Positions 1 through 64,000 of a stretch of DNA of 64,000 bases are shown one piece after another. The notes below the pieces were generated by a model. The model did no database searches, had not been told where the DNA came from, and saw nothing but the letters and a program-made list of their open reading frames with translations. Position numbers and translations under genes: made by a program. The DNA is from Pasteurellaceae bacterium (lineage in GTDB: Bacteria > Pseudomonadota > Gammaproteobacteria > Enterobacterales > Pasteurellaceae): the NCBI GenBank assembly GCA_900756155.1, contig CAAEJV010000018.1:32251-96250 (forward strand), read 5' to 3'. The first letter of the stretch is position 1; each line of letters begins with the position of its first letter.

Positions 1-1212
1 ATTTTCGTATTCATGTATCCTGCCGGAATGGCAATATATTGGGTGACGGCAAGTTTGTGTTATTACCTTTTTATGGAAGGAAAACTCGGACAACCGACTT
101 TCCAACAAATGCCCAAAGAACGCGTTCCGATGGTCAGCATTATGGTGCCTTGTTACAACGAAGGGGACAACTTAGATGAAGCCATTCCTTACTTGCTTCA
201 ACTTCGATACCCAAACTATGAGCTGATCTTTATCAATGATGGCAGTAAAGATAACACGGGTGAAATTATTGATCGTTGGGCAAAAGCTGATAAGCGCATC
301 GTGGCGCTTCACCAAGAAAACCAAGGTAAAGCTAGCGCATTAAATCATGGTTTGTTAGTTGCTAAAGGTGAATATGTAGCCTGTATTGATGGTGATGCCG
401 TATTGGATTTCGATGCGATCGACTATATGGTGCAATCCCTCGAATTAAACCGCACTTATGGTGCTGTTACAGGCAACCCACGCGTACGTAACCGCAGTAC
501 TATCCTAGGTCGCTTACAAGTGTCTGAATTTAGTTCCATTATCGGTCTAATCAAACGCGCTCAAAGCCTGATGGGAACGATCTTCACGGTATCTGGAGTA
601 TGCTGCCTATTTAGAAAAGATGTAATGGAAGAAATTGGTGGTTGGAGCACCAATATGATCACCGAAGACATTGATGTCAGTTGGAAAATTCAAACAGCCG
701 GTTACAACATCATGTATGAACCCCGTGCTTTATGTTGGGTATTAATGCCTGAACGTCTTTATGGTTTATACAAACAGCGTTTACGCTGGGCGCAAGGTGG
801 CGCAGAAACCATCATCAAATATTTTCCTCAGGTCTGGCGCTGGAAAAACCGCCGTCTATGGCCAATGTATGCCGAATATTTTGTTACCGCAACTTGGGCA
901 ATCTTATTGGTTGCACTGGTTGCGCTTGCACTATACCGCAAGATTACTTTGGGTATAGGCATTCAAAACATGGAATTGTTTGAAACAAATATCTCGATCA
1001 TGTTTTTTTCCTTCTTCTTACAGTGTCTCTTGAGCTTATACATCGACTCTCGTTATGAAAAAGGATTGATCCAATATGGAATTTCTTGCATTTGGTATCC
1101 CTACGTTTATTGGTTACTCAATACGGTAACGTTACTCGTTGGAATCCCAAAAGCAATTTTTAGAAACAAGTCCAAGCTAGCTGTATGGACAAGCCCTGAC
1201 AGAGGAGTTTAA
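1..1212 (+). CDS. pgaC: poly-beta-1,6-N-acetyl-D-glucosamine synthase (GT2 glycosyltransferase), N-terminus truncated by window edge
   Basis: Frame is open back to position 1 (track ORF 13..1212). GT2 motifs VPCYNEG, FINDGSKD, CIDGDAV, TEDID and QRLRWAQGG, then C-terminal TM helices as in PgaC/HmsR/IcaA. A small 2-TM gene follows immediately. Confidence 0.85.
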   Translation: MFVFMYPAGMAIYWVTASLCYYLFMEGKLGQPTFQQMPKERVPMVSIMVPCYNEGDNLDEAIPYLLQLRYPNYELIFINDGSKDNTGEIIDRWAKADKRIVALHQENQGKASALNHGLLVAKGEYVACIDGDAVLDFDAIDYMVQSLELNRTYGAVTGNPRVRNRSTILGRLQVSEFSSIIGLIKRAQSLMGTIFTVSGVCCLFRKDVMEEIGGWSTNMITEDIDVSWKIQTAGYNIMYEPRALCWVLMPERLYGLYKQRLRWAQGGAETIIKYFPQVWRWKNRRLWPMYAEYFVTATWAILLVALVALALYRKITLGIGIQNMELFETNISIMFFSFFLQCLLSLYIDSRYEKGLIQYGISCIWYPYVYWLLNTVTLLVGIPKAIFRNKSKLAVWTSPDRGV

Positions 1213-1215
1213 ATA

Positions 1216-1491
1216 ATGGCAACCGCCACTTTACAACAATTGATGGTTATTAATAAAGGTAGCAGCCTTCCCTTGCTGATTAAAGCCAAAAGCTTTGTAC
1301 TAGATATAGTCACCTGGGCTTTATGGGCTTATATCATCACTTTTGTCGCGAGATATGCGGAACGCATCTTCACTAAACCGATTCTGGAAAGTTTCTTTTT
1401 CGTTGATGTGATAAGCATAATGTTTTCTGTTTCTGCGGTATTGGTTATATTGGCTTATATTTGGTCTATTCTCACTGTAGCAAAAGAATAG
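1216..1491 (+). CDS. pgaD: PgaD-like small inner-membrane protein (PNAG synthesis accessory)
   Basis: 91-aa protein with two predicted TM helices, starting 4 nt after the pgaC stop. Position and topology fit PgaD/HmsS, but it is shorter than E. coli PgaD (137 aa), so the call is tentative. Confidence 0.5.
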   Translation: MATATLQQLMVINKGSSLPLLIKAKSFVLDIVTWALWAYIITFVARYAERIFTKPILESFFFVDVISIMFSVSAVLVILAYIWSILTVAKE

Positions 1492-1510
1492 CTCGCAAAA
1501 ATCTTAATAT

Positions 1511-1556
1511 AAAAAACCGCACTTTGGTTTTGAAACCAAAGTGCGGTTATTTTTAT
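1511..1556 (+). terminator. Rho-independent terminator formed by an inverted pair of uptake signal sequences (accgcactt ... aagtgcggt) followed by a T-run
   Basis: aaaaaaccgcactttggtttTGAAaccaaagtgcggttattttt, a perfect roughly 16 bp stem downstream of pgaD. Confidence 0.6.
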
Positions 1557-1666
1557 AGATGTTTTCACTCAGCTGATTCAAAATCGCAAACTTATCTTTA
1601 TGGTATCAACCATATTGATGACACTTATTTATATTTAGTCTACTCTCATTATGTCGAAAGGATAAA

Positions 1667-1711
1667 GAAAACCGCACTCTGATTTGTAAACCAAAGTGCG
1701 GTTATTTTTTA
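1667..1711 (-). terminator. USS-pair hairpin terminator downstream of pckA (minus strand)
   Basis: aaaaccgcactctgatttgtaaaccaaagtgcggttatttttt. On the minus strand the stem is followed by a T-rich tract. Confidence 0.5.
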
Positions 1712-1739
1712 TCGATATTTTAACTAGATACTAATCTAA

Positions 1740-3356
1740 TTAAGCTTTTGGACCTGCTGCGATAAGTGCTTTACCTTCTGCATTAGTCGCATATTTTTCG
1801 AAGTTTTTCACGAAACGACCTGCAAGATCTTCAGCTTTAGCTTGCCATTGTGCTTTATCTGCATAAGTATCACGTGGGTCTAAGATCGCTGGATCTACAC
1901 CTGGTAATGCTTTTGGAATCGCTAAGTTAAAGATTGGTAACTCACCCATTTCCGCTTTTTCGATAGAACCATCTAAGATTGCATCGATAATACCACGAGT
2001 ATCTTTGATTGAGATACGTTTACCTGTACCATTCCAACCAGTATTAACTAAATACGCTTCTGCACCAGCAGCTTGCATACGTTTAACTAACACTTGAGCA
2101 TATTGTGTTGGGTGGAGAGTTAAGAACGCTGCACCGAAACATGCTGAGAAAGTTGGAGTTGGTTCAGTAATACCACGCTCTGTACCGGCTAATTTAGCGG
2201 TGAAACCAGATAAGAAGTAGTATTTGGTTTGCTCTGGTGTCAATTTAGACACTGGCGGTAATACACCGAATGCATCCGCAGTTAAGAAAATTACTTTCGT
2301 TGCGTGACCTGCACGAGATACTGGTTTAACAATATTATCAATGTGATAAATTGGATAAGACACACGAGTATTTTCAGTTTTAGAACCATCATCGAAATCA
2401 ACTGAACCATCTGCACGAACCACAACGTTTTCTAATAACGCATCACGACGGATTGCACGGTAGATATCTGGCTCATTTTCTTCAGAAAGATGGATAGTTT
2501 TCGCGTAACAACCACCTTCAAAGTTGAAGATACCTACATCATCCCAACCGTGCTCATCATCACCGATTAATTCACGTTTTGGATCGGTAGAAAGCGTGGT
2601 TTTACCTGTACCTGATAAACCGAAGAAGATTGCTACATCACCGTCTTTACCTACGTTAGCAGAACAGTGCATTGCGCCTACACCTTTAAGTGGTAGGAAG
2701 TAGTTCATCATTGAGAACATACCTTTCTTCATTTCACCGCCGTACCAAGTACCACCGATTAATTGAATACGCTCAGTTAAGTTAAATGCAACGAAGTTTT
2801 CAGAGTTCAAACCTTGTTCTTTCCAGTTCGGGTTGGTACATTTAGAACCATTCATCACCACGAAATCTGGTTTAAAAGTTTTTAATTGTTCTTCTGTCGG
2901 ACGAATGAACATATTTTTCACAAAGTGTGCTTGCCATGCTACTTCAGTCACAATACGCACTGCGATACGGTCTTGTTCACTTGCGCCACAGAAACCATCA
3001 ACCACGAATAAACGTTTGCCCGAAAGTTGTTTAGTTACAAGACCTTTCAAGCTTGACCAAGTTTCTTGAGTCATTGGTTTGTTATCGTTTTTCGCCACAT
3101 CAGAAGTCCACCACACAGTATCTTTTGTGGTATCATCTAAAACGATGTATTTGTCTTTCGGTGAACGACCGGTAAAGATCCCTGTATCAACAGCCACCGC
3201 GCCAGTTGTGGTAAGTGTCCCTTTTTCAAAGCCTTCTAAGCCTGGTTTTGTTTCTTCTTCAAAAAGTTGTTCATAACTTGGGTTATAAACCACTTCTTTT
3301 ACATCATGAATACCAACGGCTTCAAGTTCTTTAATTACGTTTTTAACATCAGTCAT
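1740..3356 (-). CDS. pckA: phosphoenolpyruvate carboxykinase (ATP)
   Basis: 538 aa, with the kinase P-loop [13 protein letters not shown] and end-to-end collinearity with enterobacterial PckA. Confidence 0.97.
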
Positions 3357-3577
3357 AGTTCACCTCTTGATTCTTGATTAAAGTTTAAAAATTTTTCCTA
3401 TGTTTATTGTATGGGAATTGTCAAAAAAAAAATGTTAACTAGATCTCATTTTTGAATATTCATTGGAAAATTCTACCCCTTTTTAGGTGGTTTAAGAGGT
3501 TAAGATACAACAAGGTTGATTTACCCATCATATTTTCGATATAGTGAGAACTATTATCAACTCAAGACTCAATAACT

Positions 3578-4444
3578 ATGTCCTCATTTTTGCGTTTACC
3601 CTTTTTATTTTGTCTGCTGATATTTACGCAAATCACGCAAGCAGAACCCGACTTTAAGATTCCACCTATTCAAGAAAACATGAAAAAAATGTATCAAATT
3701 CAACAAAAAGATTTTACCTTTGAAGACAAACATTACCGCTTGTTTATTGCGGTACCACCAAAAACATCGCAAAAACTGACCGCACTTTACACCTTAGATG
3801 GCAATGCTCAATTTCCAATGGCCGTAAATGCTGTCAATCCCAATAAACCTCTCCCGCTTATTGTCGGTATCGGTTATGTATCAGATAAAGCTTATGTCAT
3901 TGAAGAACGCACGAGAGACTACACTTTCCCGGCAGAAGGTACCGAATTCGCCAAAGGAGGAAAAGCCGCCGATTTTTTACGTTTTATTCAACAAGACGTA
4001 AAGCCTTATATTGAACAGCATTTCGATATCAATAAGGAAAAACAATATTTCTTTGGTCATTCTTTTGGTGGGTTATTTGGATTGTACGTACTCTTCCATC
4101 AACCGGATTTATTTCAATATTACACCTTGGCAAGCCCTTCTCTTTGGTGGGGGAACGGCTCATTTCTACCTCAAAATGAACCATGGATTAGCCAAAAACC
4201 ATCACATATTCTGATTACATTAGGCTATTATGAAGAGCATCCTGAACAGGATCCGAATATGACTGAAGAACAATTACAGCGTATTAATCAACGGAAACAA
4301 ATGCGAACAATCAATGCGCATCAATTGGCGGAAATATTGGAAAAACAAGGTAATTCCGTGGAATTTATTTCCATTCCCAATAAAAATCATGGTGGCTCGA
4401 TTCCGGATGCCATCAAACATTGTTTAGAACAAGTTCAACAATAA
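3578..4444 (+). CDS. secreted alpha/beta-hydrolase, putative esterase (enterochelin/IroE-like esterase family)
   Basis: N-terminal signal peptide, nucleophile elbow GHSFGG, and a size/pattern typical of the 'putative esterase' family. Confidence 0.6.
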   Translation: MSSFLRLPFLFCLLIFTQITQAEPDFKIPPIQENMKKMYQIQQKDFTFEDKHYRLFIAVPPKTSQKLTALYTLDGNAQFPMAVNAVNPNKPLPLIVGIGYVSDKAYVIEERTRDYTFPAEGTEFAKGGKAADFLRFIQQDVKPYIEQHFDINKEKQYFFGHSFGGLFGLYVLFHQPDLFQYYTLASPSLWWGNGSFLPQNEPWISQKPSHILITLGYYEEHPEQDPNMTEEQLQRINQRKQMRTINAHQLAEILEKQGNSVEFISIPNKNHGGSIPDAIKHCLEQVQQ

Positions 4445-4452
4445 AGGCCATA

Positions 4453-4486
4453 AAAAAATCCCCGTTATCATGAACGGGGATTTTTC
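4453..4486. terminator. bidirectional hairpin terminator between the esterase gene and hslO
   Basis: aaatccccgtt-atcatg-aacggggattt, flanked by A-run and T-run. Confidence 0.6.
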
Positions 4487-5353
4487 TTATTGGGCTTGTT
4501 TGAGTTTATCAATCGCTTCTTTATTGAAGAAGTAATGCGTGCCACAACATTCACACTGCATATCAATGCTGCCTTTATGCTCCTCTAAGATTTCCTCAAT
4601 TTCAGCTTCTGGAATCAGTAATAATGCTGCCCCTGAACGCTCAGGTGAGCAACCGCAGAAGAAAGAAACAGTTTGCGGTTCAAAAACTTCCACTACTTCT
4701 TCATGATATAAACGATAAAGCAATTCTTCTGCGGGCAATCCAAATAACTCATCATCTTTTACGGTTGCAGCTAACGTAGTTAAATGCTCAAAATCCTCTG
4801 GTGTACCTTGGCCATCTGGCATAATCTGTAGCAACATTCCTGCAGCAACTGGTTTGCCTTCATATTCACCCGTGCGAATAATAAGCTGAGTTTGTAATTG
4901 TTCTGAACGAACAAAATAGTCTTCTAAACATTCCGTAATCGTTGGTTTATCTAAACCGATAACGCCTTGATACCGCTCACCTTCAGTTGGAGCAATCGTA
5001 ATCACTAATACGCCTTTGCCGATCATATCATGAAGGCTCATACCGTCTTGAATATCGCCTTGTACACGTGCTAATGCACGGATCTGTTGTTGGTCATTAC
5101 CATTTACTAAAGCTAATTTTAATGGACCATCACCTTGAATTTGAACAGTAATATTACCGTTAAATTTTAATGTTGCAGTCAATAAATTAGTCGCCACCAT
5201 CATCTCACCTAATAAGTTTTGTACCGCTTTTGGATAATGATGAGTATTCAACGTATCAGTAAAAGTTTGATTTAATCGCACCCATTCACCACGCACGGCA
5301 CGGTTTTGGAAAAGGTAGCGGTAAAGTTTGTCATTGTCTTGAGTGTAATTCAT
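4487..5353 (-). CDS. hslO: redox-regulated chaperone Hsp33
   Basis: 288 aa with the C-terminal zinc centre CGCSPER...CECCGTHY characteristic of Hsp33. Confidence 0.93.
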   Translation of the reverse strand: MNYTQDNDKLYRYLFQNRAVRGEWVRLNQTFTDTLNTHHYPKAVQNLLGEMMVATNLLTATLKFNGNITVQIQGDGPLKLALVNGNDQQQIRALARVQGDIQDGMSLHDMIGKGVLVITIAPTEGERYQGVIGLDKPTITECLEDYFVRSEQLQTQLIIRTGEYEGKPVAAGMLLQIMPDGQGTPEDFEHLTTLAATVKDDELFGLPAEELLYRLYHEEVVEVFEPQTVSFFCGCSPERSGAALLLIPEAEIEEILEEHKGSIDMQCECCGTHYFFNKEAIDKLKQAQ

Positions 5354-5439
5354 TATTTGTTCCTATTTATTCTTTGAGTAAAAAGCGCGGTCAATTTTTC
5401 GAATAAATCGTAAACATTCAAAAAAGATGTCATTTTGTT

Positions 5440-5448
5440 ACCGCACTT
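5440..5448 (-). repeat. Hin-type uptake signal sequence (single copy)
   Basis: The plus strand reads accgcactt, the reverse complement of the USS core. Confidence 0.7.
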
Positions 5449-5551
5449 TGCGCCTGAGCAGTATTATGGGGGTGAAAATCAAAATTACAAGCCAAAAAGA
5501 AAAGCGGATAGCTTTCACTATCCGCTCACTTTATAAAATTAAACTGATAAA

Positions 5552-6673
5552 TTACCAGTATGCACGTAAACCGATAACAGTTTTGAAATCACGGCTACGA
5601 TCAAGCTGTTTACCTGCGTCATCAAAGGTATTCTCGTATTTAGTACGAGTCGCTTGCCATTCAATGAATGGTTTAACTTTTAATGAACCTTGATTATACA
5701 CATAGTATTCAGTACCCACTAAGAATTGGCGATCTGTTGATTTGGAATATGCAGAACCCACAGGTAACGTTTTCTCAGTTTTATAAGAATACATTGCATA
5801 TACGTTCCAGTCTTCATTTAAACCTTGGCGAATTACTGCGGTTACTTCATTATTTTTTACCTTGTTACCTGCGCCATCTTTATTTTTAGTATCTTTGTGA
5901 GCAAAGTCTAAACCATAAGTAGTGTGAACAAAGTTATATGCTAAGCCTAAAGCATAAGCATTGCTGTAGTATGCTGTTTTGTCAGCATTTTCAGAAATTT
6001 CACGAGTGAAACCTGCTGCGACAGTTACATTTTGGATACTATCAATTTCATGATCAAAGATAAGACCTGTACCCCAAGTGTTTTTACGGTTATTTTTTAA
6101 ATCTACGTTTTTGATGTCACGTTTGCTTGAACCGCCATAGTACGCACCAAATTTCACTTTATTTGAGCCGTAGTCACCATTATAAACATATTGTGCTACA
6201 CGACGAGCTGAAGTCTCTAATAAACCATCAGTCAAGCTATAAGTATTTGCTAAATCACTTTGTGTTACTTCATCAGTGATAGTTACCATGTTACCGTAAG
6301 TTAACTCACCGAATTGTTTGTGGCCAAAACCAGCATAAAGTTGACGAGTATAAACATGGTCAAAATCATGTTGTGAAGGCGCTTCACCACGCATACGCCA
6401 TTCCGCACGACCTAAAGCATAGAAATCGCCACCTAAACTTTGTTTTAATTTAAAGCCAAAACGTGAACCATCGTTATCAACTGCATGGTTGATGTGCTCT
6501 TTGCTTTCACCGCCCGCTACATAGTTAGTTTTGTTAGAGGTGCTTTCCCATTTAACACGTAAAGAACCGTAAAAATCAACATCTGTACCAGTTTGGTCAA
6601 TGTGGAAGTTATAAGCTTGTGCAGAACCTGCTGCTAATGCCGCTACAGATAAAGCAAGAAGTGTTTTTTTCAT
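5552..6673 (-). CDS. ompP2: outer-membrane porin, OmpP2-like (Pasteurellaceae general porin)
   Basis: Signal peptide MKKTLLALSVAALAAGSAQA and beta-strand-rich sequence with aromatic girdle residues. It ends in ...GLRAYW (C-terminal aromatic), as in OmpP2. Confidence 0.8.
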   Translation of the reverse strand: MKKTLLALSVAALAAGSAQAYNFHIDQTGTDVDFYGSLRVKWESTSNKTNYVAGGESKEHINHAVDNDGSRFGFKLKQSLGGDFYALGRAEWRMRGEAPSQHDFDHVYTRQLYAGFGHKQFGELTYGNMVTITDEVTQSDLANTYSLTDGLLETSARRVAQYVYNGDYGSNKVKFGAYYGGSSKRDIKNVDLKNNRKNTWGTGLIFDHEIDSIQNVTVAAGFTREISENADKTAYYSNAYALGLAYNFVHTTYGLDFAHKDTKNKDGAGNKVKNNEVTAVIRQGLNEDWNVYAMYSYKTEKTLPVGSAYSKSTDRQFLVGTEYYVYNQGSLKVKPFIEWQATRTKYENTFDDAGKQLDRSRDFKTVIGLRAYW

Positions 6674-6838
6674 AACGCTTTCCCTATTATTTAATGAAGT
6701 TTATTAAAAAATTGAACTTTTTGCAGTTTATACACTACAACCTAAATGGTCAACCCTAAATTTTTCTAACTATCAGAAAATAGGCAATATTTTGACTAAA
6801 ATCAATCCAGATAAATACATATTCGATTATTTTATCGC

Positions 6839-7792
6839 CTATTTAGTTAATAAATTAAGCGCAGAAAATACTTGGTCTGAGGTAATATTTTCCATTGAAT
6901 TCGCTGTTAAATAGTGCTGATTTTGACCATAACAGCCAATTAAGGTCGGATCTGTTGCGCCATAAAGCGTAATATTTGGTTTATCCAGTGCGGCTGTCAA
7001 ATGGGCAAGCCCTGTATCCACGGACACCACGGCTTTCGCATTAGCTATTTGGTCAGCCAATTCATTCAATGAAAGTTTAGGTAAAACGACCACATGAGAT
7101 AAACCTGTGGCTAATCGCTCTGCTCTCGCCTTTTCTTTTTCATTCCCCCAAGGTAAACGGACTTGAATAGAAAGTGTGGTCAGTTTTTCGATTAAATTCC
7201 GCCATTCTCGTTCTGACCAATGCTTTTCATCTCTTGTTGTAGAGTGAAAAAAAATCACGTAAGGTTCAATAGAATTTACGGAAATAAAATGACGTGCAAT
7301 GCCATAATCCCCTTTTTCTATCGGCAACGGATAAGATAGTGCTTGAGCAAAAAGCTGACGAATACGTTCTACCGCATGTTGTTGATAAGAAATCACATAT
7401 TTTTTATCGTAAAACAAGGAAGCTATCGGCTCACGGATACTTTTGCGGTCATAGCCATGTTTGACACCATTGGCTAAGCGTGTCGCAAAAAAAGCGCTCT
7501 TAAAAAGCCCTTGCGCATCAATCACAGCATCATATTGATTGGCTTGTAATAAAGTGCGGTAAGATTTCCACTCATTTTTGGTCTGAGCCGAAAAAGGCGA
7601 TTTTCGCCAGCGTCTTAAGGCAATTGGAATGATTTGCTTCACTGCCGAATGCCAACGTGGAATTTCGGCAAAATTCTCTTCCACCACCCAATCAATGGAG
7701 AGATTAGGAATAGCACGCTGTGCATCAGTCAATGCCGGCAAAGTATGAATCACATCCCCCATAGAGGAAGTCTTAATCACACATACTTTCAT
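6839..7792 (-). CDS. waaC: ADP-heptose:LPS heptosyltransferase I
   Basis: N-terminus MKVCVIKTSSMGDVIHTLPALTDAQRAIP nearly matches E. coli WaaC (MRVLIVKTSSMGDVLHTLPALTDAQ). GT9 family. Confidence 0.85.
   Translation of the reverse strand: MKVCVIKTSSMGDVIHTLPALTDAQRAIPNLSIDWVVEENFAEIPRWHSAVKQIIPIALRRWRKSPFSAQTKNEWKSYRTLLQANQYDAVIDAQGLFKSAFFATRLANGVKHGYDRKSIREPIASLFYDKKYVISYQQHAVERIRQLFAQALSYPLPIEKGDYGIARHFISVNSIEPYVIFFHSTTRDEKHWSEREWRNLIEKLTTLSIQVRLPWGNEKEKARAERLATGLSHVVVLPKLSLNELADQIANAKAVVSVDTGLAHLTAALDKPNITLYGATDPTLIGCYGQNQHYLTANSMENITSDQVFSALNLLTK
7552..7560 (+). repeat. Hin-type USS core inside waaC
   Basis: Exact match to aagtgcggt. Confidence 0.7.
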
Positions 7793-8694
7793 TTAATTAA
7801 CCTTCTTCCCCAGTGCATAATTCCAAGTCCAGATACGGCTAAAATGCCTCCAATAATTAAGGAGGAATCCACTTGTTCATTCAACCAAACGGCTGAGAAT
7901 AAAATCCCTAAAATCGGCACTAGAATAATATAAGCAGAGGCATTACCTGCGCCTAAGTATTTCACCCCATCAAAATACCATGCATAGGCTAATACTGTGG
8001 CACCAAATGCGAGGCCAAGCAAACTTATCCACTCACCTTGAGATAAATTCAGTACCGTAAGCCAATCGTCTGCACTTTCCATGCATAGAGCACTAATAAA
8101 CAACAATAAAAAACCAAAAATAGAAGATAATGTGGTTGCGGTAAGCGAATCAATGCCGGCGAGTACTTTTCTCGCCAATAAGGTGTAAACGACCCAACAA
8201 ATTAGCGCTCCAATTAATAATATTTGCCCAAAGCCAAATGAATCCATCATTTGTAAAAAATTCCCTTTTGTGAGAGCCAATAATGTTCCGCTCATGGCAA
8301 TAACCATTCCGATTATTACCCAACGATTCCATTTTTCTTTAAATAAAAAAATCGCCAAAAGCGTGGTAAATACAGGGTTTGTCGCCACAATAACAGCCGC
8401 TTGTCCTGCTGGAAGATATTTCAGCCCCCAGATAAAAAATATGGAATAGGCGAAAACACCGAAAAAGGCAGTCACAAACAAACCCATCCACTGATTAGCT
8501 TTTAGTTGTTTAGCATATTTGAAGCGATTCGCCACATATAGCCAAATAATGAGCGGAATAATGGCGAAAAAAAAGCGCATGCTTGAAGCAACAAATGTCG
8601 GCATGGCTTGGGCAATCACTCGCCCCCAGGGCCAAGAGGCGCCCCATAAAATCACCATTCCAATTAATTGTAAATGTATGCGGAGAGGGTTCAT
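7789..8694 (-). CDS. EamA/DMT-superfamily transporter (10 TM)
   Basis: Polytopic membrane protein with duplicated EamA-like halves. Its stop overlaps the waaC start (ATGA). Confidence 0.7.
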   Translation of the reverse strand: MNPLRIHLQLIGMVILWGASWPWGRVIAQAMPTFVASSMRFFFAIIPLIIWLYVANRFKYAKQLKANQWMGLFVTAFFGVFAYSIFFIWGLKYLPAGQAAVIVATNPVFTTLLAIFLFKEKWNRWVIIGMVIAMSGTLLALTKGNFLQMMDSFGFGQILLIGALICWVVYTLLARKVLAGIDSLTATTLSSIFGFLLLFISALCMESADDWLTVLNLSQGEWISLLGLAFGATVLAYAWYFDGVKYLGAGNASAYIILVPILGILFSAVWLNEQVDSSLIIGGILAVSGLGIMHWGRRLIK

Positions 8695-8737
8695 ATCATT
8701 AACATATCCTGTTAGACCTTTTCTATTTACTTAAAGG

Positions 8738-9328
8738 CTATGCTTGGTAAGCTTTTATTTTTTCTCGTAAAGCGGCTTCAAATGCTTCTCGATGAGCATC
8801 ATCTTGAAAGGCTGAATGAGGAATATCTAAAAACAATCCAGAACCAACTCGAATTACTAAATAGCCATATATATTTTCAATATGATGAATATAATGATAA
8901 CTATATAATGTTTGGCAGAGATCTATTTTAATATATAAGCCATCTTCTTGAATTCGTATGGTTTGACTTCCTTTTTCCATTTTGTCGCCTATTTGGTTTT
9001 TAATCATACACATATTCAAATAAGGTCGTATTAGAAGAGCGTAGAAAAAAGAAAGCATTGAGATAGCAAACAATATATATCCCGCATAATAGGCCAAAAT
9101 ATTCTCGTAATAATCATAAAGAACTTCAGCCCAATTCCTCATGAAAAATGCAATAAAAAGACTTGGTATCAAGCAAAATAAATATAATAAAAAATCGCCA
9201 AGCCGCATCATTTTACGAAATTTATTGTGCTTATAAATATCGCGGCTTATTTTTTTTACTGCCTTAGTATAATTTTTATCTAATACGGGTTGATAGGTAA
9301 TTTCCATTTTATATTCTCGCTTTCTCAA
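8738..9328 (-). CDS. hypothetical membrane protein (YcxB-like topology: two TM helices plus a soluble C-terminal domain)
   Basis: AT-rich ORF whose start overlaps the waaF stop. An alternative start MEITYQP at 9307 is more likely. No recognisable catalytic motif. Confidence 0.45.
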   Translation of the reverse strand: MRKREYKMEITYQPVLDKNYTKAVKKISRDIYKHNKFRKMMRLGDFLLYLFCLIPSLFIAFFMRNWAEVLYDYYENILAYYAGYILFAISMLSFFYALLIRPYLNMCMIKNQIGDKMEKGSQTIRIQEDGLYIKIDLCQTLYSYHYIHHIENIYGYLVIRVGSGLFLDIPHSAFQDDAHREAFEAALREKIKAYQA

Positions 9329-10368
9329 ATCTCTAAAAGTGCGGTTAGTTTTTCTGCTACTTTTTCCGGTGTAATATCAATCAAACTTTGATGATACCCT
9401 TCCGAGCTATCTGTACTTTTACGCACCTTAATTAAATCGCCTTCAATTAAACGAATAATCACGGCTTTATCTGATAATGGTGGCGTATAAGTGGGGCTCG
9501 TTGGGCCGTAAAGCGCAACCAATGGACGCTCTGTCGCAGCGGCAATATGCATTAAGCCGCTGTCATTGCTCACCACTGCTGTGCAGTTAGCAATTAAATC
9601 TACCGCTTGATTAAGATTCGTTTGCCCTGCCAAATTCAAACAGAACGGTTGTAGCTCGGCTGGCAACGCATTGCGAATTTGCTCCCCAGCTTCCACATCT
9701 TTTGATGAACCAAATAATTCCACTGCATAGCCTTTTTCAATCAGCATTTCAGCCAATTTAGCATAATGATAATGCGGCCAACGTTTAGCTGGTCCAAATT
9801 CTGCACCAGGGCAGAAACCAATAATTGGACGTTCGCCTAAAAGTGCGGTCTGTTTTTCAAAGTTTTTTAAGGTTCCCGCCTGTTGAGTGGGCTCAACGGT
9901 TAAATAAGGTTTTAGAACAGGAATATCTGCCGCTTTTGGCACCGAATTTTGCTCAAAAGCTAACGCGACATACCGTTGCACCATCATAGGATAATCACGT
10001 TTATTATTGCGTAAATCGTTAAGCAAGAAATAACGGCTTTCCCCTTTCCAACCACGACGCACCGCAATTTTTGCAAAGGCGGGAATGAAAGCAGACTTCA
10101 AGGAATTTGGTAACACAATCGCCATATCATATTGATTGCGCAATGCCTTACCTAAACGATAACGTTCACACAAGGCAAACTTGCCATGTCCGAGCGGCAT
10201 TTCAATGGCATGACGCACTTCTGGCATACGGGCTAAAAGCGGTTTACACCAATTTGGTGCCATCACATCAATTTGGCAATGGGGATATTGCAGTTTGAGT
10301 TGTTGATACAAACTGTGCGACATCATCATATCGCCGACCCAAGACGGGCCGATAATTAAAATATTCAT
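9325..10368 (-). CDS. waaF: ADP-heptose:LPS heptosyltransferase II
   Basis: MNILIIGPSWVGDMMMSHSLYQQLK is the canonical WaaF/RfaF N-terminus. GT9 family. Confidence 0.9.
   Translation of the reverse strand: MNILIIGPSWVGDMMMSHSLYQQLKLQYPHCQIDVMAPNWCKPLLARMPEVRHAIEMPLGHGKFALCERYRLGKALRNQYDMAIVLPNSLKSAFIPAFAKIAVRRGWKGESRYFLLNDLRNNKRDYPMMVQRYVALAFEQNSVPKAADIPVLKPYLTVEPTQQAGTLKNFEKQTALLGERPIIGFCPGAEFGPAKRWPHYHYAKLAEMLIEKGYAVELFGSSKDVEAGEQIRNALPAELQPFCLNLAGQTNLNQAVDLIANCTAVVSNDSGLMHIAAATERPLVALYGPTSPTYTPPLSDKAVIIRLIEGDLIKVRKSTDSSEGYHQSLIDITPEKVAEKLTALLEI
9841..9849 (+). repeat. Hin-type USS core inside waaF
   Basis: Exact match to aagtgcggt. Confidence 0.7.
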
Positions 10369-10384
10369 GTTTGACCTTATAACA

Positions 10385-10425
10385 AAAGTGCGGCTAAAAA
10401 TAAGACTAATTTTAACCGCACTTTA
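10385..10425 (-). terminator. USS-pair hairpin between hldD and waaF
   Basis: aaagtgcggc-(20 nt)-accgcacttt. Confidence 0.45.
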
Positions 10426-10466
10426 TTCATTTTCTAGTATTGAACAACATTATTTGTTCAATATTT

Positions 10467-11390
10467 TTATTTATTTAACCACGCCATATACTCAGCCACA
10501 CCTTCCGCGACAGTTTTAAATGGTTTGTCGTAGCCAGTTGCGCGAAGTTTCGTTAAATCTGCTTGAGTATATTCTTGATAGCGAGATTTTAAATGCTCTG
10601 GGAATGGAATGGTTTCCACTGCACCTTTGCCATGGAATTTAATCACCGCTTTCGCCACTTCTGCAAAAGACTCTGCATTGCCGGTACCACAGTTGAAGAT
10701 ACCCGAAATGCCATTTTGCCAGCACCAAATGTTGACTTGTGCCACATCACCTACATAAACGAAATCACGACGGAAGTGTTCACTGCCAGCAAATAATTTT
10801 GGATTTTCACCTTTCAGGATTTGGTTATTTAAGTGGAATGCCACACTCGCCATTGAGCCTTTGTGTCCTTCACGCGGACCATAAACGTTAAAATAACGGA
10901 AACCACATACCGGTGATTGCGCTTCAGGTAAAATCGCACGCACATATTGGTCGAATAAGAATTTAGAATAACCGTATACATTCAATGGGCCTTCAAATTC
11001 ACGCTCTTCACGGAATTCAGTTTTGTCGCCATAAGTTGCCGCACTTGATGCATACAAGAACGGAATTTGACGATCTAAGCAGTAATGCAATAACTCTTTT
11101 GAATATTCGTAGTTATTATGCATAATGTATTTTCCGTCCCATTCAGTAGTCGCCGAGCAAGCGCCTTCATGGAATACCGCATCGATCTCACCTAAATCAT
11201 CACCTGCAATAATTGACGCAATGAAGTCCTCTTTATCGCAGTAATCTGCGATATCAAGATCCACTAAGTTAATGAATTTAGTCCCGTCTTTTAAGTTATC
11301 CACCACTAAAATATCTTTGCGTCCCATATCGTTTAATGCTTTAACGATATTACTGCCGATAAAGCCGGCGCCACCTGTTACGATAATCAT
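10467..11390 (-). CDS. hldD: ADP-L-glycero-D-manno-heptose 6-epimerase
   Basis: [21 protein letters not shown] Rossmann N-terminus, about 308 aa. The track ORF is extended upstream; I chose the internal ATG at 11390 to match HldD length. Confidence 0.93.
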
Positions 11391-11442
11391 AATTCTGTCC
11401 TCTTTAAAATAAGTCTGTGTATTGTAATAGATTTTGTGCCGC

Positions 11443-11946
11443 TTAGCCAAAAAACTCTGTGAAAAACAACCGCACTTTTAAGCCCCAGTAACTTGTCCAA
11501 CCCGTTGTGGCTAAATCCATTTTTCCTTTGTTTAAAATAATAATCGTCGGTGTCACATTCACCTGCCATTGATCCGCAATCTTGCCTTGAGGATCATTCA
11601 CCGTTGTAAACTGATAGTGATGGGTTTGTAAATAATCCTCCACGTCCTTATTTGTCCCCGAACGTAGTGCGACAGAAACTACCGGATAGCCTTCTTCTGA
11701 AAGTGAATTAATCGCTGGAGAAGTATAACGACAATAACCGCACCAACTTCCCCAGAAATAAATGATTGTCGGCTTAGCTTGATCTAATTGAGGTAAAAAG
11801 AAGGCATTTCCCTGTAAATCATAAAGTGCCGTTGCATTGATTTCAGGCGGAATATTAGGTTTACGAATAAAATCAAGAATACTGCTCACGATAATCAACG
11901 TCAGCAAGAGCGAAATCGCATTTTTTAATAAGGTTTTAAGTTTCAC
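11443..11946 (-). CDS. membrane-anchored thioredoxin-fold thiol:disulfide oxidoreductase (TlpA/ResA-like)
   Basis: N-terminal TM anchor and WGSWCGYC active-site CXXC. Confidence 0.65.
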
Positions 11947-11992
11947 AATAAAATTTCATGATCTAGGATAAATGGATTGTAATCGATCAGAA

Positions 11993-12001
11993 AAGTGCGG
12001 T
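11993..12001 (+). repeat. Hin-type USS core with AT-rich 3' flank, at the boundary of the deo island
   Basis: Sequence aaaagtgcggtcaaaattac. Confidence 0.7.
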
Positions 12002-12095
12002 CAAAATTACAGATATTTTGCTATAAATACATTATCTAAACTTGGCATCACATAAAAAATGCTCCTATTATAAAAATAGGAGCATTATTTAATAA

Positions 12096-13115
12096 CTATA
12101 AATTTTCAATTCCTGTAGTTACACTAAATGCTTTTGTCTCTTTAGGTTTTAGCATAATTAAACTTCCTGCTTTTTTAGCTGCTAAAAAACCTTCTGGCCT
12201 ACAAGTTGCTGGTAATACAAATGCACCTACTTGTTGATCCTCATTAAACAAAATCCATCGTGTTGCATAATTAAAGTCTTTAGATGAGAATTTTGTTACA
12301 TAGCTATGCCCACTAGGTGATTTCATTTTATATTCTAAATTCTCTTGATATTTACTTAGATTATCCATAAAGAATACTATTTCAGGATCATACATCACAT
12401 CATTATCTAATTTATCAAGATGGTATTCCCCTTTTTTAATTTTATCATTAAACTCAAGCCACTTTTCTGTTGGGCTAACGTGAGCTGGTATAGTTTCTCT
12501 CAAAACAATAGCCTCATCAGGAATATTCTGTGTTAACACCGCTCCATGCTCATAACAATAATTCATGTGGCACATGTATTGCAATGGCATATCAACACTA
12601 GATAAATTAGTTACACTCATTTGAATATCAAATAAAGTACTATTTGAATAAAGTGTTACAGCTGGTCTTGCTGAATAATGATTTCCAAACCCTTTCACAT
12701 ATTCAACTTCTCCCGTAAGGGTTATTGAATTATTATCAATGATTAACCAGGCATTATTAATAATTGAACAGGGCATCTCTCCATGCAAAACATGATCATC
12801 TTCAGGGCTTGGACAGCCATTTCTGATTAACCCCGAATGAAAAGCAAAACATCCGTAAGTATCAACAATACTATTACCAAATTTCGGCTCAGAAAACATA
12901 TTCTTCATTTTTAATGAATGTTTACCAAATTCAGCATCCCAAATAATTTGACCATAAAAAGGCAATACAATAATAAATCCTTTTTTATTACAAATTTTTA
13001 TTGCTTCAATTCCTGATTCATACTTAAAGCCAAACACTGTAAAATCATTATTACTAAGCAATACTTTTTCATCTCTAGAAAATAATTCTTTGAATAAAAA
13101 TAACTTCGTTTCCAT
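12096..13115 (-). CDS. deoX: DeoX-like protein (aldose-1-epimerase-like fold, putative deoxyribose mutarotase)
   Basis: 339 aa. It is the last gene of a kinase-permease-X operon with the same order and sizes as Salmonella deoKPX. Confidence 0.45.
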   Translation of the reverse strand: METKLFLFKELFSRDEKVLLSNNDFTVFGFKYESGIEAIKICNKKGFIIVLPFYGQIIWDAEFGKHSLKMKNMFSEPKFGNSIVDTYGCFAFHSGLIRNGCPSPEDDHVLHGEMPCSIINNAWLIIDNNSITLTGEVEYVKGFGNHYSARPAVTLYSNSTLFDIQMSVTNLSSVDMPLQYMCHMNYCYEHGAVLTQNIPDEAIVLRETIPAHVSPTEKWLEFNDKIKKGEYHLDKLDNDVMYDPEIVFFMDNLSKYQENLEYKMKSPSGHSYVTKFSSKDFNYATRWILFNEDQQVGAFVLPATCRPEGFLAAKKAGSLIMLKPKETKAFSVTTGIENL

Positions 13116-14446
13116 TATTCCTCTCCTTTTTCTAATTTCATTTTATCCCAGAAGTAATATCCAACATAGATAAAGCAAAGCGTTGGTACAACAAAGGCTA
13201 ATTGTAAAGATCCTAAAGTATCAGAAACATATCCATGAATAGCAGGAACAACCGCAGCTCCAATAATTGACATTACTACAACAGCTCCGGCTACTTCCCG
13301 ATGTTCTTGTTTAACAGTTCCTAATACAGATGTATAAATTGTAGCCCAACATGGTCCAAACAATACACTTGCAAAAATTGCAGCATAAACAGCTGAAAAG
13401 TCATGAACAAAAGAAGTATAAGAGAGAGTAAATACACCAAGAATAGAATACACAAACAATACTGCATCTGATTTAAACTTAGTCATTAAAAAATTTGCTA
13501 CAAATTTTCCGATGAAAAAACCAATAAAACTATATATCATGAAATTTGAAGCATCCCTCTCATTAATATTACTTAAATTTAAAGCTAAACGTATTGTAAA
13601 CGACCATACTGCAACCTGCATGCCCACATATAAAAATTGAGCAATAATTCCTTTCTTAAATTGTTTATTCTTTGATAAATATTTCAATGTATCAATGAAT
13701 TTCACATTAGTAGCTAAAACTTCATTTTCAGCTTTACATCTAGGGAATTTTGTCAATAAGAACAACAAAGTAACAGCAATTAATACAAAAATAAGATATT
13801 TATAAGGTTGTAATGTATGCTCAAGCAATGATAATTTAAATTCATGAGCTTGATCTGGTGACATCGTAAGCAATTGTTCTTTCAAGCTAGCCCCTTCTTG
13901 GAAGATTAAATATTTACCCAGTAAAATGCCAGAAATCGCACCAATCGGATAAAATGTTTGACTAATATTCAGTCTTAATGTCGCATAATCTCGATGGCCG
14001 AGCATAGAACTATAAGTATTCGCTGATGTTTCAAGGAAACTTAAACCGATAGCAATAGAAAATATAGCAGCTAAAAACATAGTATAAGTAGCCATGTGAG
14101 AAGCTGGATAAAACATTGAACAGCCTATAATATACAAGGTTAAACCAATCAAAATAGCAACTTTATAACTTGTTTTCTTTATTACTAGAGAAGCTGGAAT
14201 TGCAATTAAGAAATATCCACCATAAAAGGCACTTTGAACTAATGCACTTGCAAAGTCACTTAATGTGAATACACTCTTAAATTGAGTAATAAGAATATCG
14301 TTTAAGCTCGCGGCAGCCCCCCACAATGGAAATAGGCAAGATAATAATATGAACTGAAATATAGGTGTTCGATTCAAATATCCATCAGGCATTTGCTGTA
14401 TTCCTTTCATAACATACTCCTTATAATTTACCCAAAAAACACTCAA
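13115..14446 (-). CDS. deoP: MFS sugar permease, FucP/GluP family (putative deoxyribose permease)
   Basis: 12-TM MFS protein of the fucose-permease subfamily. The start is uncertain: internal ATGs at 14410 and 14392 are possible, and the ORF overlaps the deoK stop. Confidence 0.65.
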   Translation of the reverse strand: MSVFWVNYKEYVMKGIQQMPDGYLNRTPIFQFILLSCLFPLWGAAASLNDILITQFKSVFTLSDFASALVQSAFYGGYFLIAIPASLVIKKTSYKVAILIGLTLYIIGCSMFYPASHMATYTMFLAAIFSIAIGLSFLETSANTYSSMLGHRDYATLRLNISQTFYPIGAISGILLGKYLIFQEGASLKEQLLTMSPDQAHEFKLSLLEHTLQPYKYLIFVLIAVTLLFLLTKFPRCKAENEVLATNVKFIDTLKYLSKNKQFKKGIIAQFLYVGMQVAVWSFTIRLALNLSNINERDASNFMIYSFIGFFIGKFVANFLMTKFKSDAVLFVYSILGVFTLSYTSFVHDFSAVYAAIFASVLFGPCWATIYTSVLGTVKQEHREVAGAVVVMSIIGAAVVPAIHGYVSDTLGSLQLAFVVPTLCFIYVGYYFWDKMKLEKGEE

Positions 14447-15338
14447 ATTCTTTTTTATCCGGATATGATATTTGAGTTCCTTGACCAGTCACGCTATAAG
14501 CTGAAAATGCAGAGGCCATGTTCAAAGATGCTAAAATATCATGCGTTTTAACAAGATAGTGTGCAAAACATCCTATAAATGCATCCCCAGCTCCACTAGT
14601 ATCAATAGCATTAACCTTATGAGGAGCAATATGATGAATTACATTTCCATCTAGCCATATCGCACCTTTCTCCCCCAAAGTAACAACAAGATTTTTCAAT
14701 CCTTTTGAAATCAATGAATTAGCTGCTATCAGAATCTCATCAATATTAGAAACTGGTAACCCTGTAAGAATTTCTAATTCAGTCTCATTAGGCATAAAAA
14801 AATCACACTTACACACATAATTAATATCTAAATTTGGATCAGCAGGAGCTGGATTTAATATCACAGGTATATTATTTTTAACTGCAAAATCAATTGAGTA
14901 ATAAACAACAGATAATGGAACTTCTAATTGCAAAATAATAAGCTTACATTTTTTAAGTTCATTTTCTGCGTCATCTATATCTTTTGTTGATAAGTGACTA
15001 TTTGCACCTTTAATAATAAGAATGCTATTTTGGGATGACTTATCTACAAATATCGGTGCGACACCACTGGAAACACCTTTTGCTACTGTTACATAATCAG
15101 TATTTATAGCATTCAGATGAAAGTTTTTTAGTGTGTTCTCAGCGAACAAATCATCTCCAACTTTTGTTAACATCATCACATCCGATCCTAACTTAGCAGC
15201 AGCTACTGCTTGATTAGCACCTTTACCTCCACATCCTATCTTGAAGCTAGGAGCTTCGATTGTTTCACCCAACTTAGGCATCCGATCTATATATGTAATC
15301 AGATCAACCATATTTGAACCAATAACTGCAATATCCAT
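14421..15338 (-). CDS. deoK: ribokinase-family sugar kinase, putative deoxyribokinase
   Basis: PfkB/ribokinase signatures (GGKGANQAVAAAKLG; DTSGAGDAFIGCF) in a 305-aa protein. Confidence 0.7.
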   Translation of the reverse strand: MDIAVIGSNMVDLITYIDRMPKLGETIEAPSFKIGCGGKGANQAVAAAKLGSDVMMLTKVGDDLFAENTLKNFHLNAINTDYVTVAKGVSSGVAPIFVDKSSQNSILIIKGANSHLSTKDIDDAENELKKCKLIILQLEVPLSVVYYSIDFAVKNNIPVILNPAPADPNLDINYVCKCDFFMPNETELEILTGLPVSNIDEILIAANSLISKGLKNLVVTLGEKGAIWLDGNVIHHIAPHKVNAIDTSGAGDAFIGCFAHYLVKTHDILASLNMASAFSAYSVTGQGTQISYPDKKEFECFLGKL

Positions 15339-15413
15339 ACGACCTCCATTTCAATTGTTAATAAAGTAACATTTTATTTAAACAACAGTATAATACTCAA
15401 AAAATGTTAAAAA

Positions 15414-15429
15414 AGTGACAAAGATCACA
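15414..15429. promoter_or_regulatory. CRP-like site aGTGA-N6-TCACA in the deoK/deoQ divergent intergenic region
   Basis: aaaAGTGAcaaagaTCACAg. It shares the 14-mer GTGACAAAGATCAC with the site at 26814. Confidence 0.45.
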
Positions 15430-15489
15430 GTTCTAGAAAAAATTTTTATGATATTATTAGAAGCAATAAAACTATAACCACATATCACC

Positions 15490-16233
15490 ATGGACAGAAA
15501 AAACAATTCAAGAATAAAAAGCTTAGAATTTATACTCAGAACAATGAGCTCTATAAAATTAAGAGATGCAGCCAATATACTAAGTGTATCTGAAATGACT
15601 TTAAGAAGAGATTTAAGTACTGAAGGATGCCCCTTAATTCTACTAGGTGGTCACATAGTCAAAGCCCCTCAAAACCATCATGAGGCTAACTATCTGATTT
15701 TTGAACAAGAAAATAAGAATTTAAAGGAGAAAATGACTATAGGTAAAGCGGCTGCAGAACTTGTTGAAAATGGGGATGTTATTTTTTTTGATTGTGGTTC
15801 AACAATCCCTTTTATTGCATCACAAATAAAATCAGATATAAAATTTACTGCACTTTGTTGTTCTCTAAATACATTTACAATTTTGCAAGAAAAAAGTAAT
15901 TGTGAAGTAATACTAGCAGGTGGATCATACTCTAGTCATAACTCATTTTTCACTCCAATTAATAACTCAGAAATAGAATCGATACTTACAACTAAAGCCT
16001 TTATTTCTGCGGCAGGTGTAAGCGATGAATATGGTGTTAGCTGCTTTGATTATAATGAAGCAAAAGTAAAAAAAATGGCAATGAAAAAAAGTAAAAAGAA
16101 TATATTGGTATTTGATCATATGAAAATAGGACTAGTAAGAAAAGCATATATTAATGATTTAAATCAATTCGACTTATTAATATGTGATCAAGAATTACCT
16201 AAAAATTTCATAATAAAGAATAATCATCAATAA
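15490..16233 (+). CDS. deoQ: DeoR-family transcriptional regulator (HTH plus sugar-phosphate-binding domain)
   Basis: N-terminal HTH ...LSVSEMTLRRDL... and a DeoR C-terminal domain. It is divergent from the kinase operon, as Salmonella deoQ is. Confidence 0.65.
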   Translation: MDRKNNSRIKSLEFILRTMSSIKLRDAANILSVSEMTLRRDLSTEGCPLILLGGHIVKAPQNHHEANYLIFEQENKNLKEKMTIGKAAAELVENGDVIFFDCGSTIPFIASQIKSDIKFTALCCSLNTFTILQEKSNCEVILAGGSYSSHNSFFTPINNSEIESILTTKAFISAAGVSDEYGVSCFDYNEAKVKKMAMKKSKKNILVFDHMKIGLVRKAYINDLNQFDLLICDQELPKNFIIKNNHQ

Positions 16234-16262
16234 TAACCGATGACTAAGTTAAGGAGAAAAAT

Positions 16263-16937
16263 ATGAATAGTAAACAATTAGCACAATATATTGACCACAC
16301 TGCCCTTACAGCTGAAAAAACAGAGCAGGATATTCTTAAGCTCTGCGATGAAGCCATTCAATACGGCTTTTATTCAGTCTGTATTAATTCAGGTTATATT
16401 CCTTTAGCCAAAGAAAAACTCGCTGGATCAGATGTAAAAATTTGTACGGTAGTCGGTTTCCCACTTGGTGCCAACTTATCCTCTGTCAAAGCGTTTGAAA
16501 CCCAAGAAGCCATCAAAGCTGGTGCGGGTGAAATCGATATGGTGATTAATGTCGGCTTAATTAAATCAAATAAATGGGATGCCGTAAAAGACGACATTCA
16601 AGCTGTATTAACCGCTTGTCATGGCGTGCCGCTTAAAATGATTTTAGAAACATGCTTACTCACCAAAGAAGAAATCGTGAAAGCCTGTGAAATCTGTAAA
16701 GCGTTAGGTGTCGCATTTGTTAAAACCTCCACGGGTTTCAATAAAGGTGGTGCAACCGTAGAAGATGTGGCATTGATGAAGAAAACGGTGGGCAACATTG
16801 GCGTAAAAGCCTCCGGTGGTATTCGTGATACTCAAACTGCACTAGCCATGATTGAAGCGGGAGCTACTCGAATTGGTGCAAGTGCAGGGATTGCCATTGT
16901 AACTGGTACTTCTGGTAATACTGCAAGCAATTACTAA
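16263..16937 (+). CDS. deoC: deoxyribose-phosphate aldolase
   Basis: 224 aa, with the Schiff-base lysine context VKTSTGF and GFPLG. Strong RBS AAGGAG. Confidence 0.92.
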
Positions 16938-16945
16938 TCAATAAT

Positions 16946-16987
16946 AAAAAAGGAGATTGAAGTGGATGCCTCAATCTCCTTTTTTCA
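16946..16987. terminator. bidirectional terminator between deoC and proS
   Basis: aaaaaggagattgaag-tggatgc-ctcaatctccttttttc. Confidence 0.6.
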
Positions 16988-17002
16988 TCATCAAAGACTA
17001 AA

Positions 17003-18718
17003 TTAAGCTTTAATTTGTCCTTTTAAGAAATCTAACAACTGATCTTTTGCAATCATTTGTTTTTCACCGGTACGGCGATTTTTATATTCGATTTCGCCGT
17101 TTGCGAGATTTTTCTCACCAATCACCACCATGTGTGGCACACCGATAAGTTCCATATCTGCAAACATCACACCTGGGCGTTCTTTACGATCATCAAAGAT
17201 CACTTCTACACCTTGTGCTTGTAAAGTGCGGTACAATTCTTCGGCATATTCTTGAACGCTTTCAGATTTATGCATATTCATAGGCACGACAGCTACGGTG
17301 AATGGCGCAATTTCATCTGTTGGCCATACAATACCGCGATCATCAAAATGTTGTTCAATCGCTGCCGCGACCACACGCGTTACACCAATACCGTAACATC
17401 CCATGGTTACGACCATTGGACGACCATCTTCACCTTGAACGGTTGCGTTCATCGCTTCTGAGTATTTTTTACCTAATTGGAAAATATGGCCGACTTCGAT
17501 ACCACGTTTAATCAATAAGGTACCTTTACCATCTGGGCTTGGATCACCTTCAACCACGTTACGAATATCCGCCACTTTTGGTAACGCTACATCACGTTCC
17601 CAGTTGATATTGAAGTAATGTTTACCATCAATGTTTGCACCCGCGCTGAAATCAGACACTAATGCCACTGAACGGTCAATAATCACTGGAATATTGAGAT
17701 TAACAGGGCCTAATGAACCCACACCTGCACCTATTTTTGCTTTGATAACAGCTTCATCCGCAAACTCAAATGGTGAAGCCACTTCAGGTAATTTTTCCGC
17801 TTTGATTTCATTTAATTCATGGTCACCACGAATGACTAATGCCACTAACGGTTGCTCTTCGCTTGCCCCTTTTACGATTAAGGTTTTGACCGTTTTCTCA
17901 ATTGGTAAATTGAATTGTTCCACCAACTCAGCAATTGTTTTGGCATTTGGCGTATCAACTAATTCCATTGCTTTCGTTGGTGCTGCGCGCTCACCAATTG
18001 CCACCGCTTCCGCTAATTCAATGTTTGCAGCGTAGTCAGATTCCGTAGAGAAAATCACATCATCTTCGCCACTGTTTGCTAGCACTTGGAATTCATGTGA
18101 CGCGCTACCACCGATAGAACCAGTGTCTGCTTGTACTGCACGGAAATCTAAACCTAAGCGATTGAAAATATTGCTGTAAGTTTGGTACATCACATCATAA
18201 GTTTGTTGCAAGCTCGCGTGATCAGCATGGAAAGAATACGCATCTTTCATGATAAATTCACGCGAACGCATTACACCGAAACGAGGACGTACTTCATCAC
18301 GGAATTTAGTTTGAATTTGGTATAAATTGATTGGAAGTTGTCTGTATGATGACACTTCGCGGCGAACTAAATCCGTAATCACTTCTTCATGTGTTGGACC
18401 TAATACAAAGTTACGATTACCACGATCTTCAAAACGAAGTAATTCTGGGCCATATTGTTCCCAACGGCCTGATTCTTCCCATAATTCTGCCGGTTGTACT
18501 ACTGGCATTTTGATTTCAAGTGCGCCGCTTTTATCCATTTCTTCACGGATGATTTTTTCTACTTTACGGAGCACACGCCAGCCGGTTGGCATCCAGTTAT
18601 AGAGACCTGAAGCAAGAGGACGAATCATCCCTGCGCGAAGCATCAATTGATGGCTCACAATGGCCGCTTCAGCTGGGGTTTCTTTTAATGTTGAGAATAA
18701 ATATTGACTTGTACGCAT
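17003..18718 (-). CDS. proS: proline--tRNA ligase
   Basis: Start at [15 protein letters not shown] matches the E. coli ProS N-terminus; 572 aa. The longer track ORF carries a spurious N-terminal extension. Confidence 0.95.
17224..17232 (+). repeat. Hin-type USS core inside proS
   Basis: Exact match to aagtgcggt. Confidence 0.7.
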
Positions 18719-18770
18719 TGAATTAACCTTAGATTCTAAGCATTGAGAAAAAATTGGTGAGAGTATAACA

Positions 18771-18800
18771 AAAAGTGCGGTCATTTTTAACCGCACTTTT
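18771..18800 (-). terminator. USS-pair hairpin terminator after nlpD
   Basis: aaaagtgcggtcatttttaaccgcactttttt. Confidence 0.55.
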
Positions 18801-18813
18801 TTATGAGAAAAGA

Positions 18814-20049
18814 TTATCTTCTCGGTAAGTATCTAACTGGATCCACAGATTTACCTTTATAACGGATCTCGAAGTGAAGTTTCACAGCATTGGTTCCTGT
18901 GCTACCCATTTTCGCAATCTCTTGACCCGCTTTCACTTCTTGTTGATCGCTCACAAGGATCTTGTCGTTGTGTGCATAAGCACTTAAGAAATCATCATTA
19001 TGTTTGATGATGATTAAGTTACCGTAGCCACGTAATGCGTTACCCGCATACACAACACGACCGCTCGCGGCAGCTTTAACCGCTTGTCCGCGAGAACCGC
19101 TGATATCGATCCCTTTGTTACCTCCATCGGTATTAGAGAAGCCTTGGATCACATTGCCTTGGGTTGGCCATTGCCATGCCACATTCGATGCCACTGGTGC
19201 CACAACGTTCGCATTAACTGGTGTATTGTTTGTAGTTTCCACTTGTGTTGTCGTCGTTGTCACTGGCGTACTCGGTGTATTGTTGGTAAACGCTGGGGTT
19301 GATGTACCACCAGTTGCGACACCAGCTTTAATTGGACCAATTACCGTACCATCAGAGCCAATTTGAGTACCATTCGCACCTGGTGTATAAGTCACTTCTG
19401 GTTCAGCTGGAGCTGTTGGTGCAGTTGGTGCCGTCGTTTTCACTGGTACAGTCGTGGTAACCGTTTTAGTTGAACAATTTGAAATTTTTAACGTTTGGCC
19501 CACACTTAAGCTATAAGGCTCTTTCATATTATTCATGCTTGCCAAATCTTTCACGTCCATACCGGTCAAGTAAGCGATTAAGAACATGGTATCGCCTTTG
19601 TTTACTTTATAGGTATTTCCTTTGTATGAACCTTTTTGAATTTGGCTGTAATCCGGTGCATTAGTATTTGGATTACGCGGCACGTTGATTGCGCCAGAGC
19701 TGGTGCAATCAGAAACCGTTTTAGTTACCGTTTTAGTTTGTGGTTGAACCGGTGCTGGAGCTGGCGTTGGTTTAGTCTGTGCTGCAGCAGGTTGTTGAAC
19801 CGGTTGATAAGTCGGTTGGAAACTTGGTTGTGGTGTTTGAGTTCCCGTTGGCACGCTATTGCCCATGGTATTTGGCATCGTATTTTGTTGGATTTCTGGC
19901 TGCCATGTACCGCTCGAATTATTATCAACAGGTTGCATTACCCCCGGAGAAAGTGTGCCATCTACATTTTCAATTGGCGCAGGGCTATTTGAACTACAAG
20001 CCGTTAAAATAGCGATACTCACAGGGAGCAATAAAAACGATTTTTTCAT
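18814..20049 (-). CDS. nlpD: murein hydrolase activator lipoprotein NlpD (LysM plus LytM/M23 domains)
   Basis: Lipobox LTAC, a LysM segment ([17 protein letters not shown]...), a long P/T/Q-rich linker and a C-terminal degenerate M23 domain. Confidence 0.85.
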
Positions 20050-20072
20050 TTATTCTTCCTTTAACATTAAAT

Positions 20073-20261
20073 TTATTTCATTTGATTTGGCATCGAATTT
20101 TTTTCAATTTCCGGCATAAAGCTACCACCGGCAACAGCTCCCGTTCCTTCTACGGGTTGCATAATACCATTAGGTAATGCATCGGGATCTTGTTTTTGTG
20201 GTTCTCCTGTACAAGCTGAGATCAGCAATGCACTCGAAATAATTAAGAGTAATTTATTCAT
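20073..20261 (-). CDS. small lipoprotein, paralogous to the NlpD N-terminal region
   Basis: Lipobox LISAC. It shares the motif MQPV...PEI..N.MPN.M with NlpD residues 35-65. Good RBS (AGGATGA) for the ATG at 20261; the track ORF starts at 20273. Confidence 0.45.
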   Translation of the reverse strand: MNKLLLIISSALLISACTGEPQKQDPDALPNGIMQPVEGTGAVAGGSFMPEIEKNSMPNQMK

Positions 20262-20277
20262 AAAAAAGGTCATCCTG

Positions 20278-20853
20278 TTATTTTAAAATAAGATAAGCAA
20301 TCACAGCCAGAGCAACCACACTCCAACCAATGATTTCAATGGATTTACGTAATTTCGCGGCGAATTTTTCTCCGCCCCATGCAGCGAGTTTTGCCACTAA
20401 AATAAAACGAGCAAAACGCGACACAAATGCAGTAATCACAAAGGGGATAAACGCCATTTGCATCACGCCCGCGCAAATGGTGAAAACTTTGTAAGGAATC
20501 GGGCTAAAACCAGCGACAAATACCACTAAAATGCCCCATTCTTTAAACCACGCCATAGCCTGTTCCCAAGCAGCTTGGTAGCCCCATTGTTGAATATAAC
20601 CTTGAACCCAATCAAAGGCATAATAGCCGATAGCATAACCAATCATTCCCCCCACTACAGAAGCGACCGCTGTATAAAGCGCAAAACGAAACGCACTTTT
20701 CGGTTTTGACATTGACATTGGAATCAACATCACATCGGGTGGAATTGGAAAGAAAATGGCCTCAATAAAACTCACAAAGGATAGCCAAAACACGGCAAAG
20801 CGATGTTTTGACCATTGCATCGTTTTATCGTACATCGCACCAAAAATATTCAT
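20278..20853 (-). CDS. DedA/YqaA-family inner-membrane protein
   Basis: 191 aa, 4-5 TM helices, with a SNARE-associated/DedA-like core. Confidence 0.55.
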   Translation of the reverse strand: MNIFGAMYDKTMQWSKHRFAVFWLSFVSFIEAIFFPIPPDVMLIPMSMSKPKSAFRFALYTAVASVVGGMIGYAIGYYAFDWVQGYIQQWGYQAAWEQAMAWFKEWGILVVFVAGFSPIPYKVFTICAGVMQMAFIPFVITAFVSRFARFILVAKLAAWGGEKFAAKLRKSIEIIGWSVVALAVIAYLILK

Positions 20854-20904
20854 TCACTTATCCTTTATTGCTTCAATGGAGAAAATTCGTTTCAAAATGG
20901 CACA

Positions 20905-21645
20905 TTATTCACTTTCCAGCCAATCTTGTAAAGCAGCAATTGACTGATGAGCCGTAAGATCAGCTTGAATTGGTGTAATGGAAACATAACCATTTTTTAC
21001 TGCATGGAAATCGGTGCCTTCACCATCATATTCTGGCAAGCCTGATGGTCCAATCCAATAAATATTTTCGCCACGAGGATCTTCTTGTTTAATTACTTCC
21101 GCAGCGGATGAGCGATAGCCTAAATGACAGACTTTAATGCCTTTGAGTTCTTCGTAAGGCAAATCTGGCACATTGATATTGATCACTTCGCGTTTATTCA
21201 ATAATTGAGGATGTAATTTGGGAATCAAATCACACACCACGCGAGCCGCTGTTTCATAATGCAGACGACCATCTAAAGAAACTGCAATGGCTGGCAATCC
21301 CAAATGGCGACCTTCTAATGCAGCAGCCAAGGTACCTGAATACAATGTATCATCACCCATGTTACAACCTGCATTAATGCCAGATACTACGAGATCGACT
21401 TGCCCAGATAAAAAACCGTTTAATGCCAAATGCACACAATCAGCCGGCGTGCCATTTACGCAATAATCACCACTGTCTAAATGACGCGGGCGAAGTGGCT
21501 CAACAAGCGTTAATGAGCTTGATGCCGCGCTACGATTACGATCGGGCGCAACAATTACCACATCGGCAATTTTTCGTAATTCTTTTGCTAAAACTTGAAT
21601 CCCTTCGGCGTGAAAACCGTCATCATTGCTGACTAAAATTCGCAT
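20905..21645 (-). CDS. surE: 5'/3'-nucleotidase SurE
   Basis: [16 protein letters not shown]... is the SurE signature N-terminus. Confidence 0.93.
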
Positions 21646-22667
21646 TATTCTTCTTCCTTAATATTCACTAACTCTCGCACCAATGCAGTCGCATAACTCC
21701 CTGCCGGCAAATAAAATGAGAGCTTTAATCCTTCTTCAACAAACGTCCAATGGAAATCTTTTGCCTGCATCAATAAAGGGCGGCGTGCAGCTTTCATTCT
21801 TTCTTGTTTCATTAATTCTTGGAAAACCTGATGTTCTAAAACCACCTGATTTTCGACCGCACTTGCAGATAAATTTTCTTCGCCAATTAAAGGCGCGGTC
21901 AGCAAAATATCTTGTTCGTTCAAACGTTGCTGTAAAACCGCTAAATCTTCATTCTCATCGGCCTTAAACCAACTATGCGATCCGTTTAATTGTACAATAT
22001 CGTCTCTTAGAACCTGATCTGCCACATTTTGTTCAATTCGTTCTGCCACAACTAAATTAAAAATTTCACTGCGAGCGGCTGAAAGGTAAAAACTGCGTTT
22101 TTTACGATCTTTGACCTTAATTTCCCCTTTCGCCCAACGAATCGCTTGAGTCAGATTATGGCCATCTTGACCAAAACGTTGTTCGGTGAAATAGTTAGGA
22201 AAACCATATTTCGCCACAAAATTTAAGCGTTCATTTAACTCGTCACTTTCTTTTGCACCACGCAATAAAATCTCAAAAGCATTTCCTTGAAGACTTCCCG
22301 TGCGAATTTTACGATTATGGCGAGTCACTTCTAAAATCTCGACACCTTCCAATTGAAATTGGCTAAAATCAGGCGTTTCTTTACCTGGCATTTGTAAACA
22401 AAACCATTGTTCTGTAATACCATGACGATCTTTTAAACCGGCATACCCCATATTTCGATCAGAAATACCCGCAAACTTGGCAAGTTTTTCGCCCACAAAC
22501 AATGTATTGCAATCCGTTTTACGGATTTTTACCGCAACAAATTCGCCTTCGCCTGACATTTCATAGCCCAGATCTTCTTTCACAATAAAATCAGCGAACG
22601 CTTGCTTTAAAAGTGCGGTTGTTTTTGGCGGTGTTTTTAAGGTGAAATAAGGGAGATGTTTGACCAT
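21645..22667 (-). CDS. truD: tRNA pseudouridine(13) synthase
   Basis: TruD-family sequence about 340 aa long. The track ORF begins at a TTG (22712); I prefer the ATG at 22667 (MVKHLPYF...). Confidence 0.8.
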
Positions 22668-22834
22668 TTTTTTTCGTTCTAAAATAAGAAAGCCCAACTT
22701 TTTTCGCTGCAATAAATAGCGTGATCAGCTGGGCATGTTAAGCACAATTTATTCGCGCAGAATTTTAACCTTTCCGCCCCCTCAAGGCAAACTGAAATGA
22801 GCATAAATTTTTAGCGACATTTTCATCTTTATCC

Positions 22835-22840
22835 CCTACA
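22835..22840 (+). promoter_or_regulatory. candidate -10 hexamer TACAAT upstream of rraB
   Basis: ccccTACAATgaccgcactt lies about 35 nt before the rraB ATG. No clear -35 element. Confidence 0.25.
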
Positions 22841-22874
22841 ATGACCGCACTTTTTCTGACAAAAGGAATGCCTT

Positions 22875-23303
22875 ATGACGAACTTTAACGAACTTCAAGA
22901 AGAAACCCGTGAAATCATTACGGATTTATTAAATGACGGCAGCGATCCGGATGCCCTTTATATTATCGAACATCATATCGCCCATTATGATTTTGATACC
23001 TTAGAAAAAATTGCCGTGGATGCTTTCAAAGCAGGCTATGAAGTGTCAGAAGCAGAAGAATTTGAAGATGAAAATGGCAAGGTCATTTTCTGTTTTGACA
23101 TCATCAGTGAAGTGGAATTAAAGCCTGAAATTATTGATGCACAACAAAAAGAAATTTTACCATTAGTCGAAAAATACAAAGGCATTTATGATGGCTGGGG
23201 CACGTATTTTGAAGATCCGAATGCAGAGGACGATGAATACGGCGATGACGGCGAATTTTTTGACGATGAAGATGTCGAAGACGACAACGAACGTTTACAT
23301 TAA
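22875..23303 (+). CDS. rraB: regulator of ribonuclease activity B (RNase E inhibitor)
   Basis: Motifs [25 protein letters not shown] and an acidic C-terminal tail match E. coli RraB (YjgD). Confidence 0.85.
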
Positions 23304-23308
23304 TAATA

Positions 23309-23342
23309 ACAAGGGCGTGTTAAACCGCCCTTAATTTTTATC
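23309..23342 (+). terminator. rraB terminator hairpin
   Basis: aagggcg-tgttaaac-cgccctt followed by aattttta. Confidence 0.55.
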
Positions 23343-23356
23343 TTACCCAAATAGGA

Positions 23357-24079
23357 ATGAAAAAAATGAAACTCAAAGCACTTTCTTTGGCATTACTTGC
23401 CTTGCCTATCACTTCTTTTGCTGCAGAACCCGTATCTCATCAGCCAACTGATGTCAGCTTTAGTGTTGAAGCTGAAAGAGAGGTAGAACGTGATTTATTG
23501 CAAGTCTCCCTTTTTTACCAAACGGAAGGCAATGATTTATCCGCACTCAATAAAACTATGGCAGAAAAAATGAATAAAGCCATTGAGTTGGCAAAAGCAC
23601 AAAGTGCGGTTGAAATTAAAGATAATTCTCGTAATACCTGGATTCGCTATGATAATAAAGGCAAACAACAAGGCTGGATTGCGCGTGCAGAATTAACCTT
23701 AGAAAGTAAAGATTCTCAAGTGTTATCAACATTAGTACATGAATTAGATGGCGTATTAGCCATTGATCGCGTAAGTTCCTCCGTTTCACGTGAGAAATTA
23801 AATAGCTTAGAAAAAGAATTAACCAAAGAAGCTTTAGCGAAAGTTAAAGATAAAGCCCTCTTAATTCAAGAATCTTTGCAGATGAAAGGTTATCACACAC
23901 AAAGCCTTGACGTGTCTTCTGCCAATGATTCAGCGAATGATTTCCGCCCTTATGCCGCAGGGGCAATGATGGCAAAAAGTTTCTCTTACTCGGATGAAAA
24001 AGATGAAACTTACACTCAAAGTGGCAAAGAGAAAATTAAAGTCAGTGTGAATGCGCGAATTGCATTGCTTAAAGAATAA
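23357..24079 (+). CDS. periplasmic SIMPL/DUF541-domain protein (YggE-like)
   Basis: Signal peptide plus about 220 aa, with the two-part pattern seen in YggE/SIMPL proteins. A weak call. Confidence 0.45.
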   Translation: MKKMKLKALSLALLALPITSFAAEPVSHQPTDVSFSVEAEREVERDLLQVSLFYQTEGNDLSALNKTMAEKMNKAIELAKAQSAVEIKDNSRNTWIRYDNKGKQQGWIARAELTLESKDSQVLSTLVHELDGVLAIDRVSSSVSREKLNSLEKELTKEALAKVKDKALLIQESLQMKGYHTQSLDVSSANDSANDFRPYAAGAMMAKSFSYSDEKDETYTQSGKEKIKVSVNARIALLKE

Positions 24080-24123
24080 TTTTCTATACAATGAATGACG
24101 ATTTTTTTAATAAGGAAAACAAT

Positions 24124-24762
24124 ATGAAAGTAGCAAAAAATACGGTTGTGAGTATCGCTTACCAAGTACGTACTCAAGACGGTGTATTAGTTGATGAAGC
24201 ACCAGCAAATCAACCATTAGAATATTTACAAGGCCACAATAACTTAATCATTGGTCTTGAAAATGCCTTAGAAGGTAAAGAAGTTGGCGACAAATTTGAA
24301 GTGCGTGTTCAACCTGAAGAAGGCTACGGCGAATACAATGAAAACATGGTTCAACGTGTACCAAAAGAAGTATTCCAAGGCGTTGATGAAGTGGTGGTTG
24401 GTATGCGTTTCTTAGCAGATACAGATATCGGCCCTGTTCCAGTTGTGATCACGGAAGTGGATGGCGATGAAGTAGTGGTTGATGGTAACCATATGTTAGC
24501 GGGTCAAGAACTACACTTCACTGTTGAAGTTGTTGGTACTCGTGAAGCAACATTAGAAGAAATTGCTCACGGTCACGTGCATGGTGAACACGATCATCAC
24601 CACCATCACGATGATGAAGGCGGTCACGGTTGCGGTTGTGGCGGTCACGGTCATCACCACCATGACCACGATCATGGACACGGCGGTTGCTGTGGCGGTG
24701 ATCATAAACACGATCATGATCACGGACACGGTCATGGCGGCTGTGGTTGCGGCGGTCACTAA
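24124..24762 (+). CDS. slyD: FKBP-type peptidyl-prolyl isomerase SlyD with extended His/Cys/Gly-rich metal-binding tail
   Basis: MKVAKNTVVSIAYQVRTQDG... matches SlyD, with an RBS AAGGAAA. The C-terminal roughly 65 aa are almost entirely H, D, G and C. Confidence 0.9.
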   Translation: MKVAKNTVVSIAYQVRTQDGVLVDEAPANQPLEYLQGHNNLIIGLENALEGKEVGDKFEVRVQPEEGYGEYNENMVQRVPKEVFQGVDEVVVGMRFLADTDIGPVPVVITEVDGDEVVVDGNHMLAGQELHFTVEVVGTREATLEEIAHGHVHGEHDHHHHHDDEGGHGCGCGGHGHHHHDHDHGHGGCCGGDHKHDHDHGHGHGGCGCGGH

Positions 24763-24777
24763 TCTTAATCTAGAGAC

Positions 24778-24812
24778 AAAAAAAGTGCGGTTAAAAATAA
24801 CCGCACTTTTTC
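24778..24812. terminator. bidirectional USS-pair terminator between slyD and hslU
   Basis: aaaaaagtgcggttaaaaataaccgcactttttc. Confidence 0.6.
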
Positions 24813-24828
24813 TTTATCTAAACTTTCA

Positions 24829-26163
24829 TTACAGAATAAATCGACTTAAATCTTCATTCTCGATCACTTCGCCTAATGCCTCAATCACATAGGCCGCATC
24901 AATATTTACGGTTTGTCCGTTCATATCGCTCGCATCGAATGAAATTTTATCCATTAAACGTTCCATAACGGTATGTAAACGTCTTGCGCCGATATTCTCC
25001 GTTTTCTCATTCACACGGAAGGCGGCTTCAGCAATTTTCTTAATCGCATCTTGTGTAAACTCAATGCTCACGCCTTCTGTTGCCATGAGCGCTTTATATT
25101 GCTCCGTTAAAGATGCATTTGGTTCAGTTAGAATACGCTCAAAATCTTCTGCCGTTAATGCTGATAATTCAACACGAATCGGCAAACGACCTTGCAACTC
25201 TGGGATTAAATCCGATGGACGCGCCACTTGGAATGCACCCGATGCAATAAAGAGAATATGATCAGTTTTCACCATCCCGTGTTTGGTATTAACCGTTGAA
25301 CCTTCCACTAATGGCAATAAGTCTCGTTGCACGCCTTCACGAGAGACATCGGCACCACTGTATTCGCCTTTTTTACAGATCTTATCGATCTCATCAATAA
25401 ACACGATACCGTTTTGCTCAACTGCATCGATAGCTTTTTGTTTCAATTCCTCTGGATTGATCAATTTGGCTGCTTCATCATCAATTAAGGTTTTTAACGC
25501 ATCCTTAATTTTCATTTTGCGTTTTTTAGTTTTATCCGATCCCAGGCTTTGGAACATGGATTGCAACTGATTAGTCATTTCTTCCATGCCTGGAGGCGCC
25601 ATGATTTCTACGCCCATTGACACGCCCGCAGACACATCAATTTCGATTTCTTTATCGTCTAATTGTCCTTCACGTAATTTTTTACGGAACGCTTGGCGAG
25701 TGCTGCTGTTGGTGTCGTGGTTTTCGACTTCACCCCATTGATTTTTCGGTGGGGGCAATAATGCATCTAAAATACGATCTTCCGCCGCATCTTCTGCTTT
25801 CGCACGATTTTTCGCAATTTCTTGTTGGCGAACCAATTTCATCGCACTGTCCGTTAAATCACGGATAATGGAATCCACTTCTTTCCCCACATAGCCCACT
25901 TCGGTGAACTTGGTTGCTTCCACTTTAATGAATGGTGCATTAGCTAATTTTGCAAGACGACGCGCAATCTCGGTTTTACCCACGCCCGTTGGTCCAATCA
26001 TTAAAATATTTTTAGGGGTAACTTCATGGCGAAGTGGCTCTTGCAACTGCATTCTTCTCCAACGGTTACGCAACGCGATCGCAACCGCTCTTTTCGCCTC
26101 TTTTTGGCCGATAATATGTTGATCTAATTCGGAAACAATTTCACGAGGGGTCATTTCAGACAT
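24829..26163 (-). CDS. hslU: ATP-dependent protease ATPase subunit HslU
   Basis: [20 protein letters not shown]..., Walker A GPTGVGKT, 444 aa. Confidence 0.97.
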
Positions 26164-26172
26164 AATTTTTCC

Positions 26173-26703
26173 TTATTTATTCGGTAATTCTTCGATAGTG
26201 AAATTCGTATTGGTGAACACGCAAATATCACCCGCAATTTTTAAAGATTTTTCTACAATTTCACGAGCTGATAAATCGGTATTTTCTACCAACGCACGGG
26301 CTGCTGATAATGCATAATTACCGCCTGAACCAATGGCTAAAATCTGATCAGCTTCTGGTTGCACCACATCACCAATACCGGTAATGATTAAACTTTCTTT
26401 TTCATCCGCCACAATCAGCATCGCTTCTAACTTGCGTAACGCACGATCGGTTCGCCAATCTTTGGCTAATTCCACCGCAGCTTTTAACAAATGTCCTTGA
26501 TGCATTTCTAATTTACGCTCAAATAATTCAAATAAGGTGAACGCATCGGCTGTACCACCTGCGAAACCGGCTAAAACTTTGCCATTATATAAACGGCGCA
26601 CTTTACGGGCATTCCCTTTCATCACTGTGTTGCCTAATGAAACCTGTCCATCGCCCCCAACAACCACTTGGCCATTACGACGTACGCTTACAATTGTTGT
26701 CAT
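26173..26703 (-). CDS. hslV: ATP-dependent protease subunit HslV
   Basis: [20 protein letters not shown] has an N-terminal Thr nucleophile after Met removal; 176 aa. Confidence 0.97.
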
Positions 26704-26813
26704 TCTTTTAATCCTTCTTTTAAGAAAAGTTACTCGTTATATGGCGATCGATTCCACCAAATTCAAGGGAAAATTTTTCTTTGATGCTTTATTAGACAAT
26801 CAGTTTTAAAAAA

Positions 26814-26829
26814 TGTGACAAAGATCACT
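26814..26829. promoter_or_regulatory. CRP-like site TGTGA-N6-TCACt upstream of aphA
   Basis: aaaaTGTGAcaaagaTCACttttt, about 95 nt upstream of the aphA ATG. It shares the 14-mer with the deo-region site. Confidence 0.4.
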
Positions 26830-26923
26830 TTTTTAAATAGCAAACGATTGCTATTATTTCACACCTTTATTTTAAAGGAATATGATTTGTTACAAATAAA
26901 ACAAACTACTTAATGAGGAAAAC

Positions 26924-27631
26924 ATGAAAAATTTACTTAAACTTTCTGCCATTGCAATTTTAGCGGCAAGCGCAGCCTCTACTTTTGCATCAAACAAAGA
27001 ACCTTACACTGAACAAGGTACGAATGCTCGTGAAATGACAGAGCAAAAACCGATTCACTGGATCTCTGTTGAGCAGTTGAAAAAAGAATTAGAAGGCAAA
27101 GCACCAATTAATGTGAGCTTCGACATTGATGATACTGTACTTTTCAGTAGCCCTTGTTTCTACCACGGCCAAGAAAAATACTCACCAGGTAAAAATGATT
27201 ACTTAAAAAATCAAGATTTCTGGAATGAAGTGAATGCGGGTTGTGACCAATATTCCATTCCAAAACAAATTGCGGTGGATTTAATTAATATGCACCAAGC
27301 ACGTGGTGACCAAATTTATTTCATCACAGGTCGTACAGCGGGCGATAAAGATGGTGTGACACCTGTGCTACAAAAAGCCTTTAATATTAAAGATATGCAC
27401 CCTGTAGAATTCATGGGCGGTCGCAAACTTCCAACTAAATATAACAAAACACCGGGTATTATTGACCACAAAGTGAGTATTCACTATGGAGACAGCGATG
27501 ACGATATACTCGCAGCAAAAGAAGCAGGTGTTCGTGGTATTCGTTTAATGCGTGCAGCAAACTCTACTTACCAACCAATGCCAACCCTTGGTGGCTACGG
27601 TGAAGAAGTATTGATTAACTCAAATTACTAA
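26924..27631 (+). CDS. aphA: class B acid phosphatase / phosphotransferase
   Basis: Signal peptide, the DDDD-family motif FDIDDTVLFSSP and YGDSDDDI; close collinearity with E. coli AphA. Confidence 0.9.
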   Translation: MKNLLKLSAIAILAASAASTFASNKEPYTEQGTNAREMTEQKPIHWISVEQLKKELEGKAPINVSFDIDDTVLFSSPCFYHGQEKYSPGKNDYLKNQDFWNEVNAGCDQYSIPKQIAVDLINMHQARGDQIYFITGRTAGDKDGVTPVLQKAFNIKDMHPVEFMGGRKLPTKYNKTPGIIDHKVSIHYGDSDDDILAAKEAGVRGIRLMRAANSTYQPMPTLGGYGEEVLINSNY

Positions 27632-27638
27632 TCTTCCT

Positions 27639-27672
27639 AAAAAGTGCGGTTATTTTGACCGCACTTTTCTTA
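27639..27672 (+). terminator. USS-pair terminator after aphA
   Basis: aaaagtgcggttattttgaccgcacttttct. Confidence 0.55.
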
Positions 27673-27746
27673 TCTAATTAACCATCTTAATTTTTAAAAA
27701 GTTTCTGGGAATATGCTAAAATTTTTCTGTTTTCAGGAGCCTATTT

Positions 27747-29357
27747 ATGTCAGAACTCACGTCTAATCAATACTTAATTATCATTGCCGTGCTGGTTTTT
27801 ATCAGTATTGTGATGCTTTTTCTATTAAGCCGTAGCAAACAAGATACACAAGAATTACAACAAGATCTCAATAAAACTATCGGCGATTACAATCAATTGG
27901 CTGAGCGTTTTGACTCCTTAAGTGCGGTCAAAAATCAATTAGAACAACAAGCCGTTAAAGTACAAACTCATGCGGAAGGTTTGCAAACTCGTCTTAATGA
28001 ACGTGATGAAAAAATCCAATATTTAGAAAAAGAATTAGATGAAGAACAGCTCCGCCACGATCAAATTGGCGGGCAAATCACCGCATTAAAAGAACGCTTT
28101 GGGATAGCATCTGCACAAGCAGAAAGCTTGCAAGGTCAATTACAACAAGCACAAGAAAATGTACTTAGAAAAGAACAAGAGCAGCAAAAAACGCAGGAAA
28201 AATTGACCGCACTTTCACAAGAATTAACGGAGCTCAAAACCACCCTTTCCGAAAAAGAAAAACATTTTGCTGAACAGCAACAGCATATTGAGCAATCCAA
28301 ACAACAGCTAGGTGTGGAATTCCAAAATCTGGCCAACCGCATTTTGGAAGAAAAAAGCCAATCCTTTAATCAAACCAATCAAACCGCATTGGAAACCTTG
28401 TTGAAGCCTTTCCGTGAACAAATCGAGGGCTTTCAAAAACGAGTCAATGAAATCCATTCGGAATCGGTGAAAGGCAATGCGGGTTTAGAAGCGGAAATCA
28501 AAAAGGTGTTGGAAATTGGCTTAAATATGTCGCAAGAAGCCAATAATTTAACTTCTGCTTTAAAAGGTGAAAAGAAAACCCTAGGCAACTGGGGAGAAGT
28601 ACAACTTGAGCGCGCACTTCAGTTGGCAGGCTTGATTGAAAACGTGCATTACAGTGCACAGGCTCATTTTAAAGATGAACAAGGCGGTCGAAACTATCCT
28701 GATTTTGTGCTCAATTTACCTGATGAGAAAAATATTATCATCGATAGCAAAATGTCATTGAATGCTTACGAAAGTGCGGTCAATTCTGAGGATGAATTTG
28801 AACGTGAGCGTTTACTAAGGGAGCATATTAAAGCCCTGAAAAATCACATTGATGACTTGCACCGCAAGGATTACAGCAATTTGATTGGCATGCGCAGTCC
28901 TAATTTTGTCTTGATGTTCATTGCAGTGGAACCCGCTTATATTGAAGCCTTAAAATTAGACCCAAGTCTATTTAATTATGGCTACGAGAAAAATGTCATT
29001 ATGGTTTCACACACGACTCTCATGCCAATTTTACGCACAGTGGCAAATTTATGGCGTATCGAACGAGGCAATGCCGAAGCCAAAGAAATCGCAGAAAAAG
29101 CAGGTGAAATTTACAACCAGATTTGCTTGGTGGCCGAACGCTTGAACAAACTAGGCAACACCCTTTCCACAGTGAGCAATCAATACAACAGCACCGTTAC
29201 TGCCCTAGTGGGGCAACAAGGTTTAGTGGGGAAAGTGGAACGCTTTAAAGACTTGTCAGCGAAAGCTAACAAGAGCATGCCAAACGTTGAATTGCTCAAT
29301 AATGACGTGGATTTAACGCGCCTATCCCTTATCACTACCGAGAATGAGGTAAAATAA
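27747..29357 (+). CDS. rmuC: DNA recombination protein RmuC
   Basis: N-terminal TM helix, a long Q/E-rich coiled coil, then the conserved RmuC C-terminal nuclease-like domain. Confidence 0.85.
   Translation: MSELTSNQYLIIIAVLVFISIVMLFLLSRSKQDTQELQQDLNKTIGDYNQLAERFDSLSAVKNQLEQQAVKVQTHAEGLQTRLNERDEKIQYLEKELDEEQLRHDQIGGQITALKERFGIASAQAESLQGQLQQAQENVLRKEQEQQKTQEKLTALSQELTELKTTLSEKEKHFAEQQQHIEQSKQQLGVEFQNLANRILEEKSQSFNQTNQTALETLLKPFREQIEGFQKRVNEIHSESVKGNAGLEAEIKKVLEIGLNMSQEANNLTSALKGEKKTLGNWGEVQLERALQLAGLIENVHYSAQAHFKDEQGGRNYPDFVLNLPDEKNIIIDSKMSLNAYESAVNSEDEFERERLLREHIKALKNHIDDLHRKDYSNLIGMRSPNFVLMFIAVEPAYIEALKLDPSLFNYGYEKNVIMVSHTTLMPILRTVANLWRIERGNAEAKEIAEKAGEIYNQICLVAERLNKLGNTLSTVSNQYNSTVTALVGQQGLVGKVERFKDLSAKANKSMPNVELLNNDVDLTRLSLITTENEVK
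28206..28214 (-). repeat. Hin-type USS core inside rmuC
   Basis: Sequence accgcactt; a second copy lies at 28772-28780 (+). Confidence 0.7.
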
Positions 29358-29380
29358 AAAACATCGGTTGAATTTTTCTT

Positions 29381-29412
29381 TAAAAGCGGCTATTTTCTTG
29401 CCGCTTTTTTAT
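29381..29412 (+). terminator. rmuC terminator hairpin
   Basis: aaaagcggc-tattttcttg-ccgctttttt. Confidence 0.55.
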
Positions 29413-29438
29413 TTGAATTTTTATTTATGAGGAATTTT

Positions 29439-29996
29439 ATGGCAACGGAACAAAAAGAAATCTCGGATCCATGTGCAAAATATAATGAACAAACTAGCTT
29501 TCTAAGCAAAACGATTTTTGCAAGTCGTTGGTTACAAGTGCCTATTTATTTAGGTTTAATTGTTGTACAAGGCATCTATGCCTACAAGTTTATGAAAAAC
29601 TTGTGGTATCTCATCACCAATGTTAATGAAATGGATGCGGACACCATTATGCTCGCCGTCCTCAATCTCATTGATGTGGTGATGATTGCAAACTTATTGG
29701 TGATGGTAACATTAGGCGGATACGAGATTTTTGTTTCAAAACTTCGTACAAAAAACCATCCTGATCAACCTGAATGGATGAATCATGTGAATGCAACCGT
29801 ACTGAAAGTGAAACTTTCTATGTCAATTATCAGCATTTCGTCTATTCACTTATTGCAAACCTTTGTGAATGCCTCAAAAATTTCTGAAAAAACGATTATG
29901 TGGGAAGTGATTATTCATTTTTCTTTCTTGATTTCTGCAATTGCCATGGCTTATACCGACAAAATTCTCTACAGTACAAGCCACAAAAACCATTAA
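29439..29996 (+). CDS. yqhA: UPF0114-family inner-membrane protein YqhA
   Basis: Matches E. coli YqhA at ...ASRWL..P.Y.GL... and LVMV..GGYE.FVS. The ATG at 29439 follows RBS GAGG. Confidence 0.8.
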
Positions 29997-30000
29997 TACA

Positions 30001-30036
30001 AAAAGTACGGTCAAAATTGATCGCACTTTTGTTTTT
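30001..30036. terminator. degenerate USS-pair hairpin between yqhA and hslR
   Basis: aaaagtacggtcaaaattgatcgcacttttgtttttt. Confidence 0.4.
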
Positions 30037-30431
30037 TAGAACTCATCTTGATGTTTAAATTTCAATAAATCTCGACGTTCTTTTTTATTTGGACGACGAT
30101 CCGGGTGTGGCATCGAAAGGGCATTATTTTTTCTTGCCCACGCCATTTCTTCCCGTTTTTTCACACTCTGTGCTGTTTCTTGGTAAAGCAGTTGAGCCTC
30201 AGGTGCACCACGACGTTGATCGCTCAACGCAATCACTTCAATTTCTTTCTCATCATTGCCTTGGCGGAGTTTAATCATTGCACCAACTTCCACGGTTTTA
30301 CTCACTTTAGCACGTTGACCGTTATAATGGACTTTGCCCCCTTCAATCATCGCTTTCGCAATGCTACGAGTTTTATAAAAACGTGCCGCCCAGAGCCATT
30401 TATCTAATCGTACTTCGTTATTTTCAGCCAT
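30036..30431 (-). CDS. hslR: ribosome-associated heat-shock protein Hsp15 (S4 RNA-binding domain)
   Basis: VRLDKWLWAARFYKTRS... is an S4 domain. I chose the start at MAENNEVRLDKW (30431), giving about 132 aa; the track ORF is over-extended. Confidence 0.85.
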   Translation of the reverse strand: MAENNEVRLDKWLWAARFYKTRSIAKAMIEGGKVHYNGQRAKVSKTVEVGAMIKLRQGNDEKEIEVIALSDQRRGAPEAQLLYQETAQSVKKREEMAWARKNNALSMPHPDRRPNKKERRDLLKFKHQDEF

Positions 30432-30495
30432 AACTCTTCCTATTTCTCTCACTTTGCGTATGATGAGCCAATGACAAGATAATAGGGCTAATATC

Positions 30496-31047
30496 ATGAA
30501 AAAACAACTTCCACACATTCTCTCCCTTTCCACCGTGGCAAAATCCCGTTTATTTGAAATTCAAGCTGTCGAACTCAAATTCTCCAATGGAATTGACCGC
30601 ACTTATGAACGTTTTCGCCCTTTCAATCGAGATTCCGTGATGGTGATTGCGATTGATGGTGAAGATTTACTTCTTGTTCGTGAATACGCGGTAGGAACAG
30701 AACAATATGAGTTAGGCTTTGTAAAAGGTGGAATGGATATGGGAGAAACTCCAGAACAAAGTGCAAATCGAGAATTACAGGAAGAAATTGGCTTTGGCGC
30801 AAAAAAATGGACATTTTTACGTACCATGAAAATCAATCCACAAATTATGGGGCATAAAATGCACGTTTTATTAGGCGAAGATCTGTATCCAAATCAACTA
30901 GAAGGCGATGAGCCTGAACCATTAGAAATCGTGCGTTATCCTTTATCGCAACTTGATGCACTTTTAGTCAGTGATGAATTTAATGAGGCCAGAAATCTTG
31001 CTGCACTTTATTCTTTGCGCGATCATTTAAAAAAACGCCAAAATTAA
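30496..31047 (+). CDS. nudE: ADP compounds hydrolase (Nudix)
   Basis: Nudix box GGMDMGETPEQSANRELQEEIGFGA, and collinear with E. coli NudE, including the C-terminal ...LEGDEPEPL.... Confidence 0.85.
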   Translation: MKKQLPHILSLSTVAKSRLFEIQAVELKFSNGIDRTYERFRPFNRDSVMVIAIDGEDLLLVREYAVGTEQYELGFVKGGMDMGETPEQSANRELQEEIGFGAKKWTFLRTMKINPQIMGHKMHVLLGEDLYPNQLEGDEPEPLEIVRYPLSQLDALLVSDEFNEARNLAALYSLRDHLKKRQN

Positions 31048-31164
31048 TCGAATAAATTTAAATAATTTCTAATAGCAAGCGATTAACTTTAAAGAAAACT
31101 TGCATAAATATTCTTTTTTTGAGAATGTATCGCCATTTTTCGAAAAATATATATAGGAAAATCT

Positions 31165-33165
31165 ATGTCTCATAATAATTTAAAAGAATTGACCTTCCGA
31201 GGGATGTTCCTTGGGGCGTTAATTACAGTGATCTTCACTGCATCTAACGTTTATTTGGGTCTTAAAGTGGGGATGACGTTTGCGTCCTCCATTCCTGCTG
31301 CCGTTATCTCTATGGCTGTTTTAAAATTCTTCAAGGATTCCAGTATTTTAGAAAATAATATGGTACAAACCCAAGCTTCATCAGCAGGGACGTTATCTTC
31401 TGTTATTTTCGTGCTTCCTGGTCTATTAATGATGGGTTACTGGCAAGAATTCCCATTCTGGCAAACAGTGCTTATTTGTGCCGCTGGTGGTACCCTAGGC
31501 GTACTATTTACTATTCCATTACGTCGTGCAATGGTGGTGAATAGTGACTTACCTTACCCTGAAGGTGTGGCAGCGGCTGAAATCTTAAAAGCGGGTAATA
31601 ATGACGAAAGCGACAGTGGTGTAAAAGATATTGCTTACGGCGGTATTTTTGCAGGAACCGTTGCATTCTTAACCAACGCATTACGTGTCATGTCTGATAG
31701 CGCGAGCGCATGGTTCTCTAACGGCAAAGCGATTTTCCAATTACCAATGGGCTTCTCTCTTGCCTTAGTGGGTGCCGGTTATTTAATTGGTATCGTGGGC
31801 GGTCTTGCCATGTTATTCGGTACATTCCTTGCTTGGGGTGTAGCGGTACCTTATTTCACCGCAACAGGTGATATGCCAACTGATGCCTCTATTGTTAGTT
31901 ATGCCATGGCTGAATGGAAAACCAAAGTTCGCTTTATTGGTGTGGGTACTATCGGTATTGCAGCAATTTGGACATTATTAATCCTTTTCAAACCAATGAT
32001 TGAAGGGATGGTTCATTCTTTCCGTATGTTAAAAGGCTCACAAGCTGAATCAGAACATCGTATTGATATCGACTTATCTCCAAAAACTATCATTTACATT
32101 TTATTGGCGACTGTCGTGCTAATCGTGATTTCTTTATATCACTTCGTTGCCGCAGCGCCTATTTCTGCCGAGCTTGCCGTATTATTAGTGGTGGTTTGTA
32201 CGCTACTTGCGGTGTTAATTGGCTTCTTCGTTGCAGCTGCTTCTGGTTATATGGCAGGATTAGTTGGTTCATCTTCCAGCCCAATTTCTGGTATCGGGAT
32301 TATTTCTGTTATCGTGATTTCACTTGTTTTGGTGACTATCGGTAAAAGCAGTGGTTTATTTGAAACAGCGGACGGTCAAAAATTCTTAACCGCATTGACC
32401 TTATTCACGGCATCTATCGTTTTAACCACTGCAACCATTTCAAACGATAACTTGCAAGACTTAAAAACCGGTCTTTTAGTGGAAGCAACTCCTTGGAGAC
32501 AACAGGTTGCATTGATTATCGGTTGTTTCGTTGGTGCATTAGTCATTGCACCCGTATTAGAAATTCTATACCACGCTTATGGTTTCACGGGTGCATTACC
32601 GCGTCCAGACATGGATCCAACACAAGCACTTTCTGCGCCTCAAGCCACCATTATGACTACCATTTCACAAGGTATTTTCACCAACCATTTAGAATGGACT
32701 TACATTTTAACTGGTGTAGGTTTAGGTATTGTGTTGATTATTGTGGATGCATTCATGCGTAAAACCAGTGACAGCCGCTTTGCCTTACCGGTATTAGCGG
32801 TGGGGATTGGTATCTACCTTCCACCATCAATCAATATGCCGGTTGTAGTCGGTGCAGTAATGGCATGGTTTATCACCCGTCACATTAAAAACTATGCAAA
32901 ACGCACTAACGATACTGAAGTGGAGAAAAAAGCAGAACGTTTCGGCACACTCTTCGCGGCAGGTTTAATTGTGGGTGAAAGCTTAATGGGCGTTATCTTA
33001 GCCTTTATCATTGCAGCATCTGTGACTTCGGGTGGTTCAGAAGCACCATTAGCCTTAGCGTTAGAAAACTGGGATAATATTGGCGAATTACTTGGTCTTG
33101 CCGTATTTATCTTTGGTATCTTTATTTTCGTTTCTCGTGTATTACGTGCGAAGAAATCGAAATAA
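31165..33165 (+). CDS. OPT-family oligopeptide transporter
   Basis: 666-aa polytopic membrane protein whose N-terminus LKELTFRGMFLGALITVIFTASNVYLGLKVGMTFASSIPAAVISMAV is typical of the bacterial OPT superfamily. Confidence 0.8.
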   Translation: MSHNNLKELTFRGMFLGALITVIFTASNVYLGLKVGMTFASSIPAAVISMAVLKFFKDSSILENNMVQTQASSAGTLSSVIFVLPGLLMMGYWQEFPFWQTVLICAAGGTLGVLFTIPLRRAMVVNSDLPYPEGVAAAEILKAGNNDESDSGVKDIAYGGIFAGTVAFLTNALRVMSDSASAWFSNGKAIFQLPMGFSLALVGAGYLIGIVGGLAMLFGTFLAWGVAVPYFTATGDMPTDASIVSYAMAEWKTKVRFIGVGTIGIAAIWTLLILFKPMIEGMVHSFRMLKGSQAESEHRIDIDLSPKTIIYILLATVVLIVISLYHFVAAAPISAELAVLLVVVCTLLAVLIGFFVAAASGYMAGLVGSSSSPISGIGIISVIVISLVLVTIGKSSGLFETADGQKFLTALTLFTASIVLTTATISNDNLQDLKTGLLVEATPWRQQVALIIGCFVGALVIAPVLEILYHAYGFTGALPRPDMDPTQALSAPQATIMTTISQGIFTNHLEWTYILTGVGLGIVLIIVDAFMRKTSDSRFALPVLAVGIGIYLPPSINMPVVVGAVMAWFITRHIKNYAKRTNDTEVEKKAERFGTLFAAGLIVGESLMGVILAFIIAASVTSGGSEAPLALALENWDNIGELLGLAVFIFGIFIFVSRVLRAKKSK

Positions 33166-33172
33166 TGGATTT

Positions 33173-33202
33173 AAATAGGCTGTCCTCGGATAGCCTATTT
33201 TT
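33173..33202 (+). terminator. terminator hairpin after the OPT transporter gene
   Basis: aaataggct-gtcctcggat-agcctattttt. Confidence 0.55.
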
Positions 33203-33215
33203 CTAGGAGCTTAAG

Positions 33216-33620
33216 GTGTCAACGCAATCCCCTTATCTAAAGGCAATGATTATCTTCCCACTGATTACTCAGTTGATAGGTAGTGTTATTGCTTATGCCA
33301 TTTTTGGTCTAGACTACTGCAAAGAAGGTAACTTCGATGCCGCATTATTTGGTTTCTTTCTTACATTCTGGCCACTTACCGTGCCGGCGATAATCAACGC
33401 TTACTTTGCTAAATACCGCGGCTATCTACGTCATCAGTGGAATAAAATTCTCATTTTTTCATTCATCATTCTTTTTTGTTATTGGAGCATCGGCAATCTT
33501 CTCATCGCACCCAATACCCAATATCTGACTGATCGTGTATTATTCGTCTTAGAGGGCTCTGTCATCCTAGCAATCTATACGACAATTTGCCTCTTCTTGT
33601 TATTACCGAAATCAAAGTAG
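33216..33620 (+). CDS. hypothetical small inner-membrane protein (4 predicted TM)
   Basis: Hydrophobic 134-aa ORF between a terminator and cysQ. No recognisable motif. Confidence 0.4.
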   Translation: MSTQSPYLKAMIIFPLITQLIGSVIAYAIFGLDYCKEGNFDAALFGFFLTFWPLTVPAIINAYFAKYRGYLRHQWNKILIFSFIILFCYWSIGNLLIAPNTQYLTDRVLFVLEGSVILAIYTTICLFLLLPKSK

Positions 33621-33629
33621 GAAATAAAC

Positions 33630-34436
33630 ATGCAATTATCTCAATCTCTTCTCGATCAAGTCCGCACACTCGCTAATGAAGCGGGAAAACATTTAACTCA
33701 TTTTTACCAACAGAATGTGACAATACAAACCAAATCGGATAACACCCCTGTCACGGAAGCCGATTTATTTGTCAGCCAATTTCTAATCGAAAAACTGACC
33801 GCACTTTTCCCTGACATTCCTGTTATTTCAGAGGAAAACTGCAATATCCCCTTTGAACAACGCCAAACTTGGCACACTTATTGGCTAATCGATCCCCTTG
33901 ATGGCACGCAGCAATTTATTGATCGCACCGATCAATTCTCCGTATTGATTACACTCGTGCAAGACCACCAACCTGTGCTAGGCGTGATTCACTTCCCTAT
34001 TTTGAATATCACCTATTACGCCATGAAAGGTTTTGGGGCATTCAAACAAAGTGACAAAGAGATAAAAGCCTTACAGCCAAGAAAAATCGATCTTACTCAA
34101 CCGTTAAAAATCGCCGTAGGCGCCACCACCTCACAAGAAAAAGTGCGGTCAATTTTGGCGAAGAATGTGGCATGCGAATTTACGGTGGTTGGTTCAAGTA
34201 GTTTGAAAAGCGGTTTAGTCGCAGAAGGAGCGGTTGATTGCTATGTTCGTCTCGGTAAAACCGGCGAATGGGACACCGCGGGCGCTGAAATCTTATTAGC
34301 TGAAATCAATGGGGGAATTTTCGATCCACACTTTCAGCCACTCACCTATAACCAGCGTGAAAGTTTAATTAATCCAAACTTTGTGATGGTGTCAGATAAT
34401 ACACAAAATTGGGCATCTGTCTTTCAATTTAATTGA
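33630..34436 (+). CDS. cysQ: 3'(2'),5'-bisphosphate nucleotidase
   Basis: Inositol-monophosphatase-family motifs WLIDPLDGT and a WDTAAG-like segment. Confidence 0.88.
   Translation: MQLSQSLLDQVRTLANEAGKHLTHFYQQNVTIQTKSDNTPVTEADLFVSQFLIEKLTALFPDIPVISEENCNIPFEQRQTWHTYWLIDPLDGTQQFIDRTDQFSVLITLVQDHQPVLGVIHFPILNITYYAMKGFGAFKQSDKEIKALQPRKIDLTQPLKIAVGATTSQEKVRSILAKNVACEFTVVGSSSLKSGLVAEGAVDCYVRLGKTGEWDTAGAEILLAEINGGIFDPHFQPLTYNQRESLINPNFVMVSDNTQNWASVFQFN
34141..34149 (+). repeat. Hin-type USS core inside cysQ
   Basis: Sequence aagtgcggtcaatttt. Confidence 0.7.
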
Positions 34437-34508
34437 TTGGTTCGATTGGTAAAGTGCAGTAATATATTGCATTATTTAAAAACGCTACTCGGAACAATAA
34501 GGAATAAT

Positions 34509-35990
34509 ATGCAAACGAATAATAACTGTATCGTAATTTTTGGTGCTTCTGGTGATTTAACACATCGCAAACTCATTCCAGCACTTTATAATCTTTTCAA
34601 ATTTGGGCGTTTAAACCAATTTTCTGTATTGGGTGTTGCTCGCACAGAATTAAACGATGACACTTTCCGTGAGAAAATGCGCGAAGCACTTCTTCAAACA
34701 GAAGAAACTACGCCTGAAACGCTCGAAGAATTCTGTAACCATCTCTATTACCAAGCGGTAAACACATCTGATGCTGCCGATTATGGAAAATTAGTCCCTC
34801 GTTTAGAAGAATTACATACTAAATATCAAACGAATGGCAACACGCTTTATTACATGTCCACCCCGCCAAGTTTATATGGTGTGATTCCAGAATGTCTTGC
34901 AGCTCATGGTTTAAACACAGAAGAAGACGGTTGGAAACGGATTATTGTGGAAAAACCTTTTGGTTACGATGAAAAAACAGCACAAGAACTCGACGTTCAA
35001 ATTCATCGTTTCTTTGAAGAGCATCAAATCTATCGTATCGACCATTATCTTGGTAAAGAAACCGTACAAAACTTACTTGTTTTACGCTTCTCAAATGGTT
35101 TATTCGAACCGCTTTGGAACCGTAATTACATTGATTATGTCGAAATTACGGGAGCCGAAGCCATTGGTGTGGAAGAACGTGGTGGCTATTATGATGGTTC
35201 CGGTGCAATGCGTGACATGTTCCAAAACCACTTACTACAAGTTCTTGCCATGGTTGCCATGGAACCACCTGCTATCATTAATGCGAACTCAATGCGTGAT
35301 GAAGTAGCCAAAGTCATGCACTCTTTACGTCCATTAACGCAAGATGACGTTGAGCATAATTTAGTGCTTGGTCAATACATTGCAGCAGAAATTGATGGCA
35401 AAGAAGTCAAAGGTTATTTACAAGAAAAAGGCGTGCCTTCTAACTCTCGCACTGAAACCTTTATGGCTTTACGTTGCGAAATCGAAAACTGGCGTTGGGC
35501 GGGCGTACCTTTCTATGTACGTACCGGTAAACGCTTACCGGCACGTGTGACGGAAATTGTGATTCATTTCAAAACCACACCACATCCTGTATTCAGTCAA
35601 AATGCACCAGAAAATAAATTGATCATCCGTATTCAACCCGATGAAGCGATTTCAATGCGTTTCGGCTTGAAAAAACCAGGGGCAGGCTTTGAAGCAAAAG
35701 AAGTGTCAATGGATTTCCGTTATGCTGATTTAGCCGATGACCAAGTCCTGACGGCTTATGAGCGCTTATTGCTCGATGCGATGAAAGGTGATGCGACACT
35801 CTTCGCTCGTACTGATGCCGTTCATGCTGCATGGAAATTCGTTCAACCAATTTTAGACTACAAAGAAGCAGGCGGCCGAGTTCATGAATATGAAGCAGGT
35901 ACTTGGGGACCTGTTGCGGCGGAAAAACTTATCGCGAAAAGTGGTCGCGTATGGCGTAAACCAAGTGGCAAAATGAAGAAAAAGGTTTAA
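34509..35990 (+). CDS. zwf: glucose-6-phosphate 1-dehydrogenase
   Basis: [20 protein letters not shown] is the NADP-binding N-terminus, with the active-site region RIDHYLGKE. The ATG at 34509 follows RBS AAGGA; the track ORF is extended by 24 codons. Confidence 0.95.
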
Positions 35991-36001
35991 TCATTAATCG
36001 C

Positions 36002-36032
36002 AAGCCTTCTTCCCTACAAGCGGAAGAAGGCT
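36002..36032 (+). other. stable stem-loop in the zwf-pgl intergenic region (no T-run)
   Basis: agccttcttcc-ctacaagc-ggaagaaggct. Confidence 0.4.
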
Positions 36033-36058
36033 TATATCCAATATAAAGAGAAGCAAAC

Positions 36059-36757
36059 ATGAACACCATCACCTTCCCAACGGCTCAACACACTGTTGAA
36101 AAGATCGCCCAAGAATTTGTGATTTATAGCCAATTAAATCATCCTGTACATATTTCCCTTTCTGGTGGTTCAACGCCTAAGTTGTTATTTAAAACCTTAG
36201 CCAAAACGCCTTATGCGGAACAAATTAACTGGAAAAATCTGCATTTTTGGTGGGGTGATGATCGCATGGTTCCACCAACAAATTCAGAAAGTAACTATGG
36301 CGAAGTGCAAAAACTCTTATTCGATCATATTCAAATTCCAACGGAAAACATCCACAGAATTCGTGGCGAAAATGAACCGCACTTTGAACTAAAACGCTTC
36401 GAAGAAGAATTAAGTGCGGCCATTCCAAACGGTGTTTTTGATTGGATCATTTTAGGCATGGGAACGGACGGCCACACTGCTTCTCTCTTCCCTCATCAAA
36501 CCAATTTTGATGACGAAAATCTTGCCATCATTGCAAAACACCCTGAAAGCGGTCAAATCCGCATTTCTAAAACAGCCAAACTCATTGAACAAACCAAACG
36601 CATTACCTATTTGGTAACCGGCGAAAGCAAAGCGGATATTTTAAAAGAAATCCAAACGACTCCTGCAGAAAATCTGCCTTACCCTGCTGCCAAAATTAAA
36701 GCAAAAAATGGGGTGACGGAATGGTATTTGGATAAAACGGCGGCAGCATTATTGTAA
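36059..36757 (+). CDS. pgl: 6-phosphogluconolactonase (DevB type)
   Basis: HISLSGGSTPK and GMGTDGHTASLFP motifs of the NagB/DevB fold. Confidence 0.88.
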   Translation: MNTITFPTAQHTVEKIAQEFVIYSQLNHPVHISLSGGSTPKLLFKTLAKTPYAEQINWKNLHFWWGDDRMVPPTNSESNYGEVQKLLFDHIQIPTENIHRIRGENEPHFELKRFEEELSAAIPNGVFDWIILGMGTDGHTASLFPHQTNFDDENLAIIAKHPESGQIRISKTAKLIEQTKRITYLVTGESKADILKEIQTTPAENLPYPAAKIKAKNGVTEWYLDKTAAALL

Positions 36758-36784
36758 TACGCCCATCCCAAAAGGAACTTCGAG

Positions 36785-37813
36785 ATGAAAAAAGTATTGT
36801 TATTAACTTTATTGCCAGTAGCAGCAATGGCCACTTCAATCCAAGGTATTGGAGAAAACTACCAAGATTGGGATTTAGTATGTGATAACACGGGCACTTG
36901 TCGTATGGCAGGTTATCAGGATGAAAGTAGTGACCCAGTCTCTATTTTATTTACTCGTGCGGCAGGCGAAAATGCTGCAGTGGAAGGAAAGTTCACTATT
37001 TTACCATTCGGAGAAACCGACCGTGATGTTCAAGTCGGTCAAGATATTGAAATTTGGTTAAATGGCAAATCATTAGGCACAGTCAAGCATATTTCTGACG
37101 ACGCGCCAGATAAGCTGACTGAAGAGCAAACTAAGGCATTACTTAGCGGATTGAAAAAAGAGAGCGAAATTCGTCTCACCTATGGGAAAACCACGCTTAA
37201 AGTGTCAGACAAAGGCGCAGCGGCAGCCATGCTCAAAATGGATGAATTCCAACAACGACTAAATACCCCTTCCGCACTCATTCGCCAAGGTCAAGAAAAA
37301 CATGCGGTATTAGCGCCACAGGCTGCACCAAAAGTTGAGGCTGTTAGCGTGAACAACCGTAAAACAATAGAATTAAAACGCGGTGAAAAACAATTTAATC
37401 ATGTGTTAGCACTGTTACGTAAAGCTAATAGCTGTGATGATGAGGATATAACAAGCCAAGATATAACACTTTATCCCTTAACACAAAACAAGGTATTAGC
37501 TGAAGCACTCTGTGTTAGAGGTGCTTATCAAGGCACTAATTACTATGCTGTACTTGATAATAAATTGAGCAAAGTAGAACAAGTCTTGGCGGAGCAATAC
37601 AACAGAGCAGAATATGATGAAAAACAAGGTTATGCGTTTGTAAGAGGTACTTACAAAGGACGTGGAGTTGGCGATTGCTGGAGCAGTCAAGATGCGGTAT
37701 GGAATGGCAAAATCTTTATCCGCACCTCAGAATGGACAACGGGATCTTGCAAAGGATTTCCTGGTGGCGCATGGCAGTTGCCTACTTTCGTCAGTGATAT
37801 CATCGTAAAATAA
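36785..37813 (+). CDS. secreted Cys-containing protein of unknown function, tandem paralog 1 of 3
   Basis: Signal peptide MKKVLLLTLLPVAAMA. Conserved blocks YQDWDL.CDNTGTC.MAGYQ, DEFQQRLNTPSALIRQGQEKHAVLAPQ and WNGKIFIRTSEWTTGSCKGF.GGAWQLP. About 85% aa identity to copy 2. Confidence 0.85.
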   Translation: MKKVLLLTLLPVAAMATSIQGIGENYQDWDLVCDNTGTCRMAGYQDESSDPVSILFTRAAGENAAVEGKFTILPFGETDRDVQVGQDIEIWLNGKSLGTVKHISDDAPDKLTEEQTKALLSGLKKESEIRLTYGKTTLKVSDKGAAAAMLKMDEFQQRLNTPSALIRQGQEKHAVLAPQAAPKVEAVSVNNRKTIELKRGEKQFNHVLALLRKANSCDDEDITSQDITLYPLTQNKVLAEALCVRGAYQGTNYYAVLDNKLSKVEQVLAEQYNRAEYDEKQGYAFVRGTYKGRGVGDCWSSQDAVWNGKIFIRTSEWTTGSCKGFPGGAWQLPTFVSDIIVK

Positions 37814-37884
37814 ACAAACAACACGCGCTTATAAACGGTTAGATTTTACGAATTTTTGCAAATCTTCTTTTAGGAATTTATAAC

Positions 37885-38922
37885 ATGAAAAAAGTTATTC
37901 TTCTCTCATTATTACCATTTACTGCAATGGCAGCTTCAACATCAATCAAAGGTATTGGAGAAATCTACCAAGATTGGGATTTAATCTGTGATAACACGGG
38001 TACTTGTCGCATGGCGGGTTATCAAGAGAATAGAGATGATCCAGTGTCCATTTTATTTACTCGAGAAGCAGGCGAGAATACACCAGTGGAAGGAGAACTG
38101 ACCATTTTACCATTCGGTGAAAATGACCGTGATATTCAAGTCGGTCAAGATATTGAAATTTGGCTAAACGACAAATCATTAGGCACTATCAAGCATATTT
38201 CTGATAGCAATCCAGATAAACTCTCTGAAGAGCAAACCAAGGCAATACTTAGCGGATTGACAAAAGAAAGCGAAATTCGTCTTACCTATGGTAAAACCAC
38301 GCTCAGAGTGTCTGATAGAGGTGCCGCGGCAGTAATGCTAAGAATGGATGAATTCCAACAGCGGTTAAACACACCTTCGGCGCTCATTCGTCAAGGTCAA
38401 GAAAAACATGCGGTATTAGCGCCTCAGACTGCACCCAAAATTGAGGTGGCAAGTGTGAATAACCGCAAGAAAATAGGATTAAAACGCGGCGAAAAACAAT
38501 ACGATAACGTGCTAGCATTATTACGTAAAGCTTACAATGGTTGCAAGGATGAAGATGAAGTAAGCCAAGATATAACGCTTTATCCCTTAACACAAAATAA
38601 GGTCTTAGCCGAGGTACTTTGTGTCAGAGGTGCTTATCAACGCACTAATTACTATGCAGTACTTGATGACAAATTGAGTAAAGTAGAACAAATCTTGGCG
38701 GGGCTGTATAACGAAGCAGGCTATGATGAAAAACAAGGTTATGCATTTGTAAGAGGTACTTACAAAGGCCGCGGATTAGGTGATTGCTTGGGGGGGCAAG
38801 ATGCCGCATGGAATGGCAAAATCTTTATCCGCACATCAAAATGGACGACTGGATCTTGTAAAGGTTTTGGCGGTGGCGCATGGCAGTTGCCGATTTTCGT
38901 CAGTGACATTGTCGTAAAATAA
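37885..38922 (+). CDS. secreted Cys-containing protein of unknown function, tandem paralog 2 of 3
   Basis: Same architecture as copy 1. The 71-bp upstream spacer is also duplicated. Confidence 0.85.
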   Translation: MKKVILLSLLPFTAMAASTSIKGIGEIYQDWDLICDNTGTCRMAGYQENRDDPVSILFTREAGENTPVEGELTILPFGENDRDIQVGQDIEIWLNDKSLGTIKHISDSNPDKLSEEQTKAILSGLTKESEIRLTYGKTTLRVSDRGAAAVMLRMDEFQQRLNTPSALIRQGQEKHAVLAPQTAPKIEVASVNNRKKIGLKRGEKQYDNVLALLRKAYNGCKDEDEVSQDITLYPLTQNKVLAEVLCVRGAYQRTNYYAVLDDKLSKVEQILAGLYNEAGYDEKQGYAFVRGTYKGRGLGDCLGGQDAAWNGKIFIRTSKWTTGSCKGFGGGAWQLPIFVSDIVVK

Positions 38923-38993
38923 ACACACAACACATCCTTACAAATAGTTAGATTTTACGAATTTTTTACAAATCATTTTTAAAAATTTATAAA

Positions 38994-40049
38994 ATGAAAA
39001 AATATCTTCTTCTCTCATTATTACCACTCACTGCAATGGCTGCGCCATCGTTAAAAGGGTTTGAAAAGACTTATCAAGACTGGGATTTGATCTGTGATAA
39101 TACTGGCACTTGTAATATGGCGGGTTATCAAGAAGAAAGAGATGGCTCCGAGCATCCTGTTTCGATTTTATTTACTCGAAGTGCGGGGGAACAAGCACCG
39201 GTGACAGCTCAGTTAGCATTATTACCAGATGATGTGGGTAATAAAACGGCTGAAATTATCTTAAATGGTCAATCACTCGGTACCGTTCCAAATATTTCAG
39301 AAGATGGGAATGCAAAATTAAGTGAAAAACAAACAACAGAATTACTCACTGCACTAAAAGGGAATGCAAGTATTGAAGTGATTTTTGGGGAGTTTAAGGA
39401 GAAAGTCTCTGATAAAGGTGCAGCCGCCGCGATGCTCAAAATGGATGAGTTTCAACAACGTTTAAATACGCCTTCCGCACTTATTCGCCAAGGTCAAGAA
39501 AAACATGCGGTATTAGCGCCACAGGCTGCACCCCAAATTGATGCTGTCAGCGTGAAAAATCTCCAAACAACAGAGTTAAAGCGTGGCGAAAAACAGTTTG
39601 ATGCTGTATTAGCGTTATTGCGTAAAAGTAATGGGACGAATGAAAATTCAGAGAATTACTGCCCTGAGTTGCATAAAGATGATACTTGGCGTGACGATAT
39701 AACAATTCATACTCTTACCAATGGCAAAGTGTTAGCAGAGTCAATATGTTGGAGTGGCCCTTATCAATACTCTAATTATTATGCTGTTATGGATGAAAAA
39801 CTCAGCAAAGTAGAACAAGTACTAGCAAGTCAATATAACGATGTTATGTATGATAATAGAACCCCCGTCTTAGCTGTAATAGGTTCATTTAAGTCGCGGG
39901 GGATTGGTGATTGTTGGATTAGGAAAGAAGCTGCCTGGAATGGCAAAATATTTATCCGTACTTCAGAATGGACAACCGGCTCTTGTAAAGGTTTTACTGG
40001 TGGAGCGTGGCAGTTGCCGATTTTTGTGAGCGATATTAAGGTAAAATAA
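38994..40049 (+). CDS. secreted Cys-containing protein of unknown function, tandem paralog 3 of 3 (divergent)
   Basis: Same signal peptide and conserved end and linker blocks, but roughly 60% identity in the two inner segments. Confidence 0.85.
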   Translation: MKKYLLLSLLPLTAMAAPSLKGFEKTYQDWDLICDNTGTCNMAGYQEERDGSEHPVSILFTRSAGEQAPVTAQLALLPDDVGNKTAEIILNGQSLGTVPNISEDGNAKLSEKQTTELLTALKGNASIEVIFGEFKEKVSDKGAAAAMLKMDEFQQRLNTPSALIRQGQEKHAVLAPQAAPQIDAVSVKNLQTTELKRGEKQFDAVLALLRKSNGTNENSENYCPELHKDDTWRDDITIHTLTNGKVLAESICWSGPYQYSNYYAVMDEKLSKVEQVLASQYNDVMYDNRTPVLAVIGSFKSRGIGDCWIRKEAAWNGKIFIRTSEWTTGSCKGFTGGAWQLPIFVSDIKVK

Positions 40050-40095
40050 TTTATTTGTTTTATCTTTAACATCATGAAGAGCATAGAGTAAAAAA

Positions 40096-40488
40096 ATGAT
40101 CGACTACAAAGTTAACGAACCGATTTCAGTCAAACAATTTATTGCACTGCTAAATAAAACAACGCTCGGGGCACGCCGTCCGTTAGAGGATGAAAATCGT
40201 GTCGCAGCAATGTTGCACCATGCAGATTTATTAATCACCGCTTGGGATGGTGAACGATTAGTGGGTGTGGCACGTTCCGTGACAGATTTTGCCTACTGCT
40301 GTTATTTATCTGATTTAGCGGTTGATGAACAATATCAAAAACAAGGTATCGGCTTGCAGTTAATTGAACACACCAAACAGGCGTTACATCCACAAGCTAA
40401 AATTGTGCTTTTATCGGCTCCGCAAGCCGTGGATTATTATCCGCATATTGGATTTACTCAACACATGAGTGCGTGGACGAAGAGTTAA
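40096..40488 (+). CDS. GNAT-family N-acetyltransferase
   Basis: 130 aa with acetyl-CoA-binding motif A: QYQKQGIGLQLIEH. Confidence 0.75.
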   Translation: MIDYKVNEPISVKQFIALLNKTTLGARRPLEDENRVAAMLHHADLLITAWDGERLVGVARSVTDFAYCCYLSDLAVDEQYQKQGIGLQLIEHTKQALHPQAKIVLLSAPQAVDYYPHIGFTQHMSAWTKS

Positions 40489-40514
40489 TTTATTAGAATG
40501 ATATGGTGACAAAA

Positions 40515-40931
40515 ATGAAAAAACTGTTTGTACTACTTACTTCAACTTTGTTATTTGCTTGTTCATCTGGTCCATCTTTAGATCAGTTAGCGGCACAAAT
40601 GCCAAAAGATAATCGCTCAGTAATGCTTCAAGTTCCAGAAGCAGGAAACCCAGTTTCAAATGGAATGCTTGTAGCAACGATTAGAACCGCAGGTGGTACT
40701 TCAGGAAAACGACTCGTATCTCTTTTAGCTACAAATAATTTACACATTGGAATTGCAGGGAACAGTCAATCTGTGAATAAAGCAGTTGCTATGCATGGAC
40801 TAAATAATGCAGAAAAGGTCGGTAAGGATGTATCTTTATACCTTGTTGGAGATAGTGAAAGTGATAAGGCAGATCTAGAAAAAGCCGCAAAAGCGAAAAA
40901 TGTAGAAATGCATTACATTATGCAAAAATAA
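40515..40931 (+). CDS. hypothetical lipoprotein
   Basis: Lipobox LLFAC-SSG; the mature protein of about 120 aa has no recognisable domain. Confidence 0.5.
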   Translation: MKKLFVLLTSTLLFACSSGPSLDQLAAQMPKDNRSVMLQVPEAGNPVSNGMLVATIRTAGGTSGKRLVSLLATNNLHIGIAGNSQSVNKAVAMHGLNNAEKVGKDVSLYLVGDSESDKADLEKAAKAKNVEMHYIMQK

Positions 40932-40947
40932 GAGATAGATACATCAA

Positions 40948-41295
40948 ATGCGGAGTGACTTAATGTTGAATTTAGATAATAAAAAATTTGTTGCTGTTGA
41001 AAACACCGCAAATGGTGAGGTCAGTAGTCAAACAGAATTTCATTACCATCAACAAGGTAAAATGATTTGGGCAGAATATGGTGGCGGTGAAATTTTAAAA
41101 GGCTTTTTAATTGGAAAATGGATTGACGATACTCAAATTGAATTTACGTATCAACATTTAAATCAATCTCTAGAAAATCGTTTGGGGCGTTGCTGTACAA
41201 CATTTTCTTTAGAAAAAAGTAAACTCGTCGGTCATGAAAAATGGCAGTGGCTAGACACGTTAGAGCAAGGCAGCTCTTTAATTAGAGAAATTTAA
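40948..41295 (+). CDS. hypothetical cytoplasmic protein
   Basis: 115-aa ORF 16 nt after the lipoprotein gene. No signal peptide and no identifiable motif. Confidence 0.4.
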   Translation: MRSDLMLNLDNKKFVAVENTANGEVSSQTEFHYHQQGKMIWAEYGGGEILKGFLIGKWIDDTQIEFTYQHLNQSLENRLGRCCTTFSLEKSKLVGHEKWQWLDTLEQGSSLIREI

Positions 41296-41312
41296 AAGAA
41301 ATTTTGTTATAG

Positions 41313-41468
41313 AATATCAGAAACAAGGTATCGGCTTGCAGTTAATTGAACACACCAAACAGGCATTACATCCACAAGCCAAAATTGTGCTGTCATCCGC
41401 TCCACAAGCGATAGATTATTATCCGCATATTGGAGTTACTCAACATATGAGTGCGTAGGCTAAGAGTT
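41313..41468 (+). pseudogene. duplicated 3' fragment of the GNAT acetyltransferase gene (roughly 93% nt identity to 40333..40488) with an in-frame TAG
   Basis: ...cagaaacaaggtatcggcttgcagttaattgaacacaccaaacagg... repeats the GNAT C-terminal coding sequence. Where GNAT has gcg tgg acg, the fragment has gcg TAG gct. Confidence 0.75.
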
Positions 41469-41479
41469 AAAAAACGCTT

Positions 41480-41583
41480 GGAAAAGTGACCACACTTTTC
41501 CGTAGCAAGAAGATGGATTACTGATAGCGCACGCTTCATAGCGTGTGCTTGTAGATAAAGGCACACGTTGGGAAACGTGCGCC
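41480..41583 (+). other. cluster of three GC-rich hairpins with mutually exclusive alternative pairings (candidate attenuator or structured leader RNA)
   Basis: Hairpin A: ggaaaagtg-acca-cacttttcc. Hairpin B: agcgcacgct-tcat-agcgtgtgct. Hairpin C: ggcacacgtt-ggga-aacgtgcgcc. The left arm of B can also pair with the right arm of C. Confidence 0.35.
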
Positions 41584-41614
41584 ATCGTAGGGTTTCATCA
41601 GGGAATAACATAAA

Positions 41615-42013
41615 ATGAAACTTAAAAAAATTGATTATTGCGAACTAAATCCCAAACAAAAAGAAATTTATAATTTCCAAAAACTAGCGGGAATATTGGC
41701 TGATTATGGCTTTAATTGTATTAAATTATCTGATGACTGGAATGGTGCTGATTTTCTTGCATATCATAAAGATCACAATGAAACTTTAAGGGTTCAATTA
41801 AAAGGTAGATTAACTATTGCTAAAAAATATCTTAACAAAGGTTTGCACATCGCTTTTCCGATAAAACAGCAATGGTGTTTAATTGAACATGACATACTCG
41901 TAGAACTTGTCAAAACTCACACTGAATGGAAATGGGAAGATGAAGGTATTCGTCATCCACCAACAGTTCCACAAAAATTACTATCTTTATTAGAAGAATA
42001 CATGATTTCTTAA
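41615..42013 (+). CDS. hypothetical protein (orphan, 132 aa)
   Basis: Soluble ORF ending just before gnd. No recognisable family. Confidence 0.45.
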   Translation: MKLKKIDYCELNPKQKEIYNFQKLAGILADYGFNCIKLSDDWNGADFLAYHKDHNETLRVQLKGRLTIAKKYLNKGLHIAFPIKQQWCLIEHDILVELVKTHTEWKWEDEGIRHPPTVPQKLLSLLEEYMIS

Positions 42014-42029
42014 AAAACAGGAGCAAAAA

Positions 42030-43484
42030 ATGTCAGTAAAAGGCGACATCGGTGTTATCGGCTTAGCCGTAATGGGGCAAAACCTCATTTTAAATATGAA
42101 TGATCATGGCTTTAAAGTCGTGGCATATAACCGTACCACTTCAAAAGTGGATGAATTTTTACAAGGTGCGGCAAAAGGCACCAATATTATCGGCGCATAC
42201 TCTTTAGAAGATTTAGCTTCTAAATTAGAAAAACCACGTAAAGTGATGTTAATGGTGCGCGCGGGTGATGTGGTGGATCAATTCATTGATGCTTTATTGC
42301 CACATTTAGAAGAAGGCGACATCATTATCGATGGCGGTAACTCAAACTATCCGGACACAAATCGTCGTGTAAAAGCATTGGCTGAAAAAGGCATCCGCTT
42401 TATCGGTACCGGTGTTTCCGGTGGTGAAGAAGGCGCGCGCCATGGGCCTTCTATCATGCCGGGTGGAAATCATGAAGCATGGCCATATGTTAAACCTATC
42501 TTCCAAGCAATCTCTGCTAAAACCGAACAAGGCGAACCTTGCTGTGACTGGGTTGGCGGTGAAGGCGCTGGCCACTTTGTGAAAATGGTTCACAATGGTA
42601 TCGAATATGGCGATATGCAATTAATCTGTGAAGCTTACCAATTCTTAAAAGAAGGTTTAGGCTTAAGCTATGAAGAAATGCAAGCGATCTTCGCAGAATG
42701 GAAAAAAACTGAACTTGATAGCTATTTAATCGATATCACCACCGATATTCTTGGTTATAAAGATGCTGATGGTGAACCATTAGTTGAAAAAATCTTAGAT
42801 ACCGCAGGCCAAAAAGGAACAGGTAAATGGACGGGTATCAATGCATTAGATTTTGGTATTCCATTAACCTTAATCACTGAATCTGTCTTTGCTCGTTGTG
42901 TCTCTTCATTTAAAGATCAACGTGTTGCCGCTAATCAATTATTCGGCAAAACAATTCAACCGGTTGAAGGCGACAAAAAAGTGTGGATTGAAGCAGTACG
43001 TAAAGCATTATTGGCGTCAAAAATCATTTCTTACGCACAAGGCTTTATGCTGATTCGTGAAGCCTCTGAACAATTTGGCTGGAACATCAACTACGGCGCA
43101 ACAGCGTTGCTATGGCGTGAAGGTTGTATTATCCGTAGCCGTTTCTTAGGTAACATTCGTGATGCATATGAAGCAAATCCAGATTTAATCTTCTTGGGTT
43201 CAGATAGCTACTTCAAAGGCATTTTAGAAAACGCATTAAGCGACTGGCGTAAAGTGGTGGCAAAATCTATCAAAGTGGGCATTCCAATGCCATGTATGGC
43301 ATCTGCGATTACGTTCTTAGATGGCTACACATCAGCACGCTTACCAGCAAACTTATTGCAAGCACAACGTGACTACTTCGGTGCTCACACTTATGAACGT
43401 ACTGATAAACCACGTGGTGAATTCTTCCACACCAACTGGACAGGTCGCGGTGGCAACACAGCATCTACCACTTATGATGTGTAA
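42030..43484 (+). CDS. gnd: 6-phosphogluconate dehydrogenase (decarboxylating)
   Basis: N-terminal Rossmann GVIGLAVMGQNLILN and catalytic region GEGAGHFVKMVHNGIEYGDMQLI; 484 aa. Confidence 0.97.
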   Translation: MSVKGDIGVIGLAVMGQNLILNMNDHGFKVVAYNRTTSKVDEFLQGAAKGTNIIGAYSLEDLASKLEKPRKVMLMVRAGDVVDQFIDALLPHLEEGDIIIDGGNSNYPDTNRRVKALAEKGIRFIGTGVSGGEEGARHGPSIMPGGNHEAWPYVKPIFQAISAKTEQGEPCCDWVGGEGAGHFVKMVHNGIEYGDMQLICEAYQFLKEGLGLSYEEMQAIFAEWKKTELDSYLIDITTDILGYKDADGEPLVEKILDTAGQKGTGKWTGINALDFGIPLTLITESVFARCVSSFKDQRVAANQLFGKTIQPVEGDKKVWIEAVRKALLASKIISYAQGFMLIREASEQFGWNINYGATALLWREGCIIRSRFLGNIRDAYEANPDLIFLGSDSYFKGILENALSDWRKVVAKSIKVGIPMPCMASAITFLDGYTSARLPANLLQAQRDYFGAHTYERTDKPRGEFFHTNWTGRGGNTASTTYDV

Positions 43485-43507
43485 GTCTAAAAACTCATGA
43501 TAAACTC

Positions 43508-43546
43508 GCCGCACTTTGTTCGCATAAAGTGCGGTTTATTTTTACC
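43508..43546 (+). terminator. USS-pair terminator after gnd
   Basis: cgccgcactttgttcgcataaagtgcggtttattttt. Confidence 0.55.
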
Positions 43547-43551
43547 TTATT

Positions 43552-43884
43552 TTGGAGAAACCTATGTTATCTCAATCACGCTTAGATAAAATTTCAGAAA
43601 TGGAAAACCTTCTTAATGAAGCAGAGAGTTTCTTAGCCGACGCAGAACAATTTCTTGAAAAATGGCAGGCTTTCTTACCAAAAATGAAAACCTTAGAACA
43701 CTATTATTTTGATGGTGACTGGCGAGAAGATTATCAAGCTTATGAGGACGGTAAAATCCCAGAGGATATGCCTTGTGGTGTATTAAGTGAAGATTTAGTA
43801 TTTAATGCGAGTACAGGACACCATGGATTGGCGATTGAATATTTGAAAGTGATTGCGAAAGTATTAGATCAAGCTAAAGATTAA
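43552..43884 (+). CDS. hypothetical small cytoplasmic protein
   Basis: 110-aa acidic ORF, likely starting at MLSQ (43564). Unknown family. Confidence 0.4.
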   Translation: MEKPMLSQSRLDKISEMENLLNEAESFLADAEQFLEKWQAFLPKMKTLEHYYFDGDWREDYQAYEDGKIPEDMPCGVLSEDLVFNASTGHHGLAIEYLKVIAKVLDQAKD

Positions 43885-44013
43885 TATTCAATATATTTAA
43901 TTGTTCAAAAAAACATCGAAAAACGCATATTTTTGAACTTTCATTCATATCCGTTTGTCTTATGGAGTACTATCAATATGGATAGTTTTATATGTTAAAC
44001 ACGGAGAGATCCT

Positions 44014-44217
44014 ATGAAATTAATTGGAAAATCACTTGTTATCGCGATGACTATTATTTCCCTTGCTGCATGTGGAAATATGAACCGTACACAAAAAAAT
44101 ACAACAGCTGGTGCAGCTATTGGTGGTGCAGCAGGCTATATGCTTGGTGGTAATACCGCGACCACATTAGGTGGTGCCGCATTAGGTGGCGTAATCGGTA
44201 GCCAAGTCAATAAATAG
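44014..44217 (+). CDS. glycine-zipper small lipoprotein (Rick_17kDa_Anti/YMGG-like)
   Basis: Lipobox LAAC followed by AGAAIGGAAGYMLGG....LGGAALGGVIGS glycine-zipper repeats. Confidence 0.6.
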   Translation: MKLIGKSLVIAMTIISLAACGNMNRTQKNTTAGAAIGGAAGYMLGGNTATTLGGAALGGVIGSQVNK

Positions 44218-44222
44218 TCAAA

Positions 44223-44262
44223 AAAATAACCGCACTTAATAAGTGGCGGTTATTTTTTTATT
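44223..44262. terminator. bidirectional USS-pair terminator between the lipoprotein gene and srmB
   Basis: aaaaaataaccgcacttaataagtggcggttattttttta. Confidence 0.55.
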
Positions 44263-45589
44263 ATTTCTCATCTGTTTTTTCTGTGCTTGGTTTACGGCGT
44301 TTACCAATATTTTTCGTATCTTTATGACGTAATTTGGCTTTCTTCTTCACCTCTGATTTTTTCTTTTCTTCACGTTTTTCTTTAATACGCGCCTTTTGCT
44401 TTTTAGACATGGATTTTACTTCACCATCTTTTGGTGGTTTAGTGCGAGGTTCTAAGCCTTCTAAAATCCGTGCTTTCAAAAGCTCTTCCGTATAACGTTT
44501 TATTTTACCGAGCAATTTATAATCATGGGCTTCAACAAAAGAAACAGCTGTGCCCTTTTTCCCTGCACGAGCCGTACGACCAATACGATGTAAATAGGTA
44601 TCTGCACTGTAAGGTAAATCGAAGTTCATGACATGTGTCACATCATCAATATCAATCCCACGAGCAGCGACATCAGTAGCCACTAACACAGTAACAACAC
44701 CTGATTTTAATTTATCAATGGCATTATTACGTTGTGTTTGCGCCATATCGCCTTCTAAATAAGTAGAACGAATACCGCGTTTACGCAAAGTCTCAGAAAG
44801 CTCACGCACATCTTCTCTACGACGCACAAACACAATGCCGCGACTCACGTTCTCGGTTTCGATAAAACGCGCAAGCAACTTGATTTTATGTTCATTGCTG
44901 TCGGCATGATAATACCATTGGTTGATTTTCTTGCGCTCACGACGACTTGGTTCTGCATCGATTTTTACCGGATCATTTAATAAACGATCTGCAAAATCGA
45001 CTAATAACTCCCCTTCTAATGTGGCAGAGAAAAGAAGGGTTTGTTTACGCCAACGCGTTTCAGCGGCAATTTTCTCCGCATCTTGGCCAAAGCCCATTTG
45101 CAACATGCGATCTGCTTCATCAAAAATCAATATTTCTACCGCACGACAATCAAAGTTTTCTTCTTTGATGTATTGCAACAAACGCCCCGGTGTTGCCACC
45201 ACGATATCTTGATTTGAATTAAACACTTCCCCATGATTTTGATACGCCACACCGCCAGTAATGGTTGCAATCTTCAAATGTGTGAATTGTGTCAACTCTT
45301 CCGCTTGCTCTGCAACCTGCATCGCTAACTCACGGGTTGGCGTTAAAATTAAAATACGAGGTGCCCCTGGTTTACGACGTGGATAATCCAATAAATGCTG
45401 AATAGCCGGCAATAAAAATGCAGCAGTTTTGCCTGTACCTGTTGGTGCAGAACCGAGCACATCACGTTCTTCCATGGCTGCCGGAATCGCTTCTAATTGG
45501 ATGGCTGTTGGGCGAGTGTAGCCTTTCTTTTCTAAGGCTTTTAATAATTCAGGGGAAAGATCGAATTCTTCAAATGGGGATAAATTCAT
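44261..45589 (-). CDS. srmB: ATP-dependent RNA helicase SrmB (DEAD-box)
   Basis: Q-motif, Walker A APTGTGKT, DEAD, SAT and HRIGRTAR motifs, plus a basic C-terminal tail. The N-terminus is collinear with E. coli SrmB. Confidence 0.9.
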   Translation of the reverse strand: MNLSPFEEFDLSPELLKALEKKGYTRPTAIQLEAIPAAMEERDVLGSAPTGTGKTAAFLLPAIQHLLDYPRRKPGAPRILILTPTRELAMQVAEQAEELTQFTHLKIATITGGVAYQNHGEVFNSNQDIVVATPGRLLQYIKEENFDCRAVEILIFDEADRMLQMGFGQDAEKIAAETRWRKQTLLFSATLEGELLVDFADRLLNDPVKIDAEPSRRERKKINQWYYHADSNEHKIKLLARFIETENVSRGIVFVRRREDVRELSETLRKRGIRSTYLEGDMAQTQRNNAIDKLKSGVVTVLVATDVAARGIDIDDVTHVMNFDLPYSADTYLHRIGRTARAGKKGTAVSFVEAHDYKLLGKIKRYTEELLKARILEGLEPRTKPPKDGEVKSMSKKQKARIKEKREEKKKSEVKKKAKLRHKDTKNIGKRRKPSTEKTDEK

Positions 45590-45659
45590 TATTTTGCGTT
45601 AATTTGTTAAAATTAGGGCTGATTATACCTGAAAATGCGGTCATTTTCCGCAAGATTTT

Positions 45660-46358
45660 ATGAGCAGCTTTACCTTCAAACAATTCCATATTAATCAACA
45701 ACATTGTGCAATGAAAGTCGGCACTGACGGCATTTTACTGGGTGCATGGGCGGATGTGTCTGATTGTCAGCGTATTCTTGATATGGGGACTGGCACAGGC
45801 TTGGTTGCATTAATGCTCGCCCAACGAAGTCATGAGCATTGCCAAATTGAAGCCGTTGAGCTTGATCCCCTTGCAGCACAACAAGCACAAGAAAACTTCA
45901 AGGCTTCGCCATGGCACAATCGTCTTCATTTAACACGCCAAGACGTGCAAACTTATTGCCAACAAACAGCGCATCAATTTGATTTAATTGTGGCTAATCC
46001 GCCTTATTTTGCACAAGGCGTTGAATGTAAAAATGACGAACGAGCACTTGCCCGTTATGTTCAACAAAGCCATTTAGATTGGTTAAATTGGGCGTCGAGT
46101 TGTTTATCTGAAAAAGGAAAAATCAGTTTTGTCTTGCCTTATGAGGCGGGGAAAACATTGATAAATTCAACCGCACTTTATTGCATTAAGCAGGCTGATG
46201 TCATTACAAAAATAGGAAAAGATCCACAACGGATGTTACTCACGTTTAGCCGAGAGCATTTACCACAGGTAAAAGATAGCTTGGTGATTTATGATGAAAA
46301 CAATCAGTACACAGAGGAATTTATTGCATTGACGAAGGCATTTTATTTAAAAATGTAA
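45660..46358 (+). CDS. trmN6: tRNA1(Val) (adenine37-N6)-methyltransferase
   Basis: FTFKQF...CAMKVGTDGILLGAWA matches E. coli YfiC, with the NPPY(F) catalytic motif. It is divergent from srmB, as in E. coli. Confidence 0.85.
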   Translation: MSSFTFKQFHINQQHCAMKVGTDGILLGAWADVSDCQRILDMGTGTGLVALMLAQRSHEHCQIEAVELDPLAAQQAQENFKASPWHNRLHLTRQDVQTYCQQTAHQFDLIVANPPYFAQGVECKNDERALARYVQQSHLDWLNWASSCLSEKGKISFVLPYEAGKTLINSTALYCIKQADVITKIGKDPQRMLLTFSREHLPQVKDSLVIYDENNQYTEEFIALTKAFYLKM

Positions 46359-46392
46359 GGACATATGACTATGCCCTTTTTAATTGATGTGA

Positions 46393-47076
46393 TTAGTGAT
46401 TTTCTGCTTTGACGAGTTTCGTCCAGTTGTAATAACCATATAATGAGTTGAGTAAGTAAGCACTATACATTAAGTACATTGCTGGCTGTTCTGCCCAAAG
46501 CAAAATGGAAAGCACATTTAAGACAATCCATAATAACCATTGCTCACGATAACGCAAAATCATCAATAATTGTGCCGCTACGGTGATAATCGTGGTTAAA
46601 CCATCTAATTCTGTAGAACTCCCGCCTGCGGCTTTTAAAGCCTGTACAAAGCAGAATGTACCAATCCCAACACTCACGAGTAAAACAGCCCAACCTTTTG
46701 GCGTCAAGGCTTTTGCAATCACACTTTCACCGCCGTTATCGTTCTGCATGTGTTGTTTCCACATAAAATAACCGATAAATTGTGATGGGATATACACATA
46801 GAGCGCCGTATTCATTTCACCAAGGAAATTGTTTCCCCAGGAGACATAAAAATAGGTATAAGCAAAAATAAGCCCAAAGAAATAGTTACTAATTTTTCCT
46901 TTACTCACCAATACCACGCAGAGAATACCTGCAATACCTGAAATCATGCCTAATGGGCTATCCGGCATAAGAACATAAGCAATAATTTGTGCAGCAAGGA
47001 AAATAACTACCCATGCCACTTCAAAAGGTTTCCAGCCTGATAAAAATTCTTCTTTAAGTCGTTCTGTCCAATTCAT
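46393..47076 (-). CDS. pnuC: nicotinamide riboside transporter
   Basis: MNWTERLKEEFLSGWKPFE... and a 7-TM PnuC pattern. The ATG at 47076 has RBS AGGAG; the track ORF is 11 codons longer. Confidence 0.85.
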   Translation of the reverse strand: MNWTERLKEEFLSGWKPFEVAWVVIFLAAQIIAYVLMPDSPLGMISGIAGILCVVLVSKGKISNYFFGLIFAYTYFYVSWGNNFLGEMNTALYVYIPSQFIGYFMWKQHMQNDNGGESVIAKALTPKGWAVLLVSVGIGTFCFVQALKAAGGSSTELDGLTTIITVAAQLLMILRYREQWLLWIVLNVLSILLWAEQPAMYLMYSAYLLNSLYGYYNWTKLVKAENH

Positions 47077-47162
47077 GGAACACTCCTGTTTTATGAAAAA
47101 GTACGTCATTTTTACACCGCACTTTTTTAAAGTAAAGCTTAGGTGACATTTAATTTAATTAT

Positions 47163-47178
47163 TGTGAGAAAAATCACA
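47163..47178. promoter_or_regulatory. perfect-consensus CRP site TGTGA-N6-TCACA in the pnuC/rapA intergenic region
   Basis: atTGTGAgaaaaaTCACActt. A TATAAT hexamer lies at 47222-47227, about 50 nt downstream on the + strand. Confidence 0.5.
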
Positions 47179-47272
47179 CTTTATTTTTCATGCTTTTAGA
47201 TGTCCATGCCTTGCTTTCCCTTATAATCAGACTACAATATCGCCCCATTTTAAAAGATTCATTAAGAGGAAG

Positions 47273-50038
47273 ATGATGTCATTTGCAATCGGTCAACGCT
47301 GGATTAGTGAAACCGAAAATAACCTCGGATTAGGGATGATTACCGCCTTAGATTTCCGTTCTGTTACCCTTCACTTTCCTGCCACAGATGAAACCCGAAT
47401 TTATGCGGTAGCGCAAGCACCATTAACCCGAATTGCATTGAATAAAGGTGAACAACTTCATCACCAAGCGGGTTGGCAAGGTGAAGTCCTTGATGTTCAG
47501 GAAATGAATGGTCTCTTATTTTATTTAGTCAAAAATGCGCAAGGCAAAGAGATTATCGTCAATGAAAAAGAACTTTCTCCGATAATTTCTTTTAGCCAAG
47601 CGAAAGATCGCCTCTTTTCATCACAGATTGATCGTAGTGAACATTTTGCGTTGCGCTATCAAACACTTCTGCATCAACAAGCTCAATTTCAATCGCCTTT
47701 GCGAGGCTTACGAGGCAATCGTGCGGGCTTAATTCCTCATCAACTTCATATTGCGCAAGAGGTGGGAAATCGTATCAATCCGCGTGTGCTCTTAGCCGAT
47801 GAAGTAGGTTTAGGTAAAACCATTGAAGCAGGGATGATTTTGCAAAATCAGCTTTTTGCTGAAAAAGTACAACGTGTGTTAATTATTGTACCGGAAACCT
47901 TACAACATCAATGGCTTGTCGAAATGCTTCGTCGTTTTAATTTACATTTTTCATTATTTGATGAAGAACGTTGTGAAGATTTTGCCGAACAAGCCATCAA
48001 TCCATTTAGCACGGAAAGCTTAATTATTTGTGCATTAGACTGGTTGAAAGCTCACCCTCATCGCTTACAACAAGCCATTGAAGCTGAATTTGACTGTTTA
48101 ATTGTCGATGAAGCACATCATTTAGCTTGGTCTGAAAATGCGCCAAGTGTCGCTTATTTACTGGTGGAACAATTAGCGAATGCTATTCCGTCTGTTTTAT
48201 TACTCACTGCAACGCCTGAACAACTGGGTTTGGAAAGTCATTTTGCACGCTTGCGCTTGCTTGATCCTGAGCGTTTTTATGATTACCAGGCGTTCTTAAA
48301 GGAACAGGAAAACTATCAGCCTGTTGCGGATGCTGTGCAATCTTTACTCTCAGAGAAGCCGCTAAGTGCGGTCGAAAAAAATCATATTTCTGATTTACTT
48401 CATGAGCAAGATGTCGAACCATTATTTAAAGCTTTAGCCTGTCATAATGACGATGAGAAGCAAACTGCGCGACAAGAGCTCATTCAAAATCTCATCGATC
48501 GACACGGTACAAGCCGTATTTTATTTCGCAATACACGCCAAGGGGTGAAAGGTTTCCCGCATCGGGTTTACCATCAAATAACGATTGATGCGGCTGAAGT
48601 AGACGAAAAAATTCATTGGTTAATTGATTTTCTAAAATCACACCGAAATGAAAAAATCTTAGTCATTTGTAAAACTGCACAAACAGCAATTCAACTTGAG
48701 CAAATTTTACGAGAAAAAGAAGCCATTCGCAGTGCTGTTTTCCATGAAAGAATGTCAATCATTGAACGAGATCGTGCAGCGGCTTATTTTGCCGATACCG
48801 ATAATGGCGCACAAGTTTTACTGAGTTCAAGCATTGGTTCTGAAGGCAGAAACTTCCAATTTGCTTGTCATCTCGTACTCTTCGATTTACCAGAAAATCC
48901 TGACTTACTTGAGCAATGTATTGGCCGTTTAGATCGTATCGGGCAAATGCGAGATGTACAAATTTATGTACCTTGCCTCGCAAACTCTGCGCAGCAAGAT
49001 TTAGCTCGTTGGTATCATGAAGGTTTAAATGCCTTTGAACAAACTTGCCCTATCGGAATGACACTGTTTGAACAATATGAATCGTTACTAAAAGTGCGGT
49101 CAGAAAATAAAGCGGATTTTGAGCAACTCATTCTCCAAACGCAAAAACAAGCAAAAGCATTGCGTTTAGCCTTAGAGAAAGGGCGTGATCGTTTGTTAGA
49201 ATTAAATTCTAATGGTGGAGAAAAGGCACAACGACTTGCGTCAGAAATTGCTCAAACAGATAATTCACCACAATTAGTCGATTTTGCACTGAATTTATTT
49301 GATATTATTGGCGTAGAGCAAGATGATTTAGGTGAAAACAGCATTGTCATCACGCCAACGGGCACCATGCTTGTTCCTGATTTTCCAGGACTAAAAGAAG
49401 AAGGTATTACAGTAACCTTTGACCGACAACTTGCTCTTGCTCGTGAGGAATTAGAATTTCTTACTTGGGATCATCCAATGATACGCCAAGGCATTGATTT
49501 AATCGTTTCTGGTGACATTGGCAAAGCATCGATAGCATTATTAGTTAATAAACAGCTACCTGCAGGCACTCTTTTGGTTGAATTGATTTATATGATTGAA
49601 AGCCAATCACCAAAAGATTTGCAACTGAATCGTTTTCTTCCGCCTACGCCTGTTCGATTATTACTGGATAGCAAAGGAAATAATCTAGCCGGACAAGTTA
49701 ATTTTGATACATTGCAAAATAAACTTAAGCCGCTAAGCAAAGACATTGCGAATAAAATGGTCAAAATGGTTCGTCCAAATATTGAGCAATTAATAAAAAT
49801 AGGCGATCACAAAATGACTGAAATCGCACAAGCTAAAATCCAAGAAGCCAGTAGATTGGCAAATCAAACATTGAGCACTGAGCTCAATCGACTTATAGCC
49901 TTGAAAGCAGTAAATAAAAATATTCGCCAAACGGAAATTGATGTATTAGAAAAACAACGCGAGCTTTCTCTGGAAGAGTTAAGTAAAGCAAGCTGGCGAT
50001 TAGATAGCCTTCGGGTAATAGTGACAAACAAGGAATAA
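47273..50038 (+). CDS. rapA: RNA polymerase-associated SWI2/SNF2 ATPase RapA (HepA)
   Basis: N-terminus [18 protein letters not shown] matches RapA. It has helicase motifs DEVGLGKT and DEAHH, followed by rluA as in E. coli. Confidence 0.93.
49092..49100 (+). repeat. Hin-type USS core inside rapA
   Basis: Sequence aaagtgcggtcagaaaat; a second copy lies at 48364-48372. Confidence 0.7.
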
Positions 50039-50042
50039 TAAT

Positions 50043-50702
50043 ATGGCACTTATTGAATACCATCCCCCTTTAGAACCATATTTAGATATTATCTATCAAG
50101 ATAATCATATCTGCGTGGTAAACAAACCGAGCGGTTTACTTTCAGTCCCTGGCAATCAGCCAGAATACTATGACAGTGCTATGAGCCGGGTGAAAGAGAA
50201 ATTTGGATTTTGTGAACCAGCACACCGTTTAGATATGGCCACTAGTGGGATTATTCTGTTTGCATTGAGTAAAGCAGCAGATAAAGAGTTGAAACGTCAA
50301 TTCCGTGAACGTGAGCCAAAAAAATATTATCAAGCATTAGTGTGGGGACACTTAGAACAAGATAGTGGGGAAATTAATCTTCCTATGATTTGTGATTGGG
50401 AAAATCGCCCACGCCAACGCATTGATTTTGTTTTCGGCAAAAGAGCGGTCACGTTTTATGAAGTTTTAGAACGGTTACCGACTAACTGCACTCGAGTTAA
50501 ACTAACACCAATCACAGGACGTTCGCACCAACTACGTTTGCATACGCTTGCACTTGGACATCCAATTTTAGGAGACAAGTTTTATTCTCACCCACAAGCT
50601 AAAGCGATGTCGCCTCGCCTATGCTTACATGCAGAAGAACTTACGATTACGCACCCTATCACAGGTGAAAAAATGACATTTAGAGCTGAAGCTGAATTTT
50701 AG
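50043..50702 (+). CDS. rluA: dual-specificity RNA pseudouridine synthase RluA
   Basis: Catalytic motif HRLDMATSG; 219 aa, immediately downstream of rapA. Confidence 0.88.
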   Translation: MALIEYHPPLEPYLDIIYQDNHICVVNKPSGLLSVPGNQPEYYDSAMSRVKEKFGFCEPAHRLDMATSGIILFALSKAADKELKRQFREREPKKYYQALVWGHLEQDSGEINLPMICDWENRPRQRIDFVFGKRAVTFYEVLERLPTNCTRVKLTPITGRSHQLRLHTLALGHPILGDKFYSHPQAKAMSPRLCLHAEELTITHPITGEKMTFRAEAEF

Positions 50703-50715
50703 GAAAGCAAGATAT

Positions 50716-50749
50716 AAAAAAGGCTCACTAATGTGAGCCTTTTTATTTT
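50716..50749. terminator. bidirectional terminator between rluA and rplQ
   Basis: aaaaaggctcac-taat-gtgagcctttttatttt. Confidence 0.65.
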
Positions 50750-50760
50750 ATAACAAATTA

Positions 50761-51168
<408 letters not shown>

Positions 51169-51184
51169 TTAACCTATGACCAAA

Positions 51185-52174
51185 CTAGTCTTCAGCAATA
51201 CTTGCTGGTGGCCAATTCTCAAGGCGCATACCAAGTGACAAGCCACGTGAAGCGAGAACGTCTTTAATTTCAGTAAGAGATTTCTTACCAAGATTAGGCG
51301 TTTTTAATAACTCAACTTCTGTACGTTGTACTAAGTCACCGATATAGTGAATTGTTTCTGCTTTCAAACAGTTAGCAGAACGAACTGTCAACTCTAAGTC
51401 ATCAACAGGACGTAATAAAATCGGATCAAATTCCGGTTTTTCTTCCTTGACTTCAGGTTGACGAACATCACGCAAATCAACGAATGCATCGAGTTGCTCT
51501 GCTAAAATTGTTGCTGCACGACGAATTGCTTCTTCCGGATCAATAGTCCCGTTAGTTTCTAACTCGATAACTAGTTTATCTAAGTCAGTACGTTGTTCAA
51601 CACGTGCTGCTTCAACATTGTAAGCAATACGGTCAACCGGGCTATAACAAGCATCTACTAATAAACGACCGATTGGACGATCTTCATTTTGTGAATGAGT
51701 ACGAGCAGATGCAGGTACATAACCTCTACCACGTTGAACACGAATACGCATATTAATAGATGCGTTTTCGTCTGTTAAGTGACAGATTACATGTGATGGA
51801 TTAACAATCTCAACATCACCATCGTGGGTGATATCTGCTGCAACAACAGGGCCAATTCCAGATTTATTTAATGTCAGAATAACATCATCTTTATTCTGTA
51901 CTTTAACCGCTAGACCTTTAAGGTTTAAAAGAACTTCAAGAATATCTTCCTGAACACCTTCTTTACTACTATATTCGTGCAGTACGCCATCAATTTCTAC
52001 TTCAGTTACAGCACAACCTGGCATTGAAGACAGAAGGATACGACGTAATGCATTCCCTAGAGTATGACCAAAGCCACGCTCTAACGGTTCTAAGATCACC
52101 TTAGCATGAGTAGAGCTAATTTGCTCGATATCTACTAAGCGTGGCTTTAAAAATTCTGTAACAGAACCCTGCAT
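51185..52174 (-). CDS. rpoA: DNA-directed RNA polymerase subunit alpha
   Basis: [18 protein letters not shown]...; 329 aa. Confidence 0.98.
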
Positions 52175-52205
52175 TTTATCCTCTCTTTGCTTTTAAGCTT
52201 AACTA

Positions 52206-52826
52206 TTATTTAGAGTAAAGCTCAACGATCAGATGTTCGTTAATGTCTGCTGATAAATCAGAACGTTCAGGAACACGTTTGAACACACCTTCCATTTTTG
52301 CAGAATCAACTTCTAACCAAGTTGGTTTTTCTCTTTGTTCTGCTAATTCTAATGATGCTTTAATACGTGCTTGTTTTTTAGATTTCTCACGAACAGCAAC
52401 TACATCATTTACAGAAACTTGGAAAGATGGGATATTTACAACACGACCATTTACGACAATCGCTTTGTGGCTCACTAATTGACGAGCTTCTGCGCGAGTT
52501 GCAGCAAATCCCATGCGATAAACAACGTTATCCAATCTACCTTCTAATAATACTAGTAAGTTTTCACCAGTATTACCTTTTAAACGGTTTGCTTCTTTAT
52601 AGTAGTTACGGAATTGACGTTCTAAAATACCATAGATACGACGAACTTTTTGTTTTTCACGTAATTGACTACCATAGTCAGACAAACGCGGTTTACGAGC
52701 ACCGTGTTGACCTGGTGCTGTATCAATTTTACATTTTGAATCAATCGCACGCACACCTGATTTAAGGAATAAATCAGTGCCTTCACGACGGCTGAGCTTG
52801 AGTTTAGGGCCCAAATATCTTGCCAT
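52206..52826 (-). CDS. rpsD: 30S ribosomal protein S4
   Basis: [24 protein letters not shown]... Confidence 0.98.
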
Positions 52827-52855
52827 TTTCTTTCTCCAACTATCCTATTACGCCA

Positions 52856-53248
<393 letters not shown>

Positions 53249-53261
53249 TTATTTACCCCGA

Positions 53262-53618
53262 CTATTTTTTGATCGGCTTACGTGGACCCTTACGGGTACG
53301 CGCATTAGTTTTAGTACGTTGACCACGTACCGGTAAACTACGACGATGACGTAAACCACGGTAACAACCTAAGTCTAAAAGACGTTTGATGTTTAGTGTT
53401 ACTTCACGACGTAAGTCACCTTCAACGGTAAATTTACCAACTTCGTCACGCAGTTTGTCAATCTGCTCTTCAGACAATTCGCTGATCTTAACATCTTCAG
53501 CAATACCCGCTGCAGCACAAATGCTTTTAGAACGAGTTTTACCGATACCGTAAATTGCAGTTAAAGCGATTACAGCGTGTTTGTGATCAGGAATGTTAAT
53601 GCCTGCAATACGGGCCAC
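53262..53618 (-). CDS. rpsM: 30S ribosomal protein S13
   Basis: [20 protein letters not shown]... Confidence 0.98.
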
Positions 53619-53679
53619 TATGCACTCCTATTATTTTAACTAATTTGGTATTCTGATCTTGAAAAGCCCGTTTTCAGGA

Positions 53680-53740
53680 TACTCAAACAGAATACCAAGG
53701 ACATAAATGAGTTGAGTAGTATAACTACTCAACCGGTTCT
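53680..53740 (-). promoter_or_regulatory. structured alpha-operon leader between rpmJ and rpsM (hairpin ggttgagtag-ttata-ctactcaacc), the likely region of S4 autoregulation and the alpha promoter
   Basis: A perfect 10-bp inverted repeat in the 140-bp rpmJ-rpsM spacer. Confidence 0.35.
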
Positions 53741-53759
53741 TTGCAAGAAGAAATGTTAA

Positions 53760-53873
53760 TTAACCTTGACGTTGTTTATGTTTAGGGTCGCTGCATAATA
53801 CGCGAACAACACCTTCACGTTTAACAATTTTACAGTTACGACACATCTTCTTAACGGAAGCACGAACTTTCAT
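53760..53873 (-). CDS. rpmJ: 50S ribosomal protein L36
   Basis: Not in the ORF track because it is under 60 aa. The minus-strand translation [37 protein letters not shown] matches L36, with the zinc ribbon C..C...C....H. Confidence 0.9.
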
Positions 53874-53901
53874 TGCTTATCCTTTTTACTTAAATGAACA
53901 A

Positions 53902-55227
53902 TTACTGTCCAAAACCTTTAAGGTTTGCTTTTTTTAACGCAGATTCATATTGAGACGACATTAAGTGACTCTGAACTTGCACGATAAAATCCATAATTAC
54001 AACAACAACGATTAATAAGGAAGTACCACCGAAGTAGAATTTAACATCCCATGCTGATGTCATAATATAAGGGACTAAACATACGAACGTTACATAAAGA
54101 CCGCCAATTAATGTTAAGCGAGTCATTACTTTATCAATGTAACGTGATGTTTGTTCACCTGGTCTAATTCCTGGGATAAATGCACCAGATTTTTTTAGAT
54201 TATCTGCTGTATCACGTGGATTATATTGCATCGCAGTATAGAAGAAACTGAAGAAAATAATCGCTACCGCATAAACAAGAAGATATAAAGGTTGTCCAGG
54301 ATTCAACAACATTGATAAGTCATTTAACCACTCAAACTTATCATTCTGACCAAACCATTGTGTCAATGTAGCTGGGAATAAAATAATGCTTGAAGCAAAA
54401 ATTGCTGGCATTACGTTTGCCATATTAACTTTTAATGGTAAGTGAGTTGAATGACCACCTAAAATTTGACGTCCTTGTTGACGCTTAGCATATTCAACAC
54501 GAATTCTACGTTGTCCACGTTCTACGAAGACAACAAAATAAGTTACTGCAAAAACAATAGCAGCGATTAGTAGAAGAACTAAAGGATGCATTTGTCCTTG
54601 ACGAGCTTGCTCAACTGTTTCGATGATTGCATGCGGCAATCCTGCAACAATACCACCAAAAACAAGAATTGAGATACCGTTACCAATACCTCTTTCAGTA
54701 ATTTGCTCACCTAACCACATTAAGAACATGGTTCCGGTAACAAGACTCACTACTGCAGTGAAGTAAAAAGTAAAACCGATATTTGGCACTAACTGTGGCA
54801 ACATATTCGGTAAACCGGTAGAAATTGCGATAGCTTGGATAGTAGCAAAAACCACCGTTGCATAACGAGTATACTTGGTGATTTTTCTTTGTCCTGCTGC
54901 ACCTTCTTTTTTCAATTCTGCTAAAGCAGGTGAAACCGTAGCAAGCAATTGCATCACAATAGATGCCGAGATATACGGCATAATACCTAATGCTAAAATT
55001 GATGCTCGGCTCAATGCACCACCAGAGAACATGTTTAACATATCAATGATGGTGCCTTTTTGTTGTTCAACTAATTGAGCTAGCACGGCGGCATCAATAC
55101 CAGGAAGCGGAATAAAAGAACCAATACGATAAACGATAAGTGCACCTAATACAAAAAGCAATCTGCTTTTTAGTTCACCAGTACCACTATTAGTACTTCT
55201 GCTTTGATAACCTGGTTGTTTAGCCAT
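53902..55227 (-). CDS. secY: protein translocase subunit SecY
   Basis: 441 aa with 10 TM helices, and a canonical SecY N-terminus. Confidence 0.98.
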
Positions 55228-55234
55228 TTGCTAA

Positions 55235-55669
55235 TTATTCCTCAACTGAACCGCCAGCAGCTTCGATTGCTGCTTTTGCACCTTTAGTTACACGTAATCC
55301 ACGTACAGTAACTGCAGATTTCACTTCACCAGCTAAGATAACTTTAGCGAATTGAATATCTTTAGTTAAAATGTTTGCAGCTTTTAATGCTTCTAAAGTG
55401 ACAACATTTCCTTCAACTTTTGTTAATTCGTTTAAACGAACTTCAGCAGTTACCGCTGATTTCATTGAAGTAAAACCAAATTTTGGTAAACGACGGTATA
55501 ATGGCATTTGGCCACCCTCGAAACCACGACGAACACCGCCGCCAGTACGAGATTTTTGACCTTTATGACCACGACCACCAGTTTTTCCTAAACCTGAACC
55601 AATACCACGACCAAGGCGTTTTGCGCTGTGCTTAGCACCTTCAGCCGGAGATAGAGTATTTAAACGCAT
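55235..55669 (-). CDS. rplO: 50S ribosomal protein L15
   Basis: [38 protein letters not shown]... Confidence 0.98.
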
Positions 55670-55673
55670 TCTC

Positions 55674-55853
55674 TTACTCCTCCACTTTAACCATGTATGA
55701 AACTTGGTTAATCATACCACGTACTGCCGGAGTATCGATTAACTCAACAGTATGGTGCATATGGCGAAGACCAAGACCACGCAAGGTAGCTTTGTGCTTC
55801 GGTAAGCGAGCAATTGAGCTACGAACTTGAGTTACTTTAATAGTTTTAGCCAT
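55674..55853 (-). CDS. rpmD: 50S ribosomal protein L30
   Basis: [30 protein letters not shown]...; the start is trimmed from the track ORF to match L30. Confidence 0.95.
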
Positions 55854-55859
55854 TATCAA

Positions 55860-56366
<507 letters not shown>

Positions 56367-56374
56367 TTACCTCA

Positions 56375-56728
56375 TTAGAACTGTAGACCAGCTTCACGTG
56401 CAGCGTCCGCTAAAGTTTGGACACGACCATGATATTTAAAACCGGAACGGTCAAAAGCAACGTCTTTAACGCCTTTTGCTAATGCGCGCTCAGCAACAAG
56501 TTTACCTACTACTGCTGCGGCATCTTTATTACCGGTATATTTAACTTGCTCACGAATTGCTTTTTCAACAGTTGAAGCAGCGGCAAGCACTTCTGAACCG
56601 TTTGGTGCAATAACTTGTGCGTAGATATGACGCGGAGTACGGTGAATAACTAGACGAGTTACACCTTGCTCTCTCATCATATGACGTGCACGAGCTGCAC
56701 GACGGATACGAGCTGATTTCTTATCCAT
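56375..56728 (-). CDS. rplR: 50S ribosomal protein L18
   Basis: [16 protein letters not shown]... Confidence 0.98.
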
Positions 56729-56741
56729 AGTGTTACCTTAA

Positions 56742-57275
56742 TTATTTCTTCTTAGCCTCTTTCATACGTACTACTTCATCAGAGTAACGTACACCTTTAC
56801 CTTTATAAGGTTCAGGACGGCGATAAGCACGAATATCTGCTGCAACTTGACCAATTAACTGCTTATCAGCACCTTTTAAAACGATTTCCGTTTGTGAAGG
56901 GCATTCAGCAGTAATACCTGCTGGTAAAGTGTGCTCCACAGGGTGAGAGAAACCTAAGCTTAATGCAACTACGTTGCCTTTAACTTGAGCTCTGTAACCA
57001 ACACCCACTAGTTGTAATTTCTTAGTGAAGCCTTCAGTAACACCGATAACCATTGCATTAACTAATGCACGAGCTGTACCCGATTGAGCATTCGCTTCAA
57101 CAAAACCTTCACGTGGAGTGAAAGTAAATTGACCATTATCTTGTTTAACTTCAACTGAGTGATGAATTGTGCGAGATAACTCGCCATTTTTTCCTTTTAC
57201 TGTTAATAGCTGACCGTCGAGTTTAACTTCAACGCCGGCAGGAATATTAACAGGTGCCTTTGCAACACGAGACAT
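56742..57275 (-). CDS. rplF: 50S ribosomal protein L6
   Basis: [17 protein letters not shown]... Confidence 0.98.
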
Positions 57276-57290
57276 TTTCCTACCCCTCTA

Positions 57291-57683
57291 TTAAGCTACG
57301 TAACAGATGATCTCACCGCCTAAGCCCGCTTGACGAGCTGCACGGTCAGTCATAACACCTTTAGATGTAGAAATTACAGCAACACCTAAACCACCCATAA
57401 CTTTTGGTAATTCGTCTTTACGTTTGTAAATACGAAGACCAGGACGGCTTACACGTTGGATGCTTTCTACAACCGGTTTGCCTTGGAAATATTTTAAAGT
57501 AATTTCCAATTCAGGTTTTGCACCTTCTAAAACTTTAACGCTTTCGATATAACCTTCAGCAGCTAATACATTGGCAATTGCCACTTTTAGCTTGGAAGAA
57601 GGCATATTGATTGCAACTTTGTTCGCAGCTTGACCGTTACGAATACGGGTCAACATATCTGCGATTGGATCTTGCATACTCAT
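57291..57683 (-). CDS. rpsH: 30S ribosomal protein S8
   Basis: [18 protein letters not shown]... Confidence 0.98.
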
Positions 57684-57719
57684 TGTACTTTTTCTCCGAT
57701 TCCAAAATAAAGTGGTATA

Positions 57720-58905
<1,186 letters not shown>

Positions 58906-58918
58906 TTCTCACTTCTCC

Positions 58919-59293
<375 letters not shown>

Positions 59294-59446
59294 TTATGCT
59301 CCGTTAAGTTAATAATACACCCTTGCGGGACGAACCTATCCATGCCTTATAAAGATATATGGCGGATAGGTGGCGGAGTTTACCAAAATCAAGCTAGAAA
59401 CGCAATCAAAATTTTATGCTTAAATTAGCCTATTTAAAGTGCGGTC

Positions 59447-59455
59447 AAATTTTTA
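59447..59455 (+). repeat. Hin-type USS core in the spc-operon promoter region
   Basis: Sequence aaagtgcggtcaaatttt. Confidence 0.7.
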
Positions 59456-59475
59456 TGACTTTTTAGCAAGTCTTG

Positions 59476-59518
59476 GAAAGAAAAAAGCCAACGGTATAAC
59501 CATTGGCTTTTATTTTTT
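59476..59518 (-). terminator. S10-operon terminator downstream of rpsQ (minus strand)
   Basis: Minus-strand RNA reads aaagccaatgg-ttata-ccgttggcttt then ttttctttcc. The spc-operon promoter region follows (59291-59475), containing one USS. Confidence 0.6.
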
Positions 59519-59528
59519 AACTTGTTAA

Positions 59529-59786
59529 TTAAGCAATAACTGCTTTCTCAACAACACGAACTAAAGTCCAAGATTTGGTTTTAGAGAGAGGACGACATTC
59601 GCGAATCTCTACTACATCACCTAATTTGGCTTCGTTGTTCTCATCGTGTACGTGTAATTTAGTTGTACGACGGATAAATTTACCGTATAACGGGTGTTTT
59701 ACCTTACGTTCAATAGCAACAACGAAAGATTTTTCCATTTTGTCGCTAACAACTTTACCTTGTACGCTACGAATTTTATCAGTCAT
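59529..59786 (-). CDS. rpsQ: 30S ribosomal protein S17
   Basis: [20 protein letters not shown]... Confidence 0.98.
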
Positions 59787-59976
59787 TACTCACCCGCCTT
59801 CTCAGTTAAAATGGTTTTAACACGTGCGATATCACGACGCACTTGTTTAGCCTGATGGGTTTGTTGAAGCTGACCGGTGGCTGTTTGCATACGCAATTTG
59901 AATTGTTCACCTAAAAGGTTCACTAACTCATTATTCAGCTCTTCAACACTTTTTGTACGTAAATCTTGAGCTTTCA

Positions 59977-59977
<1 letters not shown>
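59786..59977 (-). CDS. rpmC: 50S ribosomal protein L29
   Basis: [18 protein letters not shown]... Confidence 0.97.
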
Positions 59978-60387
<410 letters not shown>

Positions 60388-60400
60388 TTAGCGTTTCTCC

Positions 60401-61108
60401 TTACTTACGACCTTTGCCACGTGGAGCCTTTTTAGGCTTGTCGGCAGGTTGTTGTTCTGATTGCGCAACTGCAGCCATTCCACCCAAAATTTCACCTTTG
60501 AAGATCCATACTTTAACGCCGATTACGCCGTATGTAGTATGAGCTTCTGCAGTGTTATAATCGATGTCCGCACGAAGAGTATGTAGAGGTACACGACCTT
60601 CACGATACCATTCAGAACGTGCGATTTCTGCACCACCTAAACGACCGCTAACTTCAACTTTGATACCTTTAGCACCTAAACGCATTGCGCTTTGTACCGC
60701 ACGTTTCATAGCACGACGGAACATTACACGACGTTCTAATTGAGAAGCGATGCTGTCTGCAACTAATTTTGCATCTAATTCCGGTTTTTTCACTTCAGCA
60801 ATGTTGATTTGAGCCGGAACGCCAGCGATTTGAGATACTGCGTTACGTAATTTTTCAACATCTTCACCTTTTTTACCGATAACGATACCAGGGCGAGCTG
60901 TGTGAATTGTTACACGAATACTTTTCGCTGGACGCTCAATAGTAATACGTGAAACCGAAGCGTTTGCTAATTCTTTAGTTAAGAATTTGCGTACTTTGAA
61001 GTCACCGTCAAGATTGTCGGCGAAATCTTGTGTATTCGCGAACCAAGTAGAGTTCCAAGGTTTTACAATACCTAGGCGAATACCATTTGGATTTACTTTT
61101 TGACCCAT
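60401..61108 (-). CDS. rpsC: 30S ribosomal protein S3
   Basis: [24 protein letters not shown]... Confidence 0.98.
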
Positions 61109-61125
61109 TGCTATTCCTCTACTTA

Positions 61126-61458
<333 letters not shown>

Positions 61459-61469
61459 CTATTTACCTC

Positions 61470-61748
<279 letters not shown>

Positions 61749-61769
61749 TTATCCTCTTATTAATTTAAA

Positions 61770-62591
61770 TTATTTGCCACGACGACGTACGATATATTTA
61801 TCAGTACGTTTGTTGTGACGAGTTTTCTTACCTTTAGTTTGAACGCCCCAAGGAGTTACTGGGTGTTTACCAAAGTTACGACCTTCACCACCACCGTGTG
61901 GGTGATCTACTGGGTTCATTGCAGTACCACGAACTGTAGGGCGAATGCCTCTCCAGCGGTTAGCACCAGCTTTACCCAATACGCGAAGCATATGTTCTGA
62001 GTTACCAACTTCACCGATTGTAGCAACACATTCAGCTAATACTTTACGCATTTCGCCTGAACGTAAACGTAAAGTTACGTAGTTGCCTTCACGAGCGATG
62101 ATTTGTACATAAGCACCAGCAGAACGAGCGATTTGACCGCCCTTACCTGGTTTTAATTCAACGTTATGTACTGTTGAACCAACTGGGATATTACGCATTG
62201 GTAATGAGTTACCCACTTTAATTGGTGAGTTAACGCCAGATTGGATTTGATCGCCAACTGACAAACCTTTAGGTGCTAAGATATAACGGCGTTCACCATC
62301 TTTATAAAGCACTAAAGCAATGTTAGCTGAACGGTTTGGATCATATTCTAAACGTTCAACAACCGCTGGGATATCTAACTTGTTACGTTTGAAATCGATT
62401 AAACGGTAATGTTGTTTATGACCACCACCGATGTGGCGAGTGGTAATACGACCATAATTGTTACGACCACCAGTTTTAGATTTAGTATCTAGAAGAGGCG
62501 CGTAAGGTTTCCCCTTGTATAATTCAGGGTTCACGATTTTAACAACGTGACGACGACCAGCGGAGGTCGGCTTACATTTAACGATAGCCAT
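61770..62591 (-). CDS. rplB: 50S ribosomal protein L2
   Basis: [20 protein letters not shown]... Confidence 0.98.
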
Positions 62592-62608
62592 TCTCTAATT
62601 TCCTCCGA

Positions 62609-62908
62609 TTACTCTGCACTGTCCACGAAGTCCAAGTTTTGGCCTTCGGCTAAAGTTACATAAGCTTTTTTCCAGTCGCTGCGACGACCCATTTTGTTAC
62701 CACGGCGTTTAGTTTTACCTTTAACAACCACAGTACGAACTGAGTCAACTTTTACTTCAAATAATTGAGCAACAGCAGCAGCAATTTCAGCTTTGTTCGC
62801 ATCTAAAGCAACTTTAAGTACAACAGTGTTAGATTTTTCAGCATTGTTAGTTGCTTTTTCAGAGATGTGCGGTGCACGTAGCACGCTTAGCAAACGTTCT
62901 TGACTCAT
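62609..62908 (-). CDS. rplW: 50S ribosomal protein L23
   Basis: [19 protein letters not shown]... Confidence 0.98.
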
Positions 62909-63507
62909 GCTAGGATCTCCTCAATTTGTTTCACAGCGTCAACAGTAACAATCACTTTATCGAAAGCGATTAAGCTAACTGGATCGATACCTTGAACATC
63001 ACGTACATCAACTTTATATAAGTTACGTGCTGCTAAGAATAGATTTTCATCTAAACTTGCTGTGATAATTAACGCATCTTCAACTGCTAAATCTTTTAAT
63101 TTTTGTACTAATACTTTAGTTTTTGGTGCATCTAATTCGAATTTTTCAACAACAACCAAACGGTCTTGACGAACTAATTCAGAAAGAATGCTTTTGATAG
63201 CACCACGGTACATTTTCTTGTTCACTTTTTGGCTGTGATCTTGTGGTTTAGCCGCGAAGGTTGTACCACCAGAACGCCAGATTGGTGATTTGATATCACC
63301 AGAACGAGCACGACCTGTACCTTTTTGACGCCAAGGTTTTTTACCTGAACCAGACACTTCAGCACGAGTTTTTTGCGCACGAGTACCTTGACGAGCACCT
63401 GCTGCATAAGCAACAACAACTTGGTGAATCAAAGCTTCGTTAAACTCACGTCCGAAGGTAGTTTCAGAAACAGTTAGTGCGTTTGCACCTACAACTTGTA
63501 ATTCCAT
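62905..63507 (-). CDS. rplD: 50S ribosomal protein L4
   Basis: [42 protein letters not shown]... Confidence 0.98.
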
Positions 63508-63522
63508 CTCTATCTCCTAGAC

Positions 63523-64000
63523 TTATGCTTTAACTGCCGGCTTAACGATAACATCGCCATTGATAGCACCAGGTACAGAACCTTTTACTAATAGCAATTT
63601 ACGTTCAGCATCTACACGAACAACTTCAAGTGATTGAACGGTTACACGCTCAGCACCTAAATGTCCTGCCATTTTTTTACCTTTAAACACACGACCTGGA
63701 GTTTGGTTTTGACCAATAGAACCAAGTACACGATGTGATAAAGAGTTACCGTGTGTAGCATCTTGAGTACGGAAGTTCCAACGTTTAACACCACCTTGGA
63801 AACCTTTACCTTTAGAAGTACCAGTAACATCTACTTTTTTAACATCTGCAAAGATGTCAACATTGATTTCTTGACCTAAAGTGAATTCTTCACCTTCAGT
63901 ACGAAATTCCCATAAACCGCGACCAGCTTCAACACCTGCTTTCACGAAATGGCCTGCTTCAGGTTTAGTTACACGATTCGCTTTTTTAGAACCAGTAGTA
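63523..64000 (-). CDS. rplC: 50S ribosomal protein L3, N-terminus beyond window edge
   Basis: C-terminal about 159 aa of L3 (...[28 protein letters not shown]...). The reading frame stays open to position 64000. Confidence 0.95.

Follow-up and report, generated by a model that had tools for sequence, protein, structure and literature searches.

Between positions 12096 and 16937 of the window analysed here, a 64,000-nucleotide stretch of Haemophilus parainfluenzae DNA, five open reading frames are found where the original prediction had placed them, namely deoX, deoP and deoK on the minus strand, followed by a gene for a DeoR-family regulator and deoC on the plus strand (Table 1). The deoK and deoP genes are separated by 10 bp, the deoP stop codon and the deoX start codon overlap by 1 nt, and an alternative TTG start at 14446 would extend DeoP to 443 aa. 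The order and sizes of these genes, with a kinase (305 aa), a FucP-type permease (431-443 aa) and a mutarotase-like protein (339 aa) on one strand in K-P-X order and a DeoR-family gene divergent from them, reproduce the Salmonella deoQ/deoKPX locus, as had been predicted. In Salmonella enterica, deoQ/deoKPX is reported to be a regulon for 2-deoxy-D-ribose utilisation (Tourneux et al. 2000; Christensen et al. 2003), and the same operon is carried by islands of pathogenic E. coli (Bernier-Febreau et al. 2004, via PMC5382810).

Table 1. Features at and around the deoX-deoC locus, in positions of the window (promoter calls are consensus matches of a kind found at chance frequency)
Feature	Position	Strand	Description
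Candidate native deoC promoters	11925-11954 and 11942-11969	+	Consensus matches; equivalents in empty allele L102
Resident part of ancestral trx-deoC intergenic region	11947-12024		Matches four empty-site alleles up to 12024
Hin-type uptake signal sequence	11993-12001		In resident trx-deoC intergenic part
Insert 3' tail	12025-12095	-	Not in empty-site alleles; carries predicted deoKPX terminator
Predicted deoKPX terminator hairpin	12058-12086	-	12 stem pairs, then T run (terminator scan)
deoX	12096-13115	-	339 aa; DUF4432, PF14486; galactose-mutarotase-like fold
deoP	13115-14410	-	431 aa from ATG of public gene calls; FucP-family MFS proton symporter
deoK	14421-15338	-	305 aa; PfkB/ribokinase family
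Divergent control region	15339-15489		151 bp, between deoK and regulator gene
Predicted operator O1	15356-15371		TGTTAATAAAGTAACA; sequence/repeat search
Overlapping divergent -10 elements, candidate	~15387-15394		Promoter-like matches
Predicted operator O2	15405-15420		TGTTAAAAAAGTGACA; sequence/repeat search
CRP-like site	15414-15429		AGTGACAAAGATCACA; overlaps O2
DeoR-type repressor gene	15490-16233	+	247 aa; PF00455 and PF08220; deoQ position; last gene of insert
deoC	16263-16937	+	224 aa; class I deoxyribose-5-phosphate aldolase; TIGR00126
Hairpin	16946-16985		17 pairs, flanked by an A run and a T run; separates convergent deoC and proS (terminator scan)

Taking the Salmonella locus ilvN / deoQ(-) deoK deoP deoX / uhpA as the reference, BLASTP comparisons matched each of the three structural proteins to its predicted counterpart. 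The kinase is 64% identical to Salmonella DeoK (over 302 aa) and 35% to E. coli RbsK, the permease shares 70% identity with Salmonella DeoP against 36% with E. coli FucP, and the third protein, which carries PF14486, is 57% identical to Salmonella DeoX; the matches to the three Salmonella proteins are full-length. A search of the PDB by sequence returned no match for DeoX. Its AlphaFold2 model (pLDDT 80.7, pTM 0.83) has the mutarotase beta-sandwich fold of the aldose 1-epimerase superfamily, with a putative aldose 1-epimerase (3TY1; E 8e-15, TM 0.76) as the best Foldseek match and 3MWX, 4BZE and 1NSZ, GalM structures among them, as further ones, and the family alignment contains invariant His, Glu and Asp residues. 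DeoX is thus modelled as a mutarotase-like protein and is proposed to act as a deoxyribose mutarotase or pyranase; DeoP is proposed, by its similarity to the Salmonella protein, to be a deoxyribose permease, and DeoK, by orthology, a deoxyribokinase. The module is a further instance of the known Salmonella-type deoKPX system, a well-supported and ordinary case.

The fourth gene proved to be a divergent DeoR-family regulator in the position of deoQ, as expected, but its predicted identity as deoQ did not hold. Considering that its identity is 42% with E. coli DeoR against 37% with Salmonella DeoQ, that it passes the DeoR equivalog model NF007961 (score 262, cut-off 244), below which Salmonella DeoQ falls (237.7), and that a neighbour-joining tree places it in a Pasteurellaceae clade apart from the DeoQ clade of Enterobacteriaceae and Morganellaceae, orthology with DeoQ was rejected. 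On sequence grounds, the regulator is a DeoR-family repressor belonging to a Pasteurellaceae clade closer to DeoR. This clade is linked to deoC even without deoKPX, and one such regulator, that of Aggregatibacter, which is deoC-linked and without deoKPX, is 58% identical to the protein studied here.

The intergenic region between deoK and the regulator gene is shorter than that of the Salmonella locus (L011; about 313 bp). The sequence in front of deoK has, as in Salmonella, a pair of TGTTA/TAACA-like sites together with a CRP-like site. The two predicted operators are located at about -33 and -82 from the deoK ATG, 49 bp apart, and their half-sites equal those of the 16-bp E. coli DeoR palindrome, TGTTAGAA-TTCTAACA (PMC5326754), although the central six bases differ. 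The operator pattern is not enriched within the window (6 matches vs 4.65 expected), and support for the operators comes from the conservation of their position, because both of them and the CRP-like site are kept upstream of deoK in about 20 Pasteurellaceae genera. In passing the equivalog model, and in the half-sites and spacing of its two operators, the regulator resembles E. coli DeoR, whereas its predicted targets are the kinase/permease/mutarotase operon and probably deoC rather than deoCABD, nupG and tsx.

The four genes of the module had been predicted to be markedly richer in AT than deoC and the flanking genes and to differ from them in codon bias, and both expectations were borne out. 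Their GC content is 0.29-0.34 and their GC3 0.18-0.22 (0.18 for the regulator gene), against a GC3 mean of 0.31 for comparison; GC and GC3 are 0.41 and 0.32 in deoC, GC3 is 0.30-0.40 in the flanking genes, and the GC content of the whole window is 0.395. Among the 59 runs of four adjacent ORFs, the module ranks first both for low mean GC3 (0.20; median 0.31) and for divergence of codon usage from the rest (JS 0.075; median 0.025). Low GC3 is also seen in the ribosomal-protein, secY and rpoA operons (51-64 kb), but these have high GC1 and GC2 and a CAI of 0.72. In the module, GC is low at all codon positions (GC1 0.41 vs 0.52, GC2 0.34 vs 0.37, GC3 0.20 vs 0.33), the CAI of 0.43-0.55 is unremarkable or low beside a median of 0.52 for the other genes, and FYMINK residues are abundant in the proteins. 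Therefore, the signal is compositional, and high expression was ruled out as the cause of the low GC3.

Comparison with four empty-site alleles revealed the boundaries of the insert. The alignment diverges after 12024 (GCTAT|AAATAC), the right junction is the stop codon of the regulator gene, and the 4.2 kb in between (about 12025-16233) contain the four genes and nothing else coding. The insert has its own predicted terminator, and a comparable hairpin is found 3' of deoX in H. haemolyticus. Contigs with identical HldD are arranged either as proS-deoC-Reg|deoKPX-trx-hldD or as deoC-110 bp-trx, and the block is therefore a presence/absence polymorphism, carried by only some H. parainfluenzae strains. 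The empty arrangement is also observed in Rodentibacter (L111) and in contig L113, the DeoC of which clusters with that of H. haemolyticus, implying that the empty site is the ancestral state. The deoC gene, whose product passes TIGR00126 (314.6; cut-off 117.3), is resident, as had been proposed: module-free strains carry it at the same place, 110 bp from a thioredoxin-like gene (trx), its composition is host-like, its between-strain nucleotide divergence of 4-9% is like that of the flanks, and in the DeoC tree it groups with trx-linked housekeeping copies of other Pasteurellaceae and not with most module-linked paralogues. No integrase, transposase, other mobility gene or tRNA attachment site was detected at the module, which is flanked by deoC and the thioredoxin-like gene, and neither a target-site duplication nor direct or inverted terminal repeats are visible at the junctions. 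Uptake signal sequences number 0 inside the module vs 2.4 expected, a deficit that is not significant.

Across the H. parainfluenzae complex, in which the genomes compared are separate species per GTDB, nucleotide divergence is 0-1.3% in the module genes and 3.5-11% in the flanks, and the density of mismatches switches at about 12021 and 16266, i.e., at the junctions. Such low diversity between more diverse flanks, with the change at the junctions, suggests that the module has recently spread by horizontal transfer unaided by mobility genes, for which we infer entry by homologous recombination or transformation. On the other hand, H. haemolyticus M26161 shares the insertion and its right junction at 15-19% nucleotide divergence, and a lineage with 80% identity (L116) shows a similar arrangement, with the gene order beside hldD unchanged, so the event itself must be ancient. 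The horizontal acquisition beside a resident deoC that had been suggested is supported, since the refuting outcomes named beforehand, namely best matches to rbsK or fucose genes and unexceptional GC content and codon usage, did not materialise, but its timing needs amending: the insertion is old, and what is recent is the spread within H. parainfluenzae. Some strains may be without the module through loss.

The shared insertion may also be read to mean that Haemophilus and its relatives inherited the module at this site from a common ancestor and lost it repeatedly. Its AT-richness would then stem from having long been an accessory segment under weak selection, and not from recent horizontal acquisition by H. 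parainfluenzae. The module divergence of M26161 is close to that of hldD (16.5%), L116 keeps the gene order next to hldD, deoKPX adjoins hldD-rfaF in Caviibacterium, Necropsobacter and Mesocricetibacter, and module GC3 lies below that of the flanks in many Pasteurellaceae, all of which agree with this explanation. However, long vertical residence should have produced flank-like diversity, whereas in the H. parainfluenzae complex the module diverges 5-10 times less than the sequence directly beside it, the change being abrupt at the junctions; moreover, empty alleles have an intact 110-bp intergenic region, with the same spacing in Rodentibacter and in the H. haemolyticus-related contig. We therefore consider it unlikely that the module is simply ancestral, although this explanation is partly compatible with ours if an old insertion in the genus was followed by recent spread in the species. 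It appears highly probable that the segment spanning about 12025-16233 serves 2-deoxy-D-ribose utilisation in the manner of Salmonella deoKPX, that it varies between strains and has spread horizontally, and that it was inserted about 30 bp in front of the resident deoC. In its accessory, horizontally transferred character it resembles the E. coli copy; unlike the Salmonella locus, it is very AT-rich and has a Pasteurellaceae host.

NCBIfam models name the kinase a ribokinase (TIGR02152, 365; cut-off 300) and the permease an L-fucose:H+ symporter (TIGR00885, 327; cut-off 280), as would be expected if these genes served the use of ribose (rbsK) or fucose (fucP) and merely resembled those for deoxyribose. 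However, DeoK and DeoP of Salmonella, whose operon confers growth on deoxyribose, match the same models with the same scores (TIGR00885 about equal, 323.5 for Salmonella DeoP), and these names are therefore not discriminating. The stricter E. coli-type models fail (NF008353, 252 with a cut-off of 341; NF007524, 289 with a cut-off of 427), and the identities given above (64-70% to DeoK/DeoP, only 35-36% to RbsK/FucP) and the linkage to deoX, a DeoR-type regulator and deoC also speak against a ribose or fucose system, which we regard as very improbable. In addition, Met10 of the kinase aligns with Asn14 of RbsK, and Met is found in 73/73 module-linked kinases; a Met at this ribokinase position was reportedly described by Tourneux and colleagues in 2000 as discriminating deoxyribose from ribose. 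By analogy with the Salmonella kinase, which has minor ribose activity (PMC13432705), minor ribose activity is expected of the H. parainfluenzae kinase as well.

A five-gene cluster (regulator, deoC / deoK, deoP, deoX) is found in Rodentibacter, Histophilus somni, Pasteurella bettyae, Gallibacterium and other Pasteurellaceae. Its deoKPX products are 65-87% identical to those described here, its regulator belongs to the same clade (52-62%), and its control region likewise has two operators and a CRP-like site. The cluster's own deoC adjoins the divergent promoter, with the regulator gene in the distal position, whereas the regulator gene is proximal in H. parainfluenzae, H. haemolyticus M26161 and L116. 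In both Haemophilus (parainfluenzae and haemolyticus M26161), the deoC behind the regulator gene groups with resident housekeeping copies, and in Rodentibacter the resident and the module-linked deoC are both kept. Although deoC and the regulator gene are divergently linked to deoKPX in about 20 Pasteurellaceae genera, Providencia and Moellerella, the idea that deoC arrived here with the other four as a five-gene cassette, of the kind that most Pasteurellaceae have, can hardly be maintained given its presence at the same place in module-free strains, its host-like GC3 of 0.32, its between-strain divergence of 4-9% (about 1% or less for the module), its grouping with trx-linked or otherwise non-module copies, and the order of regulator then deoC, the reverse of that in most five-gene clusters.

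In the literature, we found no experiments on deoxyribose growth or on these enzyme activities in H. parainfluenzae; the two papers that name both this species and deoxyribose are reviews on other subjects, with a single mention each. In the pathway that we infer from orthology, DeoP would import deoxyribose by proton symport, DeoX, with its mutarotase fold, would interconvert anomers or ring forms and thereby feed the kinase, DeoK would phosphorylate the sugar with ATP to deoxyribose-5-phosphate, and the resident DeoC would, as in Salmonella, complete the pathway by cleaving this intermediate to glyceraldehyde-3-phosphate and acetaldehyde. The DeoR-type repressor would bind both TGTTA-N6-TAACA operators, the one covering the deoK promoter and the other lying shortly downstream of it, and be released by deoxyribose-5-phosphate. 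Catabolite control would come in addition from the CRP site that overlaps the distal operator.

Whereas the deoC of Salmonella belongs to the deoCABD operon at another location, the module in H. parainfluenzae adjoins deoC and probably drives it. Every candidate native deoC promoter is located left of the left junction, deoC starts 29 bp past the regulator stop codon, and the terminator scan detected no terminator between the two genes. Because deoC is thus cut off from these candidates and closely follows the regulator gene, it would, in module-carrying strains, probably be co-transcribed with the latter or be read from a promoter at the junction, and the insertion probably fuses deoC to the regulator gene so that it joins the regulon. 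We tentatively suggest, as a possibility that may well not hold, that the module, spread by transformation without mobility genes, brings more than uptake and phosphorylation of free deoxyribose, in that it takes the aldolase off its own promoter and places it under a DeoR-type repressor, two operators and a CRP site, making the handling of all deoxyribose-5-phosphate derived from deoxynucleosides inducible where it would be constitutive without the module. If so, strains would be polymorphic in regulation, which could be the basis of niche partitioning among them in the human mouth and throat, where H. parainfluenzae lives as a commensal, and the locus would be a natural example of operon assembly by insertion beside a resident pathway gene. 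The hairpin between deoC and proS is probably, from its sequence, a bidirectional terminator that ends the regulator-deoC transcript. A promoter-like site is also present at the junction (16207-16234) and could give deoC its own transcription.

The window is Haemophilus parainfluenzae; its DeoX is 100% identical to DeoX of the module-carrying H. parainfluenzae strain C2004002729 (GCA_003252795.1), and a metagenome contig (L101) has exactly its sequence over 9-20 kb. The original prediction had assigned the three genes transcribed away from deoC to a Salmonella-like deoKPX operon, and this assignment was borne out by full-length BLASTP, from which all identities to Salmonella and E. coli proteins quoted here were obtained: the kinase is 64% identical to Salmonella DeoK vs 35% to E. 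coli RbsK, the permease 70% identical to Salmonella DeoP vs 36% to E. coli FucP, and the third protein, which has no E. coli comparator, 57% identical to Salmonella DeoX. The canonical Salmonella locus around the homologue of this 339-aa protein reads ilvN / deoQ(-) deoK deoP deoX / uhpA. The NCBIfam names "ribokinase" and "fucP" (fucose symporter) were dropped as discriminators because Salmonella DeoK and DeoP match the same models with the same scores. Met10 of the kinase lies at the position of Asn14 of E. coli RbsK and is Met in 73 of 73 module-linked kinases; the residue at this position was reportedly identified by Tourneux et al. in 2000 as the determinant separating deoxyribose from ribose. 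Since a PDB sequence search with DeoX gave no match, a fold search was required, in which its AlphaFold2 model (pLDDT 80.7) fits the aldose-1-epimerase/galactose-mutarotase fold, with 3TY1 as the top match (TM 0.76) followed by GalM structures. The family alignment and predicted model could direct biochemical characterisation of DeoX.

Coordinates and properties of genes and putative control sites at the deoxyribose locus
Feature	Position	Strand	Description
deoX	12096-13115	-	339 aa; DUF4432 match in family scan
deoP	13115-14446	-	443 aa from TTG start, 431 aa from ATG at 14410 (public gene calls); MFS, FucP family
deoK	14421-15338	-	305 aa; PfkB/ribokinase match
Regulator gene	15490-16233	+	247 aa; DeoR HTH and DeoRC domains
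deoC	16263-16937	+	224 aa; TIGR00126, score 314.6
Thioredoxin-like gene (trx)	11443-11946	-	flank; followed on that side by hldD and an rfaF-like gene
proS			other flank, deoC side of the block
Putative operator O1	15356-15371		TGTTAATAAAGTAACA
Putative operator O2	15405-15420		TGTTAAAAAAGTGACA; 49 bp from O1
CRP-like site	15414-15429	deoK strand	TGTGATCTTTGTCACT; overlaps the distal operator

The label deoQ, which had been proposed for the divergent gene, could not be maintained. The encoded regulator is 42% identical to E. coli DeoR vs 37% to Salmonella DeoQ, and it passes the NCBI DeoR equivalog (262, cut-off 244) that Salmonella DeoQ fails (237.7). In a neighbour-joining tree, the module regulators of Pasteurellaceae form their own clade beside E. 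coli DeoR, and the DeoQ clade, comprising Enterobacteriaceae together with Providencia and Moellerella, stands apart. Aggregatibacter aphrophilus has a regulator of the window's clade (58% identical) after deoC with deoKPX absent. By these comparisons the module regulator is DeoR-like and not DeoQ. At the A. aphrophilus locus (L114, 4001-7090) the order is deoC, regulator, comM, and a TGTTA-type site persists upstream of deoC, which may be left over from the divergent control region.

The four module genes have GC contents of 0.29-0.34 and GC3 values of 0.18-0.22, compared with a GC3 of 0.32 for deoC and 0.30-0.40 for the flanking genes; the 1-kb GC profile dips to 0.31-0.32 only across 12-16 kb, and the module ranks first among 59 four-ORF runs both for low GC3 and for divergence of codon usage from the rest. 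Low GC3 by itself was rejected as a marker of foreign DNA because the ribosomal-protein operons in the window are also low, and amino-acid composition together with GC1, GC2 and CAI took the place of GC3 alone in the assessment. A mean GC3 of 0.26, with several genes at 0.17-0.23, was obtained for the ribosomal-protein, secY and rpoA operons (51185-63945, minus strand); their GC1 and GC2 are high, and their CAI as the reference set is 0.72. The module is low in GC1, GC2 and GC3, has a CAI of 0.43-0.55 vs a median of 0.52 for the other genes, and encodes proteins enriched in FYMINK residues. Its bias is compositional rather than a high-expression effect, and since it is low at all codon positions, ordinary in CAI and rich in FYMINK residues, the AT-richness and distinct codon bias recognised by eye were correctly perceived. 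Depletion of uptake signal sequences (USS) was rejected as a foreign marker, as 0 of the 37 USS in the 64-kb window fall in the module vs 2.4 expected, which is not significant. Elsewhere in the Pasteurellaceae, the module often has a lower GC3 than the local flanks (0.30 vs 0.50 in Caviibacterium; 0.27 vs 0.38 in Rodentibacter) and sometimes an equal one; these offsets fit a module moving between hosts. The Chelonobacter oris module (L048, about 4183-9011) has a GC3 of 0.50-0.54, above its flanks (0.35) and opposite in sign to Haemophilus, which suggests acquisition from a GC-richer donor.

Presence or absence of the module across strains, which had been put forward as a check, was examined in contigs whose HldD protein is exactly that of the window. 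These split into an occupied form, proS-deoC-Reg/deoK-deoP-deoX-trx-hldD (7 contigs counted, 3 places shown), and an empty form in which 110 bp separate deoC from trx (9 contigs counted, 7 places shown, including isolate genome GCA_001279145.1). A look-up with the exact DeoC protein returned module-carrying contigs only; it was the exact-HldD look-up that exposed the empty alleles. Alignment of four empty alleles to the window placed the left junction after 12024 (GCTAT/AAATAC) and the right junction at the regulator stop codon, similarity to the empty alleles restarting at ATAACC, ~25-30 bp before the deoC ATG. The insert of ~4.2 kb is made up of the four genes and the terminator hairpin of deoX and nothing else. 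Neither an integrase nor a target-site duplication nor terminal repeats were seen, and a classical island with integrase or repeats was rejected on this basis. Because the trx-110 bp-deoC arrangement is also found in Rodentibacter (L111) and in L113, a contig whose DeoC clusters with H. haemolyticus DeoC, the empty site is the ancestral state. Two further strain-variable features lie nearby. An ORF of 189/196 aa (8738-9328, minus strand; GC 0.305, without Pfam match), located between the rfaF-like glycosyltransferase and EamA transporter genes, is present in L101 and L103-L109 and absent from L001, L102 and L110, and is thus another small AT-rich segment that is present or absent, 3 kb from the deo module. 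Synteny among strains breaks on the 3' side of deoC (about 16938-17002), the neighbour being proS in the window, L102, L103 and L109; in L104, L105, L107 and L108 (6244-7660) it is rpe together with a gene for a HAD phosphatase.

When the window was compared with other genomes of the H. parainfluenzae complex (8 being GTDB species representatives), the flanking genes rfaF, hldD, trx, deoC, proS and nlpD differed by 3.5-11%, and deoX, deoP, deoK and the regulator gene by 0-1.3%; mismatch density changes within about 30 bp of either junction. H. haemolyticus M26161 carries the locus as comM-deoC-Reg/KPX-trx-hldD, with the arrangement and right junction of the window, and its module shows 15-19% nucleotide divergence, comparable to hldD (16.5%). 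The L116 lineage (DeoX 80% identical) likewise has the window's gene order beside hldD. The most economical reading is that the insertion dates far back in this branch of the family and that, lately, homologous recombination in the conserved flanks has carried one haplotype through H. parainfluenzae, which is plausible considering that the genus is naturally transformable and that a USS lies beside the junction (11993). Horizontal acquisition, as originally suggested, is therefore supported with respect to recent spread, but the H. haemolyticus module indicates that the insertion itself is old. A second, divergent module haplotype exists inside the complex (L110, 4160-8288), 0.6-6.7% from the window (regulator gene 6.7%, deoK 4.4%), with a regulator of 244 aa. 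Close inverted pairs of Hin-type USS (AAGTGCGGT / ACCGCACTT) occur in the window at 1516/1539, 18773/18790, 24783/24800 and 27642/27658, for instance between proS and nlpD; such USS-hairpin arrangements at gene ends are usual in Haemophilus.

The claim that deoC is resident was upheld: the gene exists in strains without the module, its GC3 is host-like, and its nucleotide difference among complex genomes (4.4-9.2%) is on par with the flanks. It clusters with trx-linked or other non-module deoC genes of Rodentibacter, Aggregatibacter and P. multocida, and not with most module-linked deoC paralogues. The alternative that deoC is the fifth gene of the acquired cassette was rejected, given its retention in module-free strains and its flank-like divergence and composition. 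Rodentibacter has two deoC genes, a trx-linked resident (L111, 5001-5672) whose product is 85% identical to the window DeoC and a module-linked paralogue (L035, L039, L041, L044 and L047) at 68-69%. Every promoter-like deoC site of the empty allele is on the side of the junction that faces trx, and the occupied allele has 4.2 kb and the terminator of deoX between those sites and deoC. Since these sites are cut off, the deoC start lies 29 bp past the regulator stop codon and a terminator scan between the two genes detected none, deoC is probably co-transcribed with the regulator gene or read from a promoter-like junction site (16207-16234), and either route would pull it into the regulon. A 17-pair hairpin follows deoC.

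The outer half-sites of O1 and O2, the putative operators between deoK and the regulator gene (15339-15489), are identical to those of the published DeoR palindrome TGTTAGAA-TTCTAACA (PMC5326754). The operator pattern is not significantly enriched across the window (6 matches vs 4.65 expected), and positional conservation across loci was used as support instead. A pair of operator-like sites, positioned near -33 and -82 relative to the start of deoK, recurs in about 20 Pasteurellaceae genera, most of which conserve the CRP-like site equally, and related site pairs are also present in Salmonella, Klebsiella, Leclercia and Yersinia. If a TATACT -10 element sets the start point, the CRP-like site is centred ~41-42 bp upstream of it, a spacing with which the deoK promoter would be a class II CRP promoter; a consensus promoter scan gave other candidates too, at chance frequency.

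H. parainfluenzae is a dominant commensal of the human mouth and pharynx, and mucosal surfaces are rich in deoxyribose from degraded DNA; the deoK operon of E. coli has reportedly been tied to competitiveness in the host (Bernier-Febreau and co-workers, 2004). Among E. coli strains this operon is an acquired trait, regarded as horizontally gained and linked to isolates from blood and urine infections (PMC5382810). Price et al. (PMC6365646) describe the kinase/aldolase route as the sole deoxyribose pathway known before their oxidative one, and by its gene content the H. parainfluenzae locus is predicted to encode this already known Salmonella-type route. It differs in having a DeoR-clade regulator instead of DeoQ, and is docked onto a resident deoC, strain-variable and without mobility genes. 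A literature search for H. parainfluenzae and deoxyribose found the terms together only in two unrelated reviews, once in each, and no relevant paper. The finding is solid and the original interpretation essentially right, but this is ordinary biology with nothing unexpected for specialists. The locus is a clean natural case on three counts: an accessory operon has docked on a resident gene that completes its pathway, a naturally transformable family has transferred it with no mobility genes, and ~20 genera keep its regulatory region of two DeoR-type operators plus one CRP site. The module, recently spread and found in about half of the sampled H. parainfluenzae contigs, offers a concrete marker for testing how strains vary in metabolism.

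A collection with one genome per species gave 541 confirmed places with DeoX relatives. Enterobacteriaceae have deoQ / KPX without deoC, Providencia and Moellerella have deoQ-deoC / KPX, and most Pasteurellaceae have Reg-deoC / KPX with deoC beside the divergent promoter, whereas in H. parainfluenzae, H. haemolyticus and L116 the regulator gene is beside the promoter and deoC behind it. In a relative with 71% identical DeoX (L118, 5723-8026; L119, 867-3170), the order is deoK, a 103-aa ORF in the place of deoP, and deoX, and the cluster adjoins a complete fucose operon, which includes an MFS permease of the FucP family.

Follow-up and report, generated by a model that had tools for sequence, protein, structure and literature searches.

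Variability of a tandem DUF1176 locus in Haemophilus points to a possible repertoire of binding proteins for envelope protection

The locus and its products

The 64,000-nucleotide stretch of Pasteurellaceae DNA analysed here (the window) almost certainly comes from a Haemophilus of the parainfluenzae group, and carries a tandem set of three paralogs, all of them old, from the family of Pfam DUF1176 (PF06674) and E. coli YpfG. The genes are co-oriented on the + strand and flanked by zwf-pgl and gnd, identified by NCBIfam (zwf TIGR00871, pgl TIGR01198, gnd TIGR00873). An earlier note on this DNA had placed three co-oriented tandem genes between pgl and gnd, and its coordinates agree exactly with the list of open reading frames (Table 1). 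A distance of 27 nt separates pgl from the array, and a terminator is not predicted. Direct repeats are found at the array with a period of 1097-1127 nt, and the ~71-bp spacers, identical to one another at 58 of 72 positions, are part of this ~1.1-kb repeat, as had been proposed. A scan of the + strand of the spacers for promoter and terminator consensus sequences found none, no stable RNA fold was detected in them (z = 0.95 and -1.33), and Rfam gave only sub-threshold noise. Simple-sequence repeats are absent both within and ahead of the array genes.

The GC content of the array (40.4%) is similar to that of its flanks. Searches of phage and plasmid collections by tblastn returned Acinetobacter records labelled phage, chromosome-sized records and large plasmids, at 24-35% identity. 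With a GC content like that of the flanks and no genuine phage or plasmid association, a mobile-element origin of the array was ruled out. The exact protein encoded by copy 1 is present on more than 300 public contigs.

Table 1. Features of the DUF1176 array, in window positions
Feature	Position	Strand	Description
DUF1176 copy 1	36785..37813	+	342 aa; module types N1/C7; ORF, PF06674 match
Signal peptide, copy 1	36785..36832	+	residues 1-16, MKKVLLLTLLPVAAMA; AxA cleavage motif, lipobox Cys absent; read from sequence
IalB-like N-terminal domain (predicted), copy 1	36848..37249	+	residues about 22-155; holds hairpin W29-C33-D34-N35-C39-G43-Y44
Central invariant block, copy 1	37238..37321	+	MDEFQQRLNTPSALIRQGQEKHAVLAPQ, residues 152-179; module recombination junction
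C-terminal alpha/beta domain (predicted), copy 1	37331..37810	+	residues 183-342; four Cys: 217, 243, 298, 322
Spacer 1	37814..37884	.	71 bp; Shine-Dalgarno-like AGGAA
DUF1176 copy 2	37885..38922	+	345 aa; module types N1/C6; ORF, PF06674 match
Central invariant block, copy 2	38344..38427	+	
Spacer 2	38923..38993	.	71 bp
DUF1176 copy 3	38994..40049	+	351 aa; module types N6/C9; ORF, PF06674 match
Central invariant block, copy 3	39441..39524	+	

The leaders of all three proteins follow the pattern MKK(V/Y)(L/I)LL..LLP..AMA, which is Sec-type with an AxA motif and no lipobox; the cleavage site was inferred from this motif, without a dedicated prediction tool. Judged by these sequence features, each product is a Sec-exported soluble protein of ~325 mature residues. 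This agrees with the earlier description of the products as Cys-conserving proteins with a signal peptide, and a catalytic motif, a lipobox and a beta-barrel C-terminus are indeed absent from the three proteins. The count of five conserved Cys given there needs correcting, as each protein has six, with C217 (copy 1) shifted by an indel in copy 3, yet nearly invariant family-wide. The six Cys probably form three periplasmic disulfides.

The AF2 model of copy 1 has a pLDDT of 88.4, with residues 1-15 below 50. The predicted structure consists of an IalB-like beta N-domain, a rigidly conserved 28-residue middle and an alpha/beta C-domain. The N- and C-halves are not homologous (hhalign probability 5%), and an internal duplication was rejected. 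The central block is identical in copies 1, 2 and 3 and carries the family-invariant residues D153, Q156, R158, T161, A164 and G169; the conserved blocks quoted in the earlier note also occur unchanged in each of the copies.

Divergence and reshuffling of the copies

Amino acid identity to copy 1 is 83% for copy 2 and 65% for copy 3, and the repeat units are 83%, 65% and 65% identical as DNA. Copies 1 and 2 are separated by a dS of 0.64, and both by ~1.5 from copy 3. These values (0.64-1.5) exclude a recent duplication, so that the earlier wording of a triplication does not hold in the sense of a recent local event. The copies are old, distinct module types, common to and reshuffled among species. 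Between copies dN/dS is about 0.16-0.20, indicating purifying selection; by region it spans 0.06-0.34, with the minimum (0.056) in the central block. Third-codon-position identity is 85-90% in this block and 35-65% in the other parts, and DNA-level homogenisation is restricted to the block. No region has a dN/dS >1 (assessed region by region), which rules out region-wide positive selection, so the data do not demonstrate an arms race.

The central block is the junction across which N- and C-modules recombine. The module census gives seven N-types and nine C-types in 13 combinations. There are 57 pairs of proteins with an N-module at least 90% identical and a C-module at most 65% identical, and 11 pairs with the converse. 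The protein L012.2, for example, is 93% identical to W.1 in its N-module and 53% in its C-module, and 43% and 99% identical, respectively, to L002.4. The nearest relative of copy 3 (95% amino acid identity) is L002.2, which occupies position 2 in a four-gene array.

Copy number in related Haemophilus and Aggregatibacter genomes ranges from 1 to 7, which bears out the earlier view of the locus as a hotspot of change. The slot adjacent to gnd varies too. In A. kilianii PN_528 the DUF1176 gene is displaced from pgl. The array copies are all complete, and each has a start codon, a Shine-Dalgarno-like site and a signal peptide; there are no pseudogenes inside arrays, and partial copies are confined to contig ends. 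The three-gene form is identical in all ten of the ten contigs from the window's own lineage; turnover is slow. When H. sputorum is compared with the window, dS for the array genes is 0.33-0.60, and zwf and pgl are saturated. The window contains 37 uptake signal sequences. Cassettes appear to move between species. Tandem arrays recur independently outside the Haemophilus group, with copies 53-71% identical: a four-gene DUF1176 array lies in an unrelated environmental contig (L024), and both the family and its arrays are present in environmental and gut Betaproteobacteria.

The DUF1176 family and comparable systems

All three proteins match Pfam DUF1176 (PF06674) over its full length, with E-values of 1.6e-63, 3.1e-57 and 2.2e-59 and scores of 215.6, 195.0 and 202.1 bits for copies 1, 2 and 3 (gathering threshold 34.8). 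The matches run from profile positions 2-4 to 321 of 322, that of copy 1 spanning 3-321. The 'DUF1176-like' guess of the earlier note was thus correct, and similarity among the copies is far above chance (one Pfam model, E 1e-57 to 1e-63). The array proteins also have the size (~340 aa) and N-terminal signal peptide of DUF1176 proteins, and NCBI names the exact match 'DUF1176 domain-containing protein'. In a 119-sequence alignment that includes the three copies, W29, C33, D34, N35, C39, G43, Y44, G61, G144, D153, Q156, R158, T161, A164, G169, P182, C243 and W306 are invariant. The note's candidate for a novel family is therefore a catalogued Pfam family, which includes E. coli YpfG and comprises ~1,250 clusters at 50% identity. 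The DUF1176/YpfG family is already catalogued, though uncharacterised; the array organisation is what is new. The seven papers found to mention DUF1176 neither assign it a function nor describe arrays, and no paper was found to mention PF06674 or IPR009560.

Searches of the three proteins against NCBIfam, PADLOC and PHROGs gave zero matches, and nothing was found in PDB sequences with a single protein or with the DUF1176 profile. No enzyme or transporter family was matched in the NCBIfam, PDB sequence and permissive Pfam searches. The earlier note had raised two alternatives, that the proteins belong to a characterised family of enzymes or transporters and that the locus is invariably single-copy; neither was borne out.

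E. coli YpfG (b2466) resembles the array proteins in its full-length PF06674 match, size, signal peptide and invariant Trp, Cys, Asp, Asn and Arg positions. It is single-copy, however, whereas in Haemophilus the genes stand in tandem, vary in number and have shuffled modules. Bartonella IalB (PDB 3dtd; PF06776) and other IalB-domain proteins such as S. meliloti RgsG are, like the array proteins, exported to the envelope and not known to have a biochemical activity, and in the model the N-domain of the array proteins takes up the three-dimensional fold of IalB. IalB consists of one domain, about 140-190 aa long, whereas DUF1176 adds the invariant central block and an unrelated second domain of 160 aa. 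A sequence relationship to IalB was rejected, as none was detectable despite permissive Pfam scans: PF06776 was not matched by copy 1 at E up to 10, nor by four homologs named 'IalB' by JGI at E up to 1, and the DUF1176 profile did not retrieve 3dtd from PDB sequences. The structure 8z5n_A, from the Vibrio LPHT ring, is a component of the flagellar T-ring and probably MotY, to go by its length and beta-rich fold. It differs in that its flagellar context, its OmpA-like C-domain and any sequence similarity are all absent for the array proteins. The Pasteurellaceae are non-motile.

Lysozyme inhibitors (Ivy, MliC/PliC, PliI, PliG; LprI/DUF1311) are, like the array proteins, small, exported, often disulfide-bonded and non-enzymatic. 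Two further links are the co-induction of ivy with ypfG and a DUF1176 protein (P0266, a single cluster) that is fused to two Pfam 'lysozyme inhibitor LprI' domains. There is no sequence match to lysozyme inhibitor families, as copy 1 searched against Pfam at E up to 10 yields DUF1176 and noise; structural similarity to solved inhibitors is marginal, and known lysozyme inhibitors, unlike DUF1176, do not occur in shuffled tandem arrays. In organisation the locus may be likened to orphan immunity-gene arrays (T6SS, CDI, bacteriocin), which also consist of tandem genes for small exported proteins and are diverged, copy-number-variable, horizontally exchanged and intact. Unlike these, DUF1176 is conserved on the chromosomes of many Proteobacteria, is not associated with mobile elements, and has no toxin or secretion neighbour in the contexts examined. 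Phase- and antigenic-variation cassette loci share the mosaic recombination between copies, but their simple-sequence repeats and silent truncated cassettes are absent from the array.

The neighbourhoods examined were those of two Zoogloeaceae-like contigs, Serratia, Formivibrio, three further metagenome or MAG contigs, E. coli and ten Haemophilus contigs. No toxin, T6SS, CDI, secretion or phage gene lies beside family members in these contexts, a small sample of a family of ~1,250 clusters, and neither a conserved partner gene nor a cognate toxin was found in any of them. The small ORFs that lie upstream in Serratia and in Zoogloeaceae have no relationship to one another. In Formivibrio the DUF1176 gene follows an AsmA/DUF748 gene after 10 nt, and in E. 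coli ypfG and talA-tktB are convergent neighbours.

Possible functions and their significance

Inhibition of LolCDE in E. coli induces ypfG 38-44x together with genes of the Rcs regulon (PMC5105897); its expression is lowered 4.6x by rcsB disruption (PMC5343319) and raised by complement (PMC4145685). Carbapenems raise it together with the lysozyme inhibitor gene ivy, and proteomics is reported to place YpfG in the periplasm. This regulatory evidence transfers poorly to Haemophilus, because YpfG and copy 1 share only 24% identity and the Pasteurellaceae are not known to have Rcs; Rcs-type induction cannot be assumed there. We also know of no ligand or target for any DUF1176 or IalB-family protein.

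The most likely function, which we put forward tentatively, is that of non-enzymatic periplasmic binding or inhibitor proteins forming a repertoire for envelope protection. The array proteins would be binders or inhibitors, not enzymes, with a part in protecting or maintaining the envelope. The N-terminal hairpin and central block would serve a constant function, e.g. docking to a conserved envelope component, and the divergent parts of both domains would confer differing target specificities, so that the array would amount to a repertoire. Each lineage would keep 1-7 functional copies, homologous recombination across the conserved central block would give new module combinations, and naturally competent Pasteurellaceae would exchange cassettes. 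The likeliest candidate targets would be exogenous envelope attackers, e.g. peptidoglycan hydrolases of the host or of competitors and bacteriocin-like toxins. Support for this reading comes from the family membership and export signals, the absence of enzyme matches, the maintenance of each copy, the shuffling of modules, the recurrence of arrays, the envelope-stress link of ypfG and the LprI fusion. Points against it are the lack of toxin, T6SS or CDI genes beside family members in the contexts examined and of PADLOC or PHROGs matches, the lack of any region with dN/dS >1, the low identity to YpfG, the sameness of the array across its own lineage and the restriction of the LprI fusion to one cluster. 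A bolder version, which we regard as doubtful, is that DUF1176 arrays are an unrecognised periplasmic 'innate immunity' repertoire of two-module inhibitors on an IalB-like scaffold. Modules recombined at the invariant junction would then neutralise a range of envelope attackers, e.g. lysozyme-like enzymes of the host, competitor peptidoglycan hydrolases or bacteriocins, and oral Pasteurellaceae would trade cassettes.

It is also possible that these are structural or scaffolding proteins which, as modules for protein-protein interactions in the periplasm, help to organise peptidoglycan or the outer membrane, like other IalB-fold proteins (S. meliloti RgsG at the growth pole, the MotY N-domain in the flagellar T-ring), with extra copies acting as dosage or condition-specific isoforms and their diversity reflecting neutral drift and recombination. 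The polar growth complex includes RgsG, an IalB-domain protein that is periplasmic and essential (PMC7327166). Purifying selection throughout with no positive selection, the induction of ypfG by envelope stress, the closeness of the Formivibrio gene to AsmA/DUF748 (10 nt) and the stability of the three-gene array in its own lineage all fit such a role. However, it leaves unexplained why distinct module types have been kept for long, across species, and recombined, and why arrays of diverged copies (53-71% identity) arose independently; a conserved partner gene is also absent from the neighbourhoods examined.

A surface-interaction role, one of the possibilities named in the earlier note, lacks direct support. 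Surface-exposed or released host-interaction proteins or antigens, diversified by host immunity in the oral or airway niche and comparable to Bartonella IalB with its attributed invasion phenotype, seem unlikely to us. The predicted IalB fold of the N-domain would be in keeping with this, hypervariability, horizontal exchange and multiple copies of a locus are typical of surface antigens, and immunoreactive brucellin extracts contain a Brucella DUF1176 protein (PMC12343572). Against it, there is no lipobox, no beta-barrel, autotransporter or other outer-membrane targeting signal and no secretion-system neighbour, phase-variation repeats are missing and dN/dS is well under 1. Furthermore, the family and its arrays extend to environmental and gut Betaproteobacteria, and the E. 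coli member is periplasmic. Gene position might instead point to an enzyme or sugar-binding protein of the periplasm with a functional link to pentose-phosphate or carbohydrate metabolism, as the array lies between zwf-pgl and gnd, close behind pgl with no predicted terminator, and ypfG is convergent with talA-tktB; the invariant W29, D34, N35, Y44, D153, Q156, R158, T161 and W306 would suit a sugar-binding site. We consider this very improbable, as the array proteins are exported whereas pentose-phosphate enzymes are cytoplasmic, other family members have unrelated neighbourhoods, the A. kilianii PN_528 gene is away from pgl, and similarity to enzyme or solute-binding folds is absent.

DUF1176/YpfG is a widespread proteobacterial envelope family, and its E. 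coli member is among the strongly induced envelope-stress genes. Should the paralogs be redundant structural proteins, the locus would be an ordinary multigene family. In oral and gut metagenomes, the array might be of use as a marker for lineages of the H. parainfluenzae complex. With its intact diverged paralogs, two-module architecture, invariant junction and natural chimeras, the Haemophilus locus is a natural experiment, and if modules set target specificity, the function of the whole family would be directly testable through module swaps. This could have a bearing on IalB proteins in Bartonella, Brucella and Rhizobiales, which are related in structure, and the 'innate immunity' reading, if true, would provide the first biochemical function for E. 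coli YpfG and, by extension, for the IalB fold.

Organisation of the array and identity of the family

The three co-oriented genes between pgl and gnd lie in tandem where the earlier note had placed them, spanned by direct repeats that recur about every 1.1 kb. Relative to copy 1, the protein of copy 2 is 83% identical and that of copy 3 is 65% identical, and the two spacers between copies, of 71 bp each, match at 58/72 positions. The array is preceded by cysQ, zwf and pgl and followed by a GNAT gene, a lipoprotein-like gene, an avidin-like gene, a 132-aa ORF and then gnd, and its GC content (40.4%) is that of its surroundings. The pgl stop is 27 nt from the start of copy 1, and an SD-like AGGA(A) precedes every copy; a consensus scan found no promoter or terminator consensus on the + strand of the spacers. 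Judged from sequence, co-transcription with zwf-pgl is plausible. Neither a stable RNA fold nor an Rfam family was found in the spacers, and there are no simple-sequence repeats at the array.

Sequence comparison establishes the proteins as Cys-rich members of the DUF1176/YpfG family, predicted to be exported. All three have full-length matches to Pfam PF06674 (DUF1176; E 1.6e-63, 3.1e-57 and 2.2e-59 for copies 1, 2 and 3), so the tentative DUF1176-like assignment made earlier was right and the proposal of a novel family falls away. The conserved blocks quoted at that time are all present and invariant in the three copies; each protein has six Cys rather than the five counted, the sixth being displaced in copy 3 by an indel. 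The leaders read MKK..LLP..AMA, without a lipobox Cys, and the C-termini end in FVSDI.VK.

The family to which the genes belong is known but uncharacterised, and the exact proteins of the window are already in public databases: an exact match to copy 1 is recorded from hundreds of contigs and carries the name 'DUF1176 domain-containing protein [uncultured Haemophilus sp.]'. The family comprises about 1,250 clusters (50% identity, E 1e-3 or better) from Alpha-, Beta- and Gammaproteobacteria; it includes Escherichia coli YpfG, whose identity to copy 1 is only 24%. Searches of NCBIfam, PADLOC and PHROGs, and of the PDB by sequence, gave no matches.

Coordinates of the array, the region between it and gnd, and family members at compared loci
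Feature	Location	Strand	Description
Copy 1	window 36785-37813	+	ORF, 342 aa
Copy 2	window 37885-38922	+	ORF, 345 aa
Copy 3	window 38994-40049	+	ORF, 351 aa
GNAT gene	window 40096-40488		
Lipoprotein-like gene	window 40503-40931	+	142 aa, lipobox-like LFACSS
Avidin-like gene	window 40948-41295	+	115 aa
Slot from avidin-like gene to gnd	window 41296-42029		Alternative genes in related contigs
GNAT 3' end pseudogene	window 41312-41467	+	52 codons, 88% aa identity, internal stop
Terminator-like hairpins	window 41480-41583	-	Two, strong, stems 10 and 9 bp
Pentose-phosphate genes beside DUF1176	window 34437-43484		
Zoogloeaceae-like array	L024 4345-9077		Four tandem DUF1176 genes
Formivibrio citricus DUF1176 gene	L027 6001-7065		Follows AsmA/DUF748 gene, same strand
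E. coli K-12 ypfG	L033 2581734-2582777		Convergent with talA-tktB

Copy number, module shuffling and exchange between species

The array is old, intact, tandem and variable in copy number. Counted over the pgl-to-GNAT/gnd interval in one-genome-per-species representatives, the number of DUF1176 copies ranges from 1 to 7, which bears out the earlier description of a hotspot of change. There is one copy in A. kilianii PN_491 (L013); PN_528 (L014) has one full copy and a 30-aa fragment, displaced to between the avidin-like gene and gnd. Two copies are present at loci L004, L008 and L009, three in the window, L005, L010 and L011, four in L002, five in L001 and seven in H. sputorum CCUG 13788. Spacers across the compared arrays are mostly 71-72 bp long, and every copy not interrupted by a contig end is intact.

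The paralogs of the window are old and constrained: dS is 0.64 for copy 1 against copy 2 and about 1.5 for comparisons with copy 3, and dN/dS lies at 0.155-0.195. Over 42 complete Pasteurellaceae copies purifying selection is seen in every region, with dN/dS of 0.056 in the central block, 0.22 in the variable N-segment and 0.26 in the variable C-segment (0.34 in recent pairs). Third-codon identity among the window copies reaches 85-90% in the central block only, unlike the C-terminal block, which is equally conserved in protein and has about 60%; this suggests that the central block has undergone homogenisation at the DNA level or recombination.

The array has undergone both shuffling of its modules and exchange across species. 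When the segments are clustered at 80% identity, 7 N-types and 9 C-types emerge, joined in 13 combinations. The second gene of locus L012 is a chimera: against copy 1 of the window its N-segment is 93% identical, its centre 100% and its C-segment 53%, and against the fourth gene of L002 the values are 43% (N) and 99% (C). An N-segment identity of at least 90% accompanies a C-segment identity of at most 65% in 57 pairs, and 11 pairs have the reverse pattern. Between H. sputorum and the window, synonymous sites of zwf and pgl are saturated and dS is 0.73-0.93 for gnd and GNAT, whereas it is only 0.33-0.60 for the array genes; within the H. parainfluenzae group this contrast is reversed. DUF1176 cassettes thus appear to move across species. 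The 64-kb window contains 37 Hin-type uptake signal sequences (AAGTGCGGT), consistent with natural transformation in a naturally competent Haemophilus, and 3 of Apl type; the three DUF1176 genes themselves contain no such sequence, and the closest ones are at 36376, in pgl, and at 43527. The 342/345/351-aa array recurs in each of the ten independent metagenome contigs that encode exact copy 1 (354 aa in one), so turnover within the lineage of the window is not rapid.

The slot by gnd is a second hotspot, changing faster than the array beside it. Contigs otherwise matching the lineage of the window carry alternative genes there, of 132 aa (window, L035), 176 aa (L034, L036-L038, L041, L043) or 213 aa (L042), or a 112-aa DUF1375 protein (L039); in L040 the lipoprotein-like and avidin-like genes and the slot have all given way to one gene of 185 aa. 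The lipoprotein-like protein had no family match, and the avidin-like protein is assigned to PF26421 (Avidin_like) in related contigs; their genes are present or absent independently among related genomes. Directly past both lies the GNAT fragment, also found in L005, L008, L009, L011 and L012, which looks like a scar left by the insertion or duplication through which the two genes arrived. The window gap holding the minus-strand hairpins has no minus-strand ORF of at least 80 aa; a 72-aa minus-strand gene is called at the equivalent place in L035.

Predicted structure and relatives in other lineages

AlphaFold2, given an alignment of 119 sequences seeded with a distant betaproteobacterial homolog, produced a confident model of copy 1 (pLDDT 88.4, pTM 0.86). 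Residues of about 22-155 form a beta-rich N-domain and residues 183-342 an alpha/beta C-domain, joined by a long coil (156-182) that is well ordered. In the model the N-domain has an IalB-like fold and the C-domain, which lacks a close solved relative, is novel; no sequence-level tie between DUF1176 and the IalB Pfam family was found. An internal duplication was rejected, the two halves not being homologous. Family-invariant residues in the alignment fall in an N-terminal disulfide hairpin (W29, C33, D34, N35, C39, G43, Y44), the central block (D153, Q156, R158, T161, A164, G169) and a few C-domain positions (C243, W306; C217, C298 and C322 nearly so).

Tandem arrays are not confined to Pasteurellaceae. 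An environmental Zoogloeaceae-like metagenome contig carries four genes, 53-71% identical, which keep the hairpin and central block; three nearly abut, the fourth follows a 313-bp gap, and acyltransferase, VanW and ketoacyl-synthase genes adjoin on the opposite strand. Lonepinella has two copies, and several further contigs two or three. Outside arrays the gene is usually solitary, in neighbourhoods unrelated to each other: beside speF/potE in Serratia, beside gatB in a Zoogloeaceae MAG, and in Formivibrio 10 nt past a 1,187-aa AsmA/DUF748 (lipid-transport-like) gene, a possible operon seen in this single case. Pentose-phosphate genes stand beside DUF1176 in two distant Gammaproteobacteria, E. 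coli and the window. No toxin or secretion system was found in the solitary-gene neighbourhoods examined (these and others). What matched in phage and plasmid collections, at 24-35% identity, were Acinetobacter records labelled phage, records of chromosome size or large plasmids.

The fusion and extension proteins are P0266, P0300, P0280, P0331 and P0306/P0371/P0377. DUF1176 is fused to two LprI/DUF1311 'lysozyme inhibitor' domains in P0266 (26.5 bits; cut-off 22), and elsewhere to Sel1, WG repeats or beta-helix/Ig. Also recurrent is an extension of about 350 aa at the C-terminus, present in three 50%-identity clusters; it contains a DLDNDGKRD motif and matches nothing in Pfam.

Possible roles in the envelope

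The papers found to mention DUF1176 assign no function and describe neither arrays nor a mechanism. In E. coli, ypfG is raised 38-44x by a LolCDE inhibitor, together with classical Rcs regulon genes (PMC5105897), lowered 4.6x by disruption of rcsB (PMC5343319) and raised on complement exposure (PMC4145685). Carbapenems raise its transcript, as they do those of ivy and ymgD, and also YpfG protein, there a periplasmic protein. Brucellin extracts contain the Brucella homolog.

We tentatively propose that the proteins of the array would act in the periplasm as binders or inhibitors rather than enzymes. The invariant hairpin and central block would carry a constant function and the divergent modules would supply different specificities, so that every lineage might possess an envelope-protection repertoire. 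Arguing for this are the lack of an enzyme signal, the fact that every one of the diverged copies is maintained, the place of YpfG in an envelope-stress regulon, the LprI fusion, and the fact that both structural relatives are docking modules. Against it count the inhibitor-like matches, which are weak, the distance to YpfG, and the absence of toxin neighbours and positive selection in the loci and copies examined. A structural or scaffold role, in the manner of RgsG or MotY, is somewhat less likely; surface or host-interaction antigens seem improbable, and a metabolic tie to the pentose-phosphate genes very improbable. That adjacency may be coincidence, given that other family members are without such neighbours.

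The organisation appears to be undescribed: an array with two modules per gene, recombining and variable in copy number, that recurs in unrelated lineages. The same applies to the predicted IalB-like fold of the DUF1176 N-domain. The array offers a useful way into an orphan envelope family and is not a new kind of system.
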